Source: Tubulanus polymorphus (taxonomy: Eukaryota > Animalia > Nemertea). From it: a stretch of 64,000 nucleotides of DNA. Positions 1 through 64,000 of this stretch are shown here, piece by piece. The notes beneath the pieces were generated by a model that searched no databases, was not told the origin of the DNA, and was given only the letters and a program-made list of their open reading frames with translations. The stretch's first letter is position 1; every line of letters begins with the position of its first letter. The stretch lies in the NCBI RefSeq assembly GCF_964204645.1, contig NC_134030.1:2460778-2524777 (forward strand), given 5' to 3'. A program made the position numbers and the translations under genes.

Positions 1-1303
1 AAATTTGACACTCATTCTCTCAAAAAACTACAATCTTTCGGACGTATTTCTTCACAAATAAAACCAAGGGCGGAACCACGTGGAACCCCAGTAGAGGCTT
101 TTAACTTCACTGCTTTAAACCAGAAATATGAATTTTCATCCGACCCTGTCTTCAAATTATTTTTTAAGATCCGCCCCTGCGTCCATTGAATCATCGGATT
201 AAATCAGCGATGATGAAATAAAATGTAATTAAAAAATCACTTTGTACAAATTTAAACTCTAAAAAAATCGAATTCTATTAAATCAAAAGATCATTAAATC
301 GAAAAAAAACACGATTATTAATCCGACCCTCACTATTTAAAGATCCTTGTCCGTGTATTTCTTATTCATTATAACGTGTAATTTAATTCAATAAATTGAA
401 GCAAACAAAGTGAAATAAAGGTTTTCGATTTAGTTGTATCTCAAACCTGTATTCTAAAAACACATCACGTAATTTCTACGAAATATGTTTTAAAAACGTG
501 TCCTGGCCGTGTATCAGCGATCCCCCTTTGAACATACCCCATATCTGTTCACATCAAACACGACTAAACGAGGAAGTCAATTATGTTTCTAATTTACTGA
601 ATGTAATTATAACTACGTATGAAGGATCACGTGATGGAGAACGGCGAACGCTTGAAACTCGTTTTGTCTTAGTTTACTGAACGGAAAGTCGTCATCATCA
701 TCAAATTCACGGACGGAAGGAGGCCTGGTGGTGGCCTATTGGTGTCCGGCTCGTTTGTTGATTAGTATTGGTTTAGGTGACAGGGTTTCCATAAAAAGCT
801 CTCTCACTTAATGATATTTCATTACAAATAATTGGTATATTTATTCATTACTAAAACAATAAATTGTTTATAGAGTTGATTAGTTGAATTTTATAAAAGT
901 CTGATCAGTCATAATTAACAGTTTTGGCGTAGTTAATTTGATAAGTCATACACGCTTGATTTCTAGCCATTTTGTAGATTATCTACCAGGAGAAGGTTTT
1001 ATTCGGTCCATAAATACGAGTGTTATTCGTGTTGCTCGTGTTGTTCTGAAAAGGTAAAGGAAGTGCTTGTGGCCCAAGGTGAACGTATCGGCAACCTCTA
1101 TGGAGGTACCAGGATGAATCCCGCCGACATTGTACCACGTTGTATTAAGTCGAATTGAAAATCGCCTGCGGAGTATGCGGGAGTACTTGGCGTTAACGTC
1201 CGGCTTTTAGGGGTAACTTGCGTAGGAAATTGTTTGATAAAAAGTATCCGTAACTTATAGAAGTTTAAAAGTTGCGCTATTGCTATCGCTATTACTAATA
1301 GCC
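1..1303. repeat. Segmental duplicate of the 3' flank of the IFI27-like gene (partner 3752-4594); implies another IFI27-like copy just upstream of the window
   Basis: 1-691 is near-identical to 3752-4443 and 1147-1303 matches 4438-4594; ORF-track entries 12..194/3763..3945 and 498..680/4250..4432 are the same peptides. Confidence 0.9.
692..1146 (-). mobile_element. 5'-truncated non-LTR retroposon fragment with (TGA)n tail and 6-bp TSD
   Basis: Absent from the paralogous copy at ~4443. Flanked by AAGTCG direct repeats (686-691, 1147-1152). Starts with (TCA)4, i.e. a (TGA)n 3' tail on the minus strand. Confidence 0.6.
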
Positions 1304-1458
1304 ACCGGAATGGTGACGGTTATTTCTTTTTTTTGTTGTGTAAATCGAATCGTGTACGATGACGGCAAACTGTAAGAAATTCAACACTGACTTTAAAAAA
1401 TTCAACGCAAACTTTTGAAAAATTCATCTTGGTTATAGAATTAAAAACTAACTGTACG

Positions 1459-1675
1459 ATTGTGAGTTGGTTGTAAGATTGTGAGTTGATTGTAAGATTG
1501 TGAGTTGGTTGTAAGATTGTGAGTTGGTTGTAAGATTGTGAGTTGGTTGTAAGATAGCGAGTTGGTTGTAAGATTGTGAGTTGGTTGTAAGAGTGTGAGT
1601 TGGTTGTAAGATTGTGAGTTGGTTGTAAGATTGTGAGTTGGTTGTAAGATTGTGAGTTGGTTGTAAGATTGCGAG
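1459..1675. repeat. 19-bp minisatellite (ATTGTGAGTTGGTTGTAAG) x~11
   Basis: Directly visible tandem repeat; explains the repetitive ORF 1448..2005. Confidence 0.95.
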
Positions 1676-1826
1676 TACGTTGTTAAAAATGCGATGTAGA
1701 GTTTTTGCTAGGATGGCGTTCCATAAACCCCCTCCCTTCCTAGAGCCTTTAGAACGCCTAGTTATAGCGCAGTACTGTATTGAACGTAATAGTACTATGT
1801 GTACTGTCCAGTTATAGTTCGATCGC

Positions 1827-2393
1827 GGGATTTTCCCGATTCCTCGTATCGAAACCTCGCCTTTCCCGATTCCTCGTATCGAAACCTCGCCTTTCCCGAT
1901 TCCTCGTATCGAAACCTCGCCTTTCCCGATTCCTAGTATACATTCCATATTCGGCGCAAAGTTCAAGTTCAAGTTCCTCCTATCGAAACTTGCCACGTAC
2001 CCCATATGATTAAATCAACGGCTTCTTCCCGAGAACTACAGCAGACAGAAATATTTGTTAAAATCACATTGTGCCCTCTTTGTAAAGTATGTACGCTTTA
2101 AGTTTACCCCTCCCCTCCCCTGCACCCTTTTGCACAGAAACCTCCTCCCTTCTTAGATGCGAACGTATTTCCTAGAGCCTTGTGACGCCTGCGTATTTAT
2201 GGCACAGTACTGCATTGAGCGTGACAGTACTGTGTACCTACGCGTGTATTGTGCAGCAGTATGTTACATATTAGCATCTACTACGATCGCGAGATTTCCC
2301 CAATTCTTCGTATCGAAACCTCGCCTTTCCCGATTCCTCGTATCGAAACTTGCCACGTACCCCATATGATTAAATCAACGGCTTCTTCCCGAG
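1827..2393 (+). promoter_or_regulatory. Duplicated/tandemised putative immune-inducible promoter of the IFI27-like gene
   Basis: GGGATTTTCC (kB consensus) at 1827-1836; 30-bp unit TTTCCCGATTCCTCGTATCGAAACCTCGCC repeated ~3.5x (1832-1935) with further copies at ~2296-2350, each carrying an IRF-like TCGAAAC; TTC-N4-GAA (STAT-like) near 2026. Block ~1730-2033 is duplicated at ~2145-2393. Candidate non-coding first exon ends at 2451 (AG|GTAAGA). Confidence 0.5.
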
Positions 2394-2911
2394 ACGCGAT
2401 ACGTTTTAAGACTCATTTCTGTGATTAAACAGCACGAAGTTTAAAATTAAGGTAAGATAATAGTTTGGACATTTTCGAAATATACACATTGGACAACGGC
2501 TCAATCTGTTTGATATTTAAGCGGAGAGCTTTTTAGCCACTTTTTGTCCGTTCACTTAGTTTGACTGTTAGTACCGGTTCGGTGTGGTCAGACGGTGAAA
2601 ATGAAAATTCTCTGAATTTTTTTACCATCGTTGAATATGGAAATATGGGCTGGACTGTCAAGCAATTCACATAAGCATCAATGGTTTCCCTGAACCCCTA
2701 CTGATTGTTACCTGAGATGTCTCGAGGTGTTACTATAACTACATGGTCTCCCGTGCAACGTTTTGATGCCCAATTTTGTTGATAATCAATTGTGCTAACT
2801 TCGTATATCGTTGATAATGAAAAGAAAAACAAGTTTTTCTGAACAATTTGATAAACGCAGGTCAACTGAACGAAATAACTGATCAAAAAATCGCATTCAA
2901 TTAATTTCAGA

Positions 2912-3617
2912 ATGGAATATATCCTTGGCGGTGTCGTAGCTGTGGTCGCAGCTCCTTTTGTTCTACCAGCGATTGGTTTTACAGCTGCTGGAATCACTGC
3001 TGGGTCCGCCGCTGCATCGATGATGTCAGCAGCTGCAGTGGCTAACGGTGGTGCAGTAGCTGCAGGAAGTACGGTAGCCGTTCTTCAGTCGGCTGGTGCA
3101 GCAGGTACGTATGATTCTGAAAATAATGCATATTAACCGTTACAATACCATTTCAGACTGATTTAATGCTGTTTTAGAAAATCGCGGAAATAAAAACTAG
3201 TCTGAAACGGTTTCTTATAGTTTCAACTTTTCGATTACTCTTTATAGTCAATCTTAGATATATTCCTGAAGATGACCTTAATAAGCAGGGTCCGATCTAA
3301 GGAATGAAATCCACTTGCCCGGGTGGCAATCATATCTGAAATTTCGCTTGTTCACAGACAGTCCGATTGGTGGCACTAGGATATAGTCAAAACTTTGAAA
3401 AACGTATACAAAACATTACCTCAGCAATAAAACCTCCGAAGTTCGAAATCGTCGTTTCTTTTGAGTGTGGAATTTATTACGTGAAGACATTTTGATTTTA
3501 ATTTGATATGCATGTTTTTCAGGTCTTGGTTTAGCGGCTAATGCGGTGGCTGGTGTTACCGGTGCATCGGCTGTTAAAGCTGCAGAGCTTGCTCTGGATA
3601 TCGTGAATGGTGATTAG
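2912..3617 (+). CDS. IFI27/IFI6 (ISG12-family) small hydrophobic protein, 95 aa; exons 2912-3104 and 3523-3617
   Basis: ISG12 motif APFVLPAIGFTAAGITAGSAAASMMSAAAVANGGAVAAGSTVAVLQSAGAAG. Acceptor TTTCAG immediately before the ATG exon; donor GCAG|GTACGT at 3104/3105; acceptor TTTTTCAG at 3522 continues in frame GLGLAANAVAGVTG...VNGD-TAG. Confidence 0.92.
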
Positions 3618-3661
3618 TTTAAATGTCTAACACCTGTTATCTTTAACTAGTTTCCTTGTCG

Positions 3662-3930
3662 CAGGGGCGGATTTGATGGTGCTCTCGGGGATCCAGACCT
3701 CTTTCTTCCCGTTGAGGTTGTTCTTTGTGTCAAGACAAAAAATCTTTCTGCAAATTTGACACTCATTCTCTCAAAAAACTACAATCTTTCGGACGTATTT
3801 CTTCACAAATAAAACCAAGGGCGGAACCACGTGGAACCCCAGTAGAGGCTTTTAACTTCACTGCTTTAAACCAGAAATATGAATTTTCATCCGACCCTGT
3901 CTTCAAATTATTTTTTAAGATCCGCCCCTG
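3662..3930. mobile_element. MITE with CAGGGGCGGAT terminal inverted repeats (hAT-like), in the IFI27-like 3' UTR; partial copy at 1-179
   Basis: CAGGGGCGGAT at 3662 and ATCCGCCCCTG ending at 3930; no clear TSD. Confidence 0.7.
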
Positions 3931-4764
3931 CGTCCATTGAATCATCGGATTAAATCAGCGATGATGAAATAAAATGTAATTAAAAAATCACTTTGTACAA
4001 ATTTAAACTCTAAAAAAATCGAATTCTATTAAATCAAAAGATCATTAAATCGAAAAAAAAACACGATTATTAATCCGACCCTCACTATTTAAAGATCCTT
4101 GTCCGTGTATTTCTTATTCATTATAACGTGTAATTTAATTCAATAAATTGAAGCAAACAAAGTGAAATAAAGGTTTTCGATTTAGTTGTATCTCAAACCT
4201 GTATTCTAAAAACACATCACGTAATTTCTACGAAATATGTTTTAAAAACGTGTCCTGGCCGTGTATCAGCGATCCCCCTTTGAACATACCCCATATCTGT
4301 TCACATCAAACACGACTAAACGAGGAAGTCAATTATGTTTCTCATTTACTGAATGTAATTATAACTACGTATGAAGGATCACGTGATGGAGAACGGCGAA
4401 CGCTTGAAACTCGTTTTGTCTTAGATTACTGAACGGAAAGTCGAATTGTAAATCGCCTGCGGACTATGCGGGAGTACTTGGCGTTAACGTCCGGCTTTTA
4501 TGGGTAACTTGCGTAGGAAACCGTTTGATAAAAAGTATCCGTAACTTATAGAAGTTTAAAAGTTGCGCTATAGCTATCGCTATTACTAATAGCCTTGAAA
4601 CACTTCTAACGATCAACCCTCGGGCAAGAAACGAGAAAATGCACTTTCACAATTATTCAATTAACTCTTTTTGTTTTGCGTCGAGAATGAAAACGTCACT
4701 TTCGCAGTGGTTCAGATATCTCTGAACGATGAATTTTTCATGCAATTTTTTGATGAATGGGGCC

Positions 4765-4865
4765 CTCTCCTCTCCTCTCTCCTATTCTCCCCTTCTCCCT
4801 CCTCTCTCCTCCCTCCTCTCCTCCCTCCTCTCTTCTCTCCTCTCTCCTCTTCTCTCTCCTCTCCT
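4765..4865. repeat. CT-rich low-complexity tract
   Basis: (CTCTC/CTCCT)n run; source of several spurious ORFs. Confidence 0.9.
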
Positions 4866-6382
4866 ATACCGGAATGATGACGTTTTTTTCTTTTTTGTGT
4901 CGTGTAAATTTGCATTTCCTGCGCGCGATAATTCCTCGTGGCGCTTGGCATCGCACACTTTATACACACACTTTAAAACGATTCGATCATTCGGCGCTAG
5001 TCAGCGCCAACGTCAAATATAGTTTACATTAGTAGAATTGACGACGACATTCAATTCTAACGGATTGACGTTATATAAACGTGGTTTATTTGAGAACAAG
5101 ACGCGTAAGGGTTGCGAATCGCTTTTCGGGCTGAAAGTGAAATAGTATTTACTCTGTCATTGCGTGTTTACCCGCGCTCAGGCGACGACCAACATTCTGG
5201 CAATATCGTGTTTTTTTAAATTCTAATACGCGCAAAGAGTGATGATTTGAGTTGGGATTTATGCAGGTATTGGAGTCGCCCTCTTTCAGGCATCTACGCA
5301 TGTTAGAAGTCTTGATCAGGAACTCCTGATAAAGATAATGTCCAGTGGAACGGAGAACCTCACGGGACCTTCGTGTATTTGTATTCTCATCTTAACGTTT
5401 CTTTTGTGTCTAAATTAATTTCAATTCAAAAAGTATCCGATGTCTGAGTTAGGTGCAGGGTTCAGGCTGAGGGGAATAAGTGCTGAGGGTTGCGGGTCCT
5501 GCCAGCCGGTCGATATCTGCGTTAGAATTACAACAAAAACTCGTGAAATCATGCGTCGTGAGGCTAGGAGGGGCTGGTGGAAGCGAGTTCGGGGAACGAT
5601 ACCGAACCCCTGGCAAGCGAGCATAAATAGTCGCATTTCTGCATCGAGAATCGAGAAGCAAGTGGGTTCGAGTCCCTAATTCATGAGATCGAATAATATT
5701 CGTCTCCGAGATGTTGTTATTGTTGACGCGTGGACTCGCGATTAACAGACGACAGTAAAACCTCGTGTGGGTATCCCGCGGTTAGAAACTACCGGTGAAA
5801 ATTACAGGCAGCGACGCCTGAAACCGCACACGAAAATTACACCGCAGTTTCTATAACAGAGACACTGCACGCAGAAACGTCCAACAGTCTAATTAGAGAT
5901 GTATCATTGCGCGACTTCCGCCTAATAATCTACTATTAATACGCGTCGGAAAAATACTCGATCGATTAGAGAGTGAGAGAGGGGAGCGGGCAGATGCCTC
6001 GAAGGTATTTGAGAGAAAATAACCGCTCTCACTTCCTACTGTGTTTACATATCGTGCGTCAGAACGAACAATATCCGACGACAATAATCGCTCACAAAAT
6101 GCGCATTTAGGCTACAAATATTGATACCTCGTTTCTCTGCTCTCATTTCTGCTGAGCTTAAAGTTTGACGCGGCCAGCTGCCTATATCTTACCTTCCTTT
6201 TTTAAATCGTGATCAAGCTAACAATAACCGTCCCGGATCAGTTATAGTAATGAAATTTATAAAATGTTATTGCATTTAGCAAAATGACCCGGACGATCAG
6301 GAGAAACAAAGTGTCATTTTTTAGCCTAAAAATATTCACCGTGGTCGGTATTGTTGTCTGTTACGTGGAACTGAGGAGTGAC

Positions 6383-6405
6383 GACACGTGACCGGAAACG
6401 GAAGT
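6383..6405. promoter_or_regulatory. Candidate core promoter (E-box plus tandem ETS sites), possibly driving a minus-strand non-coding first exon with a donor near 6192
   Basis: CACGTGACCGGAAACGGAAGT; on the minus strand GGAAG|GTAAGA lies ~200 bp downstream. No coding exons could be assigned. Confidence 0.35.
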
Positions 6406-6561
6406 TAAGTCGATGAGTGACGACGTTCATGCATTCTTTATCTTCTCGATTTTCGATTGAAAAATAAATATTCATGAAATGCAGAATATTCCGTTTAAAG
6501 CGCGAACAAGTTTAATTATCAATCGTGGATACGTTGAATTACACTCTCCTCGGCCAGTTCC

Positions 6562-7117
6562 CCTCAGCCTGTTGTCTGTACCTCTCAGCCTGCAGCCTGC
6601 ACCACCGTCAGCCTGTTGTCTGTACCTCCAAGCCTGCAGCCTGCACCACCGTCAGCCTGTTGTCTGTACCCCTCAGCCTGCAGCCTGCACTACCGTCAGC
6701 CTGTTGTCTGTACCTCTCAGCCTGCAGCCTGCACCACCGTCAGCCTGTTGTCTGTACCTCTAAGCCTGCAGCCTGCACCACCGTCAGCCTGTTGTCTGTA
6801 CCCCTCAGCCTGCAGCCTGCACCACCGTCAGCCTGTTGTCTGTACCCCTCAGCCCGCAGCCTGCACCACCGTCAGCCCGTTGTCTGTACCTCTCAGCCTG
6901 CAGCCTGCACCACCGTCAGCCCGTTGCCTGTACCCCTCAGCCTGCAGCCTGCACCACCGTCAGCCTGTTGTCTGTACCCCTCAGCCTGCAGCCTGCACCA
7001 CCGTCAGCCCGTTGCCTGTACCCCTCAGCCTGCAGCCTGCACCACCGTCAGCCTGTTGCCTGTACCCTGCAGCCTGCACCACCGTCAGCCCGTTGCCTGT
7101 ACCCCTCAGCCTGCACC
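6562..7117. repeat. 44-bp GC-rich minisatellite x~12.5
   Basis: Unit CCTCAGCCTGCAGCCTGCACCACCGTCAGCCTGTTGTCTGTACC; period 44 measured at 6571/6615/6659. Confidence 0.95.
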
Positions 7118-7259
7118 CCTTCTCTCAGTTTATAGTTCATTTTCAATCAAAAATGTCGCGGGTTAAGACTGTAAAACACATGTGAAGTGTGAATGATCAA
7201 AACTAGAGAAGAAAGTATTGAATGTTTCTGCTGTAGATGTTGAGACAGCGAGGAAGGGC

Positions 7260-7580
7260 AGATATTAGATATTTTATCAGCACAAAAACTGAAGAACTGA
7301 TCGTCCACACTTATGTGTGTAGCACTTCACCTGGGATATCTTTAATTGAAAATGAACTACATTAGACATTTTATCAGCGCACTTTCAAAAACAGAAAACT
7401 GAACATCCACTTTTCACTTGCAGGATTTCACCTGAGACATTTTTAATAGGAAATGAACTACAAACACCAGACATTAGACATTTTATCAGCTCATTTTCAA
7501 AAACTGATCGTTCACACTTCACATGTGTTCAGTACTTCACTTGAGACACGTTTAATTTCTAATTGATAATGAACTACATC
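7260..7580. repeat. Degenerate ~100-bp tandem repeat x3
   Basis: Recurring ATTAGACATTTTATCAGC ... CACTTCACCTG ... AATGAACTAC blocks. Confidence 0.6.
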
Positions 7581-8118
7581 TGAAGTCTGTGGTTTCATGC
7601 TACAGGTTGATAGAATGAATCCTGTATTAGATCATGGTTAGATTAACAAAACAAATTCAATATCAGTTCATAAACTGAGAAGATCTGAATAAGAGAATCT
7701 AATGAGAGCAATGAGAAAAATAAACACTAAAATCTCGGCGTAATTTTTATGCACTCGCAGATAAATTGCCGTAGTTTGCAGACTTTGCGACAGCGAATGA
7801 TATACACACGTCTGAGAGGTTGTTCCCCGGATTAATGGAATATCGATGTCGTCTATTGATGTCACATATACATCGGAATTCACTATCTAAAAATCATCTT
7901 CTCTTCTTCACGTACGAGATTGTGGACACATGCAAATTCATTGCAGATACATAAACTGCCATTCGGAGCCAGATCAATCATAGAAATTTATCTTTGTTTT
8001 TTTTAATGAAAATTAACTAATTTTACTCAAACGAAAGGTATGGTCACGACGCAGAAGAACTGAGACTATATAGTGGCACAGTCATGGTTATAATCAGTCT
8101 AATACCAATCTAAGCTCT

Positions 8119-8256
8119 GGCTCCAGTTGCACAGTAGTGACTTAAGTCCAAAAGTGGTCTTAGATTTTAAGACTGGTCTTAAGTTGTTGGATTGGCTATA
8201 GGCCTAAGTTGGCCTTAGACTGGTCTTAAGTCAGTCATGACTATGGAACCGACCCC
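8119..8256. mobile_element. PIF/Harbinger-like MITE (degenerate); related copies at 9858-10000, ~11650-11825 and ~49632-49745
   Basis: Imperfect TIRs GG..C(A/G)GTTGCA(C/T)AGT ... ACTATG(C/G)AAC.G.CC with internal CTTAAGAC/GTCTTAAG subrepeats. Confidence 0.6.
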
Positions 8257-8679
8257 TGAAGACTTAGTTGATCTAGAGCTAATCCAGCAACTTTAAAACC
8301 AGTTTAAGATTATTTTGGCTCTATAGCCAATTTAACAATTTGACGCAAGTCTCAAGATTTAAAACCAACTTTGGTCGTATGTCCTGGCTATTGAGTCCGC
8401 CGGTCTACAAGTCGAGCTCAATCGACAACCACTAAAGCGGATCTTAGAATATGTCTTCAGTAGAATGTATGGTTATTCTGTGGTAGTAAATATCGCCACT
8501 CAGGGACTGAACCGCCCGCGGGCTTCACAAAACCGTTTCATCGTCTCTGCGCGTATAGAAATTGTCTTAATGACACGCGTAACAAAATTCCATCTACAAA
8601 ACTAAATCTGATATTGATACTTTAAAACGTGTCTTTGCAAAAGTGAGACATCTAAACAGTGAAGCTATACCCTCTACCC

Positions 8680-9222
8680 AACCCGCTCTACCCGTGTTAC
8701 CCGCTCTACCCGTGTTACCCGCTCTACCCGTGTTACCCGCTCTACCCGTGTTACCCACCTTACCCGTGTTACCCGCTCTACCCGTGTTACCCACCTTACC
8801 CGTGTTACCCGCTCTACCCGTGTTACCCGCTCTACCCGTGTTACCCGCTCTACCCGTGTTACCCGCTCTACCCGTGTTACCCGCTCTACCCGTGTTACCC
8901 GCTCTGCCCGTGTTACCCGCTCTACCCGTGTTACCCGCTCTACCCGTGTTACCCGCTCTACCCGTGTTACCCGCTCTACCCGTGTTACCCGCTCTACCCG
9001 TGTTACCCGCTCTACCCGTGTTACCCGCTCTACCCGCTCTACCCGTGTTACCCGCTCTACCCGTGTTACCCGCTCTACCCGTGTTACCCGCTCTACCCGT
9101 GTCACCCGCTCTACCCGTGTTACCCGCTCTACCCGTGTTACCCGCTCTACCCGTGTTACCCGCTCTACCCGTGTTACCCGCTCTACCCGTGTTACCCGCT
9201 CTACCCGTGTTACCCGCTCTAC
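8680..9222. repeat. 18-bp minisatellite (CCCGCTCTACCCGTGTTA) x~30
   Basis: Directly visible; two 9-bp subunits; explains the LPVLPA, YPCYPL and RVERVT ORFs. Confidence 0.97.
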
Positions 9223-9857
9223 CAGCACCGAGTCATCACGTTGACCAGGTTTATTTACAGTCGCTGAGAACCTATTTAAGATTGAGTAAATGTCAAGAGA
9301 ACAGCGAGAGAGAGAGAAATACGCGTTAAAAGCGATGAGATATCTCAAAAAGCTTTTAGCCGGTAATACAATCTTCTCTCGACTCCATTTGGAATCGAAA
9401 GAAATGAAACAGAAAACAAAATGAACGCGGGTCGTTTCCGCACAGGAAACGAGAGAACTGTAGGGGGCTACGACCTGATGAAAGGTATCCCGCATCAAAC
9501 GTAAGACAATGTGATACAAAGATGCGTAAATGGTTTCGCAGCGTGCAGGCTGCAAAATGTCTCATCTCGCTGTGGAATCATCGAGAGACTGACGGCACGG
9601 CGGCCTAACTCTGTCAGGTTCGAATCCCTGCCGAGAGAGGATGCATATCCGCATTCAGAAATCGTCCGTTCTTTAATTAACGGTATAACTATGAATAACG
9701 ATACATGTTCTAGGTTCCTCGTTGTAAAATTTCAAGTGTTTTAATTCGATTTATCTTCATTCGTAACAATGTTACAAGTTTGAAATAGAAAAAAAAGGTC
9801 GAAAAGCAAAAAATAACAGTATTGTAACAATTTGTATTGTGACAAAAAGTCCAGCTA

Positions 9858-10000
9858 GGGCCGGTTGCATAGTCATGGCTTAGACTTAAGACCAGTCTAA
9901 GACCAATTTAGTTCTATAGCCAATCTGACATCTTAAGATCAGTCTTAAGATTTAAGACCACTTTTGGACTTAAGTCTTGACTATGCAACTAACTGGGGCC
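9858..10000. mobile_element. PIF/Harbinger-like MITE, inverted relative to 8119-8256
   Basis: TIRs GGGCCGGTTGCATAGTCA ... TGACTATGCAAT-like end with GGCC. Confidence 0.7.
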
Positions 10001-10301
10001 GAGTAACTATAGACATAAAGATTTAAGGGAGATGGTTGTATAAGGGAGGTTGCACTAATTATGATCATGAATATTAATGAGTATAATAGACTTTCCCAGA
10101 TTGTTAATGAAAGATAGAAAGAGGAAGGAGCAACAGAAAAACGAAATGGAATGAAATATTTACAGGTAATGAGGTATAGTTGTACTATGTAGAGATAGTT
10201 AATACAATGGCGTAGTATAGTATCACACAGCGCCTGGACGTCTTGTATGGGCGGCCATTCCCGCCAAAAATCAGCGTTTCGTCTATTTTTCTGTACTTCG
10301 A

Positions 10302-11646
10302 CAAAATGTCATAGTACACCGCCAAAATGTGTTAGCGTAACGTCAAATTGTGTAATGCGGCTAAATAACACAGGAGGGCGAGACTGTACGGACACTATTT
10401 TGCGGTATTTTTCTCGCATTGCGATCATCTCAAGGTCGTTTTATTGAAATAATTTTGCGAGTATCAAATCGACAAATCGTATCATATTCCCTAAACCCTA
10501 TAAAATGATTTTATTGTTACTTTAGTTAGTTAATACTATAATATATAGTAATAATGTACGGTAAAATAGCGGAAGTAAATACTTTGCCGTAAACCTATGG
10601 AAGCCCTGAGACAACATCTTGAGTTCATGAGTTCCGAGTTCATAACTTCCTGAGTTCTCAAGTTCATGAGTTCGTCTAATGAAAAAAGCCTGCGATACCG
10701 AAACGTCGAATGTAAACACGATGCTCTATCAAAGACCCGCGTCTCAGGCTCAGACGACACTGAATAACCAGCGATTAATGGTATGTTGAAGGGCGCCTCC
10801 GTTCCTCCTCTGGTAGGTAGCTCGGATTTTCTGTGCGCGGGCTAGAGAGAAGGGTGACTCCGATTAACCGGTGACTCTCGATGAATCTGCTCGGGTTTTA
10901 ATGCTGAAAAAGATAACAAACGCTCGTTATGAGAAATTTTTAAACATCTATTTATTTTCTATAAACCATTAAGAAAGCTGATGTCTGATGATAGACTGGT
11001 TGCCGGTCGACTTCATATGACTGCCAGTGCAGAATTGGGCACAGTCAACCAGTCTTGGTTGATGCTGGACATCATTTTTTTAGTTAATTCATGACGTAAT
11101 CGGATTTAACATCCTTATAATAGGATTCTTTATGTCGCATAATTTCATAGTGTTGTACATGCCCAAATAAACTCGAAATATCTTCACCAAGAATCTTAGT
11201 GTCTGATGTACCACAGTGGTACCACAGTTGGTTACACTAGGATCGTAGAGCGACGGAGATCACTGGTGGAGACAACCACTGCCAGTGCTGGGTGAAGAAA
11301 TATCATAAACTCTGGAAGTTATGAACTTGGGAACTCATGAACCCAAGGTGTCGTCTCAGGGCTTCCATATAGGGCCTCCATACCTGAGACGACATCTTGA
11401 GTTTATGAGTTCCGAGTTAACTAATAAAGTAATAATAAATTCATTTTATTGGGTTTAGGGAATATGATACGATTTGTCGATTTGATACTCGCAAAATTAT
11501 TTCAATGAGACGACCTTGAGATGATCGCAAAGCGAGAAAAATACCGCAAAATACTGTCCGTACAGTGTCGCCCCCTGTGTTATTTAGCCGCATTACACAA
11601 TTTGACGTTACGCTTACACATTTTGGCGGTGTACTATGACATTTTG
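10302..11646. mobile_element. Large foldback structure: ~230-bp outer inverted arms (10302-10533 / 11416-11646) enclosing a TIR element 10596-11369
   Basis: Outer arms are reverse complements; the inner element has TATGGAAGCCCTGAGAC ... GTCTCAGGGCTTCCATA ends with GAGTTCAT subrepeats. Confidence 0.75.
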
Positions 11647-13807
11647 AACAAATGAACTTAGATTAGTCTTAAGTTGTTAGATCGGTTATATCACTAAATG
11701 GGCTTAGACTGGTCTCAAGTTGTTAGATTAGCTATAGAATCAAAATGAGCTTAGACTGGTCCTGTTGTTTGATTGACTATTCCGAAATGAGCTTAGACTG
11801 GTCCTAAGTTGTTAGATTGGTTATAGTGTTAGGCAATTTTTAATATTTATAAAACATGCGTAAATCGATAGCAGTTGGATCTATTCAACTCTATTCACTG
11901 GGAATTCCTAAACGGGCATGTTATGACTGATGGGTTTTCAACGTATATTTGCTATTGTTCACTAGGAATTCACAAACGGACAAGTTTTGGCCTAACGATC
12001 ATTTAAGGTTTATTTGCTTTTGTTACTGGTACAGTTTATGTCTCGGATTAATAGAAATATTTTGGATTTAGTTTTCAAGACAATAGTAAAAATCCTAAGG
12101 GATTAGTCAAGTGTCAACGTCTACATGTTTGGAAACCGAGACAACTCCGGGCTTGTTTCTCAACCAGGTTGCTAAGAACAATAATTGTCGGGGGCCTGGT
12201 GGGCGAATCAGGTCCCGAGGTTGGTCGTCGGCCCTCCCCAAATGTAGTGGCGTTGGCCACGAGAATAGTTCCTTGGAAACCAAATTTTGGATAGTATAAA
12301 AATAAGAGACATAGCTGAACTAGTCGGAGAGTACCCGGGACAGCAACGGGGAAAAACACACTCAAGAAATTAGGAACAAAGATTTGTAAAAGGTGTCGAT
12401 ACGTAGGGAAGACGAATATAATAAAATAGTTGTGAGTATCTAGATTTAGGAATATATACACACAAGAGTTGTTTATTTATTTTTGGTCTCACGTCAAAAT
12501 TCAATTTGCGTCGTTGTGCGGAGCTGACGAAGGATACGCTCTCCTACGATATTTCGGTTCCTTCTTCGGGCTGCATATCAAAAGAACCAAAAAGGAGAAT
12601 ATATTGCATGGTCTTTATTCCAGAACACGGCTGTGTATCTGGCCTCACAGGTCGTAAATATTCCGATATTCCTACACTGTTTCGTCGGCGATCAATTTAA
12701 TTTTTTCCGTGTGTACTTTTGGTCGTCGACGAATTAAGCGAAACGTCGGGGCGGCGATAATAAAACGCGTCGTTCGGACGACAGTGGAGCTGTCGTGAAC
12801 AACTGGACGAGAAAATTGGAAAAATTATATATAGCGCGCATCGCGACGGGTTCGGTTGAAAAAAGCCAAGGACATGAATTATTCGATAAGCTAAACGAAT
12901 ATGGTCTCATAAATCATGTATATTGTCGATCGATTTCAGTCGTGAGATTAATGACGCGACATCAGACAGTAACGTGTCTTACTGTCGTTTCTATTCGTCG
13001 AACGAAACTCGCTCTAATCAAGTGTCAAGTGCAGCTGGATGAAAAAAGTCACCCACAATAGAATTCTTATACGATGAAAGTTATTGAAATGAAACCAAAA
13101 CGATTTAGCTTTCGACCTAAAACGGCCATCATCGGGTGCGAATGATCAACAATTCTGATTAGGGCCGTATTTAGAAATTATGGAAAAGTGTCCGTTCAGC
13201 AAATATTATTATTATTTCCTAAAGAACTGACCTTTGCGGCATACTACAATACATGAGTTTACAGATGGTCCCTGTATGCCTGATAGTCTTCTTACTTTGG
13301 ACAAAGTACTTAACAACGATTGAGTGACATCGGTCATTTTGAAAAAAAACATCGCTTTCGATTTTTTGATATGTAACTAGTGGATTTGTATATATCAATT
13401 ATTTATACAGTGAATCTGATCTGAGCTACGTTCACTTATTGACATTCTGTCTGTCTGTGAGCAGGCCAGGTGAAGTCGAATGTATTGATCCATATTCTAG
13501 ATCTATAATAAAAAATTTACGCTCGCAAAATTAACACTGAAAATACGCGTGTATCATTACTAGTAGAACAGCCTGTAAATTCACACGCGGAAAATAGATA
13601 CTTATATTATACAATCTAAACCCACCGTATACTATTAAAAGATTACAAAACGATATTTACTTTCAGAAATAAGAAATGGCGTTTGTATACCTGACGATGA
13701 TCTCTAGAGTGAGAGGTCAAGTCTAGTGTTTAATTCATGATTTAAATCCATCGGTGGGTTTAAAGTATTAGTGCGCGCGCAGAGGTAGAATTCATTAGCG
13801 TTGGAAC

Positions 13808-16800
13808 ATGCGGTGTAACTGTCCGAGAGTGATCGCTGCCGTTTCATTGTCGATGACGTGTTTCAGTACGGTAGGAAAATATCAGATTTTACACATTTCT
13901 ATCCAAGATGATTATTACCAATGTAATAATAGATAAAAATTGACGAACTTTGAATTTATATTAAATTAATTTTTGTTAAGTCAGGTAATATTTTATGTAC
14001 AATAGACTGCACCTGAGTCGTTATCAATCTGTCGGTACCACTCTCAATTCTAAGATGAATTTTACTGAAATTTATCAGAAAAAGCCCTTTTCCTTTATTC
14101 TCATGTTAGATTTAGTAAAGTAGTGAAATGTTTACAGCAGTCTCAACGCGCTACCGAGTTCCCTGATTCTCAACTCGGTGAAATATTTACAGCAGTCTCA
14201 ACACTACAGAGTTCCCTGTTTCTCAACTCGGTGAAATATTTACAGCAGTCCCAACGCTACCGAGTTCCCTGATTCTCAACTCGGTGAAATATTTACAGCA
14301 GTCTCAACGCGCTACCGAGTTCCCTGATTCTCAACTCGGTGAAATATTTACAGCAGTCTCAACGCTACCGAGTTCCCTGATTCTCAACTCGGTGAAATAT
14401 TTACAGCAGTCTCAACGCTACAGAGTTCCCTGATTCTCAACTCGGTGAAATATTTACAGCAGTCCCAACACGCTACCGATTTCCCTGATTCTCAACTCGG
14501 TGGAATATTTACAGCAGTCCCAACGCTACCGAGTTCCCTGATTCTCAACTCGGTGAAATATTTACAGCAGTCTCAACACTACAGAGTTCCCTGATTCTCA
14601 ACTCGGTGAAATATTTACAGCAGTCTCAATTCTACCGAGTTCCCTGATTCTCAACTCGGTGAAATATTTACAGCAGTCTCAACACTACAGAGTTCCCTGG
14701 TTCTCAACTCCGTGAAATATTTACAGCAGTCTCAATTCTACTGAGTTCCCTGGTTCTCAACTCGGTGAAATATTTACAGCAGTCTCAACGCTACCGAGTT
14801 CCCTGATTCTCAACTCGGTGAAATATTTACAGCAGTCTCAACACTACAGAGTTCCCTGATTCTCAACTCGGTGAAATATTTACAGCAGTCTCAACGCTAC
14901 CGAGTTCCCTGATTCTCAACTCGGTGAAATATTTACAGCAGTCTCAACACTACAGAGTTCCCTGATTCTCAACTCGGTGAAATATTTACAGCAGTCTCAA
15001 TTCTACCGAGTTCCCTGATTCTCAACTCGGTGAAATATTTACAGCAGTCTCAACACTACAGAGTTCCCTGGTTCTCAACTCCGTGAAATATTTACAGCAG
15101 TCTCAATTCTACTGAGTTCCCTGGTTCTCAACTCGGTGAAATATTTACAGCAGTCTCAACGCTACCGAGTTCCCTGGTTCTCAACTCCGTGAAATATTTA
15201 CAGCAGTCTCAATTCTACTGAGTTCCCTGGTTCTCAACTCGGTGAAATATTTACAGCAGTCCCAACTCTACCGTGTTCCCTGATTCTCAACTCGGTGAAA
15301 TATCAAAAGCAGTCCCAACGCTATCGAGTTCCCTGATTCTCAACTCGGTGAAATATCAAAAGCAGTCCTAACGCTACCGAGTTCCCTGGTTCTCAACTCG
15401 GTGAAATATTAAAAGCAGTCCCAACGCTACCGAGTTCCCTGATTCTCAACTCGGTGAAATATTTACAGCAGTCTCAACACTACAGAGTTCCCTGATTCTC
15501 AACTCGGTGAAATATTTACAGCAGTCTCAACACTACAGAGTTCCCTGGTTCTCAACTCGGTGAAATATTTACAGCAGTCTCAACGCTACCGAGTTCCCTG
15601 GTTCTCAACCCGGTGAAATATTAAAAGCAGTCCCAAAGGTACAAAGTAAGGTGGTATCATCTGTAACATTGATAGAAATCATTATTCTGATTTCCATTTA
15701 TTTAAAAAGAAATTCTACAAAGCTGTTTATCACCATATTACAATGTTATATATTCATCATCGTGTCCACGTACATCTAAAATTCGGTCTTTTTAAGAAAT
15801 GAATAACCATAATTCTTCCCATCACGATTTTAATCCCCCGAAAGATTAGCAATTTGAATATCAAATATTAGATAACGAAACATCTGTTACGTGCGTTTGA
15901 AACTATAAACTTAATTTCAATTAAATGAGGACATTTATTCACCCAGTTCCTGAAATGATTGAATGTTTTGGAAAACTATTCCAGAAATTAAACGAACTTC
16001 TATTTTTAAAGAGCGTGTCAAAAATTGACCACAGGTTTTTATATCGCTCTTATGTCTCATTGTCGCAAATTGGTGGAATTGATTTTAAAATGCTAACAAC
16101 CAGAGATTCACACGGTCTAAATGTTGCAAAATGTGGCAAAATCCATCAAATAACCGGTGAAATATGATAAGCACGCATCAGATATAGTTTTTAAAATAGA
16201 GAAATAATGACTCAGCAATGCAAGAAAAAAGTACCCCGACATAATAGCGACTGGCAACTGTAAAATTGTTTATGGAGGCATCGTTTAGACATTTAGTTAA
16301 GATTTAAAGAATTCAAATTGACATGGAATTATGTGGTTTAATTTCAGACGGCCTTGTTTTATCTGATTGGTACTTGTGTCTACGATATTCTGCTACAAAA
16401 CAACGCATCGCAGTCGCAGGAATGGATAGTGTTTCTTTCGCAAGGAATCGGTGTCGGAATGTCGGCAGTATTTTGTCTGCTTATAGTCTGGTTGACAGAA
16501 CAGTTCCTTCTTATGACGCTCTGCGCAATTCTCGTTTTAAACGGAGTGGCGACGATCGTCTGTGGCGTCAGTACGAATTTCATCCTGACCAATGTCTGGT
16601 TAGCGATAGGTGGCGTAGCAGTCGGATCGGGAGAGCTGGGTACGTACCTTTTATATCAAACGAATAGAATGTTTGTGAATTTTAGTTTGAATTAAAGACA
16701 AAGTTTCCAAGTGTTTAAAGATTTGACTCAACTCTGAAAATGAACAAATTTCTTCAATCTCATTCTATTGTGCTCTTTACAACTTTAAGTGTCTTTCTAC

Positions 16801-18327
16801 CTCCTTGTATGATTTGATACGAATAATAGAAAAGAATAGAATAAATTTTAACTCTGAGTTAATTCTCACTCACGAACTGACTGTGGAACTGGATCCTGAG
16901 TTCAGAAGTTACTCTGACCTTGGAGTAATCATTTGCGAAATGATTACTCCAAGCTGTGACTTACGTGGAACTGGATCATGAGTTCACAGAGATAACTGTC
17001 ACACACAAATGTGGAACTGGATCTCCTTGTGTTCAGAATTGACTCACAACTGTGGAACTGGATCATGAGTTCACAGAGATAACTGTCACACACAAATGTG
17101 GAACTGGATCTCCTTGTGTTCAGAATTGACTCACAACTGTGGAACTGGATCCTGAGTTCACAGAGACAACTGTAACACACAACTGTGGAACTGGATCTCC
17201 TTGTGTTCAGAATTAACTCACAACTGTGGAACTGGATCCTGACTTTTGCTTGGTTTATTATCTTTTCAGTTAATACGTTGGTTTGTGTCAGCATCTACGA
17301 GGAAAAAAGTGCGCCGATGTTGCAGTTCATGACACTGGCGACAGGTGTCGCCAATATCGGGGGACCCGCGTTTATTGCGCCGTTTCTGTCTCCAGTCGCT
17401 TACGAAATCGTCAAAGATCGCAATAATATCGAAAACTCCACACAAAAATCTAACTCTAGTCTAAAAACCATCAATTCATCGATGTCAATCAGTGATGACG
17501 TCGATAATGATTTCACGGTCAGTAATCCAACAGTCACTAACTATATCTACCCGTTTTCGCTCTTTGCCGCCTGTTCGTTTCTCGGAGCCGTTGGGTTTCT
17601 GATCCTATTTATTTGGGAACGACGAACCGACGAGAATATATTCGACGTTGACGCCGAAAAAGTGGAAACTCGACTGATACCCGAAACGAAACGTCGACAG
17701 AAGAAACCGAACGCCCGAATTTTGACTTTGATTTTATCGGGTTGTATGCAGTTTAACATCGGTGGAATTCAGAACGTTCTCGGTAATTTATTGACAACAT
17801 ACGTCGTGAATTTCGGGCACGATATAAACACGAAGGAAGCCGCTCATCTCGGCACCTTGGTGCAATTGATGTCGATGTTGGCTCGATTTCTGAGCGTCCC
17901 GATTAGTTACAGATTCGGATCCTCGCCGCCGTTAGGTATCGGGATAGTATTATATCTGATCAGTAGTTTACTGCTATCGTGCGACCCGACCAAGACGCAG
18001 TTACTGTACGCGGCCTTCCTCGGTCAAGGGCTCGGATCCGGTCCTATATTACCGGCAGTATTAGGCTGGTTACCGGAGAAATATGAGATATCGAAATGGA
18101 TTCACACGCTGACGATTCTCCCAGTCCTTGCGGGGCATTTCGCTATGGGTCCTTTAACAGCTAAATGCATGCAGATGTTCGGTCGCTGGTCGTTAATGGT
18201 GATTTCTACGATACATGGGTTTTTATTGGTTGTCTGTTTTATCGTAATGAGTCGGCTGTTGAGAAAAGATCGTGAAAAATCAGATTCATCAATCAATTCC
18301 AAACAAATTGAATATAGGTGGAAATAA
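13808..18327 (+). CDS. MFS transporter, MFSD4/NaGLT1 (sodium-dependent glucose transporter 1)-like, copy 1, ~470 aa; exons 13808-13870, 16348-16639, 17270-18327
   Basis: ~12 hydrophobic segments. KSAPMLQFMTLATGVANIGGPAFIAPFL and GCMQFNIGGIQNVLGNLLTTYVV resemble MFSD4-family motifs. GT-AG junctions give a continuous frame (63+292+1058 nt). Confidence 0.85.
14123..15640. repeat. 53-bp intronic satellite x~28 with internal inverted repeat ACCGAGTT-N11-AACTCGGT
   Basis: Unit GAGTTCCCTGATTCTCAACTCGGTGAAATATTTACAGCAGTCTCAACGCTACC. Confidence 0.97.
16870..17242. repeat. Intron-2 minisatellite (CACAACTGTGGAACTGGATC core, ~40-44 bp); also at 24360-24738, 32920-33253, 38190-38292
   Basis: Copy number differs between the four MFS paralogs. 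Confidence 0.85.
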
Positions 18328-18692
18328 AAAAATTTGGAAACTTATTCTCAACGTTTAGCTTTTTAACTTAGGAGGATTAGAAAAGATTATGAATTTTCAT
18401 GGGGCCTTGTAAATAATAGAACAATAAGGGCGCTCTCCGGCACACCGGTGAAGGCTTGAATAGAACTGAGCTGTCCATCCGGGCAGAAATTGAGCTGTCC
18501 GTCGAACTTCGCTGAAAAAGCTGAAACACTGAAACGCTGAAACTCTGAAAAGAAAACGCTGAAATTTCAGGGAATTCCCTAAAAACGGATCAAAGGATAA
18601 ATTAGTAATATATATTATTCGTCGGATTAATACTGCTAGTATTCTATTAATAAAAGAATGAGTTGATATGAAATAGATCAAAAATTTGATCA

Positions 18693-19010
18693 CATGGGCG
18701 GATTTAGACCGTGTCGACCGTGTCGACCGTGTCGCCCGACTCGGTCGGAATTTTAAAGTGCCTTTTTATTTTTTATCCGTATCAAAATTTGCCTTGGAAC
18801 CACCTGAGATACACAATAGATAGTTTTCCTAAATATATAACCAATGTTTCTTGATTAAATGCCTCTCAGAAATGCTCAGCAAGCTCTAAAGTGATAGTAA
18901 ATTTAATTTCAAAATTAAGAACCAGAGGCTGATATGCCTTTCCACCCTAAATTAAGATTTAATATGTCCTTGTCCTTTCTATTGGTCGACATGGTCACAA
19001 CATGCCCCTG
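18693..19010. mobile_element. MITE insertion (CA(T/G)GGGCGGAT-type ends); second copy at 26213-26530; empty site at ~34685
   Basis: Filled TTTGATCA[CATGGGCGGATT...CATGCCCCTG]GATCATAG versus empty TTTGATCATAG. Confidence 0.75.
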
Positions 19011-19700
19011 GATCATAGTACGTTGCGATTACCACGACTTAAGATTTTTTTTTTAAGTTCTTAAGGTTCAAGATACGGACATTTTTGACTCCGCATCTAA
19101 CCCTGAATCGTCATCAACGATTGATACAAAAAGTATGTTTTGATGTGTAGCATGTTGCACAGGTTCGAGTAAGAACTCTTATCTGAGATAAATGCACTCA
19201 GTACTTACTCCCTTTGTCTCTCTCTACCATAGAAATTGTATATTCTATATTGATTCATTTTCTATATTTTTATTTTAAAGTGCGCAGACCTTTTGTCAAC
19301 CATCTACCATCGAAATTATATATTCTATATTGATTAATTTTCTATATTTTCATTCTAAAGTGCGCAGACCTTTTGTCAACTGTCTACACCATCAAAATTG
19401 TATATTCTATATTGATTAATTTTCTATATTTTTAATTTTGAAGTGCGCACACCTCATTTGTGTAACGCGTTAGTGTGAATAGGGCTAAGGCACGGGAGTA
19501 CGCGTACACTCTTGACACTTTAGGAGAATCAACACATAAAATCAAAAGCAGGATATACAACTAAGAGAATTGAAAACGGAATTTATCTTTACTGTCTTTA
19601 TAAATTCTTGATTAAATAAATTTCTTTTTCAAATCTTTTGAATTAAAGCGTGTTTTGACCATTATACGCGAGCAGAGGCTGAATAAACTTGTTATACAAA

Positions 19701-22700
19701 ATGCTGTGTAACTGTCCGAGAGTGATCGCTGCCTTTTCGTTGTCGATGACGTATTTCAGTACGGTAGGAAAATATCAGATTTTACACATTTTTATCCAAA
19801 ATGATTATCACCAGGGCCCAGTTTCACAAACAAGTTCAACTCAAATTTTTGGTGTAATTGCCATTGGTTACTTCATGTTTTCAATGAGGACAACCATTAA
19901 AACATAACTGTTTTAGGCTTAAACTGTTTCGTGAAACCGGGCCCTGTATGTAATAATAGATGAAATTGATAAACGTTGAATTTGAATTAGATTAATTTTT
20001 TTAAGTCAGGGAAAATTTTTCATGTTCAATAAAATGCACCTAGTCGTTATCAATTTGTCCGTACCACTCTCAAATGTTAGGTGAATTTACTGAAATTTAA
20101 TTGAAAAAAAAACATTCATTTTCCTTTATTCTCATGCTAGATTTAGTAAGGTAATATAATATTTACAGCAGCCCCAATACTAACTGAGTTCCCTTATTCT
20201 CAACTAGTAAGATTGTTAACATAATCTATACGGGTGGATTTAGAGGGGGCTCATTGAGCCTGGACCCTCAACCTTTTGCCAAGATAACATGCTAAGAAAC
20301 TGGTCAATACTATCACAATTTCCTTGGGCGCTAGTGAAGATTAAAAAGAATTCAAATCGACCTGGAATTATGTGGTTTACTTTCAGACGGCCTTGTTGTA
20401 TCTGAAAGGTACTTGTGTCTACGATATTCTGCCCGATTGCGGCATACTACAATACATGAGTTTACACATGGTCCCTGTATGCCTGATAGTCTTCTTACTT
20501 AAGACAAAGTACTTGAACTAATTACAAAACGATTGAGTGACATCGGTTAGTTTGAAAAATATTCGATTTTCTTCTTATTAGTAACTACTGTCTGTCACAC
20601 CTGCTCTCCGTGCGACGTTTTAGTCCGTAATTTCGTTAATAATCGGTTTATCTACCTTTATTACGCATCAATTTGTTCAGTGAGGAATTTGCATTCAGAA
20701 ATAAACAACAATTTTCACTTAAGTTGTTTTTGTTTTCATTTATGAGCGATAGTTTACTCAGCATACGCTCGCGTAATGCTGAAAAATCCGCTCCGCGGAC
20801 GCTCGGAAACGTTACAGTGACGTCATCACCTGCTCATTAGCATATCAAAATACAGTAGGTGGCGCCACGTGACGGGCCATAAAAGCCGTTTTTCAGCATT
20901 ACGCGAGCTTATGCTAGGGAAACTATCGCTTATAGAAGAAAACACAAACAAATTTATGCCAGTTCATGATTTATTTCTGAATGCAAATTCCTTACTGAAC
21001 AAATTGATGCATAATATTTACAGATCAACCGATTATTAACGAAATTACGAACCAAAACGTCACACGAAGAGCATGTGTGACAGACAGTAGTGTATTCGTA
21101 AATATCAATTATTTATCCAGGAAGAAAGCCACTAAATATTTGGATGGATATATGAAAGCTGTGGGTACTGGAGTGTGTAATGGGTAGTGTAGTGTGATCT
21201 GTGTGCATTTGTGGCAAGCACACAGATCACATTGTTCAATGGGGTTTGGTCCAGGACTCGCGAGATTTTCAACAACACGGAAGTAACGTGTAATAAATGA
21301 TGACTTGAATTGCATGACTACCTACCACCCCTCATTGTTGTTGGAAAACTAAACGTTCGGCACTGACTAAAAATTACTAATAACATTTTAGAAATGGCCA
21401 GAATTTTAACTTAGGTTCTATCTCATTTTTATTTTACAATTGCGATTGGTATAATTTTTTTTTAAACGGCCGTTAAGGCTTCATGTTTCGTCTGCAATTC
21501 ACCGCAAATAGTTACGCAACTACGCACATTTCAGTGTTTTTGGCAGCTGTACACTCAATCGGCACCGTTCGTGACTAGCTTCACTGCGGAATTATCATTA
21601 ACTGACATCGCCATATCACATCATCAACTTATATTGTGCCTTAAAACCCTAACAGCCGAAATAATTGAAATGCACACACGATTTCTATCATTGAAAATTG
21701 AGAGAGTGGCCATGTTTGTGTTTGCTGCTTCGCGTAAATCCCGCGCGGTGGCGCAACCGCGCGGAGTGGGGCCGATACGCCCAGTGAATCTGATCTGAGA
21801 TAAGTGCACTAACTCTGACATCTGCATGTTAGCTCGCCAGACGAACGTATTGATTCATTTCAAAATCGGTATTAAAAAATTTACGCCTACGAAATTGGCA
21901 CTGAATTATTACTTAATTAATTAATTGGTAGAACAGTGAAATACGCGTATACAAGGAGAACAGCCTGTAAATTCACACGTGGAAAATAGATACGTATATT
22001 ATACAATCTAAACCCACCGTATACTATTACAAAGATTACAAAACGATATTTACTTTCAGAAATATTGAGATGGCGTTTGTATACATGACGATGATCTCTA
22101 GAGTGAGTCGTCAAGTCTGGCTGTTAATTCATGATTTATGAATTCGTTTTTAAATCCATTGAATGAGTGAGATATATCGGTGGGTTTAAACTATTAATAC
22201 GCGAGGTAGAATTCATTAGCGTTAGAACATGCGGTGTAACTGCCCGAGAGTGATCGCTGACGTTTCATTGTCAAAGACGTGTTTCAGTACGGCAGATTTT
22301 AAGCATTTCCATCAAAAATGATTATTGCAGAATTAATGAATATAGCAGCATGTAATGATAGATAAAATTCAACTCTACCGAGTTCCCTGATTCTCAACTC
22401 GGTAAAATATTTACAGCAGTCTCAACGCTACCGAGTTCCCTGATTCTCAACTCGGTGAAATATTTATAGCAGTCCCAACTCTACCGAGTTCCCTGGTTCT
22501 CAACTCGGTGAGATATTTACAGCGGTCTCAACGCTATCGAGTTCCCTGGTTCTCAACTCGGTGAAATATTTACAGCAGTCTCAACGCTACCGAGTTCCCT
22601 GGTCTCAACTCGGTGAAATATTTACAGCGGTCTCAACGCTATCGAGTTCCCTGATTCTCAACTCGTTTAAATATTAACAGCAGTCTCAACGCTACCGAGT

Positions 22701-25700
22701 TCACTGGTTCTCAACTCGGTGAAATATTAAAAGCAGTCTCAACGCTACCGAGTTCCCTGATTCTCAACTCGTTGAAATATTTACAGCGGTCTCAACGCTA
22801 TCGAGTTCCCTGATTCTCAACTCGGTGAAATATTTACAACAGTCTCAACGCTATCGAGTTCCCTGGTTCTCAACCCGGTAAAATATTAAAGGAGTCCCAA
22901 AGGTATAGAGTAAGGTGGTATCATCTATAACAATGATAGAAATCATTATTCTGATTTCCATTTATTTAAAAAGAAATTCTACAAAGCTGTTTATCACCAT
23001 ATTACAATGTTATATATATATATGCATCATCGTGTCCACGTACATCTAAAATTCGGTCTTTTTAAGAAATGAATGATAATAATTCTTCCCTCCGCGATTT
23101 TAATCCTCCGAAAGATTAGCAATTTGAATACGGTTTCAATTACGAAACATATGTTACGTATAAAAGTATGGACTTAATATCAGTTGAATGAGGAACATTA
23201 ATTAGTTCCTGAAATGATTGAATATTTTTGAAAATTATTCTAAAAATTAACGAACTTCTATTTTCGAGAGCGTGTGTCGAAAATTGACCACATGTTTTTA
23301 TATCGCTCTCATGTCGCATTGTACCGTATTTGTGAAATGAATTTTACAAAACTAAAAACCAGAGATTCACGCAGTTTGAATGTTTTGTCAAAATCCATCA
23401 AATAACCGGTGAAATATGATAAACAAGTATCAGAAATAGGAAGAAAAAAATACCCAACGATGTAGGACAAAATACCCTAATAAAATGGCGGCTGTCAACC
23501 GTAAAATGGTTTATTGAGATTAACTGGGTACAAGGCCTCGTTTAGACATTTAGATAATTACGGTTGATAAAACAGTATATCCGCGTTGAAGCGATGTAGA
23601 GAGAATCCCACAATAATAACGAAAAACTGTCCGAAAATGTAACTGAAGCTAGAGTTTATTCAACGTTTCTACTATATCCCAATAGTAATCTTCATTATTG
23701 TGGGATTCTGTCTGCATTTAGATAATGATTGTGGGAGATTAGAAAAATTCAAATTGACATAGAATTTTGTGGTTTAATTGCAGACGGCCTTGTTGTATCT
23801 GATTGGTACTTGTGTCTACGATATTCTGCTACAAAACAACGCATCGCAGTCGCAGGAATGGATAGTGTTTCTTTCGCAAGGAATCGGTGTCGGAATGTCG
23901 GCAGTATTTTGTCTGCTTATAGTCTGGTTGACAGAGCAGTTCCTTCTTATGACGCTCTGCGCAATTCTCGTTTTAAACGGAGTGGCGACGATCGTCTGTG
24001 GCGTCAGCACGAATTTCATCCTGACCAATGTCTGGTTAGCGATAGGTGGCGTAGCAGTCGGATCGGGAGAGGTGGGTACGTACCTTTTATTAGAATCAAA
24101 TTAATCGCATGTTTGTGATTTTTGATTTGAATTAAAAACAAATTTTTTCTTTGAATATCAATGGCCATGTCGATAATAGTAACACAGGGCACAATTCCAA
24201 GTGTGTCAAGATTTGACTCAACTCTGAAAATGAACAAATGTCTTCAATTTCCTTCTATTGTGCTCTTTACAACTTTATGTGTCTTTCTACCTTCTTGTAT
24301 GATTTGATACGAATAATAGAAAAGAATAGAATAAATTTCAACTCTGAGTTAATTCTAACTCACAACTGACTGTGGAACTGGATCCTGAGTTCAGAGTTCA
24401 AACTCACAACTGTGGAACTGCGTACTCCTGTGTTCTGTGTTGAGAGTTAACTCTAACTCACAACTGTATAACTTGATCCTGGGTTCAGAGTTAACTCTAA
24501 CTCGCAACTGTGGAACTGGATCCTGAGTTCAGAGTTAACTCTAACTCGCAACTGTGGAACTGGATCCTGAGTTCAGAGTTAACTCTAACTCACAACTGTT
24601 GAACTGGATCCTGAGTTCAGAGTTAACTATAACTCACAACTGTAGAACTGGATCCTGACTTCAGAGTTAACTATAACTCACAACTTTAGAACTGAATCCT
24701 GAGTTCAGAGTTAACTCACAACTGTGGAACTGGATCTTGACTATTGCTTGGTTTATTATCGTTTCAGTAAATGCGTTGGTTTGTGTCAGCATCTACGAGG
24801 AAAAAAGTGCGCCTATGTTGCAGTTATTGACACTGGCGACAGGTGTCGCCAATATCGGGGGACCCGCGTTTATTGCGCCGTTTCTGTGTCCAGTCGCTTA
24901 CGAAATCGTCAAAGATCGCAATAATATCGAAAACTCCACACAAAAATCTAGTCTCAAAACCATCAATTCATCGATGTCAATCAGCGACGACGTTCATAAT
25001 GATTTCACGGTCAGTAATCCAACAGTCCCTAACTTTATCTACCCGTTTTCGCTCTTTGCCGCCTGTTCGTTTCTCGGAGCCGTCGGGTTTTTGATCCTAT
25101 TTATTTGGGAACGACGAACCGACGAGAATATATTCGACGTTGACGCCGAAAAACTGGAAACTCGACTGATACCCGAAACGAAACGTCGACAGAAGAAACC
25201 GAACGCCCGAATTTTGACTTTGATTTTATCGGGTTGTATGCAGTTTAACATCGGTGGAATTCAGAACGTTCTCGGTAATTTATTGACAACATACGTCGTG
25301 AATTTCGGGCACGATATAAACACGAAGGAAGCCGCTCATCTCGGGACCTTGGTGCAATTGATGTCGATGTTGGCTCGATTTCTGAGCGTCCCGATTAGTT
25401 ACAGATTCGGATCCTCGCCGCCGTTAGGTATCGGGATAGTATTATATCTGATCAGTAGTTTACTGCTATCGTGCGACCCGACCAAGACGCAGTTACTGTA
25501 CGCGGCCTTCCTCGGTCAAGGGCTCGGATCCGGTCCTATATTACCGGCGGTATTAGGCTGGTTACCGGAGAAATATGAGATATCGAAATGGATTCACACG
25601 GTGACGATTCTCCCAGTCCTCGCGGGGCATTTCGCTATGGGTCCTTTAACAGCTAAATGCATGCAGACGTTCGGTCGCTGGTCGTTAATGGTGATTTCTA

Positions 25701-25819
25701 CGATACATGGGTTTTTATTGGTTGTCTGTTTTATCGTAATGAATCGGCTGTTGAGAAAAGATCGTGAAAAATCAGATTCATCAATCAATTCCAAACAAAT
25801 TGAATATAGGTGGAAATAA
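19701..25819 (+). CDS. MFSD4/NaGLT1-like transporter copy 2, ~468 aa; likely exons 19701-19763, 23784-24075, 24768-25819
   Basis: Exons 2 and 3 are intact and in frame. The nearer exon 1 (22229-22291) has lost its GT donor, so the upstream exon 1 with ACG|GTAGGA is the likely partner. Confidence 0.7.
19814..19944. mobile_element. 131-bp Harbinger-like MITE; second copy at 27334-27464; empty sites at ~13918 and ~35408
   Basis: TIRs GGGCCCAGTTTCAC / GTGAAACCGGGCCC with CAG/CTG flanks; absent from the other paralogous introns. Confidence 0.85.
20387..20431 (+). pseudogene. Truncated MFS exon-2 fragment at a recombination junction (also 27911-27955)
   Basis: TTTCAG|ACGGCCTTG...GATATTCTG stops abruptly and joins sequence homologous to 13234 onward (upstream of copy 1). 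Confidence 0.8.
20588..21087. mobile_element. 500-bp foldback MITE with TA target-site duplication (Tc1/mariner-like target)
   Basis: TA[CTGTCTGTCACAC ... GTGTGACAGACAG]TA with >200-bp imperfect inverted arms; empty site AAC-TA-GTG at 28111-28112 in the sister unit. Confidence 0.9.
22229..22291 (+). pseudogene. MFS exon 1 (MRCNCPRV...) with the GT donor destroyed by a deletion (also 29253-29315)
   Basis: ACG|GCAGATTT here versus ACG|GTAGGAAAATATCAGATTT in intact copies; also carries Ala>Asp and Met>Lys changes. Confidence 0.7.
22370..22905. repeat. 53-bp hairpin satellite x~10
   Basis: Same unit as 14123-15640. Confidence 0.95.
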
Positions 25820-27220
25820 AAAAATTTGGAAACTTATTCTCAACGTTTAGCTTTTTAACTTAGGAGGATTAGAAAAGATTATGAATTTTCATAGGGCCTT
25901 GTAAATAATAGAACAATAAGGGCGCTCTCCAGCACACCGGTGAAGGCTTGAATAGAACTGAGCTGTTTATCCGGGCAGAAATTGAGCTGTCCGTCGAACT
26001 TCGCTGAAAAAGCTGAAACACTGAAACGCTGAAACTCTGAAAAGAAAACGCTGAAATTTCAGTATTCCCGAAAAACGCTGAAATTTCAGGGAATTCCCTA
26101 AAAACGGATCAAAGGATAAATTAGTAATATATATTATTCGTCGGATTAATACTGCTAGTATTCTATTAATAAAAGAATGAGTTGATATGAAATAGATCAA
26201 AAAATTTGATCACATGGGCGGATTTAGACCGTGTGGACCGTGTCGACCGTGTCGCCCGACTCGGTCGGAATTTTAAAGTGCCTTTTTATTTTTTATCCGT
26301 ATCAAAATTTGCCTTGGAACCACCTGAGATACACAATAGATAGTTTTCCTAAATATATAACCAATGTTTCTTGATTAAATGCCTCTCAGAAATGCTCAGC
26401 AAGCTCTAAAGTGATAGTAAATTTAATTTCAAAATTAAGAACCAGAGGCTGATATGCCTTTCCACCCTAAATTAAGATTTAATATGTCCTTGTCCTTTCT
26501 ATTGGTCGACATGGTCACAACATGCCCCTGGATCATAGTACGTTGCGATTACCACGACTTAAGATTTTTTTTTTAAGTTCTTAAGGTTCAAGATACGGAC
26601 ATTTTTGACTCCGCATCTAACCCTGAATCGTCATCAACGATTGATACAAAAAGTATGTTTTGATGTGTAGCATGTTGCACAGGTTCGAGTAAGAACTCTT
26701 ATCTGAGATAAATGCCCTCAGTACTTACTCCCTTTGTCTCTCTCTACCATAGAAATTGTATATTCTATATTGATTCATTTTCTATATTTTTATTTTAAAG
26801 TGCGCAGACCTTTTGTCAACCATCTACCATCGAAATTATATATTCTATATTGATTAATTTTCTATATTTTTATTCTAAAGTGCGCAGACCTTTTGTCAAC
26901 TGTCTACACCATCAAAATTGTATATTCTATATTGATTAATTTTCTATATTTTTAATTTTGAAGTGCGCACACCTCATTTGTGTAACGCGTTAGTGTGAAT
27001 AGGGCTAAGGCACGGGAGTACGCGTACACTCTTGACACTTTAGGAGAATCAACACATAAAATCAAAAGCAGGATATACAACTAAGAGAATTGAAAACGGA
27101 ATTTATCTTTACTGTCTTTATAAATTCTTGATTAAATAAATTTCTTTTTCAAATCTTTTGAATTAAAGCGTGTTTTGACCATAATACGCGAGCAGAGGCT
27201 GAGTAAACTTGTTATACAAA

Positions 27221-30200
27221 ATGCTGTGTAACTGTCCGAGAGTGATCGCTGCCTTTTCGTTGTCGATGACGTATTTCAGTACGGTAGGAAAATATCAGAT
27301 TTTACACATTTTTATCCAAAATGATTATCACCAGGGCCCAGTTTCACAAACAAGTTCAACTCAAATTTTTGGTGTAATTGCCATTGGTTACTTCATGTTT
27401 TCAATGAGGACAACCATTAAAACATAACTGTTTTAGGCTTAAACTGTTTCGTGAAACCGGGCCCTGTATGTAATAATAGATGAAATTGATAAACGCTGAA
27501 TTTGAATTAGATTAATTTTTTTAAGTCAGGGAAAATTTTTCATGTTCAATAAAATGCACCGAGTCGTTATCAATTTGTCGGTACCACTCTCAAGTGTTAG
27601 GTGAATTTACTGAAATTTAATTGAAAAAAAAACATTCATTTTCCTTTATTCTCATGCTAGATTTAGTAAGGTAATACAATATTTACAGCAGCCCCAATAC
27701 TAACTGAGTTCCCTGATTCTCAACTAGTAAGATTGTTAACATAATCTATACGCCGGGTGGATTTAGAGGGGGCTCATTGAGCCTGGACCCCTCAAACTTT
27801 TGCCAAGATTACATGCTAAGAAACTGGTCAATACTATCACAATTTTCTTGGGCGCTAGTGAAGATTAAAAAGAATTCAAATCGACCTGGAATTATGTGGT
27901 TTAATTTCAGACGACCTTGTTTTATCTGATTGGTACTTGTGTCTACGATATTCTGCCCGATTGCGGGATACTAAAATACATCAGTTTACACATGGTCCCT
28001 GTATGCCTGATAGACTTCTTACTTAAGACAAAGTACTTGAACTAATTACAACAACGATTGAGTGACATCGGTCAGTTTGAAAAATATTCGATTTTCTTCT
28101 TATTAGTAACTAGTGTATTCGTAAATATCAATTATTTATCCAGGAAGTAAGACAATCTAAATATTTGGATGGATATATGAAAGCTGTGGGTACTGGAGTG
28201 TGTAATTGGTAGTGTAGTGTGATCTGTGTGCATTTGTGGCCAGCACACAGATCACATTGTTCAATGGGGTTTGGTCCAGGACTCGCGAGATTTTCAACAA
28301 CACGGAAGTAACGTGTAATAAATGATGACTTGAATTGCATGACTACCTACCACCCCTCATTATTGTTGGAAAACTAAACGTTCGGCACTGACTAAAAATT
28401 AGTAATAACATTTTAGAAATGGCCAGAATTTTAACTTAGGTTCTATCTCATTTTTATTTTACAATTGCGATTGGTATAATTTTTTTTTAAACGGCCGTTA
28501 AGGCTTCGTGTTTCGTCTGCAATTCACTGCAAATAGTTACGCAACTACGCACATTTCAGTGTTTTTGGCAGCTGTACACTCAATCGGCACCGTTCGTGAC
28601 TAGCTTCACTGCGGAATTATCATTAACTAACATCGCCATATCACATCATCAACTTATATTGAGCCTTAAAACCCTAACAGCCGAAATAATTGAAAAGCAC
28701 ACACGATTTCTATCATTGAAAGTTGAGAGAGTGGCCATGTTTGTGTTTGCTGCTTCGCGTAAATCCCGCACGGTGGCGCAACCGCGCGGAGTGGGGCCGA
28801 TACGTCCAGTGAATCTGATCTGAGATAAGTGCACTAACTCTGACATCTGCATGTTAGTGCACCAGACGAACGTATTGATTCATTTCAAAATCGGTATTAA
28901 AAAATTAACGCCTACGAAATTGGCACTGAATTATTACTTAATTAATTAATTGGTAGAACAGTGAAATACGCGTGTACAAGCAGAACAGCCTGTAAATTCA
29001 CACGTGGAAAATAGATACGTATATTATACAATCTAAACCCACCGTATACTATTAGAAAGATTACAAAACGATATTTACTTTCAGAAATAAGAAATGGCGT
29101 TTGTATACATGACGATGATCTCTAGAGTGAGAGGTCAAGTCTGGTGTTTAATTCATGATTTATGAATTCGTTTTTAAATCCATTGAATGAGTGAGATATA
29201 TCGGTGGGTCTAAACTATTAATACGTGAGGTAGAATTCATTAACCTTAGAACATGCGGTGTAACTGTCCGAGAGTGATCGCTGACGTTTCATTGTCGAAG
29301 ACATTTTTCAGTACGGCAGATTTTAAGCATTTCCATCAAAAATGATTATTACAGAATTAATGAATATAGCAGCATGTAATGATAGATAAAATTGATAAAC
29401 GTTGAATTCATATTAAGTTAATTTTCAAGTCAGGTAATATCTTGTGTACAATTGACTGCACCTTAGTCGTTATCAATCTGTCGGTACCACTCTCAAATCT
29501 GAGGTGAATTTTACTGAAATTTATTTGAAAAAACCATTCATTTTCCTTGATTCTCAAATTAGATGTAGTGAAGTAGTGAAATATTTACAGCAGTCTCAAC
29601 GCGCTACCGAGTTCCCTGATTCCCAACTCGGTAAAATATTTACAGCAGTCTCAACTCTACCGAGTTCCCTGATTCTCAACTCGGTGAAATATTTACAGCA
29701 GTCCCAACTCTACCGAGTTCCCTGGTTCTCAACTCGGTGAGATATTTACAGCGGTCTCAACGCTACCGAGTTCCCTGGTTCTCAACTCGGTGAAATATTA
29801 AAAGCAGTCTCAACGCTACAGAGTTCCCTGATTCTCAACTCGTTGAAATATTTACAGCGGTCTCAACGCTATCGAGTTCCCTGATTCTCAACTCGTTGAA
29901 ATATTTACAGCAGTCTCAACGCTACCGAGTTCCCTGGTTCTCAACTCGGTGAAATATTTACAGCAGTCCCAACTCTACCGAGTTCCCTGGTTCTCAACTC
30001 GGTGAGATATTTACAGCGGTCTCAACGCTACCGAGTTCCCTGGTTCTCAACTCGGTGAAATATTAAAAGCAGTCTCAACGCTACCGAGTTCCCTGATTCT
30101 CAACTCGTTGAAATATTTACAGCGGTCCCAACTCTACCGAGTTCGCTGGTTCTCAACTCGGTGAAATATTTACAGCAGTCTCAACGCTACCGAGTTCCCT

Positions 30201-33200
30201 GATTCTCAACTCGTTGAAATATTTACAGCGGTCTCAACGCTATCGAGTTCCCTGATTCTCAACTCGGTGAAATATTTACAGCAGTCCCAACTCTACCGAG
30301 TTCCCTGGTTCTCAACTCGGTGAGATATTTACAGCGGTCTCAACGCTACCGAGTTCCCTGATTCTCAACTCGGTGAAATATTTACAGCGGTCTCAACGCT
30401 ATCGAGTTCCCTGATTCTCAACTCGTTGAAATATTTACAGCGGTCTCAACGCTATCGAGTTCCCTGATTCTCAACTCGTTGAAATATTTACAGCAGTCTC
30501 AACGCTATCGAGTTCCCTGATTCTCAACTCGTTGAAATATTTACAGCGGTCTCAACGCTATCGAGTTCCCTGATTCTCAACTCGTTGAAATATTTACAGC
30601 GGTCTCAACGCTATCGAGTTCCCTGATTCTCAACTCGTTGAAATATTTACAGCGGTCTCAACGCTATCGAGTTCCCTGATTCTCAACTCGTTGAAATATT
30701 TACAGCAGTCTCAACGCTATCGAGTTCCCTGATTCTCAACTCGGTGAAATATTTACAGCAGTCTCAACGCTACAGAGTTCCCTGATTCTCAACTCGTTGA
30801 AATATTTACAGCGGTCTCAACGCTATCGAGTTCCCTGATTCTCAACTCGTTGAAATATTTACAGCAGTCTCAACGCTATCGAGTTCCCTGATTCTCAACT
30901 CGTTGAAATATTTACAGCGGTCTCAACACGCTATCGAGTTCCCTGGTTCTCAACTCGGTGAAATATTTACAGCAGTCTCAACTCTACCGAGTTCCCTGGT
31001 TCTCAACTCGTTGAAATATTTACAGCAGTCCCAACGCTACCGAGTTCCCTGGTTCTCAACTCGGTGAAATATTAAAAGCAGTCCCAAAGGTACAGAGTTC
31101 CCTGATTCTCAACTCGTTGAAATATTTACAGCGGTCTCAACGCGCTACCGAGTTCCCTGATTCTCAACTCGGTGAAATATTTACAGCAGTCTCAATTCTA
31201 CTGAGTTCCCTGGTTCTCAATTCGGTGGAATATTTACAGCAGTCTCAACGCTACCGAGTTCCCTGATTCTTAACTCGGTGAAATATTTACAGCAGTCTCA
31301 ACTCTACCGAGTTCCCTGATTCTCAACTCGGTGAAATATTTACAACAGTCTCAACGCTATCGAGTTCCCTGGTTCTCAACCCGGTAAAATATTAAAGCAG
31401 TCCCAAAGGTACAGAGTTCCCTGGTTCTCAACCCGGTGAAATATTAAAAGCAGTCCCAAAGGTTCAGAGTAAGGTGGTATCATCTATAACATTGATAGAA
31501 ATCATTATTCTGATTTCCATTTATTTAAAAAGAAATTCTACAAAGCTGTTTATCACCATATTACAATGTTATATATATATATGCATCATCGTGTCCACGT
31601 ACATCTAAAATTCGGTCTTTTTAAGAAATGAATGATAATAATTCTTCCCTCCGCGATTTTAATCCTCCGAAAGATTAGCAATTTGAATACGGTTTCAATT
31701 ACGAAACATATGTTACGTATAAAAGTATGGACTTAATATCAGTTGAATGAGGAACATTAATTAGTTCCTGAAATGATTGAATATTTTTGAAAATTATTCT
31801 AAAAATTAACGAACTTCTATTTTCGAGAGCGTGTGTCGAAAATTGACCACATGTTTTTATATCGCTCTCATGTCGCATTGTACCGTATTTGTGAAATGAA
31901 TTTTACAAAACTAAAAACCAGAGATTCACGCAGTTTGAATGTTTTGTCAAAATCCATCAAATAACCGGTGAAATATGATAAACAAGTATCAGAAATAGGA
32001 AGAAAAAAATACCCAACGATGTAGGACAAAATACCCTAATAAAATGGCGGCTGTCAACCGTAAAATGGTTTATTGAGATTAACTGGGTACAAGGCCTCGT
32101 TTAGACATTTAGATAATTACGGTTGATAAAACAGTATATCCGCGTTGAAGCGATGTAGAGAGAATCCCACAATAATAACGAAAAACTGTCCGAAAATGTA
32201 ACTGAAGCTAGAGTTTATTCAACGTTTCTACTATATCCCAATAGTAATCTTCATTATTGTGGGATTCTGTCTGCATTTAGATAATGATTGTGGGAGATTA
32301 GAAAAATTCAAATTGACATAGAATTTTGTGGTTTAATTGCAGACGGCCTTGTTGTATCTGATTGGTACTTGTGTCTACGATATTCTGCTACAAAACAACG
32401 CATCGCAGTCGCAGGAATGGATAGTGTTTCTTTCGCAAGGAATCGGTGTCGGAATGTCGGCAGTATTTTGTCTGCTTATAGTCTGGTTGACAGAGCAGTT
32501 CCTTCTTATGACGCTCTGCGCAATTCTCGTTTTAAACGGAGTGGCGACGATCGTCTGTGGCGTCAGCACGAATTTCATCCTGACCAATGTCTGGTTAGCG
32601 ATAGGTGGCGTAGCAGTCGGATCGGGAGAGGTGGGTACGTACCTTTTATTAGAATCAAATTAATCGCATGTTTGTGATTTTTGATTTGAATTAAAAACAA
32701 ATTTTTTCTTTGAATATCAATGGCCATGTCGATAATAGTAACACAGGGCACAATTCCAAGTGTGTCAAGATTTGACTCAACTCTGAAAATGAACTAATTT
32801 CTTCAATCTCATTCTATTGTGCTCTTTACAACTTTATGTGTCTTTCTACCTTCTTGTATGATTTGATACGAATAATAGAAAAGAATAGAATAAATTTCAA
32901 CTCTGAGTTAATTCTAACTCACAACTGACTGTGGAACTGGATCCTGAGTTCAGAGTTCAAACTCACAACTGTGGAACTGCGTACTCCTGTGTTCTGTGTT
33001 GAGAGTTAACTCTAACTCACAACTGTATAACTTGATCCTGGGTTCAGAGTTAACTCTAACTCGCAACTGTGGAACTGGATCCTGAGTTCAGAGTTAACTC
33101 TAACTCGCAACTGTGGAACTGGATCCTGAGTTCAGAGTTAACTCTAACTCACAACTGTTGAACTGGATCCTGAGTTCAGAGTTAACTATAACTCACAACT

Positions 33201-34322
33201 TTAGAACTGAATCCTGAGTTCAGAGTTAACTCACAACTGTGGAACTGGATCTTGACTATTGCTTGGTTTATTATCGTTTCAGTAAATGCGTTGGTTTGTG
33301 TCAGCATCTACGAGGAAAAAAGTGCGCCTATGTTGCAGTTATTGACACTGGCGACAGGTGTCGCCAATATCGGGGGACCCGCGTTTATTGCGCCGTTTCT
33401 GTGTCCAGTCGCTTACGAAATCGTCAAAGATCGCAATAATATCGAAAACTCCACACAAAAATCTAGTCTCAAAACCATCAATTCATCGATGTCAATCAGC
33501 GACGACGTTCATAATGATTTCACGGTCAGTAATCCAACAGTCCCTAACTTTATCTACCCGTTTTCGCTCTTTGCCGCCTGTTCGTTTCTCGGAGCCGTCG
33601 GGTTTTTGATCCTATTTATTTGGGAACGACGAACCGACGAGAATATATTCGACGTTGACGCCGAAAAACTGGAAACTCGACTGATACCCGAAACGAAACG
33701 TCGACAGAAGAAACCGAACGCCCGAATTTTGACTTTGATTTTATCGGGTTGTATGCAGTTTAACATCGGTGGAATTCAGAACGTTCTCGGTAATTTATTG
33801 ACAACATACGTCGTGAATTTCGGGCACGATATAAACACGAAGGAAGCCGCTCATCTCGGAACCTTGGTGCAATTGATGTTGATGTTGGCTCGATTTCTGA
33901 GCGTCCCGATTAGTTACAGATTCGGATCCTCGCCGCCGTTAGGTATCGGGATAGTATTATATCTGATCAGTAGTTTACTGCTATCGTGCGACCCGACCAA
34001 GACGCAGTTACTGTACGCGGCCTTCCTCGGTCAAGGGTTCGGATCCGGTCCTATATCACCGGCAGTATTAGGCTGGTTACCGGAGAAATATGAGATATCG
34101 AAATGGATTCACACGCTGACGATTCTCCCATTCCTCGCGGGGCATTTCGCTATGGGTCCTTTAACAGCTAAATGCATGCAGATGTTCGGTCGCTGGTCGC
34201 TAATGGTGATTTCTACGATACATGGGTTTTTATTGGTTGTCTGTTTTATCGTAATGAATCGGCTGTTGAGAAAAGATCGTGAAAAATCAGATTCATCAAT
34301 CAAGTCCAAACAAATTGAATAA
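27221..34322 (+). CDS. MFSD4/NaGLT1-like transporter copy 3, ~464 aa; likely exons 27221-27283, 32343-32634, 33283-34322
   Basis: Near-identical to copy 2; TAT>TAA shortens the C-terminus. Confidence 0.7.
29577..31470. repeat. 53-bp hairpin satellite x~35
   Basis: Same unit as 14123-15640. Confidence 0.95.
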
Positions 34323-35295
34323 AGGTGGAAATAAAAAAATTGGGAAACTTATTTTCAACGTTTAGCTTTTTAACTTCGGAGGATTAGAAAAGATTATGAA
34401 TTTTCATAGGGCCTTGTAAATAATAGAACAATAAAGGCGTTCTCCGGCACACCGGTGAAGGCTTGAATAAAACTGAGCTGTCCATCCGGGCAGAAATTGA
34501 GCTGTCCGTCGAACTTCGCTGAAAAAGCTGAAAAGCTGAAAAGAAAACGCTGAAATTTCAGGGAATTCCCTAAAAACGGATCAAAGGATTAATTAGAAAT
34601 ATGTATCATTCATCGGATTAATACTGCTAGTATTCTATTAATAAAAGAATGAGTTGATTTGAGAAATAGATCAAAAATTTGATCATAGTACGTTGCGACT
34701 ACCACGACTTAAGATATTTTTTTAAGTTCTAAAGGTTCAAGATACGGACATTTTTGGCTCCATCTAACTCTGAATCGTCATCAACGATTGATACAAAAAG
34801 TATGTTTTGATGTGTAGCATGTTGCACAGGTTCGAGTCAGAACTCTTATCAGAGATAAATGCACTCAGTACTTACTCCCTTTGTCTCTCTCTGCCATCGA
34901 AATTGTATATTCTATATTGATTCATTTTCTATATTTTTATTTTAAAGTGCGCAGACCTTTTGTCAACTGTCTACACCATCAAAATTGTATATTCTATATT
35001 GATTAATTTTCTATATTTTTAATTTTGAAGTGCGCACACCTCATTTGTGTAACGCGTTAGTGTGAATAGGGCTAAGGCACGGGAGTACGCGTACACTCTT
35101 GACACTTTAGGAGAATCAACACATAAAATCAAAACCAGGATATACAACTAAGATAATTGAAAACGGAATTTATCTTCACTGTCTTTATAAATTCTTGATT
35201 CAATAAATTTCTTTTTCAAATCTTTTGAATTAAATATATGAAGCGTGTTTTGACCATAATACGCGAGCAGAGGCTGAATAAACTTGTTATACAAA

Positions 35296-35358
35296 ATGCT
35301 GTGTAACTGTCCGAGAGTGATCGCTGCCTTTTCATTGTCGATGACGTATTTCAGTACG
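35296..35358 (+). other. Orphan or alternative MFS exon 1 (MLCNCPRVIAAFSLSMTYFST) with intact donor
   Basis: ATG...ACG|GTAGGA; it has no exon 2 of its own, but could splice to 37846. Confidence 0.6.
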
Positions 35359-35742
35359 GTAGGAAGAATATCAGATTTTACACATTTTTACCCAAAATGA
35401 TTATTACCAATATGTAATAATAGATGAAATTGATAAACGTTGAATTTGAATTAAATTAATTTTCTAAGTCAGGGAAAATTTTTTATGTTCAATAAAATCC
35501 ACCTAGTCGTTATCAATTTGTCGGCACCACTCTCAAATGTTAGGTGAATTTACTGAAATTTAATTGTGAAAACCCTTCATTTTCCTTTATTCTCATGCTA
35601 GATTTAGTAAATTAATAAAATATTTACAGCAGTCCCAACACTAACTGAGTTCCCTGATTCTCAACTCGGTGAAATATCTACAGCTGTCCCAACGCTACCC
35701 AGTAAGATTTTAACATAATCTATACGGGTGGATTAAGCGGGG

Positions 35743-35902
35743 GCTCTCTCTCTCCCTCTCCCTTTCTCTCTCCCTCCCCTCCCCCTCCCCTCCTCACCCT
35801 CCCCCTCCCCTCCTCCTCCCCCTCCCTCCATTTCTTCCACCCCTCCCCCTCCCTCTCTCCCTTCCCCCTCCTCATCCCCCTCCCTCTCTCCCCCTTTCTC
35901 TC
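35743..35902. repeat. Polypyrimidine (C/T) tract at a rearrangement junction
   Basis: Joins B-type intron sequence to A-type intron sequence (ACGATTTTAATCCCCCGAAAG, cf. 15823). Confidence 0.85.
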
Positions 35903-37316
35903 CACGATTTTAATCCCCCGAAAGATTACCAATTTGAATACGGTTTCAATTTACGAAACATATGTTACGTGCGTATAAAAGTATGGAAGTGCGTATAAAA
36001 GATGACGTATCATCCAGCGAGCCGTATGATCATGGTTAATGTTTAGAAACTTCACCAGAGCCCGTCATATCATAAGCATTTCGCGAAAACAGTTCTAGCA
36101 GGATTTCATTTCAATAGCATGAAAGGAAGTAATAATTAAAAATATAGCTGCAAAGCAGCGATAACGGGTTTTCTGAATGCATGTGATCGAAAGGAAAAAT
36201 TAATTACCGGGTATTCGATGGAAAAAATAAAATGAGATGATTCGGATATTATCGGAGCAATCATCTTTTTGGTTGAATGTTCTAACCCCAGTATAGTCCC
36301 CCGTGATTTGGAAATTCTCGGAGCCCTCCTTTATTTACTTACTAAATGACGTCACAAATTGTTATTTCGCCGGTGCTTGTTGTCTAACAATTCAATTCAA
36401 TTCTTTATTTACATTAACCTAATAAGTAATTTTAAGTTTCAAATAGGATGGAAAGTACATTCAGACAATCTGTTGGTTCAGAGAGACCGTTATTACAGTA
36501 TCAATTTATACATTTCGTTTCGAAGCTGTCAGTTGCCGAATCTGAATGAAGATGAATTTTATTTGACGAAATCGGCGGAAAATATATAATGATAATAATA
36601 ATCAACAGAATTTCAAGAGGGTTTTCGACGAAGGTCAGAAAACCCTAATAATTAGTTATCCAATACAGATAGATGTGAAAATCAAGATTCATAGAAGATT
36701 GATTAGAACATTCATCGGATTGATAATACTTCTTGTATTCGATTAATAAAGTTGTGACCAGTTGAAATGAAATAGATCAAAAATTTAATCATAGTACGTT
36801 GAGGTTATACCACGACTTAAGATATGTTTAAGTTCAAAAGGTTCAAGATACGCACATTTTTGTCACTGTCTAAACCTGAATCGCGATCAACAATTGAAAT
36901 GAAAATTATCATGTTTTGATGTTTAGCATGTTGCACCTGTTCGCAATAAGTACTCTCATCTGAGATAAGTGCACTCAGTACTACTCCCTTAGTCACTCTC
37001 TACCATCGAAATTGTATATTGTATATTGATTCATTTCAATACCGCATACCACATTCGTGTATCGCTATGGCGTGAAGGTCTAAGTCACGGAAATACGCGT
37101 GAAACAGCCTGGTACACTCGTGACACTTGGAGAATCAGCATATAAAATCAAAACCGGGATGCAGTTAAAAGATTGAAAACGGAATTTATCTATCCCCTGT
37201 CTTTTGAAATTCTTGATTTAATAAATTTCGTTTTCAAATCTTTTGAATTAAATATATAAAGCGTGTTTTGACCATAATACGCGAGCAGAGGCTGAATAAA
37301 CTTGTTGTTATACAAA

Positions 37317-39343
37317 ATGCTGTGTAACTGTCCGAGAGTGATCGCTGCCTTTTCATTGTCGATGACGTGTTTCAGTACGGTAGGAAAATACCAGATTTTA
37401 CACATTTTTATCCAAATTAATAATTATTATAAGTTGTAATGATAGAAAAAAGTTGACGAACGTTGAATTAATATCAAATTGATTTTTAAGTCAGGAAATA
37501 TTTCGTGTACAATAGACTACACGTTAGTCGTAATCCATTTGTCGGTACCACTCTCAAATCGGAGGTAAATTTACTGAAATTCATTTGAAAAACCCTTCAT
37601 TTTTCTTTATTCTCAAATTAGATGTAGCTAATTAGCAAAATATTTACAGCTGTCCCAACGCTACCGAGTAACATAGTTAATCATAAACTTTACGGGTGGA
37701 TTTAGAGGGGGCTCATGGAGCCTGGATCCCTCAATTCTTTGCCAAGATAACATGCTCAGTAAATGGTCAATACTTTCACAATCTTCTTGGGGAGCTACTG
37801 AAGATTAGGAGTATTCGAATTGACATGGAAGTGGTTTAATTTCAGACGGCCTTGTTTTATCTGATTGGTACTTGTGTCTACGATATTCTGCTACAAAACA
37901 ACGCATCGCAGTCGCAGGAATGGATAGTGTTTCTCTCGCAAGGAATCGGTGTCGGAATGTCGGCAGTATTTTGTCTGCTTATAGTCTGGTTGACAGAACA
38001 GTTCCTTCTTATGACGCTCTGCGCAATTCTCGTTTTAAACGGAGTGGCGACGATCGTCTGTGGCGTCAGTACGAATTTCATTCTGACCAATGTCTGGTTA
38101 GCGATAGGTGGCGTAGCGGTCGGATCGGCACAGCTAGGTACCTTTATCTATAATCAAATTAAACGCATATTTTGTGAGACAACTTTAATTTACAACTGTG
38201 GAACTGGATCCTGAGTTCACAGAGTTAATTGTAACACACAACTGTGGAACTGGATCTCCTTGTGTTCAGAATTAACTTACAAACTGGATCCTGACTATTG
38301 CCTGGTTTATTATCGTTTCAGTAAATACGTTGGTTTGTGTCAGCATCTACGAGGAAAAAAGTGCACCGATGTTGCAGTTAATGAACCTAGCGACATGTGT
38401 CGCCTGTATCGGGGGACCCGCGTTTATTGCGCCGTTTCTGTCTCCAGTCGCTTACGAAATCGTCAAAGATCGCAATAATATCGAAAACTCCACGCAAAAA
38501 TCTAATTCTAGTCTAAAAACCATCAATTCATCGATGTCAATCAGCGACGACGTCGATAATAATTTCACGGTCAGTAATCCAACAGTCACTAACTATATCT
38601 ACCCGTTTTCGCTCTTTGCCGCCTGTTCGTTTCTCGGAGCCGTTGGGTTTCTGATCCTATCTATTTGGGAACGACGAACCGACGAGAATATATTCGACGT
38701 TGACGCCGAAAAAGTGGAAACTCGACTGATACCCGAAACGAAACGTCGACAGAAGAAACCGAACGCCCGAATTTTGACTTTGATTTTATCGGGTTGTATG
38801 CAGTTTAACATCGGTGGAATTCAGAACGTTCTCGGTAATTTATTGACAACATACGTCGTGAATTTCGGGCACGATATAAACACGAAGGAAGCCGCTCATC
38901 TCGGCACCTTGGTGCAATTGATGTTGATGTTGGCTCGATTTCTGAGCGTCCCGATTAGTTACAGATTCGGATCCTCGCCGCCGTTAGGTATCGGGATAGT
39001 ATTATATCTGATCAGTAGTTTACTGCTATCGTGCGACACGACCAAGACGCAGTTACTGTACGCGGCCTTCCTCGGTCAAGGGTTCGGATCCGGTCCTATA
39101 TTACCGGCAGTATTAGGCTGGTTACCGGAGAAATATGAGATATCGAAATGGATTCACACGCTGACGATTCTCCCAGTCCTTGCGGGGCATTTCGCTATGG
39201 GTCCTTTAACAGCTAAATGCATGCAGACGTTCGGTCGCTGGTCGCTAATGGTGATTTCTACGATACATGGGTTTTTATTGGTTGTCTGTTTTATCGTAAT
39301 GAATCGGCTGTTGAGAAAAGATCGTGAAAAATCAGATTCATAA
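37317..39343 (+). CDS. MFSD4/NaGLT1-like transporter copy 4, ~458 aa, compact introns; exons 37317-37379, 37846-38137, 38322-39343
   Basis: All GT-AG junctions are intact and in frame (63+292+1022 nt); TCA>TAA truncates the tail. Confidence 0.85.
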
Positions 39344-42300
39344 ATCAATTCCAAACAAATTGGATATAGGTGGAAATAAAAAAATTGGGAAACTTATTTT
39401 TAACTTTAAGCTTTTTAACTTAGGAAGATAAGATATGATTATGAATTTTTAGGGCCTTGCAAATAATAGAACTATTATCAAGGGCGCTCTCCAGAAACAG
39501 GGGAAGACTTGAACAGAACTGAGCTGTCCATCTGAGCGTTCTACACAATAGAAACAATAGAAAAAAGACGACTGTCCGACATCGCGTGGATTCATCAGGT
39601 TCGAATCCCAAGAAACAGAGCGCGCGCGTCAGTGATAAAAATGCCATATCATCCCGATAGACGACGCTGTGAGATTTGCGCCGACGGTATGATGACGTAT
39701 CAGGCAGCGAGTCATATCATTGGTCGATGTCAGAGCCCGTTATATCATTAGCATTTCAGGAAACAGTTCTTCCAGGATTTCATTTCTAAAAGCATGAAAA
39801 GAAGTAATACTTAAGATAATTAGTTATTGAATACAGATAGATGTTGAAAAATCGAGATTCAGAAAGGATTAATTAGAAACGTTTATCATTCGTCGGATAA
39901 ATACATAAAAAGGTAGGATATCGATTTCTGTTCACAGCCCAATAACTCGCTCCACGTCCAAACTATCATTTCATACCTGGAAATACTATTTGTTTTGAGT
40001 ATGATTAGTAATCGATTAACCAGAATATTGCGATCAAGATTGTTAAAGTTAGATTTTCAAGTTTCACTAAGAATATTCGGAACATTGACTCTTTAATAAG
40101 GGCAATTTATATTAAACTAAATATTGAAACTTAATTCTAATTTACCCAACCAAATACAATGCCTATTTTGGTAATCTACTATTTTAGGTGATTCGAATCC
40201 TTTTTCTCCCACGCCCAAGACCCCTAAAAGTGCTTGATATTGACATGAAGATTGCGTTTCTAATGTCACTACTGTTTTGTGCACCTTATCAACATAAAAT
40301 ATGTCAACGCCCAAGACGGTTACTGGGGAAAATATCGAATTCTATCTAAAATACAAATAAACAATTATCAAAATAGAATAAACATGAAACTAAAAATCTA
40401 GTATCTTAAATCATTTCTTATATTCTCAAAGAAATTATGAAATACGAAACGTAGAGTGTTTGGTGACAACGGGTGGGTGTGTGTAGTTCTATAACAGTTG
40501 AAATGGAGGCGAACAAAATGGCGGCTGTCCTCGGTATATGTATATGTATGTGTACTGTCTAGTTTACCGATCCTGAATCCGTTACTTTTTACAAATCGAT
40601 GAAAATCTAATCATTCTCGGGAACCAATACAAATTCGCGAATTTGCGTTGGCGAAATTGTCTTTGTTAGAAAATTCAGTTTGTTTGAATAAGAAAGTATA
40701 CTGAAATTGCCTATGGGTGTTATCGCGCTGGTTGTATGTGGAAACATACGGCAAAATGAGGGCATAATGATTGCAGTTTCGTGTGTAATTTTCTCGGCAA
40801 TTTTCCTCAATTATCAGCGATGAAAATGAAATCGTTATCCATTCAACAATTCGCGACTAACTTCACGCGGTGTCCAGAACTATGATATATACTGCAGGGT
40901 AATATCGATTTGTTCGCATAAATTATTCAAATATTTCGAATTTGTGCATCTGAAAATTTGCCATATAACATAAAACGGTGTCCGGTTGTAGTTGGTGTGA
41001 GAATGGACAACACCGAATGTTTAATAAGTAAATACTGTAACAGGCTGCAAATGTACTACTCATCATAAAGGCTAGTTCTAAATAGAAATCAGTTTTACTT
41101 TCATTCAGTGCGTTTGAAATAATCGTCTTTCAGTAACAAAATCCAAATTCAGTTAATACGTTAATCCAAAATCCAAAAACTTCAATAAAAAAACTCCATA
41201 AAATACTCCATAGATCGCTATATCCTTCATTTTGTAAGGCAAGCCACATCTTCAAACAATTCAAATAGTTTGTTTATTATGTATTTTCTACGTCTGTGCC
41301 CATTTACGGAGTAATAAACTAAACCGAAAACTAAACTGAAACTAATCTTCTCTATGCGGAAACGATGTATGTGTCGTTGAAAAAATAAGGTCTACAAAAC
41401 TAATTTAACCTAAAGAATCAGATTTAGATCACAATATCCGTGATAAAACTAATTGATAGCTAAAACGTTTATCCAAAAAAAATGGCCGAAGAAGGGTGAT
41501 AGTAACCACCCGAATTAATTTTTGTAGATAAACTTTTAAGCTATTGATTGTGGGATTCGAATTTAAGGTTTAGAGAGATTACGGGTAGAGCCTTCGTTCT
41601 AGTTGGTTACAAATCAATAGGACACTTAATCGTATCTAAGATGGTTTAATGCGTTTTTGACATATCTGACATTTCTAAAGATTTGCGATGATAATGGGGA
41701 CAATGCAGAACAGAAAAGGACGAAAAATTCTACGGTAAAAATGCGATTAGCAAAACGATTCGCTATGTATTTCACAGTAATTCTGATGCTGTGTGACGTT
41801 AGTTTCTGGTCGAGTACCTGGCGCTGCGCCTGACAGTAATAAAATCACTCTCATTCGCAAACATGATCACGTCATTAATTAAATGTTTGCCTTCGTTTCG
41901 AATCGGCCGCGGAGCGATTGTCATCTGACTCATTCTTACCTTCGAGCGACCGTGGAGTAATAATCATCTGTCAAATGATCGGGAAACTGAATTCACAGAG
42001 GCAAACTCGCCGCTCCAAATATCCATTGTCAGGTTTCAGGTTTTAATTCAGATTAGAAAAAGAAACATTCATATTTTACGGTTTATAATCATTAGACCTA
42101 GAATTGATTTTCAAATATTCTATAATCTTTGGAATGAACTGAAACCGCGGTTGTAGACATTGAGCAGATTCTGGAATATCACGATATCTTCGCGAAAACG
42201 AAACATAAATACTTAAGAATGGACTGAGATAATTTGATTGAATTGAGAATTGAATAAAGGGAACTACGCAAATATTTCTATATTTTGAGTTAGTTTATTT

Positions 42301-43555
42301 CAGTACAAGTTGACTGAAAATAAGCTATTCCAAAATCCCATCGAATCTCCATTAAATATCGAAACTGTGGGATTCTTGCTTCCTTTTCTGAGCGGCATTT
42401 TTGACGTCATACAATTGCAAAAATAACCCACGGATCTGTAGTGATAATGCACGTGAACTCATTAGGCAAATATCTCACTAATCACATCTGTAAATAGGCT
42501 TAACTTTTATTGATGGACGAGTTTGACTTGATGACGTATTGTCTCCTGACCATCGATACCTTCTGAACGGAGTCGTTGACATGGAAACCCCGGCGTCGTC
42601 TGACAGATTACAGCGCGACCGAGCGAGCGAGACCCAGTGACTGGTCGGAACTCTGAGTAAACGAGCCCCAGGGATCAATTCAAGTGCAGCCGTAAAACGG
42701 AAACTAGAAATCTCATTAGTAAGATATCTCGTAGTGACAGGCGACAAGGGACTCGGTGACAAACGATACTTGATTGATTTATATCGTGTGCCGCAGTATT
42801 AATGAGATGGCATTTTGTGTGTCAAATACAATACTACTGCTCTGAAATCCTTCCAGAAGTTAATAGATTGATCTGTCCATTCCATAGATCCTGTTATACC
42901 TTCAGCGTCTCGATAAAAGTTAATATATGATACTTGTAGTATCGACATTGACTGCGCATTAGAAGAATCGTAATATTGAAATTCAGTGCACGAGAATGAT
43001 ACGTATAGACTATTATTTCGCCCCCCTCGGGTAATGTAATGGAAGTAACACCTTTCTTATCCATATTTTGAAAGAAAGCTCTAAAAACTCGAGAAAACTA
43101 CATGATCTAAACATGTGAAACCCTAGATTCGACGATTATCTTTTATAAAAGATGAAATAACATATTGAAATCGGCTGAGTCTGTGCAAGTTCGAGTTGAA
43201 CTACGCCTTGTTTAAAAACTATATGCATTGTTTTAGGGCTGATTGACTTGAGAAAAAAACATTTACAATAAAATATGAATCTGAAATCATGGAACGATTC
43301 CGTAATGAGAATAAATGAGACACTATTCGGGAATCGATGTGGTTTGTTGTGCCGAAGCTCAGCTCCTCGGCGTAAATTGGAAAAATCGCCAAGTAGAAAT
43401 CGATCCCGGCGATAAGAGACTCTTAACAGCTGTTAGTAATCGCGGCGAAATATTAAATGGTTCATCACGCCTCACTTGCCAGCCACTGGAACGAGATGAA
43501 TTGATAACAATTGTATATGCACTAATGTAAAATCCCATAAATAAAGTGTCCGAAA

Positions 43556-43745
43556 GTTTCAGTGAGCTAGTGTAGTTTATTCGACGTTTCAGTGAGCTAG
43601 TGTAGTTTATTCTACGTTTCAGTGAGCTAGTGTAGTTTATTCGACGTTTCAGTGAGCTAGTGTAGTTTATTCGACGTTTCAGTGAGCTAGTGTAGTTTAT
43701 TCGACGTTTCAGTGAGCTAGTGTAGTTTATTCGACGTTTCGACCA
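43556..43745. repeat. 30-bp tandem repeat x6 derived from a Penelope-like terminus
   Basis: Unit GTTTCAGTGAGCTAGTGTAGTTTATTCGAC; the reverse strand reads GAAACGTCGAATAAA, the 3' end of a Penelope-type hammerhead plus a polyA-like signal. Confidence 0.85.
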
Positions 43746-46700
43746 TTACGATATAGCTGTTAGCTCGGGAGAAATTCTGGACTCTTTTCAATCGTATCGT
43801 GCTGTCTAATATCATCGTTTCAATGATGGCGTCTCATCAATGGTTATGACATGCATTTAGATGACTTCCGATGATTTTCTACAGTCGTAATTTCTATTCT
43901 TTCAAATGATCAGTAAAATGAGACGTATGAGTCAGCGAAAAAATACTCATAGCAGAAAATCCTGACAAGTGAATATTACGTCTCGAAGTTGTGGTATTTC
44001 TTTGGGCTGTAAAAGAAAGCGTTTTCCTGATATTACTTCAATTACAAATATTTTGATTAGCGTGGAAACTAAAAACCGTCTATTGTGTAATAAATAAATC
44101 ACTTAATTTCCTTTTAGATTTAACATTTAACGCTTTGACTGTACGCGGAAATAACCAACTGATTTATGGAGCATTAAGTTTCATATCAACATTTTTATTG
44201 AATCTATACATATTAATGCATAATATCAATGTTAGCGATTTTCTATCCAGATGTAATAGTTTGTATATAATACACGATGTTGAATGGCCCAGGTTTCACA
44301 CACTTTTTCAAAAACTGTATAAAGTAATATGGGAAATTTAACTAAAGCTTTTATTACGAAATGTCACAGCATAATGGTGGTAAACAAATGCTGAAATAAA
44401 GATAAAGATTTCTAGGACCCGGATCCACAGTCGAGGGGACTAAAATAAGACCAGACACACAAGCTTATACTTCTATTCTGTGAAATTCTTTATAAATCAA
44501 GATCCATTTTGACAAGATTCAAACACATTTTCGTACTGAATTGTACGTTTCAGCTAAAAACTAATTAACCAGTGTTTTTATTGTGGGTTTTGACATTCTT
44601 GATTATATCTATTTGAACAGCAATTAACTTGTTCTCTGAGAACTGAACTGTTATCAGATGAAACTCGTGTTTGTAACGACTCTAGTTGAGCTGAGAACAA
44701 CAAGAGGTGTTGTCTGTTTAGCAATAAACACCATCTGAACGGGTAAAACAATACATTTCACTACCACTGGTGTTTAACAGGACAGTTCTAATTAGAGTCG
44801 GTGCTAATTAGCTTCGATTAGCTCATTAATTAATTGAACAGTGAAGTATTTGTGACATTGGGTATAAAAACTAAGGCAAAATCCAATTATGTGTTGTATA
44901 TTTAGCAATAAAATAGTAATATTTCGCTGCCAATGGTGTTAAACACGACAGTTCAAACTAAAATCAGTGATAATTATCTTCAATTAGTTCGTTATTCAAT
45001 CGAACATTGTAGTAATCGGGATATTGGGTATAAAAACCAAGGTTCTAGGAGTCTGGATCATTCTCTCACGATCGCGGACGGAAACTGTTTCTCGAGAACA
45101 ACAGATAAAAACAGTAGATATCGACATCACACAAAAAAACAGCAACGTTCAAGATGAATAAAGATTTGAACATGAATCTCACGACGGCAAATCGTAAGTT
45201 ATTGCGTTATCGGAACATAGAACATTGAGAATTAGGATGATTTAGGAATACGTATTAACGTTAATCAGACGAAGATCTCAGGTAGAGAGTTCAAGTATCC
45301 GAATAACCATAAAAGCGATTACAATAAGAGCCTCATTTTCTAACAGTTTATTACATTTCGTGTTAATAAACTGCTTTTCCTCATTAGAAAATTAGGTTTT
45401 TATTGTTATCACTTTTCTGGTTATTCGAATTATCAGAAGAAAACTATTTTATTTAAATATCGTTCAATCACTTAAGTTACGACAGTAAGAATATTTCATT
45501 TCGTGTTCATTTCATCGTCTTTATTTCTGAATGAATTACAATTAAACATTACGAGAATAAATAAACTAGGAGAGTGTTACATTATTTATCATTACATGTA
45601 ATATATAATTCTAATACAACAACAAGGATACCTAGGGACTAGACATTCGTTCGATGAAATCCTCTCTAAAGAATTTTCAGAGTTTCTATTCAGTTAAATT
45701 CTTATACAAAATCTAACGCCTCCTTGCGATTATTTAGATTGTTTGCTAAAAACCATCCCACAGTTATTTAGGGGCAAATAACTGTCACATCAACATGAAA
45801 CACCCCACCCAATAACCGTGATGTATCCTCCAAAAAACTAACAACCAATTGATAAAGTTATCTAGATACTTTAAATCTTAATGTTGGAGAATTGAAATAA
45901 CTCTGGTACATAAAGATGTAAACTGCCAGCGCAGCAGTAGCAGCAGCAGCAACGGGAGAGTGGAGAGTTCTCGTCAGTGATGAGAACTTGTTTGCTGATA
46001 ATCAGGTATGAATAAATATACAGGTGCAGTAAAGATCGGCACCTGCATCCCGTCTGAAACCGCGATATCTTCATTTCTCTTCAACCTAGCTGATCTCTCG
46101 TTTAACTCTCTCCGATCTTACAAAACTCTATCATTCAGGATTTACTGAACTACAGATATTAAGATACATTCATTCGCAATATTAGCAGCTTGCGCAACAT
46201 TGATAAGAACGTTTTGTACTAAAAGCTAAAAGGATTGCGGAGTCTTTTTAAAACAGTTTGTCATCTGCAGTTGGTGCAGTGAATAAGATTTTCACTAGAA
46301 CTTTTAAGCATTTTGAAAATAGAAAGGTTATTGATTATCAGAGGAACCTCGCTATAACTACCTGAGATTGGGCGATCTAACAGTCATAATAAGACTAGAA
46401 TTACATCCCAAATTGAAAAGAGATTTTCTGGTGCCCTGATGTTCGTTGAGGCGAGGTTTCACTTTAAACTGTATTGTAATTGTCATATTGATAGTACACG
46501 CGCTGGTACTGACTGACTAGTTGTAATGGATAGGCTGCACACATGGCGTGTGCGCAGATTTCCACCACGTTATTGCGAAAAGCGAAAGTTGATCAGTTGA
46601 CTATTTTAGGTGTCAGATTTATCAACACTAGAGATACGAACTGTAGTACGTGGTGTCAGGTTGTCAGGTTGCGTGCACCAGCTGACAGAATCACATAATA

Positions 46701-47637
46701 CATGCCTCTGATTCTATATCCAAACTTTTAAATGTGACGAGCGCATTTTTACTTTCAGTATATGATGATTTAGTATATGTTTATAGATAAATCACAATGA
46801 TCTGATTTATTCTACGAAAAATTGCGGCAATGCCTCTAGCCATGCTAGACGTAGGTTATTTGAAAACACGATATTTTCATCGTAACCAATCGCTCTAAAA
46901 TAGGTTAAAAAGGCAGCACGTGCTAAAAGTAAATGTGAACATTCTAAAAAGTCACCCACGTGATAATTGACAATTGAAACTGGTAAGAGTTAACTATTAG
47001 TTTACTGACATTGTTAGACAGTCGGAACTGTTCAGGAAAATTCGTCATGGTGCATGGGATAAATAATATAGGGACATTTGAAATTGTATGAACGGTAGAC
47101 TTTCGAAACGGTTTAGAAGAATGGCTTATAGACTTTTAGGCCTTAATCTTAGAATTTTCAGATTTTTAAGCGTTGCCCTAATTTTTAGATTTTTAAGCGT
47201 TGCCCTAAAATCGCTACAGGAACATCTGATATACAGGGATATTTTCACAGGACTCTCAGTTCAACAGTTCTCGATCGTAGGAGCAGTTGATTTTCAATGT
47301 TCGAATCCGTGAGTGAAATATCAACCGAGAACTGTAGACGATACACGAATAGCTGCCACATACACAGATGTTTTAAACCCCAGATGTTTCAGATACATTG
47401 TGCCGATTGTTATAACACTGAAATCTCCCAAAGCGTAGAACGACGTATGACTAATATTAAATAATAGGACTAATTAACAATATAAAACATATGCCGGCAA
47501 AATCGGTTTTCATAATTGGATTGATGTATGATTCTACAGCTCGAGTCATCAGTAAATACTGCAGCGATATATCATTCAATTATATTGCTATAAGGGAAGT
47601 AAAACATAATGCGGGTTAAGGGAAGTAAAACATAATG

Positions 47638-47872
47638 CGGATAATAAGATAAAATCCCACTATTTACAGATTAAAAGAATTTAAAAACCAGAATTTATTT
47701 ATTTATTTTAGGTGTCACCTGACGATGATCTCTAGGGTGAGATCGAAACGTCGTGGCTTTTAAATATTTTAGATTTAATAAATAAATTCTGGTTTTTAAA
47801 TTCTTTTAATCTGTAAATAGTGGGATTTTATCTTATTATCCGTTCACCACGTTTGAGTGTGGTCATCGTTCT
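47638..47872 (+). mobile_element. Penelope-like element remnant with 66-bp inverted pLTR arms (47638-47703 / 47777-47842)
   Basis: 66-bp inverted repeat around a hammerhead motif; ATAATGCGG is duplicated on both sides of the insertion. Confidence 0.75.
47714..47757 (+). ncRNA. Minimal (Penelope-type) hammerhead ribozyme
   Basis: Stem I GTCAC/GTGGC, core CTGACGA-T, stem II GATCTC-TAGGGT-GAGATC, GAAA, minimal palindromic stem III (ACGT), cleavage triplet GTC ending at 47752. Confidence 0.75.
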
Positions 47873-48316
47873 ATAATGCGGGTTGTTCGTCGAGGATACG
47901 TTGAATAGAACGGGGCCGCTGCCACACTTATAGTAGGGTAACATTCGGGTCTAAAGTCATATCATTGGAAATAAACTAATTTAGAATCTAAAGCGAACAA
48001 TGGAAACCCGGTGAAATTAATTTTGAAAATTAATTTTTTTAAGTTGTTACTTCGCGTAGTGCGCCTCGATTGTTTGTCGAAGGGCGGCCATGCGCCATGA
48101 CCAGGTACTCATGCGCCATCTAGTGGAACGCGATTATATTCGCTAGGGCATTTCGAGTCGAAGGACTCGCGCTGGATAGATTTTAATCAAATTTGAGAAG
48201 AAAACCGGGCGTTGTTGTCCGAATGCACACTAGCGATACCTGGTGGATCATCACTTGCCACAGTCGAATGTTAAGAGTCCTAAGTGTTTTTAATTTTGTA
48301 TTTTACAGAGAGAAAG

Positions 48317-49099
48317 ATGCCGATCGGAAACAACATCGTCGATATCGAGGAGTTGATGAAGAACTGGGCGAAAAAATGGTTCGACAAGAACGAGCGCCAC
48401 CAGGTGGAGAAAAAATACGGCAAAATACCCTTCGATAAAATGAACATCGCGATCAATCAATCGAAATTCAGTATCGAGCACGAAACGCCGCTGTACGAAA
48501 AAGAGACGGCGTTAGGGTCGTTCGCGCCACGTACGCACGTTCTCTTTAAATCAACATTCTCGAATACGACCTCTCAAGCGCAGACGTTCAATATGCATAC
48601 GGAACGACGTACGATTTCCAGCGTTAACGTTAACGTTACGGAAGGATTTTGTTTCGGGCAAGAGTTCAGTTTGACGGTCGGTCTTCCGCAGATCGACGCC
48701 GTCGAGGCGAGTATCGGACTCTACCGCGAGGTGAATTTCGAGAAAAGCGCCAACGTCAATAAGGAACAGGAAGTGACGTGGGCGGTCGACTCTCAGATCG
48801 TCGTACCCGCACAGACGACCTCTGTAGCCGAACTGGCGATCAAAGAAGACGAATACAACAGCAAGTTCAACGTGAAGAGCTTCTTCCGCGGCAAATTCTA
48901 CGTGGACTTTATCAAGGATAATGTCGAATTGGCTCGCGCTGTCGGGAGTAATTTGAAAGAGATTTTTACCAGCGATGACGGGTTCAAGGTCGATACTGAA
49001 ACGGGGGATGTTTATTTCGAAACGCACGGTGTTTGCACGTGTAGATTCGGAATCGATCAAGAAGTGAAAATAACCGAAACGAAGAATAAAGTCGATTGA
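48317..49099 (+). CDS. Aerolysin/ETX-MTX2-family (LIN-24-like) beta-pore-forming protein, 260 aa, single coding exon, no signal peptide
   Basis: VLFKSTFSNTTSQAQTFNMHTERRTISS...VTEGF, an amphipathic hairpin region, and TWAVDSQIVVPAQTTSVAELAIKE are typical of the family. Acceptor TTTTACAG ends at 48308, just before ATG 48317. Confidence 0.85.
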   Translation: MPIGNNIVDIEELMKNWAKKWFDKNERHQVEKKYGKIPFDKMNIAINQSKFSIEHETPLYEKETALGSFAPRTHVLFKSTFSNTTSQAQTFNMHTERRTISSVNVNVTEGFCFGQEFSLTVGLPQIDAVEASIGLYREVNFEKSANVNKEQEVTWAVDSQIVVPAQTTSVAELAIKEDEYNSKFNVKSFFRGKFYVDFIKDNVELARAVGSNLKEIFTSDDGFKVDTETGDVYFETHGVCTCRFGIDQEVKITETKNKVD

Positions 49100-49963
49100 A
49101 GATAAAACGGACTAAAATAGAAAAAATCGACTTGATTTTATTGTGATAATTCAATGTTCATCGTTTATAAACCATAGCATATATATTTTATTGCAAATTA
49201 ATCTTTTTGGAACTAAGATAAATGACGACTGTAAAACATATCGTGATGAAAGAATCTTCATTTGAGATTCTTGTGAGAACAAATATCAAAATCAAAAGTT
49301 TCTCGATTTCATTCTAATAAGAGTTTATGAATTGTTGATTGCTTAAAAGATACATATATTATTCAGAATATACTTTAGCGAAACGATGTTAAACATGAAA
49401 TGAAAGATAACGATATACAAACAAGACTGAAAATATATGACAAATACTCTATATACAGATTCAAGATTACTTTTAGTTCTTATTGTTAGTTGTCTCTCAT
49501 CCTGTTTGGATATTACAAGTTGCACATTCGTGGCTGAAAATGAGCTTTAAATTGGTCGCAATTTGTACGATTGGCCATGGAACCAAAACTAGGTTAAAAC
49601 TGGCCTAGAATCCCAAGTCATCAGTCATTATCGGGCCAATTACACAGTTGTGACAAGACTAGTCCTAAGTTGTTATGTTCGCTATAGAAGTAAGATGGTC
49701 TGCAATTGGTCTTACATCCAAGTCATGTCTGTGCAAATGGACCAAGGCCTCGTGCAGTACTATTCCACAGCTGTGTAGATTTATAATAGGAAAATGAGCA
49801 ATTTTCGTTCCGTAGTCGCAGTTGCCGAACAAAAAAAACTAGAAGATAGTAGCGGTGATAGAACAATTTATTCTAATTTCCTCCAATATTTATTTCGATC
49901 AAAGATGTTTATATAATACAGTTTAATGCACAGCAACAGAAACAAAGTAAGGAATCTGTAAAA

Positions 49964-51043
49964 ATGCAGTCCAATAATGTAAGCGACACATTTACCACAA
50001 TAACAAGGCAGCCTTCTCTAAGCTGGTGTCAGGGTGTCAGGAAGAGATACCCAATCCGCTGGAACTATAGATTCAGTGTATTCATGTACCTGGGTTTATA
50101 TTTACCGGCTTCGATTATAGGTATAATGCTCAATATTTTCACGATATTCGTTCTCAGAAAATTGAAAGGCGAATCTTATTTTCTCGTCAAACTTCTCGCG
50201 TTCAACGATCTTTTGTTTATGATGGCGGCTTTCGTTCTGTATCCGCTGAGAACTGCCTATATTTACACCGTGTTAGGGGATATTTTGTTCAGAATCGATG
50301 ACTGGCATTTTGGCGCTGTTTTCATCACGGTAGCCATGCCGTTTTTCTTTATATTTCAAATGACACGTAACTGGTGCACAGTTATTCTAAGTCTGGAAAG
50401 GTTGATCGTAGTTCTATTTCCAATAGCTTCACGTAAAATACCGAAAAAACTGTTGTCAACAGTTGCCTTCTCTGTAGTTTCACTTCTTGCATTTTGTGGA
50501 TTTTTCATTCACTTTATTCCTATAAAGATTATTGGTAAACTGGGCTGCCCGGATACATGGCCTTACATCACAATGCTCAAGACTTGGGTGTCGTATTTGC
50601 CATGGCAAATCCAACAAATATGGCGTTATATATTTGCCGACATTTACCTGTACATGTATGGAACCGTTCTAATCCCTATTTGTAGCTTAGTTCTCATTAA
50701 TTCAATCCTCATTTCTTCGGTGTTAATTCGTAAAATCACCCGACGTTCAGATTTTTTTCAGACCGATCCCTCGTCGAACAAGGAACTGAAAGTTTTAAAA
50801 ATGGTTCTTACAGTTGTAGCAGTGTACATCATCTGCGAGGGTTTCGGTTTCGTCGATCGTATGTCGTATAAACGTTTCTTCAAAATCTACATCGACCCTC
50901 TGGTTCTGCGTAAAATTTCCCTGGCATTTTCTATCATCGATTCGTCGGTAAATTTTTTCATATATTGTTTGACTAACGACAAATTCAAGAAAGTAGCGAT
51001 GATAATCACGTTGAAAAATCGAAAATATTTCATTTCAAAATAA
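49964..51043 (+). CDS. Intronless class A GPCR, FMRFamide-receptor-like/Srw-type, copy 1 (359 aa)
   Basis: 7 TM segments; LNIFTIFVL (TM1), LAFNDLL (TM2), WCTVILSLERLIVVLFP (DRY variant), DSSVNFFIYCL (NPxxY variant). Confidence 0.92.
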   Translation: MQSNNVSDTFTTITRQPSLSWCQGVRKRYPIRWNYRFSVFMYLGLYLPASIIGIMLNIFTIFVLRKLKGESYFLVKLLAFNDLLFMMAAFVLYPLRTAYIYTVLGDILFRIDDWHFGAVFITVAMPFFFIFQMTRNWCTVILSLERLIVVLFPIASRKIPKKLLSTVAFSVVSLLAFCGFFIHFIPIKIIGKLGCPDTWPYITMLKTWVSYLPWQIQQIWRYIFADIYLYMYGTVLIPICSLVLINSILISSVLIRKITRRSDFFQTDPSSNKELKVLKMVLTVVAVYIICEGFGFVDRMSYKRFFKIYIDPLVLRKISLAFSIIDSSVNFFIYCLTNDKFKKVAMIITLKNRKYFISK

Positions 51044-51561
51044 TATACCGGTATCAGAACTCTGTGAGTTTCTCCGGGTCCCTAGCCCTGGGGTTGATGC
51101 TCGATATCGATGTTTCCCAGGAAGAGAGCGTAAATAGATTAGTTCATGGATTCGCTGTCAGGGGCAGCACATGACGGTCGATAATATCTTACACGGCGGC
51201 GCGACATTTCCTAATACCCCGATTTTAAAACAAAAACAAACCAATTAAATATTCATCTTGTTTGTTTTTTGTTTTATTATTTTCGTTTGATATGAGTTAA
51301 TTTATTTAATACAGATATATTATTATCATCGAATATATGTGGCAATTAATTTAAGTTAGCAAACATCTTCGCTTACTCGAATGAATTGTGACCAATGATT
51401 TAATTTGAGTTTCAAGATGGACATATGTTTTCAAATGCAATATGGTTTCAAGATTCGTGTTTCAAAAATGAGTAAAGTTCGATTTGAACGGGATCCTATT
51501 GAGCAGTATATTCTGGAATATGCCGTCCATATCAAATTCTCGATTAAAAATAACGTAAATG

Positions 51562-54500
51562 TTAAGTTTGCAACTTTTTTTCTTCCAAGTCTGCGATAGA
51601 AGGTCCGATCCTGTCGAAATCAATTTCTCCATAAACGGCCGGTTCAACATCCGCCCCGATAATGATTTCCGGTCGTTGCTGCTGCGCGGAATCAGGTTCC
51701 GGCGCGCGTACTGAAACGAAATCTGCATAGATGGCGCCTTCGTCGTTGATTTGCTGGAAAAGAAACAGACGCGAGTTCCTTCGTTACCGTTCAACCATCC
51801 AAAGTCTCTCGTGCATAATTTTGATGAGGAATTTACGAGTCTTAAACAAAATGGATCTCTTTTGATTGACGATTAGTTAGTCTCTCGAGTTCTCATCAAA
51901 GTTGTGCACGATTATCCAAGATGGCCGCCGATGAGAGGATTTGTATTCACACATTAATTAAAATGAAACCCTTACAACGTTCAGTTCACTGCATTCTTTC
52001 TCTGCCGGTGAATCCGGATCGACTTCGATGCTCACTAAACGCGACTCCTTCTTCTCCGCATTCGTCGCTAAAATAACACAAATCAATCTAACTTTACATC
52101 AAGAAACTTTGAATAGACATTTTGATATTGAGGAAGATATTGATTTCTATAGACAATTTATATTGACTTTCTATAATTCAATTGAAAAAAAACTATGTTA
52201 CTGTGTGGGAGATACAGGATTTCAGAGAGCTGCAGGGGTTCGGGTGGAGAAATGGCCTCTGTTTACACTTTGTGATGAATAATCAAAAAATAAAACCCAC
52301 TCCAATTGCGCATTGCTCCTTATACCACTATAGCAACAAACATTTATAACACATTTACCCAATTATTCAATAATCATATCAATCATGAGAAGGTGGAAAA
52401 ACTTGAAAAAGGGCAAGTTTCTGGTGGGCCCTGAATCACAACCCACCCGCCCTCTTACCCCTCCATGACTATATGTTAAGAAACAACTTGAAGAGAGACG
52501 TTTCTGCTCAATTATTAAAGCAGGAATCACCGATAGGATTGAGTCGAAACGTCACTACTCTCCCGTAATTTTTCGATAATATTGCGGGTGATTTCCTTCG
52601 TTCGATAAAGAATATACTGACGTTTATCGTTCAACATTTTGCCGTCCTGTTTCTTTCGTTTTCTCGTGAAAAAGCAACCAACGGCAATGGCCATCAAACA
52701 GCAGCACAGTACACCTGCGATAATAGCTCCCGTAACTGAATTACTGAATCTTCTATCTCCATCTTTCATAGTTCCACCTATTCAAAGTAAACAACATGAT
52801 ACAAAAATAAATTATTATCCGCTAAATCGATTTACGATTAACTGAATTATATGAACGACGACAATTTTTATGAATGAGTGACAACTACAGTCAAAGATCG
52901 TTGGGACCAGGAAAAGTTAATTATCTTTAATTCTCTAAATCAGAAAAAGGAAAATTGCTTTTTTGAAGCTTTCGTACATTTATTCTCGATCAGAAAAATA
53001 TCTTATTGCTAAGCGAGAGAGATCAATGGTGTTACGACGGACTTAAGCGGAATATAATCTGTATATGTCGAAATCGGTGAACTGTTTTTGTGTCGCCTGA
53101 CGCGTCCGATGGTATTTGTGGTGTCGAACCCGGGACGACTGGAACACCTCGCCAGTAACCACAACTGAACCTGTGTCGATTATGTAATTTGAATGGAACA
53201 TGAATTCAATCTTAAGCATTTTCTTTCTGCTTTTGTCTTACCTATTGTTGTTGTTGCTGATGTGGTTGTTGCTGTTGTACCTACAGATTTTTTGTGCTGA
53301 GTCGAACCAGAGACGGCGTCGTGAGGTGCAGTCGATGTTAGTTCAGTAGTGTCACCTAAAATCAAGCAGGTCACACGAACAAAGGTCATATTTTTGCATT
53401 GATTCATTTACATAGTTCAAACAATCGGAAACAAATTTTTCACAATTATGTTATTCAAACGGAACACGAATTCAAGCTTAGTTCAAATACAAGCATTGAA
53501 AAGTCGAAACGTATCTTGTATGTATACCTGTTGTAGCCACTGTTGTCATTATTGCTGTTGTGTTGACAGAATTTGTTTCCTCGCCGTGTACTATTGGCTG
53601 GTTGGCGTTCGCGGAATCATCGTTCACTGTCGAAAATGAACATTTTAACATATCGAATCTACTTCAAAATGTATTCGCTAAAGGATAAGTTGAGCTTAGA
53701 TCATCTTTGAAATATAGTATATTTCATTTCTAATTTTATTTATGACATTTGAGGTTTTAATTACGTATATTTGAGAAAATATCAACAAACCCGTTAACTT
53801 TTTTTCTCTACTTATGCCGACTGCATCACCATCATCATTTTTCCCCTCACAAATCCATTTATCGAACGCATAGTTCCCATTTACTCCAAATATTGTGAGG
53901 ATTACATTCGATCGTCCAGTTTTATTTTCATCAGTACCCTCGATGATGTCTACCCTCGATGGTGTCTGATCTGATACTCCAGTTTCATTACAGTCGATAC
54001 TTTCTTCATCAACCGAGGAACCGGATGTCACATCTTCATTATTACATGTTATTTTGATTGTTCCATTTTTTTGAATAAAGTTAACCTCCTTAGTTTTGGC
54101 GATATCTATTGAACCACAAGTAAAGCTGACTGTGTCTCCAACATTTACAGTTTCCGGGTTTATTTTGAGCTCATATGTACTCCACGCACAATCAACTGTT
54201 TCAACTGGAAAATTCAAAAAGATTCTTTTCCGATCTCCCGATTCCGGAACTAGTTCTAAATACATGGATTTTTTCTGATACTTACTGAGAATAAAAAGAC
54301 GGATCAAAGTAGAAATAAATGCATCAATCTAAAACACAAAATTTACAAAAACTGTACCCTGTTGCCGACGGTAGAAGTTTTATGGCTTTGTCGGTTGTCG
54401 CTATCCCACTTCTGATAGTCGGACGCAGAGTTTGGGTTCAAAACTAAATTAGCCTAAAAAAACATTTTTTTTTTTCAATTTTTTAGCTTTGTATTTCGTC

Positions 54501-54730
54501 ATTTGTTTACATTGAAAACATGTAAAACAATTGATATACCGGTAATCGAATACTTTTATTTCGATTCAAATTCCTTAAACGTGATAGGTAGGAGTGTAAT
54601 CGGTAAATCCTAGATCGTTTATCTGGCCCGGATCCCTAACGGCAGATTGTCCATTCAGGTTATATGAAAGCAGGGAAGTGTGATGTCTCATCACACTTCC
54701 GTGATGAAAGCAATTAAAACTCACCATCAT
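51562..54730 (-). CDS. Type I membrane Ig-domain receptor with mucin stalk and two ITIM/ITSM-like motifs, copy 1, ~371 aa; exons 54730-54725, 54328-54286, 54204-53791, 53626-53528, 53355-53242, 52777-52622, 52067-51976, 51753-51562
   Basis: All junctions are GT-AG and phase-compatible. Signal peptide MMIDAFISTLIRLFILIETVDC; Ig-like exon (VNVGDTVSFTC ... VILTI ... KWICEG); Thr/Ser-rich exons; TM GAIIAGVLCCCLMAIAVGCFF followed by RKRKK; tail with GAIYADF and PAVYGEI. Confidence 0.8.
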
Positions 54731-54939
54731 TTCAACCTTGGAGTAATCAGGTGGATTACTCCAAGTTTCAACTGAGTTCCTCAAACATCTAGCAGCTATA
54801 ATAGACTACAGCGAGACAGCGTGGAGTGATATTTATTTAGACTGATTTTTAGTTCCTATTTCCATAAATAGCTACTGGACCAGGAATATTGACCAGATAC
54901 GGGTATATAACAAATGATATAACAATTGACGCTGAATGA

Positions 54940-55010
54940 ATAAAGCGGAAGTCATGTAAATAAAAGAATCTAACGGTATAATCGCAGTTCTAGGTTTATG
55001 ACGTCATTGC
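54940..55010. promoter_or_regulatory. Candidate bidirectional promoter between IgR (minus) and GPCR (plus); duplicate at ~60780-60850
   Basis: ETS CGGAAGT at 54946-54952 and palindromic CRE ATGACGTCAT at 54998-55007, within the ~490 bp that separate the two start codons. Confidence 0.5.
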
Positions 55011-55220
55011 GTGAGCTGAAATTCGCCAGTGACTTCACAATCATGTATCAGATCATTGAAAAAATATTCCATTCATTTGCGCGTGGACAAAATCTAATGT
55101 AGTAAACCAGCATTTTTTTCATGTGTTCGTATTTTAAGTAAATTATATACTGAATGATAAATGGAATATGTTTATAAATGATGCAAGATAATGAAAATAG
55201 AAACAAACTATATCTGTAAA

Positions 55221-56297
55221 ATGCAGTCGAATAATGTAAGCGACACATTTACCACAATAACGCGGCAGCCTTCTCTAAGCTGGTGTCAGGGTGTCAGGAA
55301 GAGATACCCAATCCGTTGGAACTATAGATTCAGTGTATTCATGTACCTGGGTTTATATTTACCGGCTTCAATTCTAGGTATAATACTCAATATTTTCACG
55401 ATATTCGTTCTCAGAAAATTGAAAGGCGAATCTTATTTTCTCGTCAAACTTCTCGCGTTCAACGATCTTTTGTTTATGATGGCGGCTTTCGTTCTGTATC
55501 CGCTGAGAACTGCCTATATTTACACCGTGTTAGGGGATATTTTGTTCAGAATCGATGACTGGCATTTTGGCGCTGTTTTCATCACGGTAGCCATGCCGTT
55601 CTTCTTTATATTTCAAATGACACGTAACTGGTGCACAGTTATTCTGAGTCTGGAAAGGTTGATCGTAGTTCTATTTCCAATAGCTTCACGTAAAATACCG
55701 AAAAAACTGTTGTCAACAGTTGCCTTCTCTGTAGTAACACTTCTTGCATTTTGTGGGTATTTGATTTACTTTATTCCAATAAAGAATATTGGTAAACTGG
55801 GCTGCCCGGATAGATGGCCTTACATCACAGTGACTACATCTTGGGCGTCGTATTTGTCATGGGATGTTCGTCATCACTGGGGACATATTGCCGACGTTTA
55901 CCTGTACATGTATGGAACCGTTCTAATCCCTATTTGTAGTTTGGTTCTCATCAATTCAATCCTCATTTCTTCGGTGTTAATTCGTAAAATCATCCGACGT
56001 TCAGATTTTTTTCAGACCGATCCCTCGTCGAACAAGGAACTGAAAGTTTTAAAAATGGTTTTTACAGTTGTAGCAGTGTACATCGTCTGCGAGGGTTTCG
56101 GTTTCGTCGATCGTATGAAATACATAAACGTTTTCACAATAAGAATAGATTCGATGGTTCTGCGTAAAATTTCCCTGGCATTTTCTATCATCGATTCGTC
56201 GGTAAATTTTTTCATATATTGTTTGACTAACGACAAATTCAAGAAAGTAGCGATGGAAATCACGTTGAAAAATCGAAAATATTTCATTTCAAAATGA
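55221..56297 (+). CDS. Intronless class A GPCR copy 2 (358 aa)
   Basis: Paralog of 49964-51043; ATG 55221 aligns with the starts of the other copies. Confidence 0.92.
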   Translation: MQSNNVSDTFTTITRQPSLSWCQGVRKRYPIRWNYRFSVFMYLGLYLPASILGIILNIFTIFVLRKLKGESYFLVKLLAFNDLLFMMAAFVLYPLRTAYIYTVLGDILFRIDDWHFGAVFITVAMPFFFIFQMTRNWCTVILSLERLIVVLFPIASRKIPKKLLSTVAFSVVTLLAFCGYLIYFIPIKNIGKLGCPDRWPYITVTTSWASYLSWDVRHHWGHIADVYLYMYGTVLIPICSLVLINSILISSVLIRKIIRRSDFFQTDPSSNKELKVLKMVFTVVAVYIVCEGFGFVDRMKYINVFTIRIDSMVLRKISLAFSIIDSSVNFFIYCLTNDKFKKVAMEITLKNRKYFISK

Positions 56298-56815
56298 TAT
56301 ACCGGTATCAGAACTCTGTGAGTTTCTCCGGGTCCCTGGCCCTGGGGTTGATGCTCGATATCGATGTTTCCCAGGAAGAGAGCGTAAATAGATTAGTTCA
56401 TGGATTCGCTGTCAGGGGCAGCACATGACGGTCGATAATATCTTACACGGCGGCGCGACATTTCCTAATACCCCGATTTTAAAACAAAAACAAACCAATT
56501 AAATATTCATCTTGTTTGTTTTTTGTTTTATTATTTTCGTTTGATATGAGTTAATTTATTTAATACAGATATATTATTATCATCGAATATATGTGGCAAT
56601 TAATTTAAGTTAGCAAACATCTTCGCTTACTCGAATGAATTGTGACCAATGATTTAATTCAAGTTTCAAGATGGACATATGTTTTCAAATGCAATATGGT
56701 TTCAAGATTCGTGTTTCAAAAATGAGTAAAGTTCGATTTGAACGGGATCCTATTGAGCAGTATATTCTGGAATATGCAGTCCATATCAAATTCTCGATTA
56801 AAAATAACGTAAATG

Positions 56816-59800
56816 TTAAGTTTGCAACTTTTTTTCTTCCAAGTCCGCGATAGAAGGTCCGATCCTGTCGAAATCAATTTCTCCATAAACGGCCGGTTCA
56901 ACATCCGCCCCGATAATGATTTCCGGTCGTTGCTGCTGCGCGGAATCAGGTTCCGGCGCGCGTACTGAAACGAAATCTGCATAGATGGCGCCTTCGTCGT
57001 TGATTTGCTGGAAAAGAAACAGACGCGAGTTCCTTCGTTACCGTTCAACCATCCAGTCTCTCGTGCATAATTTTGATGAGGAATTTACGAGTCTTAAACA
57101 AAATGGTTCTCTTTTGATTGACGATTAGTTAGTCTCTCGAGTTCTCATCAAAGTTGTGCACGATTATCCAAGATGGCCGCCGATGAGAGGATTTGTATTC
57201 ACACATTAATTAAAATGAAACCCTTACAACGTTCAGTTCACTGCATTCTTTCTCTGCCGGTGAATCCGGATCGACTTCGATGCTCACTAAACGCGACTCC
57301 TTCTTCTCCGCATTCGTCGCTAAAATAACACAAATCAATCTAACTTTACATCAAGAAACTTTGAATAGACATTTTGATATTGAGGAAGATATTGATTTCT
57401 ATAGACAATTATAGTGACTTTCTATAATTCAATTGAAAAAAAACGATGTTACTGTGTGGGAGATACAGGATTTCAGAGAGCTGCAGGGGTTCGGGTGGAG
57501 AAATGGCCTCTGTTTACACTTTGTGATGAATAATCAAAAAATAAAACCCATTCCAATTGCGCATTGCTCCTTATACCACTATAGCAACAAACATTTATAA
57601 CACATTTACCCAATTATTCAATAATCATATCAATCATGAGAAGGTGGAAAAACTTGAAAAAGGGCAAGTTTCTGGTGGGCCCTGAATCACAACCCACCCG
57701 CCCTCTTACCCCTCCATGACTATATGTTAAGAAACAACTTGAAGAGAGACGTTTCTACTCAATTACGAGAACCGGAATCACCGATAGGATTGAGTCGAAA
57801 CGTCACTACTCTCCCGTAATTTTTCGATAATATTGTGGGTGATTTTCTTCGTTCGATAAAGAATATACTGACGTTTATCGTTCAACATTTTGCCGTCCTG
57901 TTTCTTTCGTTTTCTCGTGAAAAAGAAACCAACGGCAATGGCCATCAAAAAGCAGCACAGTACACCTGCGATAATAGCTCCCGTAACTGAATTACTGAAT
58001 CTTCTATCTCCATCTTTCATAGTTCCACCTATTCAAAGTAAACAACATGATACAAAAATAAATTATTATTGATCGCTAAATCGATTTACGATTAACTGAA
58101 TTATATGAACGACGACATTTTTTATGAATGAGTGACAACTACAGTCAAAGATCGTTGGGACCAGGAAAAGTTAATTATCTTTAATTCTCTCAATCAGAAA
58201 AAGGAAAATTGCTTTTTTGAAGCTTTCGTACATTTATTCTCGATCAGAAAAATATCTTATTGCTAAGCGAGAGAGATCAATGGTGTTACGACGGACTTAA
58301 GCGGAATATAATCTGTATATGTCGAAATCGGTGAACTGTTTTTGTGTCGCCTGACACGTCCGATGGTATTTGTGGTGTCGAACCCGGGACGACTGGAACA
58401 CCTCGCCAGTAACCGCAACTGAACCTGTCTCGATTAAGTAATTTGAATGGAACATGAATTCAATCTTAAGCATTTTCTTTCTGCTTTTGTCTTACCTATT
58501 GTTGTTGTTGCTGATGTCGGCGTTAGTTCAGTAGTGTCACCTAAAATCAAGCAGGTCACACGAACAAAGGTCATATTTTTGCATTGATTCATTTACATAG
58601 TTCAAACAATCGGAAACGAATTTTTCACAATTATGTTATTCAAACGGAACACGAATTCAAGCTTAGTTCAAATACAAGCATTGAAAAGTCGAAACGTATC
58701 TTGTTTGTATACCTGCTGTAGCCACTGTTGTCGTTATTGCTGTTGTGTTGACAGAATTTGTTTCCTCGCCTCGTACTATTGGCTGGTTGGCGTTCGCGGA
58801 ATCATCGTTCACTGTCGAAAATGAACATTTTAACATATCGAATCTACTTCAAAATGTATTCGCTAAAGGATAAGTTGAGCTTAGATCATCTTTGAAATAT
58901 AGTATATTTCATTTCTAATTTTATTTATGACATTTGAGGTTTTAATTACGTATATTTGAGAAAATATCAACAAACCCGTTAACTTTTTTTCTGTACTTTT
59001 GCCGACTAGATCACTATCATTTCCCCCCTCACAAATCCATTTATCGGACGTATAGCTATCTTAAGCATTTTCTTTCTGCTTTTGTCTTACCTATTGTTGT
59101 TGTTGTTGCTGATGTGGTTGTTGCTGTTGTGCCTACAGATTTTTTGTGCTGAGTCGAACCAGACCCGGCGTCGTGAGGTGTAGCGCTTTCATCAGCTGCA
59201 GTCGGCGTTAGTTCAGTAGTGTCACCTAAAATCAAGCAGGTCACACGAACAAAGGTCATATTTTTGCAATGATTCATTTACATAGTTCAAACAATCGGAA
59301 ACGAATTTTTCACAATTATGTTATTTAAACGGAACACGAATTCAAGTTTAGTTCAAATACAAGCATTGAAACGTCGAAACGTATCTTTTATATATACCTG
59401 TTGTAGCCACTGTTGTCGTTATTGCTGTTGTGCTGACAGAATTTGCTTCGTTCGCGGAATCATCGTTCACTGTCGAAAATGAACATTTTAACATATCGAA
59501 TCTACTTCAAAATGTATTCGCTAAAGGATAAGTTGAGCTTAGATCATCTTTGAAATATAGTATATTTCATTTCTAATTTTATTTATGACATTTGAGGTTT
59601 TAATTACGTATATTTGAGAAAATATCAACAAACCCGTTAACTGTTTTTCTCTACTTTTGTCGACTGGATCACCATCATTCCTCCCCTCACAAATCCATTT
59701 ATCGGACGTAGAGTTCTTAATTACTCCCGATATTGTGAGGATTACATTCGATCGTCCAGTTTTATTTTCATAAGTACCCTTGATGCTGTCTACCCTCGAT

Positions 59801-60567
59801 GGTGTCTGATCTGATACTCCAGTTTCATATTTACAGACGATACTTACTTCATCACCCGAGGAATCGGATGTCACATCTTCAGTATTACATGTTATTTTGA
59901 TTGTTCCATTTTTTTGAATAAAGTGAACCTCCTTAGTTTTGGCGATATCTATTGAACCACAAGTAAAGCTGACTGTGTCTCCAACATTTACAGTTTTCGG
60001 GTTTATTTTGAGCTCATATTCACTCCACGCACAATTAATCATTTCAACTGGAAAATTCAAAAAGATTCTTTTCCGATCTCCCGATTCCGGAACTAGTTCT
60101 AAATACATGGATTTTTTCTGATACTTACTGAGAATAAAAAGACGGATCAAAGTAGAAATAAATGCATCAATCTAAAACACAAAATTTACAAAAACTGTAC
60201 CCTGTTGCCGACGGTAGAAGTTTTATGGCTTTGTCGGTTGTCGCTATCCCACTTCTGATAGTCGGACGCAGAGTTTGGGTTCAAAACTAAATTAGCCTAA
60301 AAACATTTTTTTTTTCAATTTTTTAGCTTTGTATTTCGTCATTTGTTTACATTGAAAACATGTAAAACAATTGATATACCGGTAATCGAATACTTTTATT
60401 TCGATTCAAATTCCTTAAACGTGATAGGTAGGAGTGTAATCGGTAATTCCTAGATCGTTAATCTGGCCCGGATCCCTAACGGCAGATTGTCCATTCAGGC
60501 TATATGAAAGCAGGGAAGTGTGATGTCTCATCACACTTCCGTGATGAAAGCAATTAAAACTCACCAT
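56816..60567 (-). CDS. Ig-mucin-TM-ITIM-like receptor copy 2, ~416 aa with duplicated stalk exons; exons 60567-60565, 60171-60129, 60047-59634, 59469-59398, 59225-59091, 58811-58713, 58540-58496, 58028-57873, 57319-57228, 57007-56816
   Basis: Same splice sites as copy 1; all four stalk exons are symmetric phase 1-1 and open. Confidence 0.75.
58976..59056 (-). pseudogene. 3' remnant of a third, different Ig-domain exon (YTSDKWICEGGNDSDLVGKSTEKKLT)
   Basis: Homologous to the end of the Ig exons, keeps the donor, lacks the 5' part; differs from both intact copies. Confidence 0.8.
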
Positions 60568-61059
60568 TATTTCAACCTTGGAGTAATCAGGTGGATTACT
60601 CCAAGTTTCAACTGAGTTCCTCAAACATCTAGCAGCTATAATAGACTACAGCGAGACAGCGTGGAGTGATATTTATTTAGACTGATTTTTAGTTCCTATT
60701 TCCATAAATAGCTACTGGACCAGGAATATTGGCCAGATACGGGTATATAACAAATGATATAACAATTGGCGATGAATGAATAAAGCGGAAGTCATGTAAA
60801 TAAAAGAATCTAACGGTATAATCGCAGTTCTAGGTTTATGACGTCATTGCGTGAGCTGAAATTCGCCAGTGACTTCACAATCATGTATCAGATATCAGTG
60901 AAAAAATATTCCATTCATTTGCGCGTGGACAAAATCTAATGTAGTAAACCAGCATTTTTTTCATGTGTTCGTATTTTAAGTAAATAACTGAATGATAAAT
61001 GGAATATGTTTATAAATGATGCAAGATAATGAAAATAGAAACAAACTATATCTGTAAAA

Positions 61060-62136
61060 ATGCAGTCGAGTAATGTAAGCGACACATTTACCACAATAAC
61101 AAGGCAGCCTTCTCTAAGCTGGTGTCAGGGTGTCAGGAAGAGATACCCAATCCGTTGGAACTATAGATTCAGTGTATTCATGTACCTGGGTTTATATTTA
61201 CCGGCTTCGATTCTAGGTATAATACTCAATATTTTCACGATATTCGTTCTCAGAAAATTGAAAGGCGAATCTTATTTTCTCGTCAAACTTCTCGCGTTCA
61301 ACGATCTTTTGTTTATGATGGCGGCTTTCGTTCTGTATCCGCTGAGAACTGCCTATATTTACACCGTGTTAGGGGATATTTTGTTCAGAATCGATGACTG
61401 GCATTTTGGCGCTGTTTTCATCACGGTAGCCATGCCGTTTTTCTTTATATTTCAAATGACACGTAACTGGTGCACAGTTATTCTGAGTCTGGAAAGGTTG
61501 ATCGTAGTTCTATTTCCAATAGCTTCACGTAAAATACCGAAAAAACTGTTGTCAACAGTTGCCTTCTCTGTAGTAACACTTCTTGCATTTTGTGGGTATT
61601 TGATTTACTTTATTCCAATAAAGAATATTGGTAAACTGGGCTGCCCGGATAGATGGCCTTACATCACAGTGACTACATCTTGGGCGTCGTATTTGTCATG
61701 GGATGTTCGTCATCACTGGGGACATATTGCCGACGTTTACCTGTACATGTATGGAACCGTTCTAATCCCTATTTGTAGTTTGGTTCTCATCAATTCAATC
61801 CTCATTTCTTCGGTGTTAATTCGTAAAATCATCCGACGTTCAGATTTTTTTCAGACCGATCCCTCGTCGAACAAGGAACTGAAAGTTTTAAAAATGGTTT
61901 TTACAGTTGTAGCAGTGTACATCGTCTGCGAGGGTTTCGGTTTCGTCGATCGTATGAAATACATAAACGTTTTCACAATAAGAATAGATTCGATGGTTCT
62001 GCGTAAAATTTCCCTGGCATTTTCTATCATCGATTCGTCGGTAAATTTTTTCATATATTGTTTGACAAACGACAAATTCAAGAAAGTAGCGATGATAATC
62101 ACGTTGAAAAATCGAAAATATTTCATTTCAAAATAA
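61060..62136 (+). CDS. Intronless class A GPCR copy 3 (358 aa)
   Basis: Only 2 aa differences from copy 2; homology to the cassette ends near 62281. Confidence 0.92.
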   Translation: MQSSNVSDTFTTITRQPSLSWCQGVRKRYPIRWNYRFSVFMYLGLYLPASILGIILNIFTIFVLRKLKGESYFLVKLLAFNDLLFMMAAFVLYPLRTAYIYTVLGDILFRIDDWHFGAVFITVAMPFFFIFQMTRNWCTVILSLERLIVVLFPIASRKIPKKLLSTVAFSVVTLLAFCGYLIYFIPIKNIGKLGCPDRWPYITVTTSWASYLSWDVRHHWGHIADVYLYMYGTVLIPICSLVLINSILISSVLIRKIIRRSDFFQTDPSSNKELKVLKMVFTVVAVYIVCEGFGFVDRMKYINVFTIRIDSMVLRKISLAFSIIDSSVNFFIYCLTNDKFKKVAMIITLKNRKYFISK

Positions 62137-62914
62137 TATACCGGTATCAGAACTCTGTGAGTTTCTCCGGGTCCCTAGCCCTGGGGTTGATGCTCGATAT
62201 CGATGTTTCCCAGGAAGAGAGCGTAAATAGATTAGTTCATAGATTCGCTGTCAGGGGCAGCACATGACGGTCGATAATATCATGTTGAAGCCGGGAATGA
62301 AACTAATTCGTACCAAAAATAAACCGTATTAGAATCGTGTACAGTGTTTCCTTGTAGGTTTGAGGCCTGGATAGTCGGCGCGAGTTTTCGTGGATCGAGT
62401 AACCTCTGATCCAGGAGGCCATATCATCCCGGCACAAATTAGTTCACATATTCCCCGCCAATGATTTATTTAGGGGCGGCACTAGACAGCAAAAGCCTAC
62501 GACATTCCGTATATCTACTGTGGCATGCGAGTACTCACGCAATCGCATTTTTACATATAATTTTACACCTCTGCACATTTTTGTGTTTTTGTGCTGTCTA
62601 GAATTTCGTTTGTCTCTTTATTGGACACACCTGATATAAAGAGTGTTATGATAGTAACAAAGTATCAATAAAGTTTACTTTGACATTGAATTGTTACTGT
62701 GGCAAGCGAGTAATCTTTAGGCGTCCCATTACATCATCGATAAACAATTTTGCCGTACTCGAGATATTTAGGCCATTATGTGTTTTTTGACAGAGGTTCT
62801 CTGTTTAATACACTTTTAATCTCAAAGGTAGTTTGTTTGTTGGTTTCTCTCCGAATATGTTAAAGAACAGTTTGATTTCATTGCGCTAGAAAAGACGGAG
62901 CTGTCGATTCCAGA

Positions 62915-64000
62915 ATGACTGAGGGGGCGTCTAAATCCGTGGAACCAAGTTATGGTACAGTTTGATGAGTTTTCTACTTTTTTCTACTTATTTTTTTCGT
63001 GACGTGTGCCTCTACTTTACTTGTCTCTATGGCGGCCTCTAACTGCTAGTAAAATAGAAGAGACTGATTGGATTCCATTTCTGCCCTTGAACGAGTTATG
63101 AATTGATCTGATTTTCTAAATAAATATTGCAGGATTCAATATGCATTATGGTAAAGATGATCTTGTGCGTATAACAGTAGAGATACCCGGTTTAGAAGCC
63201 ACTGTAACCGGAGTTAAATCTGGTGCTCATGGATTCGAGCGAAAAGTCAAACCGGATAGTTGTAAACTTGACGTTCAGTTCGCTGATAAGTAAGTTCAGT
63301 AAGCTACATCAGTTTGAGGGCTTTCATCAGTCTGTTTTAGCAGTTACAGGGTTCTTGCAGGTTTCGCAATTTCGTTTTCCATTCCCAGATCAGGAATTAC
63401 ACATTACCAACCTAGAACAGGCAATTCAAAGTAAACAAGCGCAAATTATCATCACCATCGACAAAGTGTTTTCATAATATTTGTTATGGAATATGTAGTA
63501 AGAAATTTTGGCATATAGCCTAAAATTCTTAAGTAGAGAAAGAAAATTTTATTTTTAGACCATTTTTCTGATTTTCCGAAACAAAACTTCCATTTTCCAA
63601 AACTTGTGAGAACCTAGTTAGTTACCTAATCGTTGGTGGTAAGCTTTTTATAATCGGATAGGCTTATACCAACCTTGTGGTTTGTGAAAATATCCGATCG
63701 TGAAACTAAACCACAGTCAGGTTACTGACAAGTGAGAACCCTAAACGTAGCATTGAAGGTTCCTCATTCAGTTAGCCTCATAGAATCAATTTAGAAAACC
63801 ATTAATTTTGTGCAATCATTAATTCAGGAGAGTGGTGCTGGATGCTCGGATATTATCAGGGACACACACCGGTACACATTATCATCTAGAACTAGACGAA
63901 GACGACTGCCGTGTCGCGATAAAGGATCAACCGTTCAGTTCATACGACGTCAGTATCGCAATTACCTCGATGTCACCTGCAAAACTACACACATCTATAT
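62915..64000 (+). CDS. Partial spliced gene, possible CS (p23/HSP20-like) domain protein; exons 62915-62954, 63133-63289, (optional 63389-63430), 63828->64000
   Basis: Phase-compatible GT-AG junctions give MTEGASKSVEPSYGFNMHYGKDDLVRITVEIPGL...KLDVQFADKRVVLDARILSGTHTGTHYHLELD, a pattern resembling CS domains. The start may lie further upstream. Confidence 0.5.

Follow-up and report, generated by a model that had tools for sequence, protein, structure and literature searches.

Tandem duplication of neighbouring class-A-like GPCR and Ig-like receptor genes in the nemertean Tubulanus polymorphus, with rapid amino-acid change in an Ig-like exon

Clusters of olfactory receptor, MHC and KIR genes evolve in concert, while the segments that form their binding sites escape homogenisation, and the vertebrate TIM (HAVCR) family comprises Ig-mucin type-I receptors. 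To our knowledge, the recognition receptors of nemerteans, whether immune-type or of another kind, are almost unknown so far. The class-A GPCRs of nemerteans have undergone expansions characterized by tandem arrangement and heterogeneous extracellular loops (ECLs), with 764-1904 such receptors in two other nemerteans, Tubulanus not being among the nemerteans named (PMC11886862). [quoted passage not shown] Here, we describe a locus of the nemertean Tubulanus polymorphus where class-A-like GPCR genes and Ig-like receptor (IgR) genes alternate in a tandem array.

The array covers approximately positions 49952..62281 (no strand assigned) of the window, i.e. the entire 64,000-nucleotide stretch of T. 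polymorphus DNA that was analysed, and all coordinates given below are window positions. Self-comparison of the DNA delineates 2.2 units, namely unit 1 (49954-55210), unit 2 (55211-61049) and a partial unit 3 (61050-62281) consisting of a GPCR and 145 bp only, in the gene order GPCR1> <IgR1 GPCR2> <IgR2 GPCR3>, with the GPCR segment present three times and the remainder twice. The edges are sharp, located 12 bp before the GPCR1 ATG on the left and 145 bp after the GPCR3 stop on the right. This layout and a unit of ~5.3-5.8 kb had been put forward in the initial annotation and are borne out, the start-to-start unit lengths being 5257 and 5839 bp, and its distances of ~490 bp head-to-head and ~520 bp tail-to-tail agree with the 491 and 518 bp measured here, the latter for the gap between GPCR and IgR. 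A head-to-head spacer at 54731..55220 (no strand assigned) separates the start codons of IgR1 and GPCR2, and its unit 2 equivalent between IgR2 and GPCR3 occupies 60568-61059, the ATG distance again being 491 bp. Non-coding DNA of units 1 and 2 diverges by 1.2-1.5%.

We favour, with some reserve, a young tandem segmental duplication, in which two unrelated receptor genes were copied together through their position and not through a joint function. In the recombination history that we infer, one Ig-like receptor gene would initially have been placed between two paralogous, intronless class-A GPCR copies, which gene conversion would have kept near-identical except for ligand-facing segments of ECL2 and ECL3. 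Unequal crossing-over between the GPCR copies would then have added one unit of IgR plus GPCR, yielding GPCR1-IgR1-GPCR2-IgR2-GPCR3, with ~1.2-1.5% divergence presumably accumulated since that event. Following duplication, the Ig-like exon would have gained ~27 amino-acid replacements and two indels along with almost no silent change, and the mucin-like stalk of IgR2 would have been lengthened via internal exon duplication. Since a GPCR is found at either end of the array, the passive co-duplication of IgR can be accounted for by unequal crossing-over of the flanking GPCR copies.

Alternatively, the array may be an assembly artefact, the true locus being GPCR-IgR-GPCR, with the units representing two haplotypes from a single individual, threaded twice through the repeat, and IgR1 and IgR2 being alleles, which we consider unlikely. 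The divergence between the units does resemble the ~1.5-2% by which contigs from a second sample differ from the assembly, the flanking GPCR repeats form a loop that assemblers may mis-traverse, and no contig bridges the unit junction among the Logan contigs, which are short. However, the window is gap-free, no copy is present on any other contig of the assembly, GPCR2 displays private differences from GPCR1 as well as from GPCR3, and both types of the GPCR patches described below are found in two samples. Read depth, proposed in the initial annotation as a check for mis-assembled haplotypes, also argues for the assembled array: in one run (X1), depths of ~27 for the GPCR1 patch, ~50 for the GPCR2/3 patch, ~41 for IgR and ~66 for the 5' portion common to the GPCRs fit the assembled 1:2:2:3 better than a collapsed-haplotype model, with 27, 50 and 66 being closer to 1:2:3 than to 1:3:4 or 1:1:2. 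In addition, units of 5-6 kb would lie well under the usual length of HiFi reads, the read type being assumed.

The three GPCR genes are intronless with intact open reading frames on the plus strand, encoding the class-A-like GPCR1 (359 aa; 49964-51043), GPCR2 (358 aa; 55221-56297, with an additional in-frame ATG at 55191) and GPCR3, the final array member (358 aa; 61060-62136). Against Pfam 7tm_1 (PF00001, gathering cut-off 30.5 bits), GPCR2 and GPCR3 score 32.2 bits and GPCR1 29.9 bits, i.e. slightly below the cut-off, and a profile derived from 24 paralogs matches solved class-A receptors with E = 2e-9. The AlphaFold model computed on the 24 paralogs (pLDDT 73, pTM 0.70) contains seven long helices together with a hairpin in ECL2 and a further helix at the C-terminus. 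The DRY position is occupied by an E145-R146-L147 variant that is invariant among the members, and at the NPxxY position N330-F331 and Y334 are family-invariant, GPCR1 reading N-F-F-I-Y with the proline replaced. The DNA upstream of GPCR1 is unrelated to that upstream of GPCR2 and GPCR3, and GPCR1 has no head-to-head IgR.

Across the genome, at least 113 intronless paralogs with 36-66% identity were scored at E <= 1e-64 from 1320 candidates, many of them arranged in runs on contig C3. A search of GPCR1 against 5.8 billion proteins returned none at E <= 1e-20, a cut-off that rules out close relatives only, being too strict for distant kin, and an exact look-up of the GPCR1-3 reading frames in a protein collection gave no match. 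The family is large, species-restricted, tandem and without close kin elsewhere, as in lineage-specific class-A expansions. Its members are candidate chemoreceptors belonging to a very large lineage-specific family of the kind typical of nemerteans, and the GPCRs of the array would signal as chemoreceptor-type receptors, separately from IgR.

Comparison of GPCR1 with GPCR2 reveals that 53 of the 70 base differences are confined to two patches, codons 172-227 and 301-313, both of which are extracellular in the AlphaFold model. Patch 1 (50477..50644, plus strand, in GPCR1) stretches from the top of TM4 through the ECL2 hairpin to the top of TM5, with pS 0.25 and pN 0.19 versus GPCR2, while patch 2 (50864..50902, plus strand) represents ECL3, where 20 of 39 bases differ from GPCR2 and silent sites are saturated; pS spans 0.25 to ~1 in the patches, as compared to 0.05 outside them. 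A frameshift was rejected as the source of the ECL3 patch, as the DNA itself differs at these 20 bases, without indels. GPCR2 and GPCR3 are nearly identical, with 8 base differences (3 of them replacements) and identical loops, so that only GPCR1 differs in its loops. The earlier claim that only the outer faces have diverged therefore applies to the Ig exon (see below) and to the loops of GPCR1 versus GPCR2, but not to GPCR2 versus GPCR3. The differences between GPCR1 and GPCR2 fall on columns that are hypervariable in the family (entropy 2.02 vs 0.90, P = 2e-10), and the pair of closest paralogs, at 5.19 Mb, displays the same ECL2 excess. Variable extracellular loops are characteristic of the GPCR family as a whole. 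Regarding a possible donor, 441-base DNA queries representing each of the two patch types identified nothing better than the sister copies in the whole genome, and no micro-donor was found in a k-mer scan of 27 paralogs.

The Ig-like receptor genes are located on the minus strand. IgR1 (51562..54730) is RefSeq LOC141907438, as judged from its RefSeq protein match, and encodes 371 aa in 8 exons, with whole-codon cores at 54730-54725, 54328-54287, 54202-53792 and 53627-53526 (exons 1-4) and at 53353-53240, 52775-52623, 52065-51976 and 51753-51565 (exons 5-8). IgR2 (56816..60567) is RefSeq LOC141906896, with isoforms of 416 and 399 aa and 10 exons, following the IgR1 plan with two extra stalk exons. 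The 8- and 10-exon genes match the T. polymorphus proteins XP_074653181 and XP_074652459/60, respectively, and both are already in RefSeq as uncharacterized proteins; their splice sites are intact. The doubled stalk exons stem from an internal duplication of ~660-685 bp in IgR2 (58516..59713, minus strand), which also left a relic at 58977-59057 that copies the Ig exon's 3' end. IgR1 encodes a signal peptide, a single Ig-like domain, a Ser/Thr-rich stalk (S+T content of the IgR stalk 38-40%), a TM helix and a two-tyrosine tail, consistent with a type-I Ig-like/mucin-stalk membrane protein. Genome searches with the IgR exons taken singly detected no copies of the Ig exon and the TM exon outside the array, and searches of the protein database for relatives, including with the IgR1 tail region, returned the two genes of the worm only, the whole-protein queries being the RefSeq models.

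Several weak signals hint at an Ig fold. The Ig exon yields E = 0.03-0.04 with Pfam Ig_3 and ig, which is below the cut-offs, weak matches to antibody light-chain V domains (E = 0.013), and Ig receptors as language-model neighbours (0.89-0.91). Moreover, BLASTP aligns two colinear pieces with a true Ig_3 repeat protein, around its B-strand and F-strand (E = 2e-4 and 0.013). The two core cysteines are separated by ~43 extra residues, and a single-sequence AlphaFold model of the ectodomain, computed with no alignment, was unusable (pLDDT 36).

The Ig-like exon (53791..54204, minus strand, in IgR1) differs from that of IgR2 by 29 replacement and 2 silent changes and two one-codon indels, corresponding to a divergence of 8.0% at the base level and 20% at the residue level, while the remaining IgR exons have diverged by ~1% with dN = dS = 0.012. 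With dN 0.096 and dS 0.023, dN/dS amounts to 4.1 in this comparison of two sequences, and the excess of substitutions over the flanking DNA is pronounced (P ~1e-14). Such replacement-dominated change, with ~27 amino-acid replacements and two indels along with almost no silent change, points to positive selection, presumably on ligand binding. This is in line with the diversifying selection on the Ig ectodomain suggested in the initial annotation, and the per-domain dN/dS analysis recommended there recovers the signal against a nearly unchanged background. It is improbable, in our view, that the divergence reflects a gene-conversion patch from an unsampled donor or a locally raised mutation rate, even though the changes are limited to one exon with sharp edges and the GPCR patches in the same unit resemble old or converted tracts. 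Both processes would alter silent sites as well, yet silent changes number just 2 out of 31, against ~7.7 expected (P(>=29 replacements) = 0.0098 by simulation, again for two sequences only), and nearly all altered codons differ by a single base. A donor is further disfavoured by the restriction of the exon to the array and by the relic fragment in IgR2, which displays a state between those of the two Ig exons, thereby indicating stepwise change.

The tail exon of IgR1 (51565..51753, minus strand) harbours the conserved tyrosine motifs Y317 and Y349, and IgR2 encodes the same amino acids in this exon. An alignment of 9 tail exons shows no variation at either tyrosine or around it, and a profile search of the genome with the tail returned 17 matches at ~14 loci. 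Not counting the second copy in the array, the module is present at 14 loci. Y317 is flanked by Ala at -2 and Phe at +3, and Y349 by Ala at -2 and Ile at +3. The motifs hence deviate from the canonical ITIM [S/I/V/L]-x-Y-x-x-[I/V/L] and from the ITSM, owing to Ala at -2 in both and Phe at +3 in the first. The classification as an Ig/ITIM receptor in the initial annotation is thus supported as to two conserved tyrosine motifs, but neither fits a canonical ITIM. Paralogs have the ITSM-like T-I-Y-A-R-L as first motif, and the second motif reads Y-G-E-I/L-D-F. The phosphorylated tail module, which further IgSF receptors of the genome also carry, probably docks SH2-domain phosphatases or adaptors. 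Both motifs are also compatible with a generic YxxPhi sorting signal. A tail-family member at 5.18 Mb has a domain plan of three Ig domains plus FN3.

The initial annotation had further suggested that GPCR and IgR work and diversify together as a module, which our data do not support. Such a two-receptor module, in which IgR and the adjacent GPCR would be co-regulated from the head-to-head spacer, IgR acting e.g. as co-receptor, escort or brake, and the outer faces would diversify jointly, has only an outside chance of being correct. It would agree with the constant ATG distance in both units, with the mainly extracellular variation in both genes, and with the locus at 5.18-5.19 Mb, where a receptor that shares the tail module is separated by 9 kb from the closest GPCR paralogs (66% and 64% identity). 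By a rough estimate, a co-occurrence of this kind has a probability of ~7e-4 under uniform placement, and it could represent an older linkage; however, the orientation there differs from the array and another gene intervenes. GPCR1 lacks the spacer altogether, its upstream DNA being unrelated, and the identical loops of GPCR2 and GPCR3 are found beside differing IgRs. The timing also argues against joint diversification: as silent sites are saturated in the GPCR patches while pS is 0.02 in the Ig exon, the two sets of changes arose at different times, and judging from these silent sites the loop differences are old, far older than the Ig differences, which are young. Nor are the families constantly linked within the genome, a point that the initial annotation had proposed to check. 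More than 100 GPCR members are situated away from IgR relatives, whereas the Ig and TM exons are confined to the array. Conversely, about 10 of the 12 or so other tail-module loci have no scored GPCR (of 113) within 100 kb, the one at 5.18-5.19 Mb alone is close to this GPCR subclade, and none has a GPCR within +-1.5 kb. In addition, ECL variation is common to the whole GPCR family (PMC11886862). A predicted complex between GPCR1 and the ectodomain of IgR1 scored 0.01, which is uninformative on binding either way. A working pair with a shared divergent promoter, where the Ig protein serves as co-receptor, escort or inhibitory partner and the 5.18-5.19 Mb co-occurrence is a remnant of old linkage, loosely resembling the MHC-class-Ib M10 proteins with V2R pheromone receptors, is a very remote prospect; if true, it would constitute an undescribed invertebrate recognition system. 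On present evidence, the locus reveals no new kind of GPCR-plus-Ig recognition system.

Returning to the favoured passive co-duplication, the locus provides a clean, datable case of receptor-repertoire growth in a little-studied phylum, suggesting that recombination between abundant GPCR paralogs can bring along an unrelated gene and thereby generate a new paralog pair. In its orphan Ig-like/mucin passenger, replacements are six-fold above the neutral background in the ectodomain only, which is among the strongest simple signs of adaptive change. IgR1 and IgR2, together with the ~14-locus tail family, can reasonably be put forward as candidate recognition receptors of nemerteans, immune-type or otherwise.

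With respect to described systems, homogenisation extends along most of the GPCR paralogs while their ligand-contact segments remain distinct, silent sites included, as in olfactory receptor, MHC and KIR clusters; here, however, the pattern is deduced from three copies and one outgroup pair, without a direct donor or conversion tract. As members of a family, the GPCRs resemble the class-A expansions of Lophotrochozoa in being intronless, species-restricted, numerous (at least 113), tandem and without close kin in other taxa, and in their long, heterogeneous ECL2 and variable ECL3, but the Tubulanus trio is isolated, with an unrelated gene interleaved, and its chemosensory role is putative (PMC11886862). 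IgR shares with TIM (HAVCR) proteins one Ig-like domain at the N-terminus, a stalk rich in Ser/Thr, a single TM helix and tyrosine motifs in a short tail, and departs from them in the extra residues between the Ig core cysteines and in having no detectable sequence relationship. As in ITIM/ITSM receptors, the IgR tail contains two conserved tyrosines ~32 residues apart; unlike in these, the motifs of IgR1 and IgR2 miss the canonical pattern and phosphatase binding is putative. Still, the second motif resembles the ITIM core of PD-1 (PMC8631942), and one tail-family paralog has the domain plan of oyster CgNCAM1 (PMC11841013). Finally, although there are just two IgR copies, not a large complex, their gene organisation resembles that of Hydractinia Alr, named in the initial annotation, in that membrane IgSF genes encoding tyrosine motifs and a divergent Ig-like domain at the N-terminus are duplicated in tandem (10.1101/2022.03.04.482883).

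Repeat finding and a three-way MAFFT alignment show that the array at window positions 49952-62281 holds a ~1.23 kb segment in three copies and the remaining 4 kb of the unit in two, with start-to-start spacings of 5257 and 5839 bp. The co-duplicated arrangement of three GPCR segments and two IgR units described by the initial annotation is thereby borne out. Upstream, GPCR1 is homologous to GPCR2/3 only from ~12 bp 5' of the ATG, near 49952, and the homology 3' of GPCR3 stops exactly 145 bp past the stop codon, at 62281; since the homology edges fall at these points, the array has a GPCR at both ends. Unit 2 (55211-61049) is longer than unit 1 (49954-55210) by 580-odd bases through an internal duplication of ~660-685 bp (58516-59055 versus 59201-59713), which left the last 80 bases of the Ig exon as a relic (58977-59057, minus strand) within an IgR2 intron.

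The window is gap-free, and no second copy of the array was found on other contigs of the assembly, both of which argue against an assembly artefact. Logan contigs, the short assembled contigs of four sequencing runs, are too short to bridge a unit junction. IgR-region contigs carry unit-2 letters at 32 of the 36 listed differences and the contig of the GPCR1-type patch matches with zero differences, so that the reads hold both unit types. In run X1, contig depths of 26.8 for the GPCR1-type patch, 49.9 for the GPCR2/3-type patch, 39-43 for IgR and 66.4 for the shared GPCR 5' part fit 1:2:2:3 better than the ratios expected for two haplotypes threaded in tandem. A second sample also contains both patch types; between its contigs and the assembly there is ~1.5-2% difference, close to the between-unit value. 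This similarity could fit an artefact; for a genuine array it makes the duplication very young. The duplication may be polymorphic. Taken together, read depth favours a genuine array and we regard mis-assembly as unlikely; were the units alleles, the Ig exon result below would hold all the same, but the divergence would be between alleles instead of paralogs.

Just 5' of GPCR1, a 271-residue open frame (48284-49099, plus strand) matches Pfam ETX_MTX2 (E = 1e-7, 32 bits, cut-off 22), an aerolysin-type pore-forming toxin fold. Nemerteans are a phylum known for toxins, and a toxin gene of this type is plausible here. Further upstream, four long plus-strand open frames (17185-18327, 24737-25819, 33252-34322 and 38330-39343) have Major Facilitator Superfamily matches (E = 1e-8 to 1e-11) and look like tandem transporter genes or exons.

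When the Ig exon was searched against 1.84 billion representative proteins, the one strong match was XP_074653181.1, uncharacterized LOC141907438 of T. polymorphus, which is IgR1 itself (51562-54730, minus strand); IgR2 (56816-60567, minus strand) is RefSeq LOC141906896, with isoforms of 416 and 399 residues. Exons served individually as queries, and the RefSeq models were used wherever a complete protein was searched. Mapped back on the window, the RefSeq proteins resolve into 8 exons (IgR1) and 10 exons (IgR2), with intact AG and GT splice sites at every junction in both genes. The encoded protein opens with a hydrophobic N-terminus, followed by a five-cysteine Ig-like exon of 138 codons and a stalk in which Ser+Thr make up 38-40%. 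A single TM helix, with a basic stop-transfer stretch after it, leads into a 109-residue tail whose only tyrosines are Y317 and Y349. Exon 1 of IgR1 (54725-54730, minus strand) codes just Met-Met ahead of the splice donor; in exon 1 of IgR2 (60565-60570, minus strand) the first ATG has become ATA, leaving a single Met, and one RefSeq IgR2 isoform starts inside the Ig exon, without a signal peptide.

The two units differ by 1.2-1.5% in non-coding DNA, and the IgR exons apart from the Ig-like one have dN = dS = 0.012. The Ig exon itself carries 33 base differences in 411, of which 29 are replacement and 2 silent (dN 0.096, dS 0.023, ratio 4.1), exceeding the non-coding rate with P = 1.7e-14. Replacement exceeds silent change by Fisher's test (P = 0.039), and at least 29 replacements arise with P = 0.0098 when 31 mutations are placed by simulation at the local transition/transversion ratio. 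Changed codons almost always differ by one base, and the relic in IgR2 agrees with Ig1 at some positions and with Ig2 at others, which stepwise accumulation of changes would predict. At the sequence level, the pattern agrees with positive selection acting on the ectodomain. A converted tract and relaxed constraint were also considered for this divergence, and neither fits the substitution pattern.

We call this ectodomain Ig-like, as its identity as an Ig domain is only weakly shown. Pfam matches to the exon (E = 0.03-0.04) lie below cut-offs, and single-sequence AlphaFold gave no usable model. Against a genuine Ig_3-repeat protein taken from the representative search, BLASTP yields two colinear pieces (E = 2e-4 and 0.013), one covering the B-strand region at the first core Cys and the other the F-strand region at the last Cys; ~43 extra residues separate them. 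The PDB sequence matches are antibody light-chain V domains, weak at E = 0.013-0.08, and the language-model neighbours are Ig receptors. The ectodomain is an orphan.

The three GPCR frames (49964-51043, 55221-56297 and 61060-62136, plus strand) are intact and intronless, score close to the gathering threshold of 7tm_1, and are modelled on a 24-paralog alignment with seven helices and helix 8 (pLDDT 73). GPCR2 is nearly identical to GPCR3, and GPCR1 departs from both at 35 residues, 28 of them in codons 172-227 or 301-313, which map in the predicted structure to the top of TM4, the ECL2 hairpin, the top of TM5 and ECL3. In these patches silent divergence is as high as replacement divergence: pS is 0.25 and pN 0.19 in the ECL2 patch and silent sites are saturated in the ECL3 patch, compared with pS 0.05 and pN 0.01 in the rest of the gene, and many patch codons have two or three base differences. 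The diversifying selection initially proposed for the extracellular faces of both proteins finds support in the Ig exon only. No donor for the patches was found elsewhere in the assembly. Comparison with an outgroup paralog places ECL3 changes in both lineages, the closest paralog pair, at 5.19 Mb, likewise has excess ECL2 divergence with silent sites included, and the positions differing between GPCR1 and GPCR2 are hypervariable columns family-wide (mean entropy 2.02 versus 0.90, P = 2e-10). These sequences are most simply read as those of older paralogs, GPCR1 on one side and the GPCR2/3 lineage on the other; gene conversion would have homogenised their cores and short flanks, from which the ligand-facing segments escaped. 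The 24 paralogs all retain Cys22 (N-terminal segment) and Cys195 (ECL2), and the top of TM3 has no conserved Cys; an N-terminus-ECL2 bridge may replace the usual TM3-ECL2 disulfide in this family.

The available tests speak against the proposal that GPCR and inhibitory IgR form a linked recognition module. Genome-wide, 1320 GPCR candidates include at least 113 family members with scores at E <= 1e-64. The Ig and TM exons have no copies in the genome outside the array. GPCR1 has no head-to-head IgR, its upstream DNA being different. Head-to-head pairs do not co-vary, as GPCR2 equals GPCR3 yet IgR1 differs from IgR2; tail-to-tail pairs differ in both genes, with GPCR changes far older than the Ig changes. 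With a GPCR at each end of the array, unequal crossing-over between two GPCR copies on either side of IgR would suffice to duplicate it passively. Besides the array, the only tail-module locus near the scored GPCRs is at 5.1845 Mb on the same contig, C6, where a receptor built from V-set, Ig and FN3 exons lies 9 kb from GPCRs on the same strand, with a lectin-like gene between; no paralogs are closer to GPCR1-3 than these two (66% and 64% identity). Under uniform placement we estimate such co-occurrence at roughly 7e-4, an unexplained hint of older linkage, which would be one historical event and not independent support for function. The surrounding stretch (G000:C6:5176000-5196300; loci L047, L050 and L004) is a second receptor-rich region of this chromosome. 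Besides the lectin-like gene and the two closest paralogs it has two Srw/7tm_1-type GPCRs of a different family, and its receptor, with V-set, Ig, Ig and FN3 exons, ends in the same two-tyrosine tail module; the gene set may be a remnant of older linkage or chance. Hitchhiking of IgR on a duplication within a GPCR-rich genome accounts best for the "recognition cassette".

To our knowledge, recognition receptors are almost unstudied in nemerteans. The main value of the array, of modest interest overall, lies in the clean positive-selection signal of the Ig exon and in a conserved two-tyrosine tail family. The tail exon is the sole part of IgR with relatives, its profile giving 17 matches at ~14 loci on contigs C6, C8 and C2, and Y317 and Y349 are invariant in nine aligned tail exons. 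A tail exon with T-I-Y-A-R-L and L-Y-G-E-L-D-F occurs in seven nearly identical copies spread over megabases (C8 at 0.90, 2.34, 3.15, 3.53, 4.12 and 4.47 Mb; C6 at 18.49 Mb), which, judged by this exon, represent either a dispersed gene family of recent origin or a repeat-borne gene.

In conclusion, both receptors are of known kinds: the GPCRs are lineage-specific class-A members, and the IgRs are IgSF-type, with tyrosine motifs in their tails. Lophotrochozoan class-A expansions share the GPCR features described here, and 764-1904 such genes are reported for two other nemerteans (2025 survey, PMC11886862). The second tail motif, Y-G-E-(I/L)-D-F, is close to the ITIM core of PD-1, V-D-Y-G-E-L (PMC8631942), and the first motif of the C8 paralogs, T-I-Y-A-R-L, is ITSM-like. 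IgR1 and IgR2, by comparison, have Ala at -2 in both motifs and Phe at +3 in the first, and so depart from the canonical patterns, including that of the ITIMs initially assigned to them; their motifs also match the YxxPhi sorting signal. SH2 docking by the IgR tail is inferred. The nearest tested analogue in Lophotrochozoa is an oyster receptor with 3 Ig domains, FN3 and two ITIMs, which binds SHIP2 and dampens inflammation (PMC11841013).

Follow-up and report, generated by a model that had tools for sequence, protein, structure and literature searches.

An Ig-like exon rich in amino acid replacements in two tandem receptor genes of Tubulanus polymorphus

Two tandem receptor genes of Tubulanus polymorphus, here called A (LOC141907438) and B (LOC141906896), differ far more in one Ig-like exon than in the DNA around it, and the differences in that exon are almost entirely amino acid replacements. 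The account that we consider reasonably probable, on the basis of sequence comparison, is that selection has acted on the Ig domain of two young tandem paralogs against a background of gene conversion. A and B encode a lineage-restricted type I membrane receptor, in which a signal peptide is followed by one probable V-like Ig domain, a stalk rich in Thr, a transmembrane (TM) segment, and a cytoplasmic tail that carries two tyrosine motifs. After the last duplication or homogenization of the segment (about 1% neutral divergence), selection would have driven apart, or kept apart, the Ig domain alone, through 29 nonsynonymous and 2 synonymous steps, while the residues that define the fold stayed fixed, as did the membrane anchor and the signaling tail. 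Gene conversion and unequal crossing-over may keep the remaining repeat uniform, which would sharpen the contrast. The result would probably be two receptors that differ in binding specificity and feed one signaling output.

The two Ig exons and their genes

The window, that is, the whole 64,000-nt stretch of DNA that was analyzed, contains the following features (window positions).

49964-51043, plus strand: GPCR-A (Pfam 7tm_1)
51562-54730, minus strand: coding span of gene A, 8 coding exons (splice sites read from the sequence; matches RefSeq P0002, 371 aa, by tblastn)
51562-51753 and 51976-52067, minus strand: tail exons of gene A
52622-52777, minus strand: TM exon of gene A
53242-53355 and 53528-53626, minus strand: stalk exons of gene A
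53606-53790: intron that follows Ig exon A, with the same sequence as 59449-59633 in gene B and as the flank of the relic
53791-54204, minus strand: exon of gene A for the Ig-like (V-frame) domain; length 414 nt, both boundaries in phase 1
54205-54460: sequence preceding Ig exon A (two introns with the signal-peptide exon between them), no difference from 60048-60303 in gene B
54286-54328, minus strand: signal-peptide exon of gene A
54725-54730, minus strand: start exon of gene A, ATG(ATG)
55221-56297, plus strand: GPCR-B, an intronless rhodopsin-type seven-transmembrane (7TM) gene (Pfam 7tm_1 through the 91%-identical GPCR-A)
56816-60567, minus strand: coding span of gene B, with the plan of gene A but four stalk exons
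58975-59060, minus strand: relic of a third Ig exon, comprising its final ~28 codons and an intact donor (profile match, E = 4.4e-4)
59634-60047, minus strand: exon of gene B for the Ig-like domain; length 414 nt, both boundaries in phase 1
61060-62136: GPCR-C, the partner of GPCR-B and an internal control that shares the duplicated segment with the Ig exons

A preliminary description of this DNA had placed two 138-codon Ig exons in it, and its coordinates proved exact: both are real minus-strand exons of RefSeq models. Each exon, in A and in B, has an AG acceptor and a GT donor as read from the sequence, and both receptor genes have complete RefSeq models, with Ig exon A corresponding to residues 18-154 of P0002 and Ig exon B represented in P0006 and P0007. 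An internal duplication (58510-59064 versus 59195-59720) gives gene B its four stalk exons. Its two annotated proteins are P0007, of 416 aa, and P0006, of 399 aa; the latter starts at an ATG that a T2M replacement created. The Thr-rich stalk of the receptor is probably O-glycosylated.

Replacement and silent change in the Ig exon

In a pairwise alignment, 30 of 411 aligned bases of the Ig exon (7.3%) differ between A and B, and there are two compensating 3-bp indels, one per copy. At the codon level, 26 of 136 aligned codons (19%) differ and 26 of 26 alter the amino acid, so that Ig exon B is 81% identical to A in amino acid sequence. The divergence of about 20% estimated earlier therefore holds for amino acids and not for nucleotides, while the accompanying count of about 26 substitutions and two compensating one-codon indels agrees with the alignment. 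Charge is altered by 13 of the 26 replacements and residue class by 21, and every charge-changing replacement listed earlier (E/K, G/D, D/V, G/K, and I/K) is present. The net charge of the domain is -12 in A versus -4 in B, a shift of 8 units, and one N-glycosylation sequon is lost and another gained between the copies. The cysteines described as conserved are indeed so: all five cysteines of the domain are invariant, as are the V-frame positions G22, C29, F42, R83, L102, D114, W116, and C118. Replacements are unevenly distributed, with 1 in the 37 residues from 18 to 54 versus 25 in the 100 residues elsewhere in the domain (P = 0.0025). The altered codons are spaced ~16 bp apart in several separate segments; five of them carry two changes each, and several changes are adjacent.

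The surrounding DNA provides several controls. Non-coding DNA in the same duplicated 2.8-kb segment differs at 12 of 1296 positions (0.93%) and that of the whole duplicated unit at 38 of 3025; the Ig exon exceeds both (Fisher P = 7e-11 for the former and P = 2e-11 for the latter). The 185 and 256 bases that border the exon (53606-53790 and 54205-54460) contain no difference between A and B, which bears out the near-identical introns of the preliminary description. The same applies to the tail exons: the final 109 residues of the receptor are identical, and the TM and tail exons together hold 2 nonsynonymous changes and 1 synonymous change in 432 nt. No A/B difference occurs in the signal-peptide exon, and the receptor exons other than the Ig exon have 474 scored sites, with Nd = 2 and Sd = 1. 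GPCR-B and GPCR-C differ at 9 of 1077 positions (0.84%), with a dS of 0.021 and a dN of 0.0036. Set against the non-coding DNA and this GPCR pair of the 2.8-kb segment, the excess in the Ig exon has a P of about 1e-10.

Nei-Gojobori counts for the Ig exon are S = 87, N = 321, Sd = 2, and Nd = 29. The earlier proposal of positive selection had been pitted against an old divergent segment in which dS would be as high as dN; we found a dN of 0.096 to 0.10 and a dS of 0.012 to 0.023, 4 to 8 times below dN. ω is 4.1 by Nei-Gojobori and 8.5 to 10.3 by pairwise GY94 maximum likelihood, ω = 1 is rejected (2ΔlnL of 7.7 to 9.8; likelihood-ratio P = 0.002 to 0.006), and the excess of dN over dS is significant by Fisher's test (P = 0.022). 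These tests compare a single A/B pair without an outgroup and draw on only ~87 synonymous sites. Both synonymous steps sit within doubly changed codons, leaving 0 codons with silent change only, against 5 to 7 expected in neutral simulations (P = 0.0005 to 0.004). Multinucleotide mutations inflate ω; the absence of silent-only codons stays significant when five tandem double mutations are allowed. Taken alone, the tests on the Ig exon, with P values of 0.002 to 0.02, are significant in a way that is real but not overwhelming.

The same figures bear on the possibility that one copy has been drifting toward a pseudogene since the duplication under relaxed constraint. The first of the two ATGs of gene A is ATA in gene B, and one gene B isoform lacks the signal peptide, both of which such drift could produce. 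Relaxation, however, limits ω to 1 and divergence to the neutral level of ~1%, whereas nonsynonymous divergence here is 7 to 10 times the neutral level; moreover, both copies retain their reading frames, cysteines, and splice sites, and the tail shows no change. We regard this explanation as extremely improbable.

Mosaic background and the relic exon

The receptor/GPCR repeat is a gene-conversion mosaic, in which segments of very different divergence lie between the same copies. Non-coding divergence between A and B ranges from 0% beside the Ig exon through an average of ~1% to 3.5-4.7% in a stalk intron, and the 0 differences in 441 nt of flank fall below the local non-coding expectation (P of about 0.017). 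GPCR-A, in turn, differs from GPCR-B and GPCR-C in two patches of high synonymous divergence, at codons 166-235 (pS 0.19, pN 0.15) and codons 291-315 (pS 0.51, pN 0.20); against GPCR-B, its dS is 0.12 overall, and pS varies from 0 to 0.51 by segment. With such uneven non-coding DNA, and with GPCR-A patches that are clearly old, the locus is a mosaic and the flanks are no clean clock. Homogenized flanks exaggerate the contrast between exon and flank. The selection reading put forward in the preliminary description stands where it holds that amino acid change was favored, as the rejection of ω = 1 indicates; the ligand-binding surface and the host-pathogen or allorecognition arms race that it adds are conjectural.

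A mosaic of this kind also accommodates an old divergent Ig exon whose flanks were homogenized by gene conversion, with no adaptive change needed. The patchiness of the non-coding DNA and the excessive similarity of the flanks favor this explanation, and the GPCR-A patches (pS 0.19 to 0.51) imply that old segments within young flanks do occur here. An old exon should nevertheless have accumulated silent change, and the Ig exon has 2 steps in 87 synonymous sites, a count that fits a pS of ≤0.04 and rejects a pS of ≥0.09 (P = 0.016) or of 0.19 (P = 1e-5). In addition, dN exceeds dS within the exon whatever the flanks, and with altered codons ~16 bp apart, conversion that cleaned silent sites would remove replacements too. 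We therefore consider an old exon unlikely. Selection on the Ig domain survives the comparison of dS with dN, and the dS of the exon matches that of its flanks and of the GPCR control (non-coding divergence of 0.009 to 0.013; GPCR-B/C as above).

The repeat would thus hold two kinds of divergence island, a selected Ig exon of low dS and old GPCR-A patches of high dS that escaped conversion, and silent sites can tell the two apart. The second kind resembles the primate red and green opsin genes, in which near-identical introns surround divergent exons in tandem copies, as in GPCR-A. Opsin-type mosaics consist of old exon differences with high silent divergence, whereas the Ig exon matches its flanks in having little silent divergence.

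Alternatively, A and B could be haplotypes of one locus that were misassembled in tandem, so that their differences are allelic. Heterozygosity around 1% is within expectation for marine invertebrates, and the ~1% non-coding difference fits it. Against this, the 64,000-nt window contains no assembly gap, there are three GPCR copies, the two receptor genes differ in exon number and by an internal duplication, the dS between GPCR-A and GPCR-B is 0.12, and RefSeq annotates two separate loci. A misassembly is in our view distinctly improbable, and even if it were real, the pattern in the exon would still call for selection, in the form of allelic hypervariability.

A genome search found two copies of the Ig exon and the 84-nt relic, which is intronic in gene B and lies at one edge of that gene's internal duplication of ~0.6 kb. 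The relic is absent from both annotated isoforms of gene B, and its use as a spliced exon was rejected, since entry from the upstream phase-1 donor leads to a stop codon. In a three-way alignment, it has 4 private changes in 84 nt versus 2 in ~480 nt (P = 0.005), and in the old frame these changes alter amino acids. At two codons, A, B, and the relic each have a state of their own, and a 213-nt identical run beside the Ig exon is common to all three. The relic's own nonsynonymous excess suggests that the selective regime extended to more than two lineages. At the same time, a relic that is apparently non-coding yet as diverged as the live exons is unexplained by plain selection after duplication.

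The concentration of private changes in the relic next to 213 nt of identical sequence, the codons with three states, and the many changes that come as adjacent pairs or triplets could all be produced if germline mutation were unusually frequent in the Ig exon, owing to a hot spot or to targeted mutagenesis, so that the excess reflected mutation and not selection. Such a process predicts 5 to 7 silent-only codons where none was found and is at odds with the rejection of ω = 1. The changes spare the residues that define the fold, as well as a block of 37 residues, the genome holds no template-like extra copy, and by inspection the changes have no adenine-specific or simple deaminase-like spectrum. 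A purely mutational origin is thus very improbable. DGR-like mutagenesis was dropped in view of the lack of a template copy and of an adenine-specific pattern. In a related version, the Ig exon would be a target of germline diversification, by raised mutation or templated change, that selection merely filters; we give this only a slender chance, although, if true, it would explain a diverged relic beside DNA that is identical in three copies.

Fold, comparable systems, and the signaling tail

The receptor domain is probably a single V-like Ig domain, for which the support is weak but consistent. Copy B does not reach the Pfam thresholds (Ig_3, 17.4 bits with a cutoff of 30; ig, 16.6 with a cutoff of 21.8), and copy A scores below copy B against the Pfam Ig families. 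In phmmer, the exon matches two proteins composed of Pfam-confirmed Ig repeats (E = 4e-7 and 1.7e-4), and hhalign gives a probability of 91% over residues 13-44 (strands A'-B-C), with only the N-terminal third aligning. The canonical V-set residues are Gly16, Cys23, Trp41, Arg75, Leu89, Asp98, Tyr102, and Cys104 (PMC9546547); our manual register assigns to them G22, C29, F42 (Trp to Phe), R83, L102, D114, W116 (Tyr to Trp), and C118. The resulting C29-C118 spacing of 89 residues is longer than usual, and alternative cysteine registers are C53-C118 by Pfam Ig_3 and C29-C71 by MAFFT. AlphaFold2 models of the domain are all-beta at low pLDDT (36.5 from the single sequence and 40.5 from a 16-row alignment), and variable sites are slightly, but not significantly, depleted in their low-confidence strand calls. 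Foldseek with the low-confidence model returned nothing at E ≤ 0.001; V-set domains dominate its list, a weak result and in part a circular one, given that Ig domains stood in the input alignment. The protein's own Atlas model, at a pLDDT of 0.49, gives TM scores of 0.58 to 0.61 against Ig clusters, with LILR, KIR, and LAIR aligned best at about 0.6. From these data we infer the Ig fold and its strand register, in which the variable residues would be exposed and ligand-binding.

Homology searches indicate that the receptor is restricted in distribution. A word search with the Ig exon found no relatives, searches with the whole protein and the tail recovered only genes A and B themselves, and an exhaustive search of the protein library returned only self matches and generic Ig-repeat proteins, with no ortholog. 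One low-complexity, bacterial-type match in the library search was regarded as spurious. The only match in a PDB sequence search was a nonsignificant V-lambda domain (E = 0.08), a contig search for the gene neighborhood gave no match, and no known allorecognition gene was matched, hits outside Tubulanus being generic Ig repeats only.

Several known systems resemble the A/B pair in part. The peptide-binding exons of MHC class I and II show dN > dS of the Hughes and Nei type, and homogenization of introns is known for HLA class I and DRB1. The likeness lies in a single recognition-domain exon with dN > dS that forms an island of divergence between introns homogenized by recombination or conversion; in the MHC, however, this concerns alleles of polymorphic loci and another region of the fold, whereas here two paralogs in one assembly are compared, without homology. 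TIM-family proteins have an Ig-mucin layout of N-terminal Ig domain, Ser/Thr-rich stalk, TM segment, and tyrosine-bearing tail, and the T. polymorphus receptor has the same Ig-stalk-TM-tyrosine tail arrangement. The KIR, LILR, LAIR, and CD300 families share birth-and-death evolution and change focused on the ectodomain, but the nemertean pair has no detectable sequence homology to vertebrate leukocyte receptors. Alr1 and Alr2 of Hydractinia are single-pass receptors whose hypervariable, specificity-determining, membrane-distal V-like Ig domain misses Pfam thresholds (PMC9546547, PMC8282982). Single-pass architecture, tandem duplicates, a distal Ig-like domain (here probably V-like) below Pfam thresholds, and tyrosine motifs in the tail are common to both systems. 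The Alr genes, in contrast, form a 41-gene complex, have two or three Ig-like domains, and mediate demonstrated homophilic allelic recognition, while the T. polymorphus set comprises two genes and a relic, has one Ig-like domain per gene, lacks a canonical ITIM or ITAM, and shows no sequence similarity to Alr.

Nemertean graft rejection has specificity and memory, as described in Lineus (PMC2248247), and no description of a recognition receptor from the phylum Nemertea came up in our literature searches. The selective agent could be a pathogen, a conspecific, or a gamete partner. The A/B pair is a clean, small, testable candidate, a putative orphan IgSF receptor whose outer domain alone diverges at 4 to 10 times the silent rate, with a frozen signaling tail that a larger group of receptor genes in this genome also has. 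Should the pair represent only ordinary post-duplication divergence of an uncharacterized receptor, its importance would be limited to the annotation of a poorly studied phylum.

The tail carries the motifs A-I-Y-A-D-F and A-V-Y-G-E-I, with their tyrosines 32 residues apart. It contains no ITIM, defined as [I/L/V/S]xYxx[I/V/L] (PMC9546547), and no ITAM (YxxL/I-x6-12-YxxL/I), and only the looser Yxx-hydrophobic pattern fits; the mismatches to the ITIM are Ala at -2 in both motifs and Phe at +3 in the first. Because their tails are identical, A and B do not form an activating/inhibitory pair, unlike members of the leukocyte receptor families. The tail exon belongs to a module present at at least nine other loci in the genome, at least one of which carries Pfam-significant Ig exons. 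Two genes with this tail, at C6:5.18 Mb and C6:23.04 Mb, have Ig exons without specific similarity to the A/B exon. The motif T-I-Y-A-R-L was read in some distant relatives of the tail.

Organization of the tandem repeat

The window (C6:2460778-2524777) is part of the 268-Mb genome of the palaeonemertean ribbon worm Tubulanus polymorphus. It contains no assembly gaps, and its bases 49954-62281 form a tandem repeat with the gene order GPCR-A (+), gene A (-), GPCR-B (+), gene B (-), GPCR-C (+).

Components of the repeat (window coordinates)
49964-51043 (+), GPCR-A, intronless, rhodopsin-type
55221-56297 (+), GPCR-B, intronless, rhodopsin-type
61060-62136 (+), GPCR-C, intronless, rhodopsin-type
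Gene A (-), receptor gene LOC141907438; protein P0002, 371 aa
Gene B (-), receptor gene LOC141906896; proteins P0007, 416 aa, and P0006, 399 aa
Receptor exon 1, start exon, 3 or 6 nt
Receptor exon 2, signal-peptide exon
Receptor exon 3 (-), Ig-like exon, 414 nt, phase 1 at both ends
Receptor stalk exons, Thr-rich, two in gene A and four in gene B
Receptor C-terminal part, one TM exon followed by two tail exons
~58975-59060 (-), relic: last ~28 codons of an Ig exon plus donor site

An eight-exon model of gene A, built from splice sites and intron phases, agreed with P0002 at every residue. Gene B has four stalk exons rather than two because of an internal duplication of ~0.6 kb (58510-59064 vs 59195-59720). 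The A and B stalks also differ by 18-nt and 27-nt indels, which together with the exon doubling indicates a mucin-like stalk that evolves by exon duplication and length change. On the minus strand, the start site reads ATGATG in gene A (54725-54730) and ATAATG in gene B (60565-60570). A T2M replacement in the gene B Ig exon (60042-60040) creates an in-frame ATG at which RefSeq isoform X2 begins; as modeled, this isoform would lack a signal peptide.

Divergence of, and probable selection on, the Ig-like exon

The preliminary description reported an exon about 20% divergent amid near-identical introns, at coordinates (53791-54204 and 59634-60047) that correspond exactly to the two minus-strand Ig-like exons. 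The 20% figure holds for the protein, in which 26 of 136 aligned codons differ (all 26 by amino-acid replacement), but not for the DNA, in which 30 substitutions amount to 7.3%, accompanied by two 3-bp indels, one per copy. The description of the surroundings was accurate: A and B do not differ anywhere in the introns at 53606-53790 or 54205-54460, the TM and two tail exons hold 2 nonsynonymous changes and 1 synonymous change, and the last 109 residues are the same in both receptors. Both exons lie within a duplicated segment (53606-56442 vs 59449-62281), which provides the best control, and Fisher's test of the Ig exon against its non-coding DNA or its GPCR gave p ~1e-10 each.

Differences between copies of the control segment
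Non-coding DNA, 12/1296, 0.93%
GPCR-B vs GPCR-C, 9/1077, 0.84%
Signal-peptide exon, 0/43, 0%
Ig exon, 30/411, 7.3%

Selection was tested on a single A/B pair without an outgroup and with few silent sites (Nei-Gojobori S 87, N 321, Sd 2, Nd 29), yielding a dN of 0.096 and a dS of 0.023; both "synonymous" steps lie within doubly changed codons. The pairwise GY94 likelihood model estimated omega at 8.5-10.3 and rejected omega = 1 (2dlnL 7.7-9.8, p 0.002-0.006), with the caveat for these tests that several changes are multinucleotide. Simulations that placed 30 neutral mutations in the exon, whether or not five of the hits were tandem doubles, gave 5-7 silent-only codons, compared with 0 observed (P 0.0005-0.004). 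Exon dS equals that of the neutral controls (non-coding, 0.009-0.013; the near-identical GPCR-B and GPCR-C, dS 0.021 and dN 0.0036). The dN and dS values, likelihood, simulation, and control results thus place dS below dN, and the earlier proposal of positive selection survives the comparison. Relaxed constraint is scarcely credible, being unable to produce an omega far above 1. That the exon is an old segment with cleaned flanks is unlikely and is contradicted by the silent sites: with two silent steps, an age of pS >= 0.09 is rejected for the exon (P 0.016). An assembly or haplotype artefact, which we consider very unlikely, would merely recast the pattern as allelic.

GPCR-A differs from GPCR-B/C in two patches (codons 166-235, pS 0.19 and pN 0.15; codons 291-315, pS 0.51 and pN 0.20), with an overall omega of 0.44. 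Given their high silent divergence, these patches are old segments in young flanks, as expected of a conversion mosaic and not of selection. The locus thus undergoes gene conversion, and its non-coding divergence is uneven. Such divergence is 0% beside the Ig exon (0/441 nt, P ~0.017 at the local rate), ~1% on average, and 3.5-4.7% in the stalk intron. Gene conversion probably sharpens the contrast between exon and flank, but it cannot yield dN > dS inside the Ig exon.

A genome profile search with the Ig exon returned the two exons and one 84-nt fragment, nothing else. This relic sits in a gene B intron at the edge of the internal duplication and is missing from both annotated gene B isoforms. 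Three-way alignment over it revealed 13 interleaved changes, of which 5 are private to A, 4 to B, and 4 to the relic; 12 of the 13 are nonsynonymous in the old frame. The 213 nt beyond this stretch do not differ among the three copies, and the relic exceeds its own flank in changes (4/84 vs 2/478, p 0.005). We tentatively favor an origin of gene B by fusion of two formerly complete genes, so that the relic diverged while it was still a live exon, subject to the regime that acted on the other two; if so, three lineages diversified, not two. Alternatively, the exon may be mutation-prone. The relic speaks for such an exon-specific mutational process, which we rate as highly improbable, but the lack of silent-only changes contradicts it.

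The most likely explanation, which we consider fairly probable, is that diversifying selection at the protein level has acted on the ectodomains of this young pair of paralogues amid concerted evolution. Such selection would join two specificities to one signaling tail. Peptide-binding exons of the MHC, with their homogenized introns, are the classical case of this pattern for a recognition domain. The A/B genes resemble the MHC in exon-versus-intron pattern, and the Hydractinia Alr genes (PMC9546547) and the vertebrate Ig-mucin and leukocyte-receptor families in architecture and evolutionary behavior, but share sequence homology with none of them. Graft rejection with memory is documented in Nemertea (PMC2248247), and we found no published recognition receptor for the phylum in the literature searched.

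Nature of the domain and distribution of replacements

Pfam Ig families matched the Ig exon only below threshold. Phmmer found two proteins built of Pfam-verified Ig repeats, and hhalign gave 91% probability across the A'-B-C strands. The best PDB sequence match, a V-lambda domain, was non-significant. An Atlas model of the protein aligned to LILR, KIR, and LAIR Ig clusters (TM ~0.6), while AlphaFold models were all-beta (pLDDT 36-40) with weak Foldseek neighbors that are mainly V-set domains. Since these independent weak lines agree, an Ig-like V-frame fold is probable. The strand register is tentative: the exon exceeds a usual V domain by 25-40 residues, and the domain has five cysteines and fits other registers too. 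Aligned by hand, the eight canonical positions that PMC9546547 gives for V-set domains would correspond to G22, C29, F42, R83, L102, D114, W116, and C118, none of which differs between A and B.

Replacements along the domain
Residues 1-17, 5
Residues 18-54 (A'-B-C-C' block), 1 (p 0.0025 vs rest)
Residues 55-73 (acidic segment, one indel inside), 6
Residues 74-104, 3
Residues 105-129, 9
Residues 130-137, 2

Residue class is altered in 21 of the 26 replacements and charge in 13; the domain of A has a net charge of -12 and that of B one of -4. Sequon N72 occurs only in A and N111 only in B. At the low pLDDT of the models, the replaced segments may or may not share one face, and they are at most a candidate ligand-binding surface.

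Wider receptor family and neighboring features

Genome-wide, no relatives of the Ig and TM exons were found beyond A, B, and the relic. The last tail exon (51565-51753, -) has distant relatives at at least 9 other loci on contigs C6 (that of the window) and C8, sharing a module of D-G-x-I-Y-A, ~30 residues, and Y-G-E-[ILV]-D-F. The tail motifs satisfy neither the ITIM nor the ITAM consensus. Some of these loci have weak CUB-like matches upstream instead of Ig exons. One tail-sharing gene at ~5.18 Mb of C6 has three Ig exons upstream of the tail exon, two of them above the Pfam threshold (V-set, 33 bits; Ig_2, 38 bits). Given these tail relatives, we regard the A/B pair as the youngest part of a wider group of nemertean receptors that have a tyrosine-motif tail in common. 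Searches of other organisms' proteins with the Ig exon, whole protein, and tail gave no match beyond generic Ig-repeat proteins.

The intronless GPCR family is expanded: a first look gave 1321 candidates across the genome, and at least 113 copies were scored. The closest paralogues outside the repeat are 64-66% identical. They lie ~9 kb from the 5.18-Mb IgSF gene (intervals C6:5176200-5186199 and C6:5193756-5196295), so the GPCR/IgSF-receptor adjacency may have been duplicated as a block.

Directly upstream of the repeat, an intronless 260-aa ORF (48317-49096, +), recorded in NCBI as a Tubulanus polymorphus protein, matches Pfam ETX_MTX2 (32.4 bits; cut-off 22), an aerolysin-like pore-forming toxin family, and is possibly a nemertean toxin or defense gene. 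Farther away, 13500-39600 holds four Major Facilitator Superfamily (MFS) transporter-like ORFs in tandem, with minisatellites between them.

Features of the transporter-like array
17185-18324, 24737-25816, 33252-34319, 38330-39340, MFS transporter-like ORFs
14123-15636, 22369-22911, 29576-31470, minisatellites, 53-bp period

Tandem arrays at 6561-7117 and 8681-9223 (periods of ~44 bp and 18 bp) both overlap long open frames without a Pfam match. The window also has a direct repeat of 692 bp whose copies (1-691 vs 3752-4443) are 99.6% identical. Together with two pairs of inverted repeats, ~200-230 bp long and 85-95% identical (10302-10533 vs 11646-11417; 20584-20786 vs 21091-20889), it may represent transposon ends.

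What the first reader, a model, noticed from the sequence alone, without database searches (positions are those of the whole stretch)
51562..54730. Hidden 8-exon Ig-mucin receptor with tandem ITIM/ITSM-like tyrosines
Seen: the model is assembled from splice signals, including a first coding exon of only ATG(ATG)|GTGAGT. The last exon, not in the ORF track in this frame, encodes QINDEGAIYADFVSV...EPAVYGEIDFDRIG, with two Tyr motifs 32 aa apart, and is protein-identical in both copies. Known: tandem YxxL/I motifs with similar spacing recruit SHP-type phosphatases in inhibitory Ig receptors. Both motifs deviate from strict consensus (Ala at -2; Phe at +3 in the first), so inhibitory function is inference.
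Basis: partly seen in the sequence, partly recalled or inferred. Interest (0 to 1): 0.8.

Follow-up and report, generated by a model that had tools for sequence, protein, structure and literature searches.

The report
Ribbon-worm Ig-mucin receptor, two-tyrosine tail
This is a real, already annotated but uncharacterised ribbon-worm gene for a small cell-surface receptor whose tail is one copy of a two-tyrosine signalling exon shared by at least 15 receptor genes in the same genome and resembling the docking sites of vertebrate 'brake' receptors such as PD-1 and PZR; whether it actually inhibits is untested.

Summary
On the minus strand, eight GT-AG exons (54730 to 51562) close a 371-aa frame that equals RefSeq XP_074653181.1 of Tubulanus polymorphus (Nemertea). 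The tandem copy B equals XP_074652459.1 (10 exons, 416 aa). So the gene is annotated as 'uncharacterized', not hidden. The build is a short hydrophobic leader, one Ig-like domain, a Thr-rich stalk, a TM helix, and a 109-aa tail with only two tyrosines, 32 residues apart.

The tail's identity between copies proves nothing, because introns differ by only 1.2%. The real support is new. The last exon is a portable phase-0 cassette found at 15 or more loci, behind Ig, Ig-FN3 and CUB ectodomains, and both tyrosines are invariant. Family consensus motifs match PZR's N-ITIM (IYA.LD) and PD-1's ITIM (YGELDF). Three paralogs carry strict ITIMs, and two SH2-SH2-PTP loci exist. This gene itself fails strict ITIM/ITSM (Ala at -2 in both motifs, Phe at +3 in the first).

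The Ig fold is likely but unproven: Pfam is sub-threshold and AlphaFold failed twice, while all Atlas structural neighbours are Ig. The Ig exon shows dN/dS of about 4 between copies. No RNA data could be laid. The scan noted the same tail earlier on other DNA of this genome (s1-506837). Verdict: a new variant of a known kind, of moderate interest.

The parts
54725..54730 (-). Copy A, coding part of exon 1: ATGATG followed by donor GTGAGT
   Evidence: Same start as RefSeq P0002. Copy B keeps only the second ATG.
54286..54328 (-). Copy A exon 2: hydrophobic leader (putative signal peptide), phase 0 to 1
   Evidence: This is the only open frame of the three, and the one that joins the Ig exon. 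It is 100% identical in copy B. No signal-peptide predictor was available.
53791..54204 (-). Copy A exon 3: Ig-like (V-set-like) domain, 138 codons, five Cys, three N-glycosylation sequons; ends in a G-strand-like KKLTV
   Evidence: The donor at 53791 reproduces P0002. dN/dS is 4.0 against copy B.
53528..53626 (-). Copy A exon 4: Thr-rich stalk, phase 1-1
53242..53355 (-). Copy A exon 5: Thr-rich stalk, phase 1-1
52622..52777 (-). Copy A exon 6: transmembrane helix plus basic juxtamembrane stretch (RKRKK); donor GTCAGT. Read-through would stop at 52527.
51976..52067 (-). Copy A exon 7: acidic cytoplasmic linker, phase 1 to 0
   Evidence: 0 of 92 differences from copy B.
51562..51753 (-). Copy A exon 8: terminal two-tyrosine cassette (63 codons plus TAA), phase 0 acceptor
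51718..51735 (-). Tyr motif 1, AIYADF (Y317 at 51729-51727)
   Evidence: G-3, I-1, Y and A+1 are invariant in the aligned paralogs.
51616..51639 (-). Tyr motif 2, AVYGEIDF (Y349 at 51633-51631)
   Evidence: Y, E+2 and D+4 are invariant, followed by an invariant Arg.
56816..60567 (-). Copy B of the gene (10 exons: 60567-60565, 60171-60129, 60047-59634, 59469-59398, 59225-59091, 58811-58713, 58540-58496, 58028-57873, 57319-57228, 57007-56816)
   Evidence: It equals RefSeq isoform X1, P0043 (416 aa).

Best explanation
This is a lineage-restricted type I membrane glycoprotein of the ribbon worm Tubulanus polymorphus. It has a short leader, one fast-evolving Ig-like (V-set-like) ligand-binding domain, an O-glycosylated Thr-rich stalk, one TM helix and a disordered 109-aa tail. 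The last exon is a portable signalling cassette with three conserved blocks (DG[TA][IV]YA, Pxx[IV][ILV]G, and Y[GAS]E[LIV]D[FML]xR). Exon shuffling has placed it behind Ig, Ig-FN3 and CUB ectodomains in at least 15 genes. The proposed mechanism runs as follows. Ligand engagement leads to phosphorylation of Y317 and Y349 by Src/Abl-type kinases. The doubly phosphorylated tail then docks a tandem-SH2 effector, most likely one of the two SHP/corkscrew-type phosphatases encoded in the genome, as in PZR or PD-1. What is shown: the gene structure, the duplication, the cassette family, the invariance of the tyrosines, diversifying selection on the ectodomain, and the presence of SH2-SH2-PTP loci. What is inferred: the Ig fold, phosphorylation, the binding partner and the inhibitory sign.
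For: The gene model closes in both copies with GT-AG borders and equals the RefSeq proteins exactly (names). The tail exon has paralogs at 15 or more loci, each with a polypyrimidine-AG phase-0 acceptor at the homologous codon. Invariant positions are G6, I8, Y9, A10, P28, G33, Y41, E43, D45, R48 and P51. The host genes carry Ig, I-set/V-set + fn3, or CUB domains above Pfam cut-offs. Family motif 1 (TIYARLD) matches PZR N-ITIM GPVIYAQLDHS. Family motif 2 (YGELDF) matches PD-1 ITIM FSVDYGELDFQ from Y to Y+5. The reference peptides are from PMC11085718. Strict ITIMs occur at motif 2 in three paralogs, and a strict ITSM (TIYARI) in one (consensus definitions from PMC8631942; the CD150 TIYxx(V/I) definition from PMC12151841). 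The Tyr-Tyr spacing is 21-40 residues, 32 here. The local contexts resemble Abltide (AIYA) and the optimal Src peptide (YGE plus a hydrophobic residue). Two SH2-SH2-PTP loci lie on C7. In the Ig exon there are 28 non-synonymous and 2 synonymous changes, dN is 8 times the intron rate (p = 6.6e-13), and the indels are whole codons. Ig-likeness is supported.
Against: This gene's own motifs fail strict ITIM and ITSM, with Ala at -2 in both and Phe at +3 in the first. In the family, position -2 of motif 2 is mostly Gly, and +3 of motif 1 is Gly in one member, so the constraint pattern is not that of a textbook ITIM. No RNA reads could be laid, so transcription, the junctions and the choice of 3' end rest on RefSeq's model and on comparison. 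The Ig fold is not demonstrated. The leader is atypical: Asp in the n-region, Arg in the h-region. No relative was found outside this species, so nothing can be transferred from a characterised orthologue. Both motifs also fit YxxPhi sorting signals.
Confidence: 0.45

Rival explanations
1. The tail is a phosphotyrosine docking cassette, but for effectors other than SHP-type phosphatases (Src-family or Csk kinases, SAP-like adaptors, Shc, PI3K and so on). The receptor would then be activating or adhesive-signalling rather than inhibitory.
For: The same cassette sits on a nephrin-like Ig-FN3 protein and on CUB receptors, which suggests a generic adaptor site. The hydrophobic residue at -2 that SHP SH2 domains favour is absent in most members. 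YGEI resembles the optimal Src peptide context. A third conserved block (Pxx[IV][ILV]G) has no counterpart in ITIM receptors.
Against: Two invariant tyrosines 21-40 residues apart suit a tandem-SH2 reader. The extended matches to the PZR and PD-1 SHP-2 sites and the strict ITIMs in three paralogs point to SHP. ITAM spacing is not met.
Confidence: 0.25
2. The tyrosines are unphosphorylated YxxPhi sorting signals that bind AP-2 or other clathrin adaptors, and the cassette controls endocytosis or polarised delivery.
For: YADF, YGEI and the paralogs' YARL all fit YxxPhi. The motif class itself is from general knowledge and was not tested here.
Against: Conservation is strongest at -3, -1 and +1 (G, I/V, A) and at +2, +4 and +5 (E, D, F), which AP-2 does not read. 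One paralog has Gly at +3 of motif 1 yet keeps the remaining positions.
Confidence: 0.12
3. The locus is not expressed as modelled. It could be a silent young duplicate, or a transcript that ends at the stop at 52527 or starts at a different first exon, in which case the tail or the leader is not part of the protein.
For: No RNA holder was found. The only possible RNA run has nothing here. RefSeq isoform X2 of copy B starts at an internal Met without a leader. The leader is atypical.
Against: Both copies keep all exons, phases and splice sites. 28 of 30 substitutions in the Ig exon are non-synonymous with no stop, and both indels are whole codons, which shows selection on the protein. RefSeq models call first coding exons of 6 and 3 nt, which is hard to do without intron evidence; that last point is inference.
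Confidence: 0.08

Closest known systems
PZR / MPZL1 (vertebrate protein-zero-related, SHP-2 docking receptor)
   Same: It has one V-type Ig domain, a TM helix and a tail with two tyrosine motifs that dock SHP-2. PZR N-ITIM GPVIYAQLDHS aligns with the family motif 1 DGTIYARLDNM (IYA.LD shared). PZR C-ITIM VVYADI aligns with this gene's AIYADF (YAD shared). Peptides are from PMC11085718.
   Different: There is no detectable sequence homology. Position -2 is Thr or Ala instead of Val. The Tyr spacing is 32 here, against about 22 in PZR (the PZR figure is from memory). This gene has a Thr-rich stalk, and its cassette has a third conserved block.
PD-1 (ITIM VDYGEL plus ITSM TEYATI)
   Same: It is a single V-set Ig receptor with tandem tyrosine motifs. 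The family motif 2 is identical to PD-1's ITIM from Y to Y+5 (YGELDF), and this gene has YGEIDF. Gly at pY+1 is the feature shown to tune SHP1 versus SHP2 choice in PD-1 (PMC8631942).
   Different: The order is reversed: the ITSM-like motif comes first and the YGELDF motif second. Position -2 is Gly, Ala or Ser instead of Val. There is no homology of the ectodomain. The resemblance is probably convergence on SH2 preferences.
Hydractinia Alr family (cnidarian allorecognition IgSF; PMC9546547)
   Same: These are lineage-specific, clustered, fast-evolving type I IgSF genes whose V-set-like domains mostly escape Pfam. Some tails carry ITIM or ITAM motifs, and SHP homologues are present in the genome.
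   Different: Alr proteins have two or three Ig-like domains and very diverse tails. Here there is one domain and a strongly conserved tail exon shared with non-Ig receptors. No allorecognition phenotype is known in nemerteans.
Botryllus fester / uncle fester receptors (PMC12582321)
   Same: These are polymorphic invertebrate recognition receptors with ITIM-type signalling (title and abstract seen).
   Different: They have different ectodomain types and a different phylum. The paper was not read in depth here.

Membership tests
ITIM, (S/I/V/L)xYxx(I/V/L) (PMC8631942) | Ser, Ile, Val or Leu at -2 of the tyrosine | tested here: not met
   Ala at -2 in both AIYADF and AVYGEI. It is met at motif 2 in paralogs L041, L042 and L044 (SVYGEV, SQYSEL, SEYAIV).
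ITIM, (S/I/V/L)xYxx(I/V/L) (PMC8631942) | Ile, Val or Leu at +3 | tested here: inconclusive
   Motif 2 has Ile (met). Motif 1 has Phe (not met).
ITIM, (S/I/V/L)xYxx(I/V/L) (PMC8631942) | Phosphorylated in cells and binds the SH2 domains of SHP-1, SHP-2 or SHIP | not testable with these tools
   Only the availability of effectors was shown: two SH2-SH2-PTP loci on C7.
ITSM, TxYxx(V/I) (PMC8631942; the CD150 motif TIYxx(V/I) in PMC12151841) | Thr at -2 and Val or Ile at +3 | tested here: not met
   This gene has AIYADF. Eleven of 15 family members have Thr at -2, and L038 (TIYARI) meets the motif fully.
ITAM, Yxx[I/L]x(6-9)Yxx[L/I] (PMC9546547) | Two YxxL/I motifs 6-9 residues apart | tested here: not met
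   The tyrosines are 32 residues apart, 21-40 in the family.
Immunoglobulin superfamily, V-set-like domain | Sequence match to an Ig profile above the curated threshold | tested here: not met
   Ig_3 scores 11.7 bits (copy A) and 17.7 bits (copy B) against a cut-off of 30. The 'ig' family scores 15.5 against 21.8. There is no Ig hit on the full proteins.
Immunoglobulin superfamily, V-set-like domain | Beta-sandwich Ig fold with a B-F disulphide | tested here: inconclusive
   AlphaFold gave pLDDT 36.5 and 33.2. The Atlas model (pLDDT 0.49) has 10 of 10 nearest clusters Ig, with TM 0.57-0.66. A lambda V domain is the best PDB hit at E 0.079. hhalign against this genome's own Ig domains gives 37.6% probability over strands A-C only. 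The candidate Cys pairs are C46-C135 or C70-C135.
Type I membrane receptor | N-terminal signal peptide | tested here: inconclusive
   The 17-residue hydrophobic leader has Asp and Arg inside it. No predictor was available. RefSeq isoform X2 of copy B lacks the leader.
Type I membrane receptor | A single TM helix with basic residues on the cytoplasmic side | tested here: met
   A stretch of about 21 hydrophobic residues from residue 243 is followed by TRKRKK. There are weak matches to TM-juxtamembrane profiles.
T. polymorphus two-tyrosine terminal-exon cassette (defined here) | A phase-0 terminal exon with the DG[TA][IV]YA, Pxx[IV][ILV]G and Y[GAS]E[LIV]D[FML]xR blocks | tested here: met
   The profile scores 94.3 bits on both window copies.

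The most novel reading that the evidence does not exclude
The cassette is a portable inhibitory (SHP-docking) signalling exon of nemerteans, either an independent invention or a deep relative of the PD-1/PZR type of tail. The tandemly duplicated Ig receptor, co-duplicated with a GPCR and under strong diversifying selection on its ectodomain, would then be part of an undescribed recognition system (pathogen, gamete or self/non-self) in a phylum with essentially no known immune receptors.
Probability: 0.15. Interest if true: 0.8.

Novelty: new variant of a known kind. Interest (0 to 1): 0.5.

Why it matters
Receptors that pair a variable Ig-type ectodomain with tandem SHP-docking tyrosines are central to vertebrate immune control. 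Outside chordates they are documented only in scattered cases. Here a ribbon worm shows a sharply conserved two-tyrosine exon reused on at least 15 receptors with unrelated ectodomains. Its consensus reproduces the extended PD-1 and PZR docking sites, and one host gene has an ectodomain evolving at dN/dS of about 4. If the cassette binds the worm's SHP-type phosphatases, it would give a compact, testable example of how inhibitory signalling modules spread by exon shuffling. It would also give a first handle on recognition receptors in Nemertea. If it does not bind them, it is still an uncharacterised conserved signalling or sorting module.

Tried and rejected
1. RNA evidence. The run search found only DNA-like holders plus one possible RNA run. 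Laying X5, X1, X2 and X3 gave genomic contigs across the introns and only a 35-nt low-complexity piece for X5. Both caps are used, so the junctions remain untested.
2. My first donor for the Ig exon (53812, GTAGAG) also closes the frame (364 aa). I dropped it for 53791, which reproduces RefSeq and keeps a G-strand-like KKLTV.
3. AlphaFold on the Ig exon and on the full domain, each with the only two sequences available, was unusable. No fold search was run on those models.
4. Identity of the tail between the copies was rejected as evidence of constraint.
5. The ITAM reading was rejected on spacing.
6. The profile search of the tail against 1.84 billion representatives gave five true hits, all from this genome. 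The other 33 are repeat proteins that match positions 2-35 several times (P0008 was read).
7. The Atlas look-up on the cytoplasmic part gave no usable hit. Pfam on the tail exon found nothing.
8. The Rfam gathering scan of the window gave no match.
9. The repeat finder on the whole window was swamped by a 53-bp satellite, so a local BLAST was used instead.
10. The look-up of encoding contigs for P0002 found nothing on record.
11. No typed, joined exon sequence was sent to any search tool. Exons were searched by reference, and full-length searches used the stored protein P0002. Joining was done only inside scripts, to translate the model and compare it.
Full report
WHAT IS THERE. The window is eukaryotic DNA with about 38% G+C. 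Protein look-ups place it on contig C6 of the 268-Mb assembly of Tubulanus polymorphus, a palaeonemertean ribbon worm. The finding lies in a head-to-tail duplication with a unit of about 5.26 kb. Copy A runs 49902-55164, copy B runs 55165 to about 61000, and a partial third unit runs 61003-62281. Each full unit holds a single-exon GPCR-like ORF on the plus strand and, convergent to it, the gene in question on the minus strand.

GENE MODEL. Reading the minus strand, I assembled eight exons with AG/GT borders and consistent phases. They are ATGATG|GTGAGT (54730-54725), a 43-nt hydrophobic leader, a large Cys-containing exon, two phase 1-1 Thr-rich exons, a TM exon, a short acidic exon, and a 63-codon terminal exon that ends at TAA 51562. 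Copy B keeps every exon, phase and splice site. It has two extra phase 1-1 stalk exons, which come from an internal duplication of about 660 bp. In copy B the first ATG has become ATA, but the ATG that abuts the donor is kept.

A profile search later returned P0002, a 371-aa public protein that is RefSeq XP_074653181.1, 'uncharacterized protein LOC141907438'. With the Ig-exon donor at 53791, my model equals P0002 exactly, and the copy B model equals XP_074652459.1 (P0043, 416 aa). The gene is annotated rather than hidden.

I sent no joined exon sequence to any search tool. Exons were searched by reference, and full-length searches used the stored id P0002.

EXPRESSION. This could not be tested. 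The run search returned four DNA-like holders and one possible RNA run. Laid on 51400-54900, the first three cover the introns and the last gives only a 35-nt low-complexity piece. Support for translation is therefore indirect, and comes from three sources:
- RefSeq calls first coding exons of 6 and 3 nt and two isoforms for copy B. That is unlikely without intron evidence, but this is my inference.
- Both copies keep the frame.
- The substitution pattern, described next.

SELECTION BETWEEN THE COPIES. Introns and flanks differ at 27 of 2269 sites, or 1.2%. Exons 2, 6, 7 and 8 differ at 3 of 483 sites, which is not different from neutral (p = 0.34). The identical tail therefore says nothing about constraint. 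The Ig exon, by contrast, has 28 non-synonymous and 2 synonymous differences plus two whole-codon indels. This gives dN = 0.098, dS = 0.024 and dN/dS = 4.0, and dN exceeds the non-coding rate with p = 6.6e-13. The exon is thus read in this frame and has been diversifying since the duplication. The B, C and C' strand region is almost unchanged. The changes cluster at the N-terminus, in the Cys-bounded insert, in the E-F stretch and in the loop after the last Cys.

THE ECTODOMAIN. Pfam gives only sub-threshold Ig matches on the exon (Ig_3 at E 0.39 for copy A and 0.005 for copy B; 'ig' at 0.022) and none on the full proteins. AlphaFold with the only two available sequences failed twice (pLDDT 36.5 and 33.2), so I ran no fold search on those models.

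Four weaker lines agree on an Ig-like fold:
- The ESM Atlas's own model of this protein is low-confidence (pLDDT 0.49). Even so, its ten nearest structural clusters for residues 18-156 are all Ig families, with TM 0.57-0.66 over 96-118 aligned residues. Named feature hits are V-set or ig.
- The best PDB sequence match is an antibody lambda V domain (E 0.079). It aligns the A-B-C strands and puts FIQKNG where V domains have WYQQKPG.
- hhalign against eight bona fide Ig domains of this genome gives 37.6% probability (E 3.4e-4), over the same half only.
- The exon ends in KKLTV, which looks like a G strand.

I rate an Ig-like fold at about 0.7. No relative of the ectodomain exists elsewhere in the genome or in 5.8 billion proteins.

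STALK, MEMBRANE, TAIL. The 70-residue stalk is 39% Ser+Thr, with 20 Thr. A hydrophobic stretch of about 21 residues is followed by TRKRKK. The 109-aa cytoplasmic part has exactly two tyrosines, Y317 and Y349. The leader is short and atypical, and no predictor was available.

THE TAIL IS A SHARED CASSETTE. This is the main new result. Searching the genome with the last exon found nine further loci, and a profile raised this to at least 15 plus one broken copy. Every one has a polypyrimidine tract and AG directly before the homologous first codon, in phase 0. In the nine-sequence alignment G6, I8, Y9, A10, P28, G33, Y41, E43, D45, R48 and P51 are invariant, at 31-45% overall identity.

Upstream exons and the matching RefSeq proteins show unrelated ectodomains:
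- several Ig-like domains (P0004);
- V-set/I-set plus fn3 (P0005);
- a 'nephrin-like' protein with at least five Ig domains and fn3 (P0020);
- CUB-CUB (P0001, 'cubilin-like' isoforms).

The profile, scored against 1.84 billion cluster representatives, found only these five clusters, all from this species. The other hits are repeat proteins. The cassette is therefore a portable terminal exon, and so far it has been seen only in T. polymorphus. Because few nemertean proteomes are likely to be in these libraries, this absence is weak evidence. My CUB result agrees with it.

HOW ITIM-LIKE IS IT? The consensus definitions are ITIM S/I/V/LxYxxI/V/L and ITSM TxYxxV/I (PMC8631942). The ITSM was first defined on CD150 as TIYxx(V/I) (PMC12151841).

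This gene has AIYADF and AVYGEI. Ala at -2 fails both patterns, Phe at +3 fails in the first motif, and Ile at +3 passes in the second. The family-wide picture is:

| | Residue at -2 | Residue at +3 |
|---|---|---|
| Motif 1 | Thr 11, Ala 4 | Leu 8, Phe 4, Ile 2, Gly 1 |
| Motif 2 | Gly 8, Ser 3, Ala 2, Asp 1 | Leu 8, Ile 4, Val 2 |

Strict ITIMs occur at motif 2 in three divergent members (SVYGEV, SQYSEL, SEYAIV). A strict ITSM occurs at motif 1 in one member (TIYARI). The Tyr-Tyr spacing is 21-40 residues.

I compared the motifs with the peptides printed in PMC11085718. The family motif 1, DGTIYARLDNM, parallels PZR's N-ITIM GPVIYAQLDHS. The family motif 2, YGELDF, equals PD-1's ITIM from Y to Y+5. 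This gene's YAD matches PZR's C-ITIM VVYADI. The contexts also resemble Abltide (EAIYAAPF...) and the optimal Src peptide (...EIYGEF...), which favours phosphorylation. The genome encodes two loci with SH2, SH2 and PTP exons in that order on one strand, at C7:4,118,074-4,125,084 and C7:19,099,445-19,105,016. The cytoplasmic part has no structural or feature neighbour, as expected of a disordered tail that carries short motifs.

READING. The gene is real (about 0.9). It is a type I Ig-like/mucin receptor (about 0.7), with a phosphotyrosine docking cassette (about 0.65). SHP-type recruitment with an inhibitory outcome is the best single mechanism, but at only about 0.35-0.45. The reasons for that low figure are that the -2 position is not the hydrophobic residue SHP SH2 domains prefer, that a third conserved block has no ITIM counterpart, and that the cassette also serves adhesion-type and CUB receptors. 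The rivals are another SH2 or PTB effector (sign unknown), YxxPhi sorting, and non-expression or a different 3' end.

NOVELTY. IgSF receptors with ITIM-type tails are a known kind, and include invertebrate cases (Hydractinia Alr, PMC9546547; Botryllus). New here are the exon-level cassette shared across ectodomain classes, its three-block consensus that reproduces the extended PD-1 and PZR sites, and a species-restricted, positively selected Ig-like host gene in a phylum without described immune receptors. I class it as a new variant of a known kind, with interest 0.5.

Noticed in passing
window 53791-54204 vs 59634-60047: The Ig-like exon differs between the tandem copies at 28 non-synonymous and 2 synonymous sites plus two codon indels (dN/dS 4.0), while the flanking introns are 98-100% identical. 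This indicates strong diversifying selection, or conversion from an unseen donor.
   Followed up: yes
window 58496-59225: Copy B carries an internal duplication of about 660 bp. It adds two in-frame Thr-rich exons and leaves an unspliced remnant of the 3' end of the Ig exon at 58967-59055. Stalk length therefore varies by exon duplication.
   Followed up: partly
window 49964-51043, 55191-56297, 61060-62136 (+): There are three copies of a single-exon GPCR-like ORF of 358-368 aa, each convergent to an Ig-receptor copy. The third unit has the GPCR only. The copies differ mainly in the stretch around residues 180-225 and near residue 300.
   Followed up: no
window 52453-52569 and 54671-54700: Two short stretches in introns 6 and 1 have contig depth 20- to 90-fold above their neighbours in the DNA runs. 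The second is a perfect 12-bp-stem hairpin, with contigs branching at both sides. These are high-copy dispersed elements, and Rfam gives no match.
   Followed up: partly
window 14043-15777 and 22267 onward: There are large arrays of a 53-bp tandem repeat (up to 70 registered copies at 90-99% identity), in two blocks about 6.8 kb apart.
   Followed up: no
G000:C6:19050150-19052058 (L043, L045, L046): Two tail-cassette copies lie in inverted orientation about 1.5 kb apart. One is split by a frameshift between the two tyrosine blocks, and both have YGESYF in place of YGELDF. They look like decaying members of the family.
   Followed up: no
G000:C7:4118074-4125084 (-) and G000:C7:19099445-19105016 (+): Two loci have SH2, SH2 and tyrosine-phosphatase exons in that order, which is the SHP/corkscrew architecture. 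Only exon-level Pfam hits were seen, and the genes were not assembled.
   Followed up: partly
P0001 vs L017/L026 (G000:C8): The RefSeq CUB-CUB protein that carries the cassette (536 aa) lacks the TM segment that is present as an ORF in the paralogous locus L017 (GFWATVGSAIGF...).
   Followed up: no
window 48284-49099 (+): There is a 271-aa open frame just upstream of the duplicated block. Its function is unknown and it was not examined.
   Followed up: no
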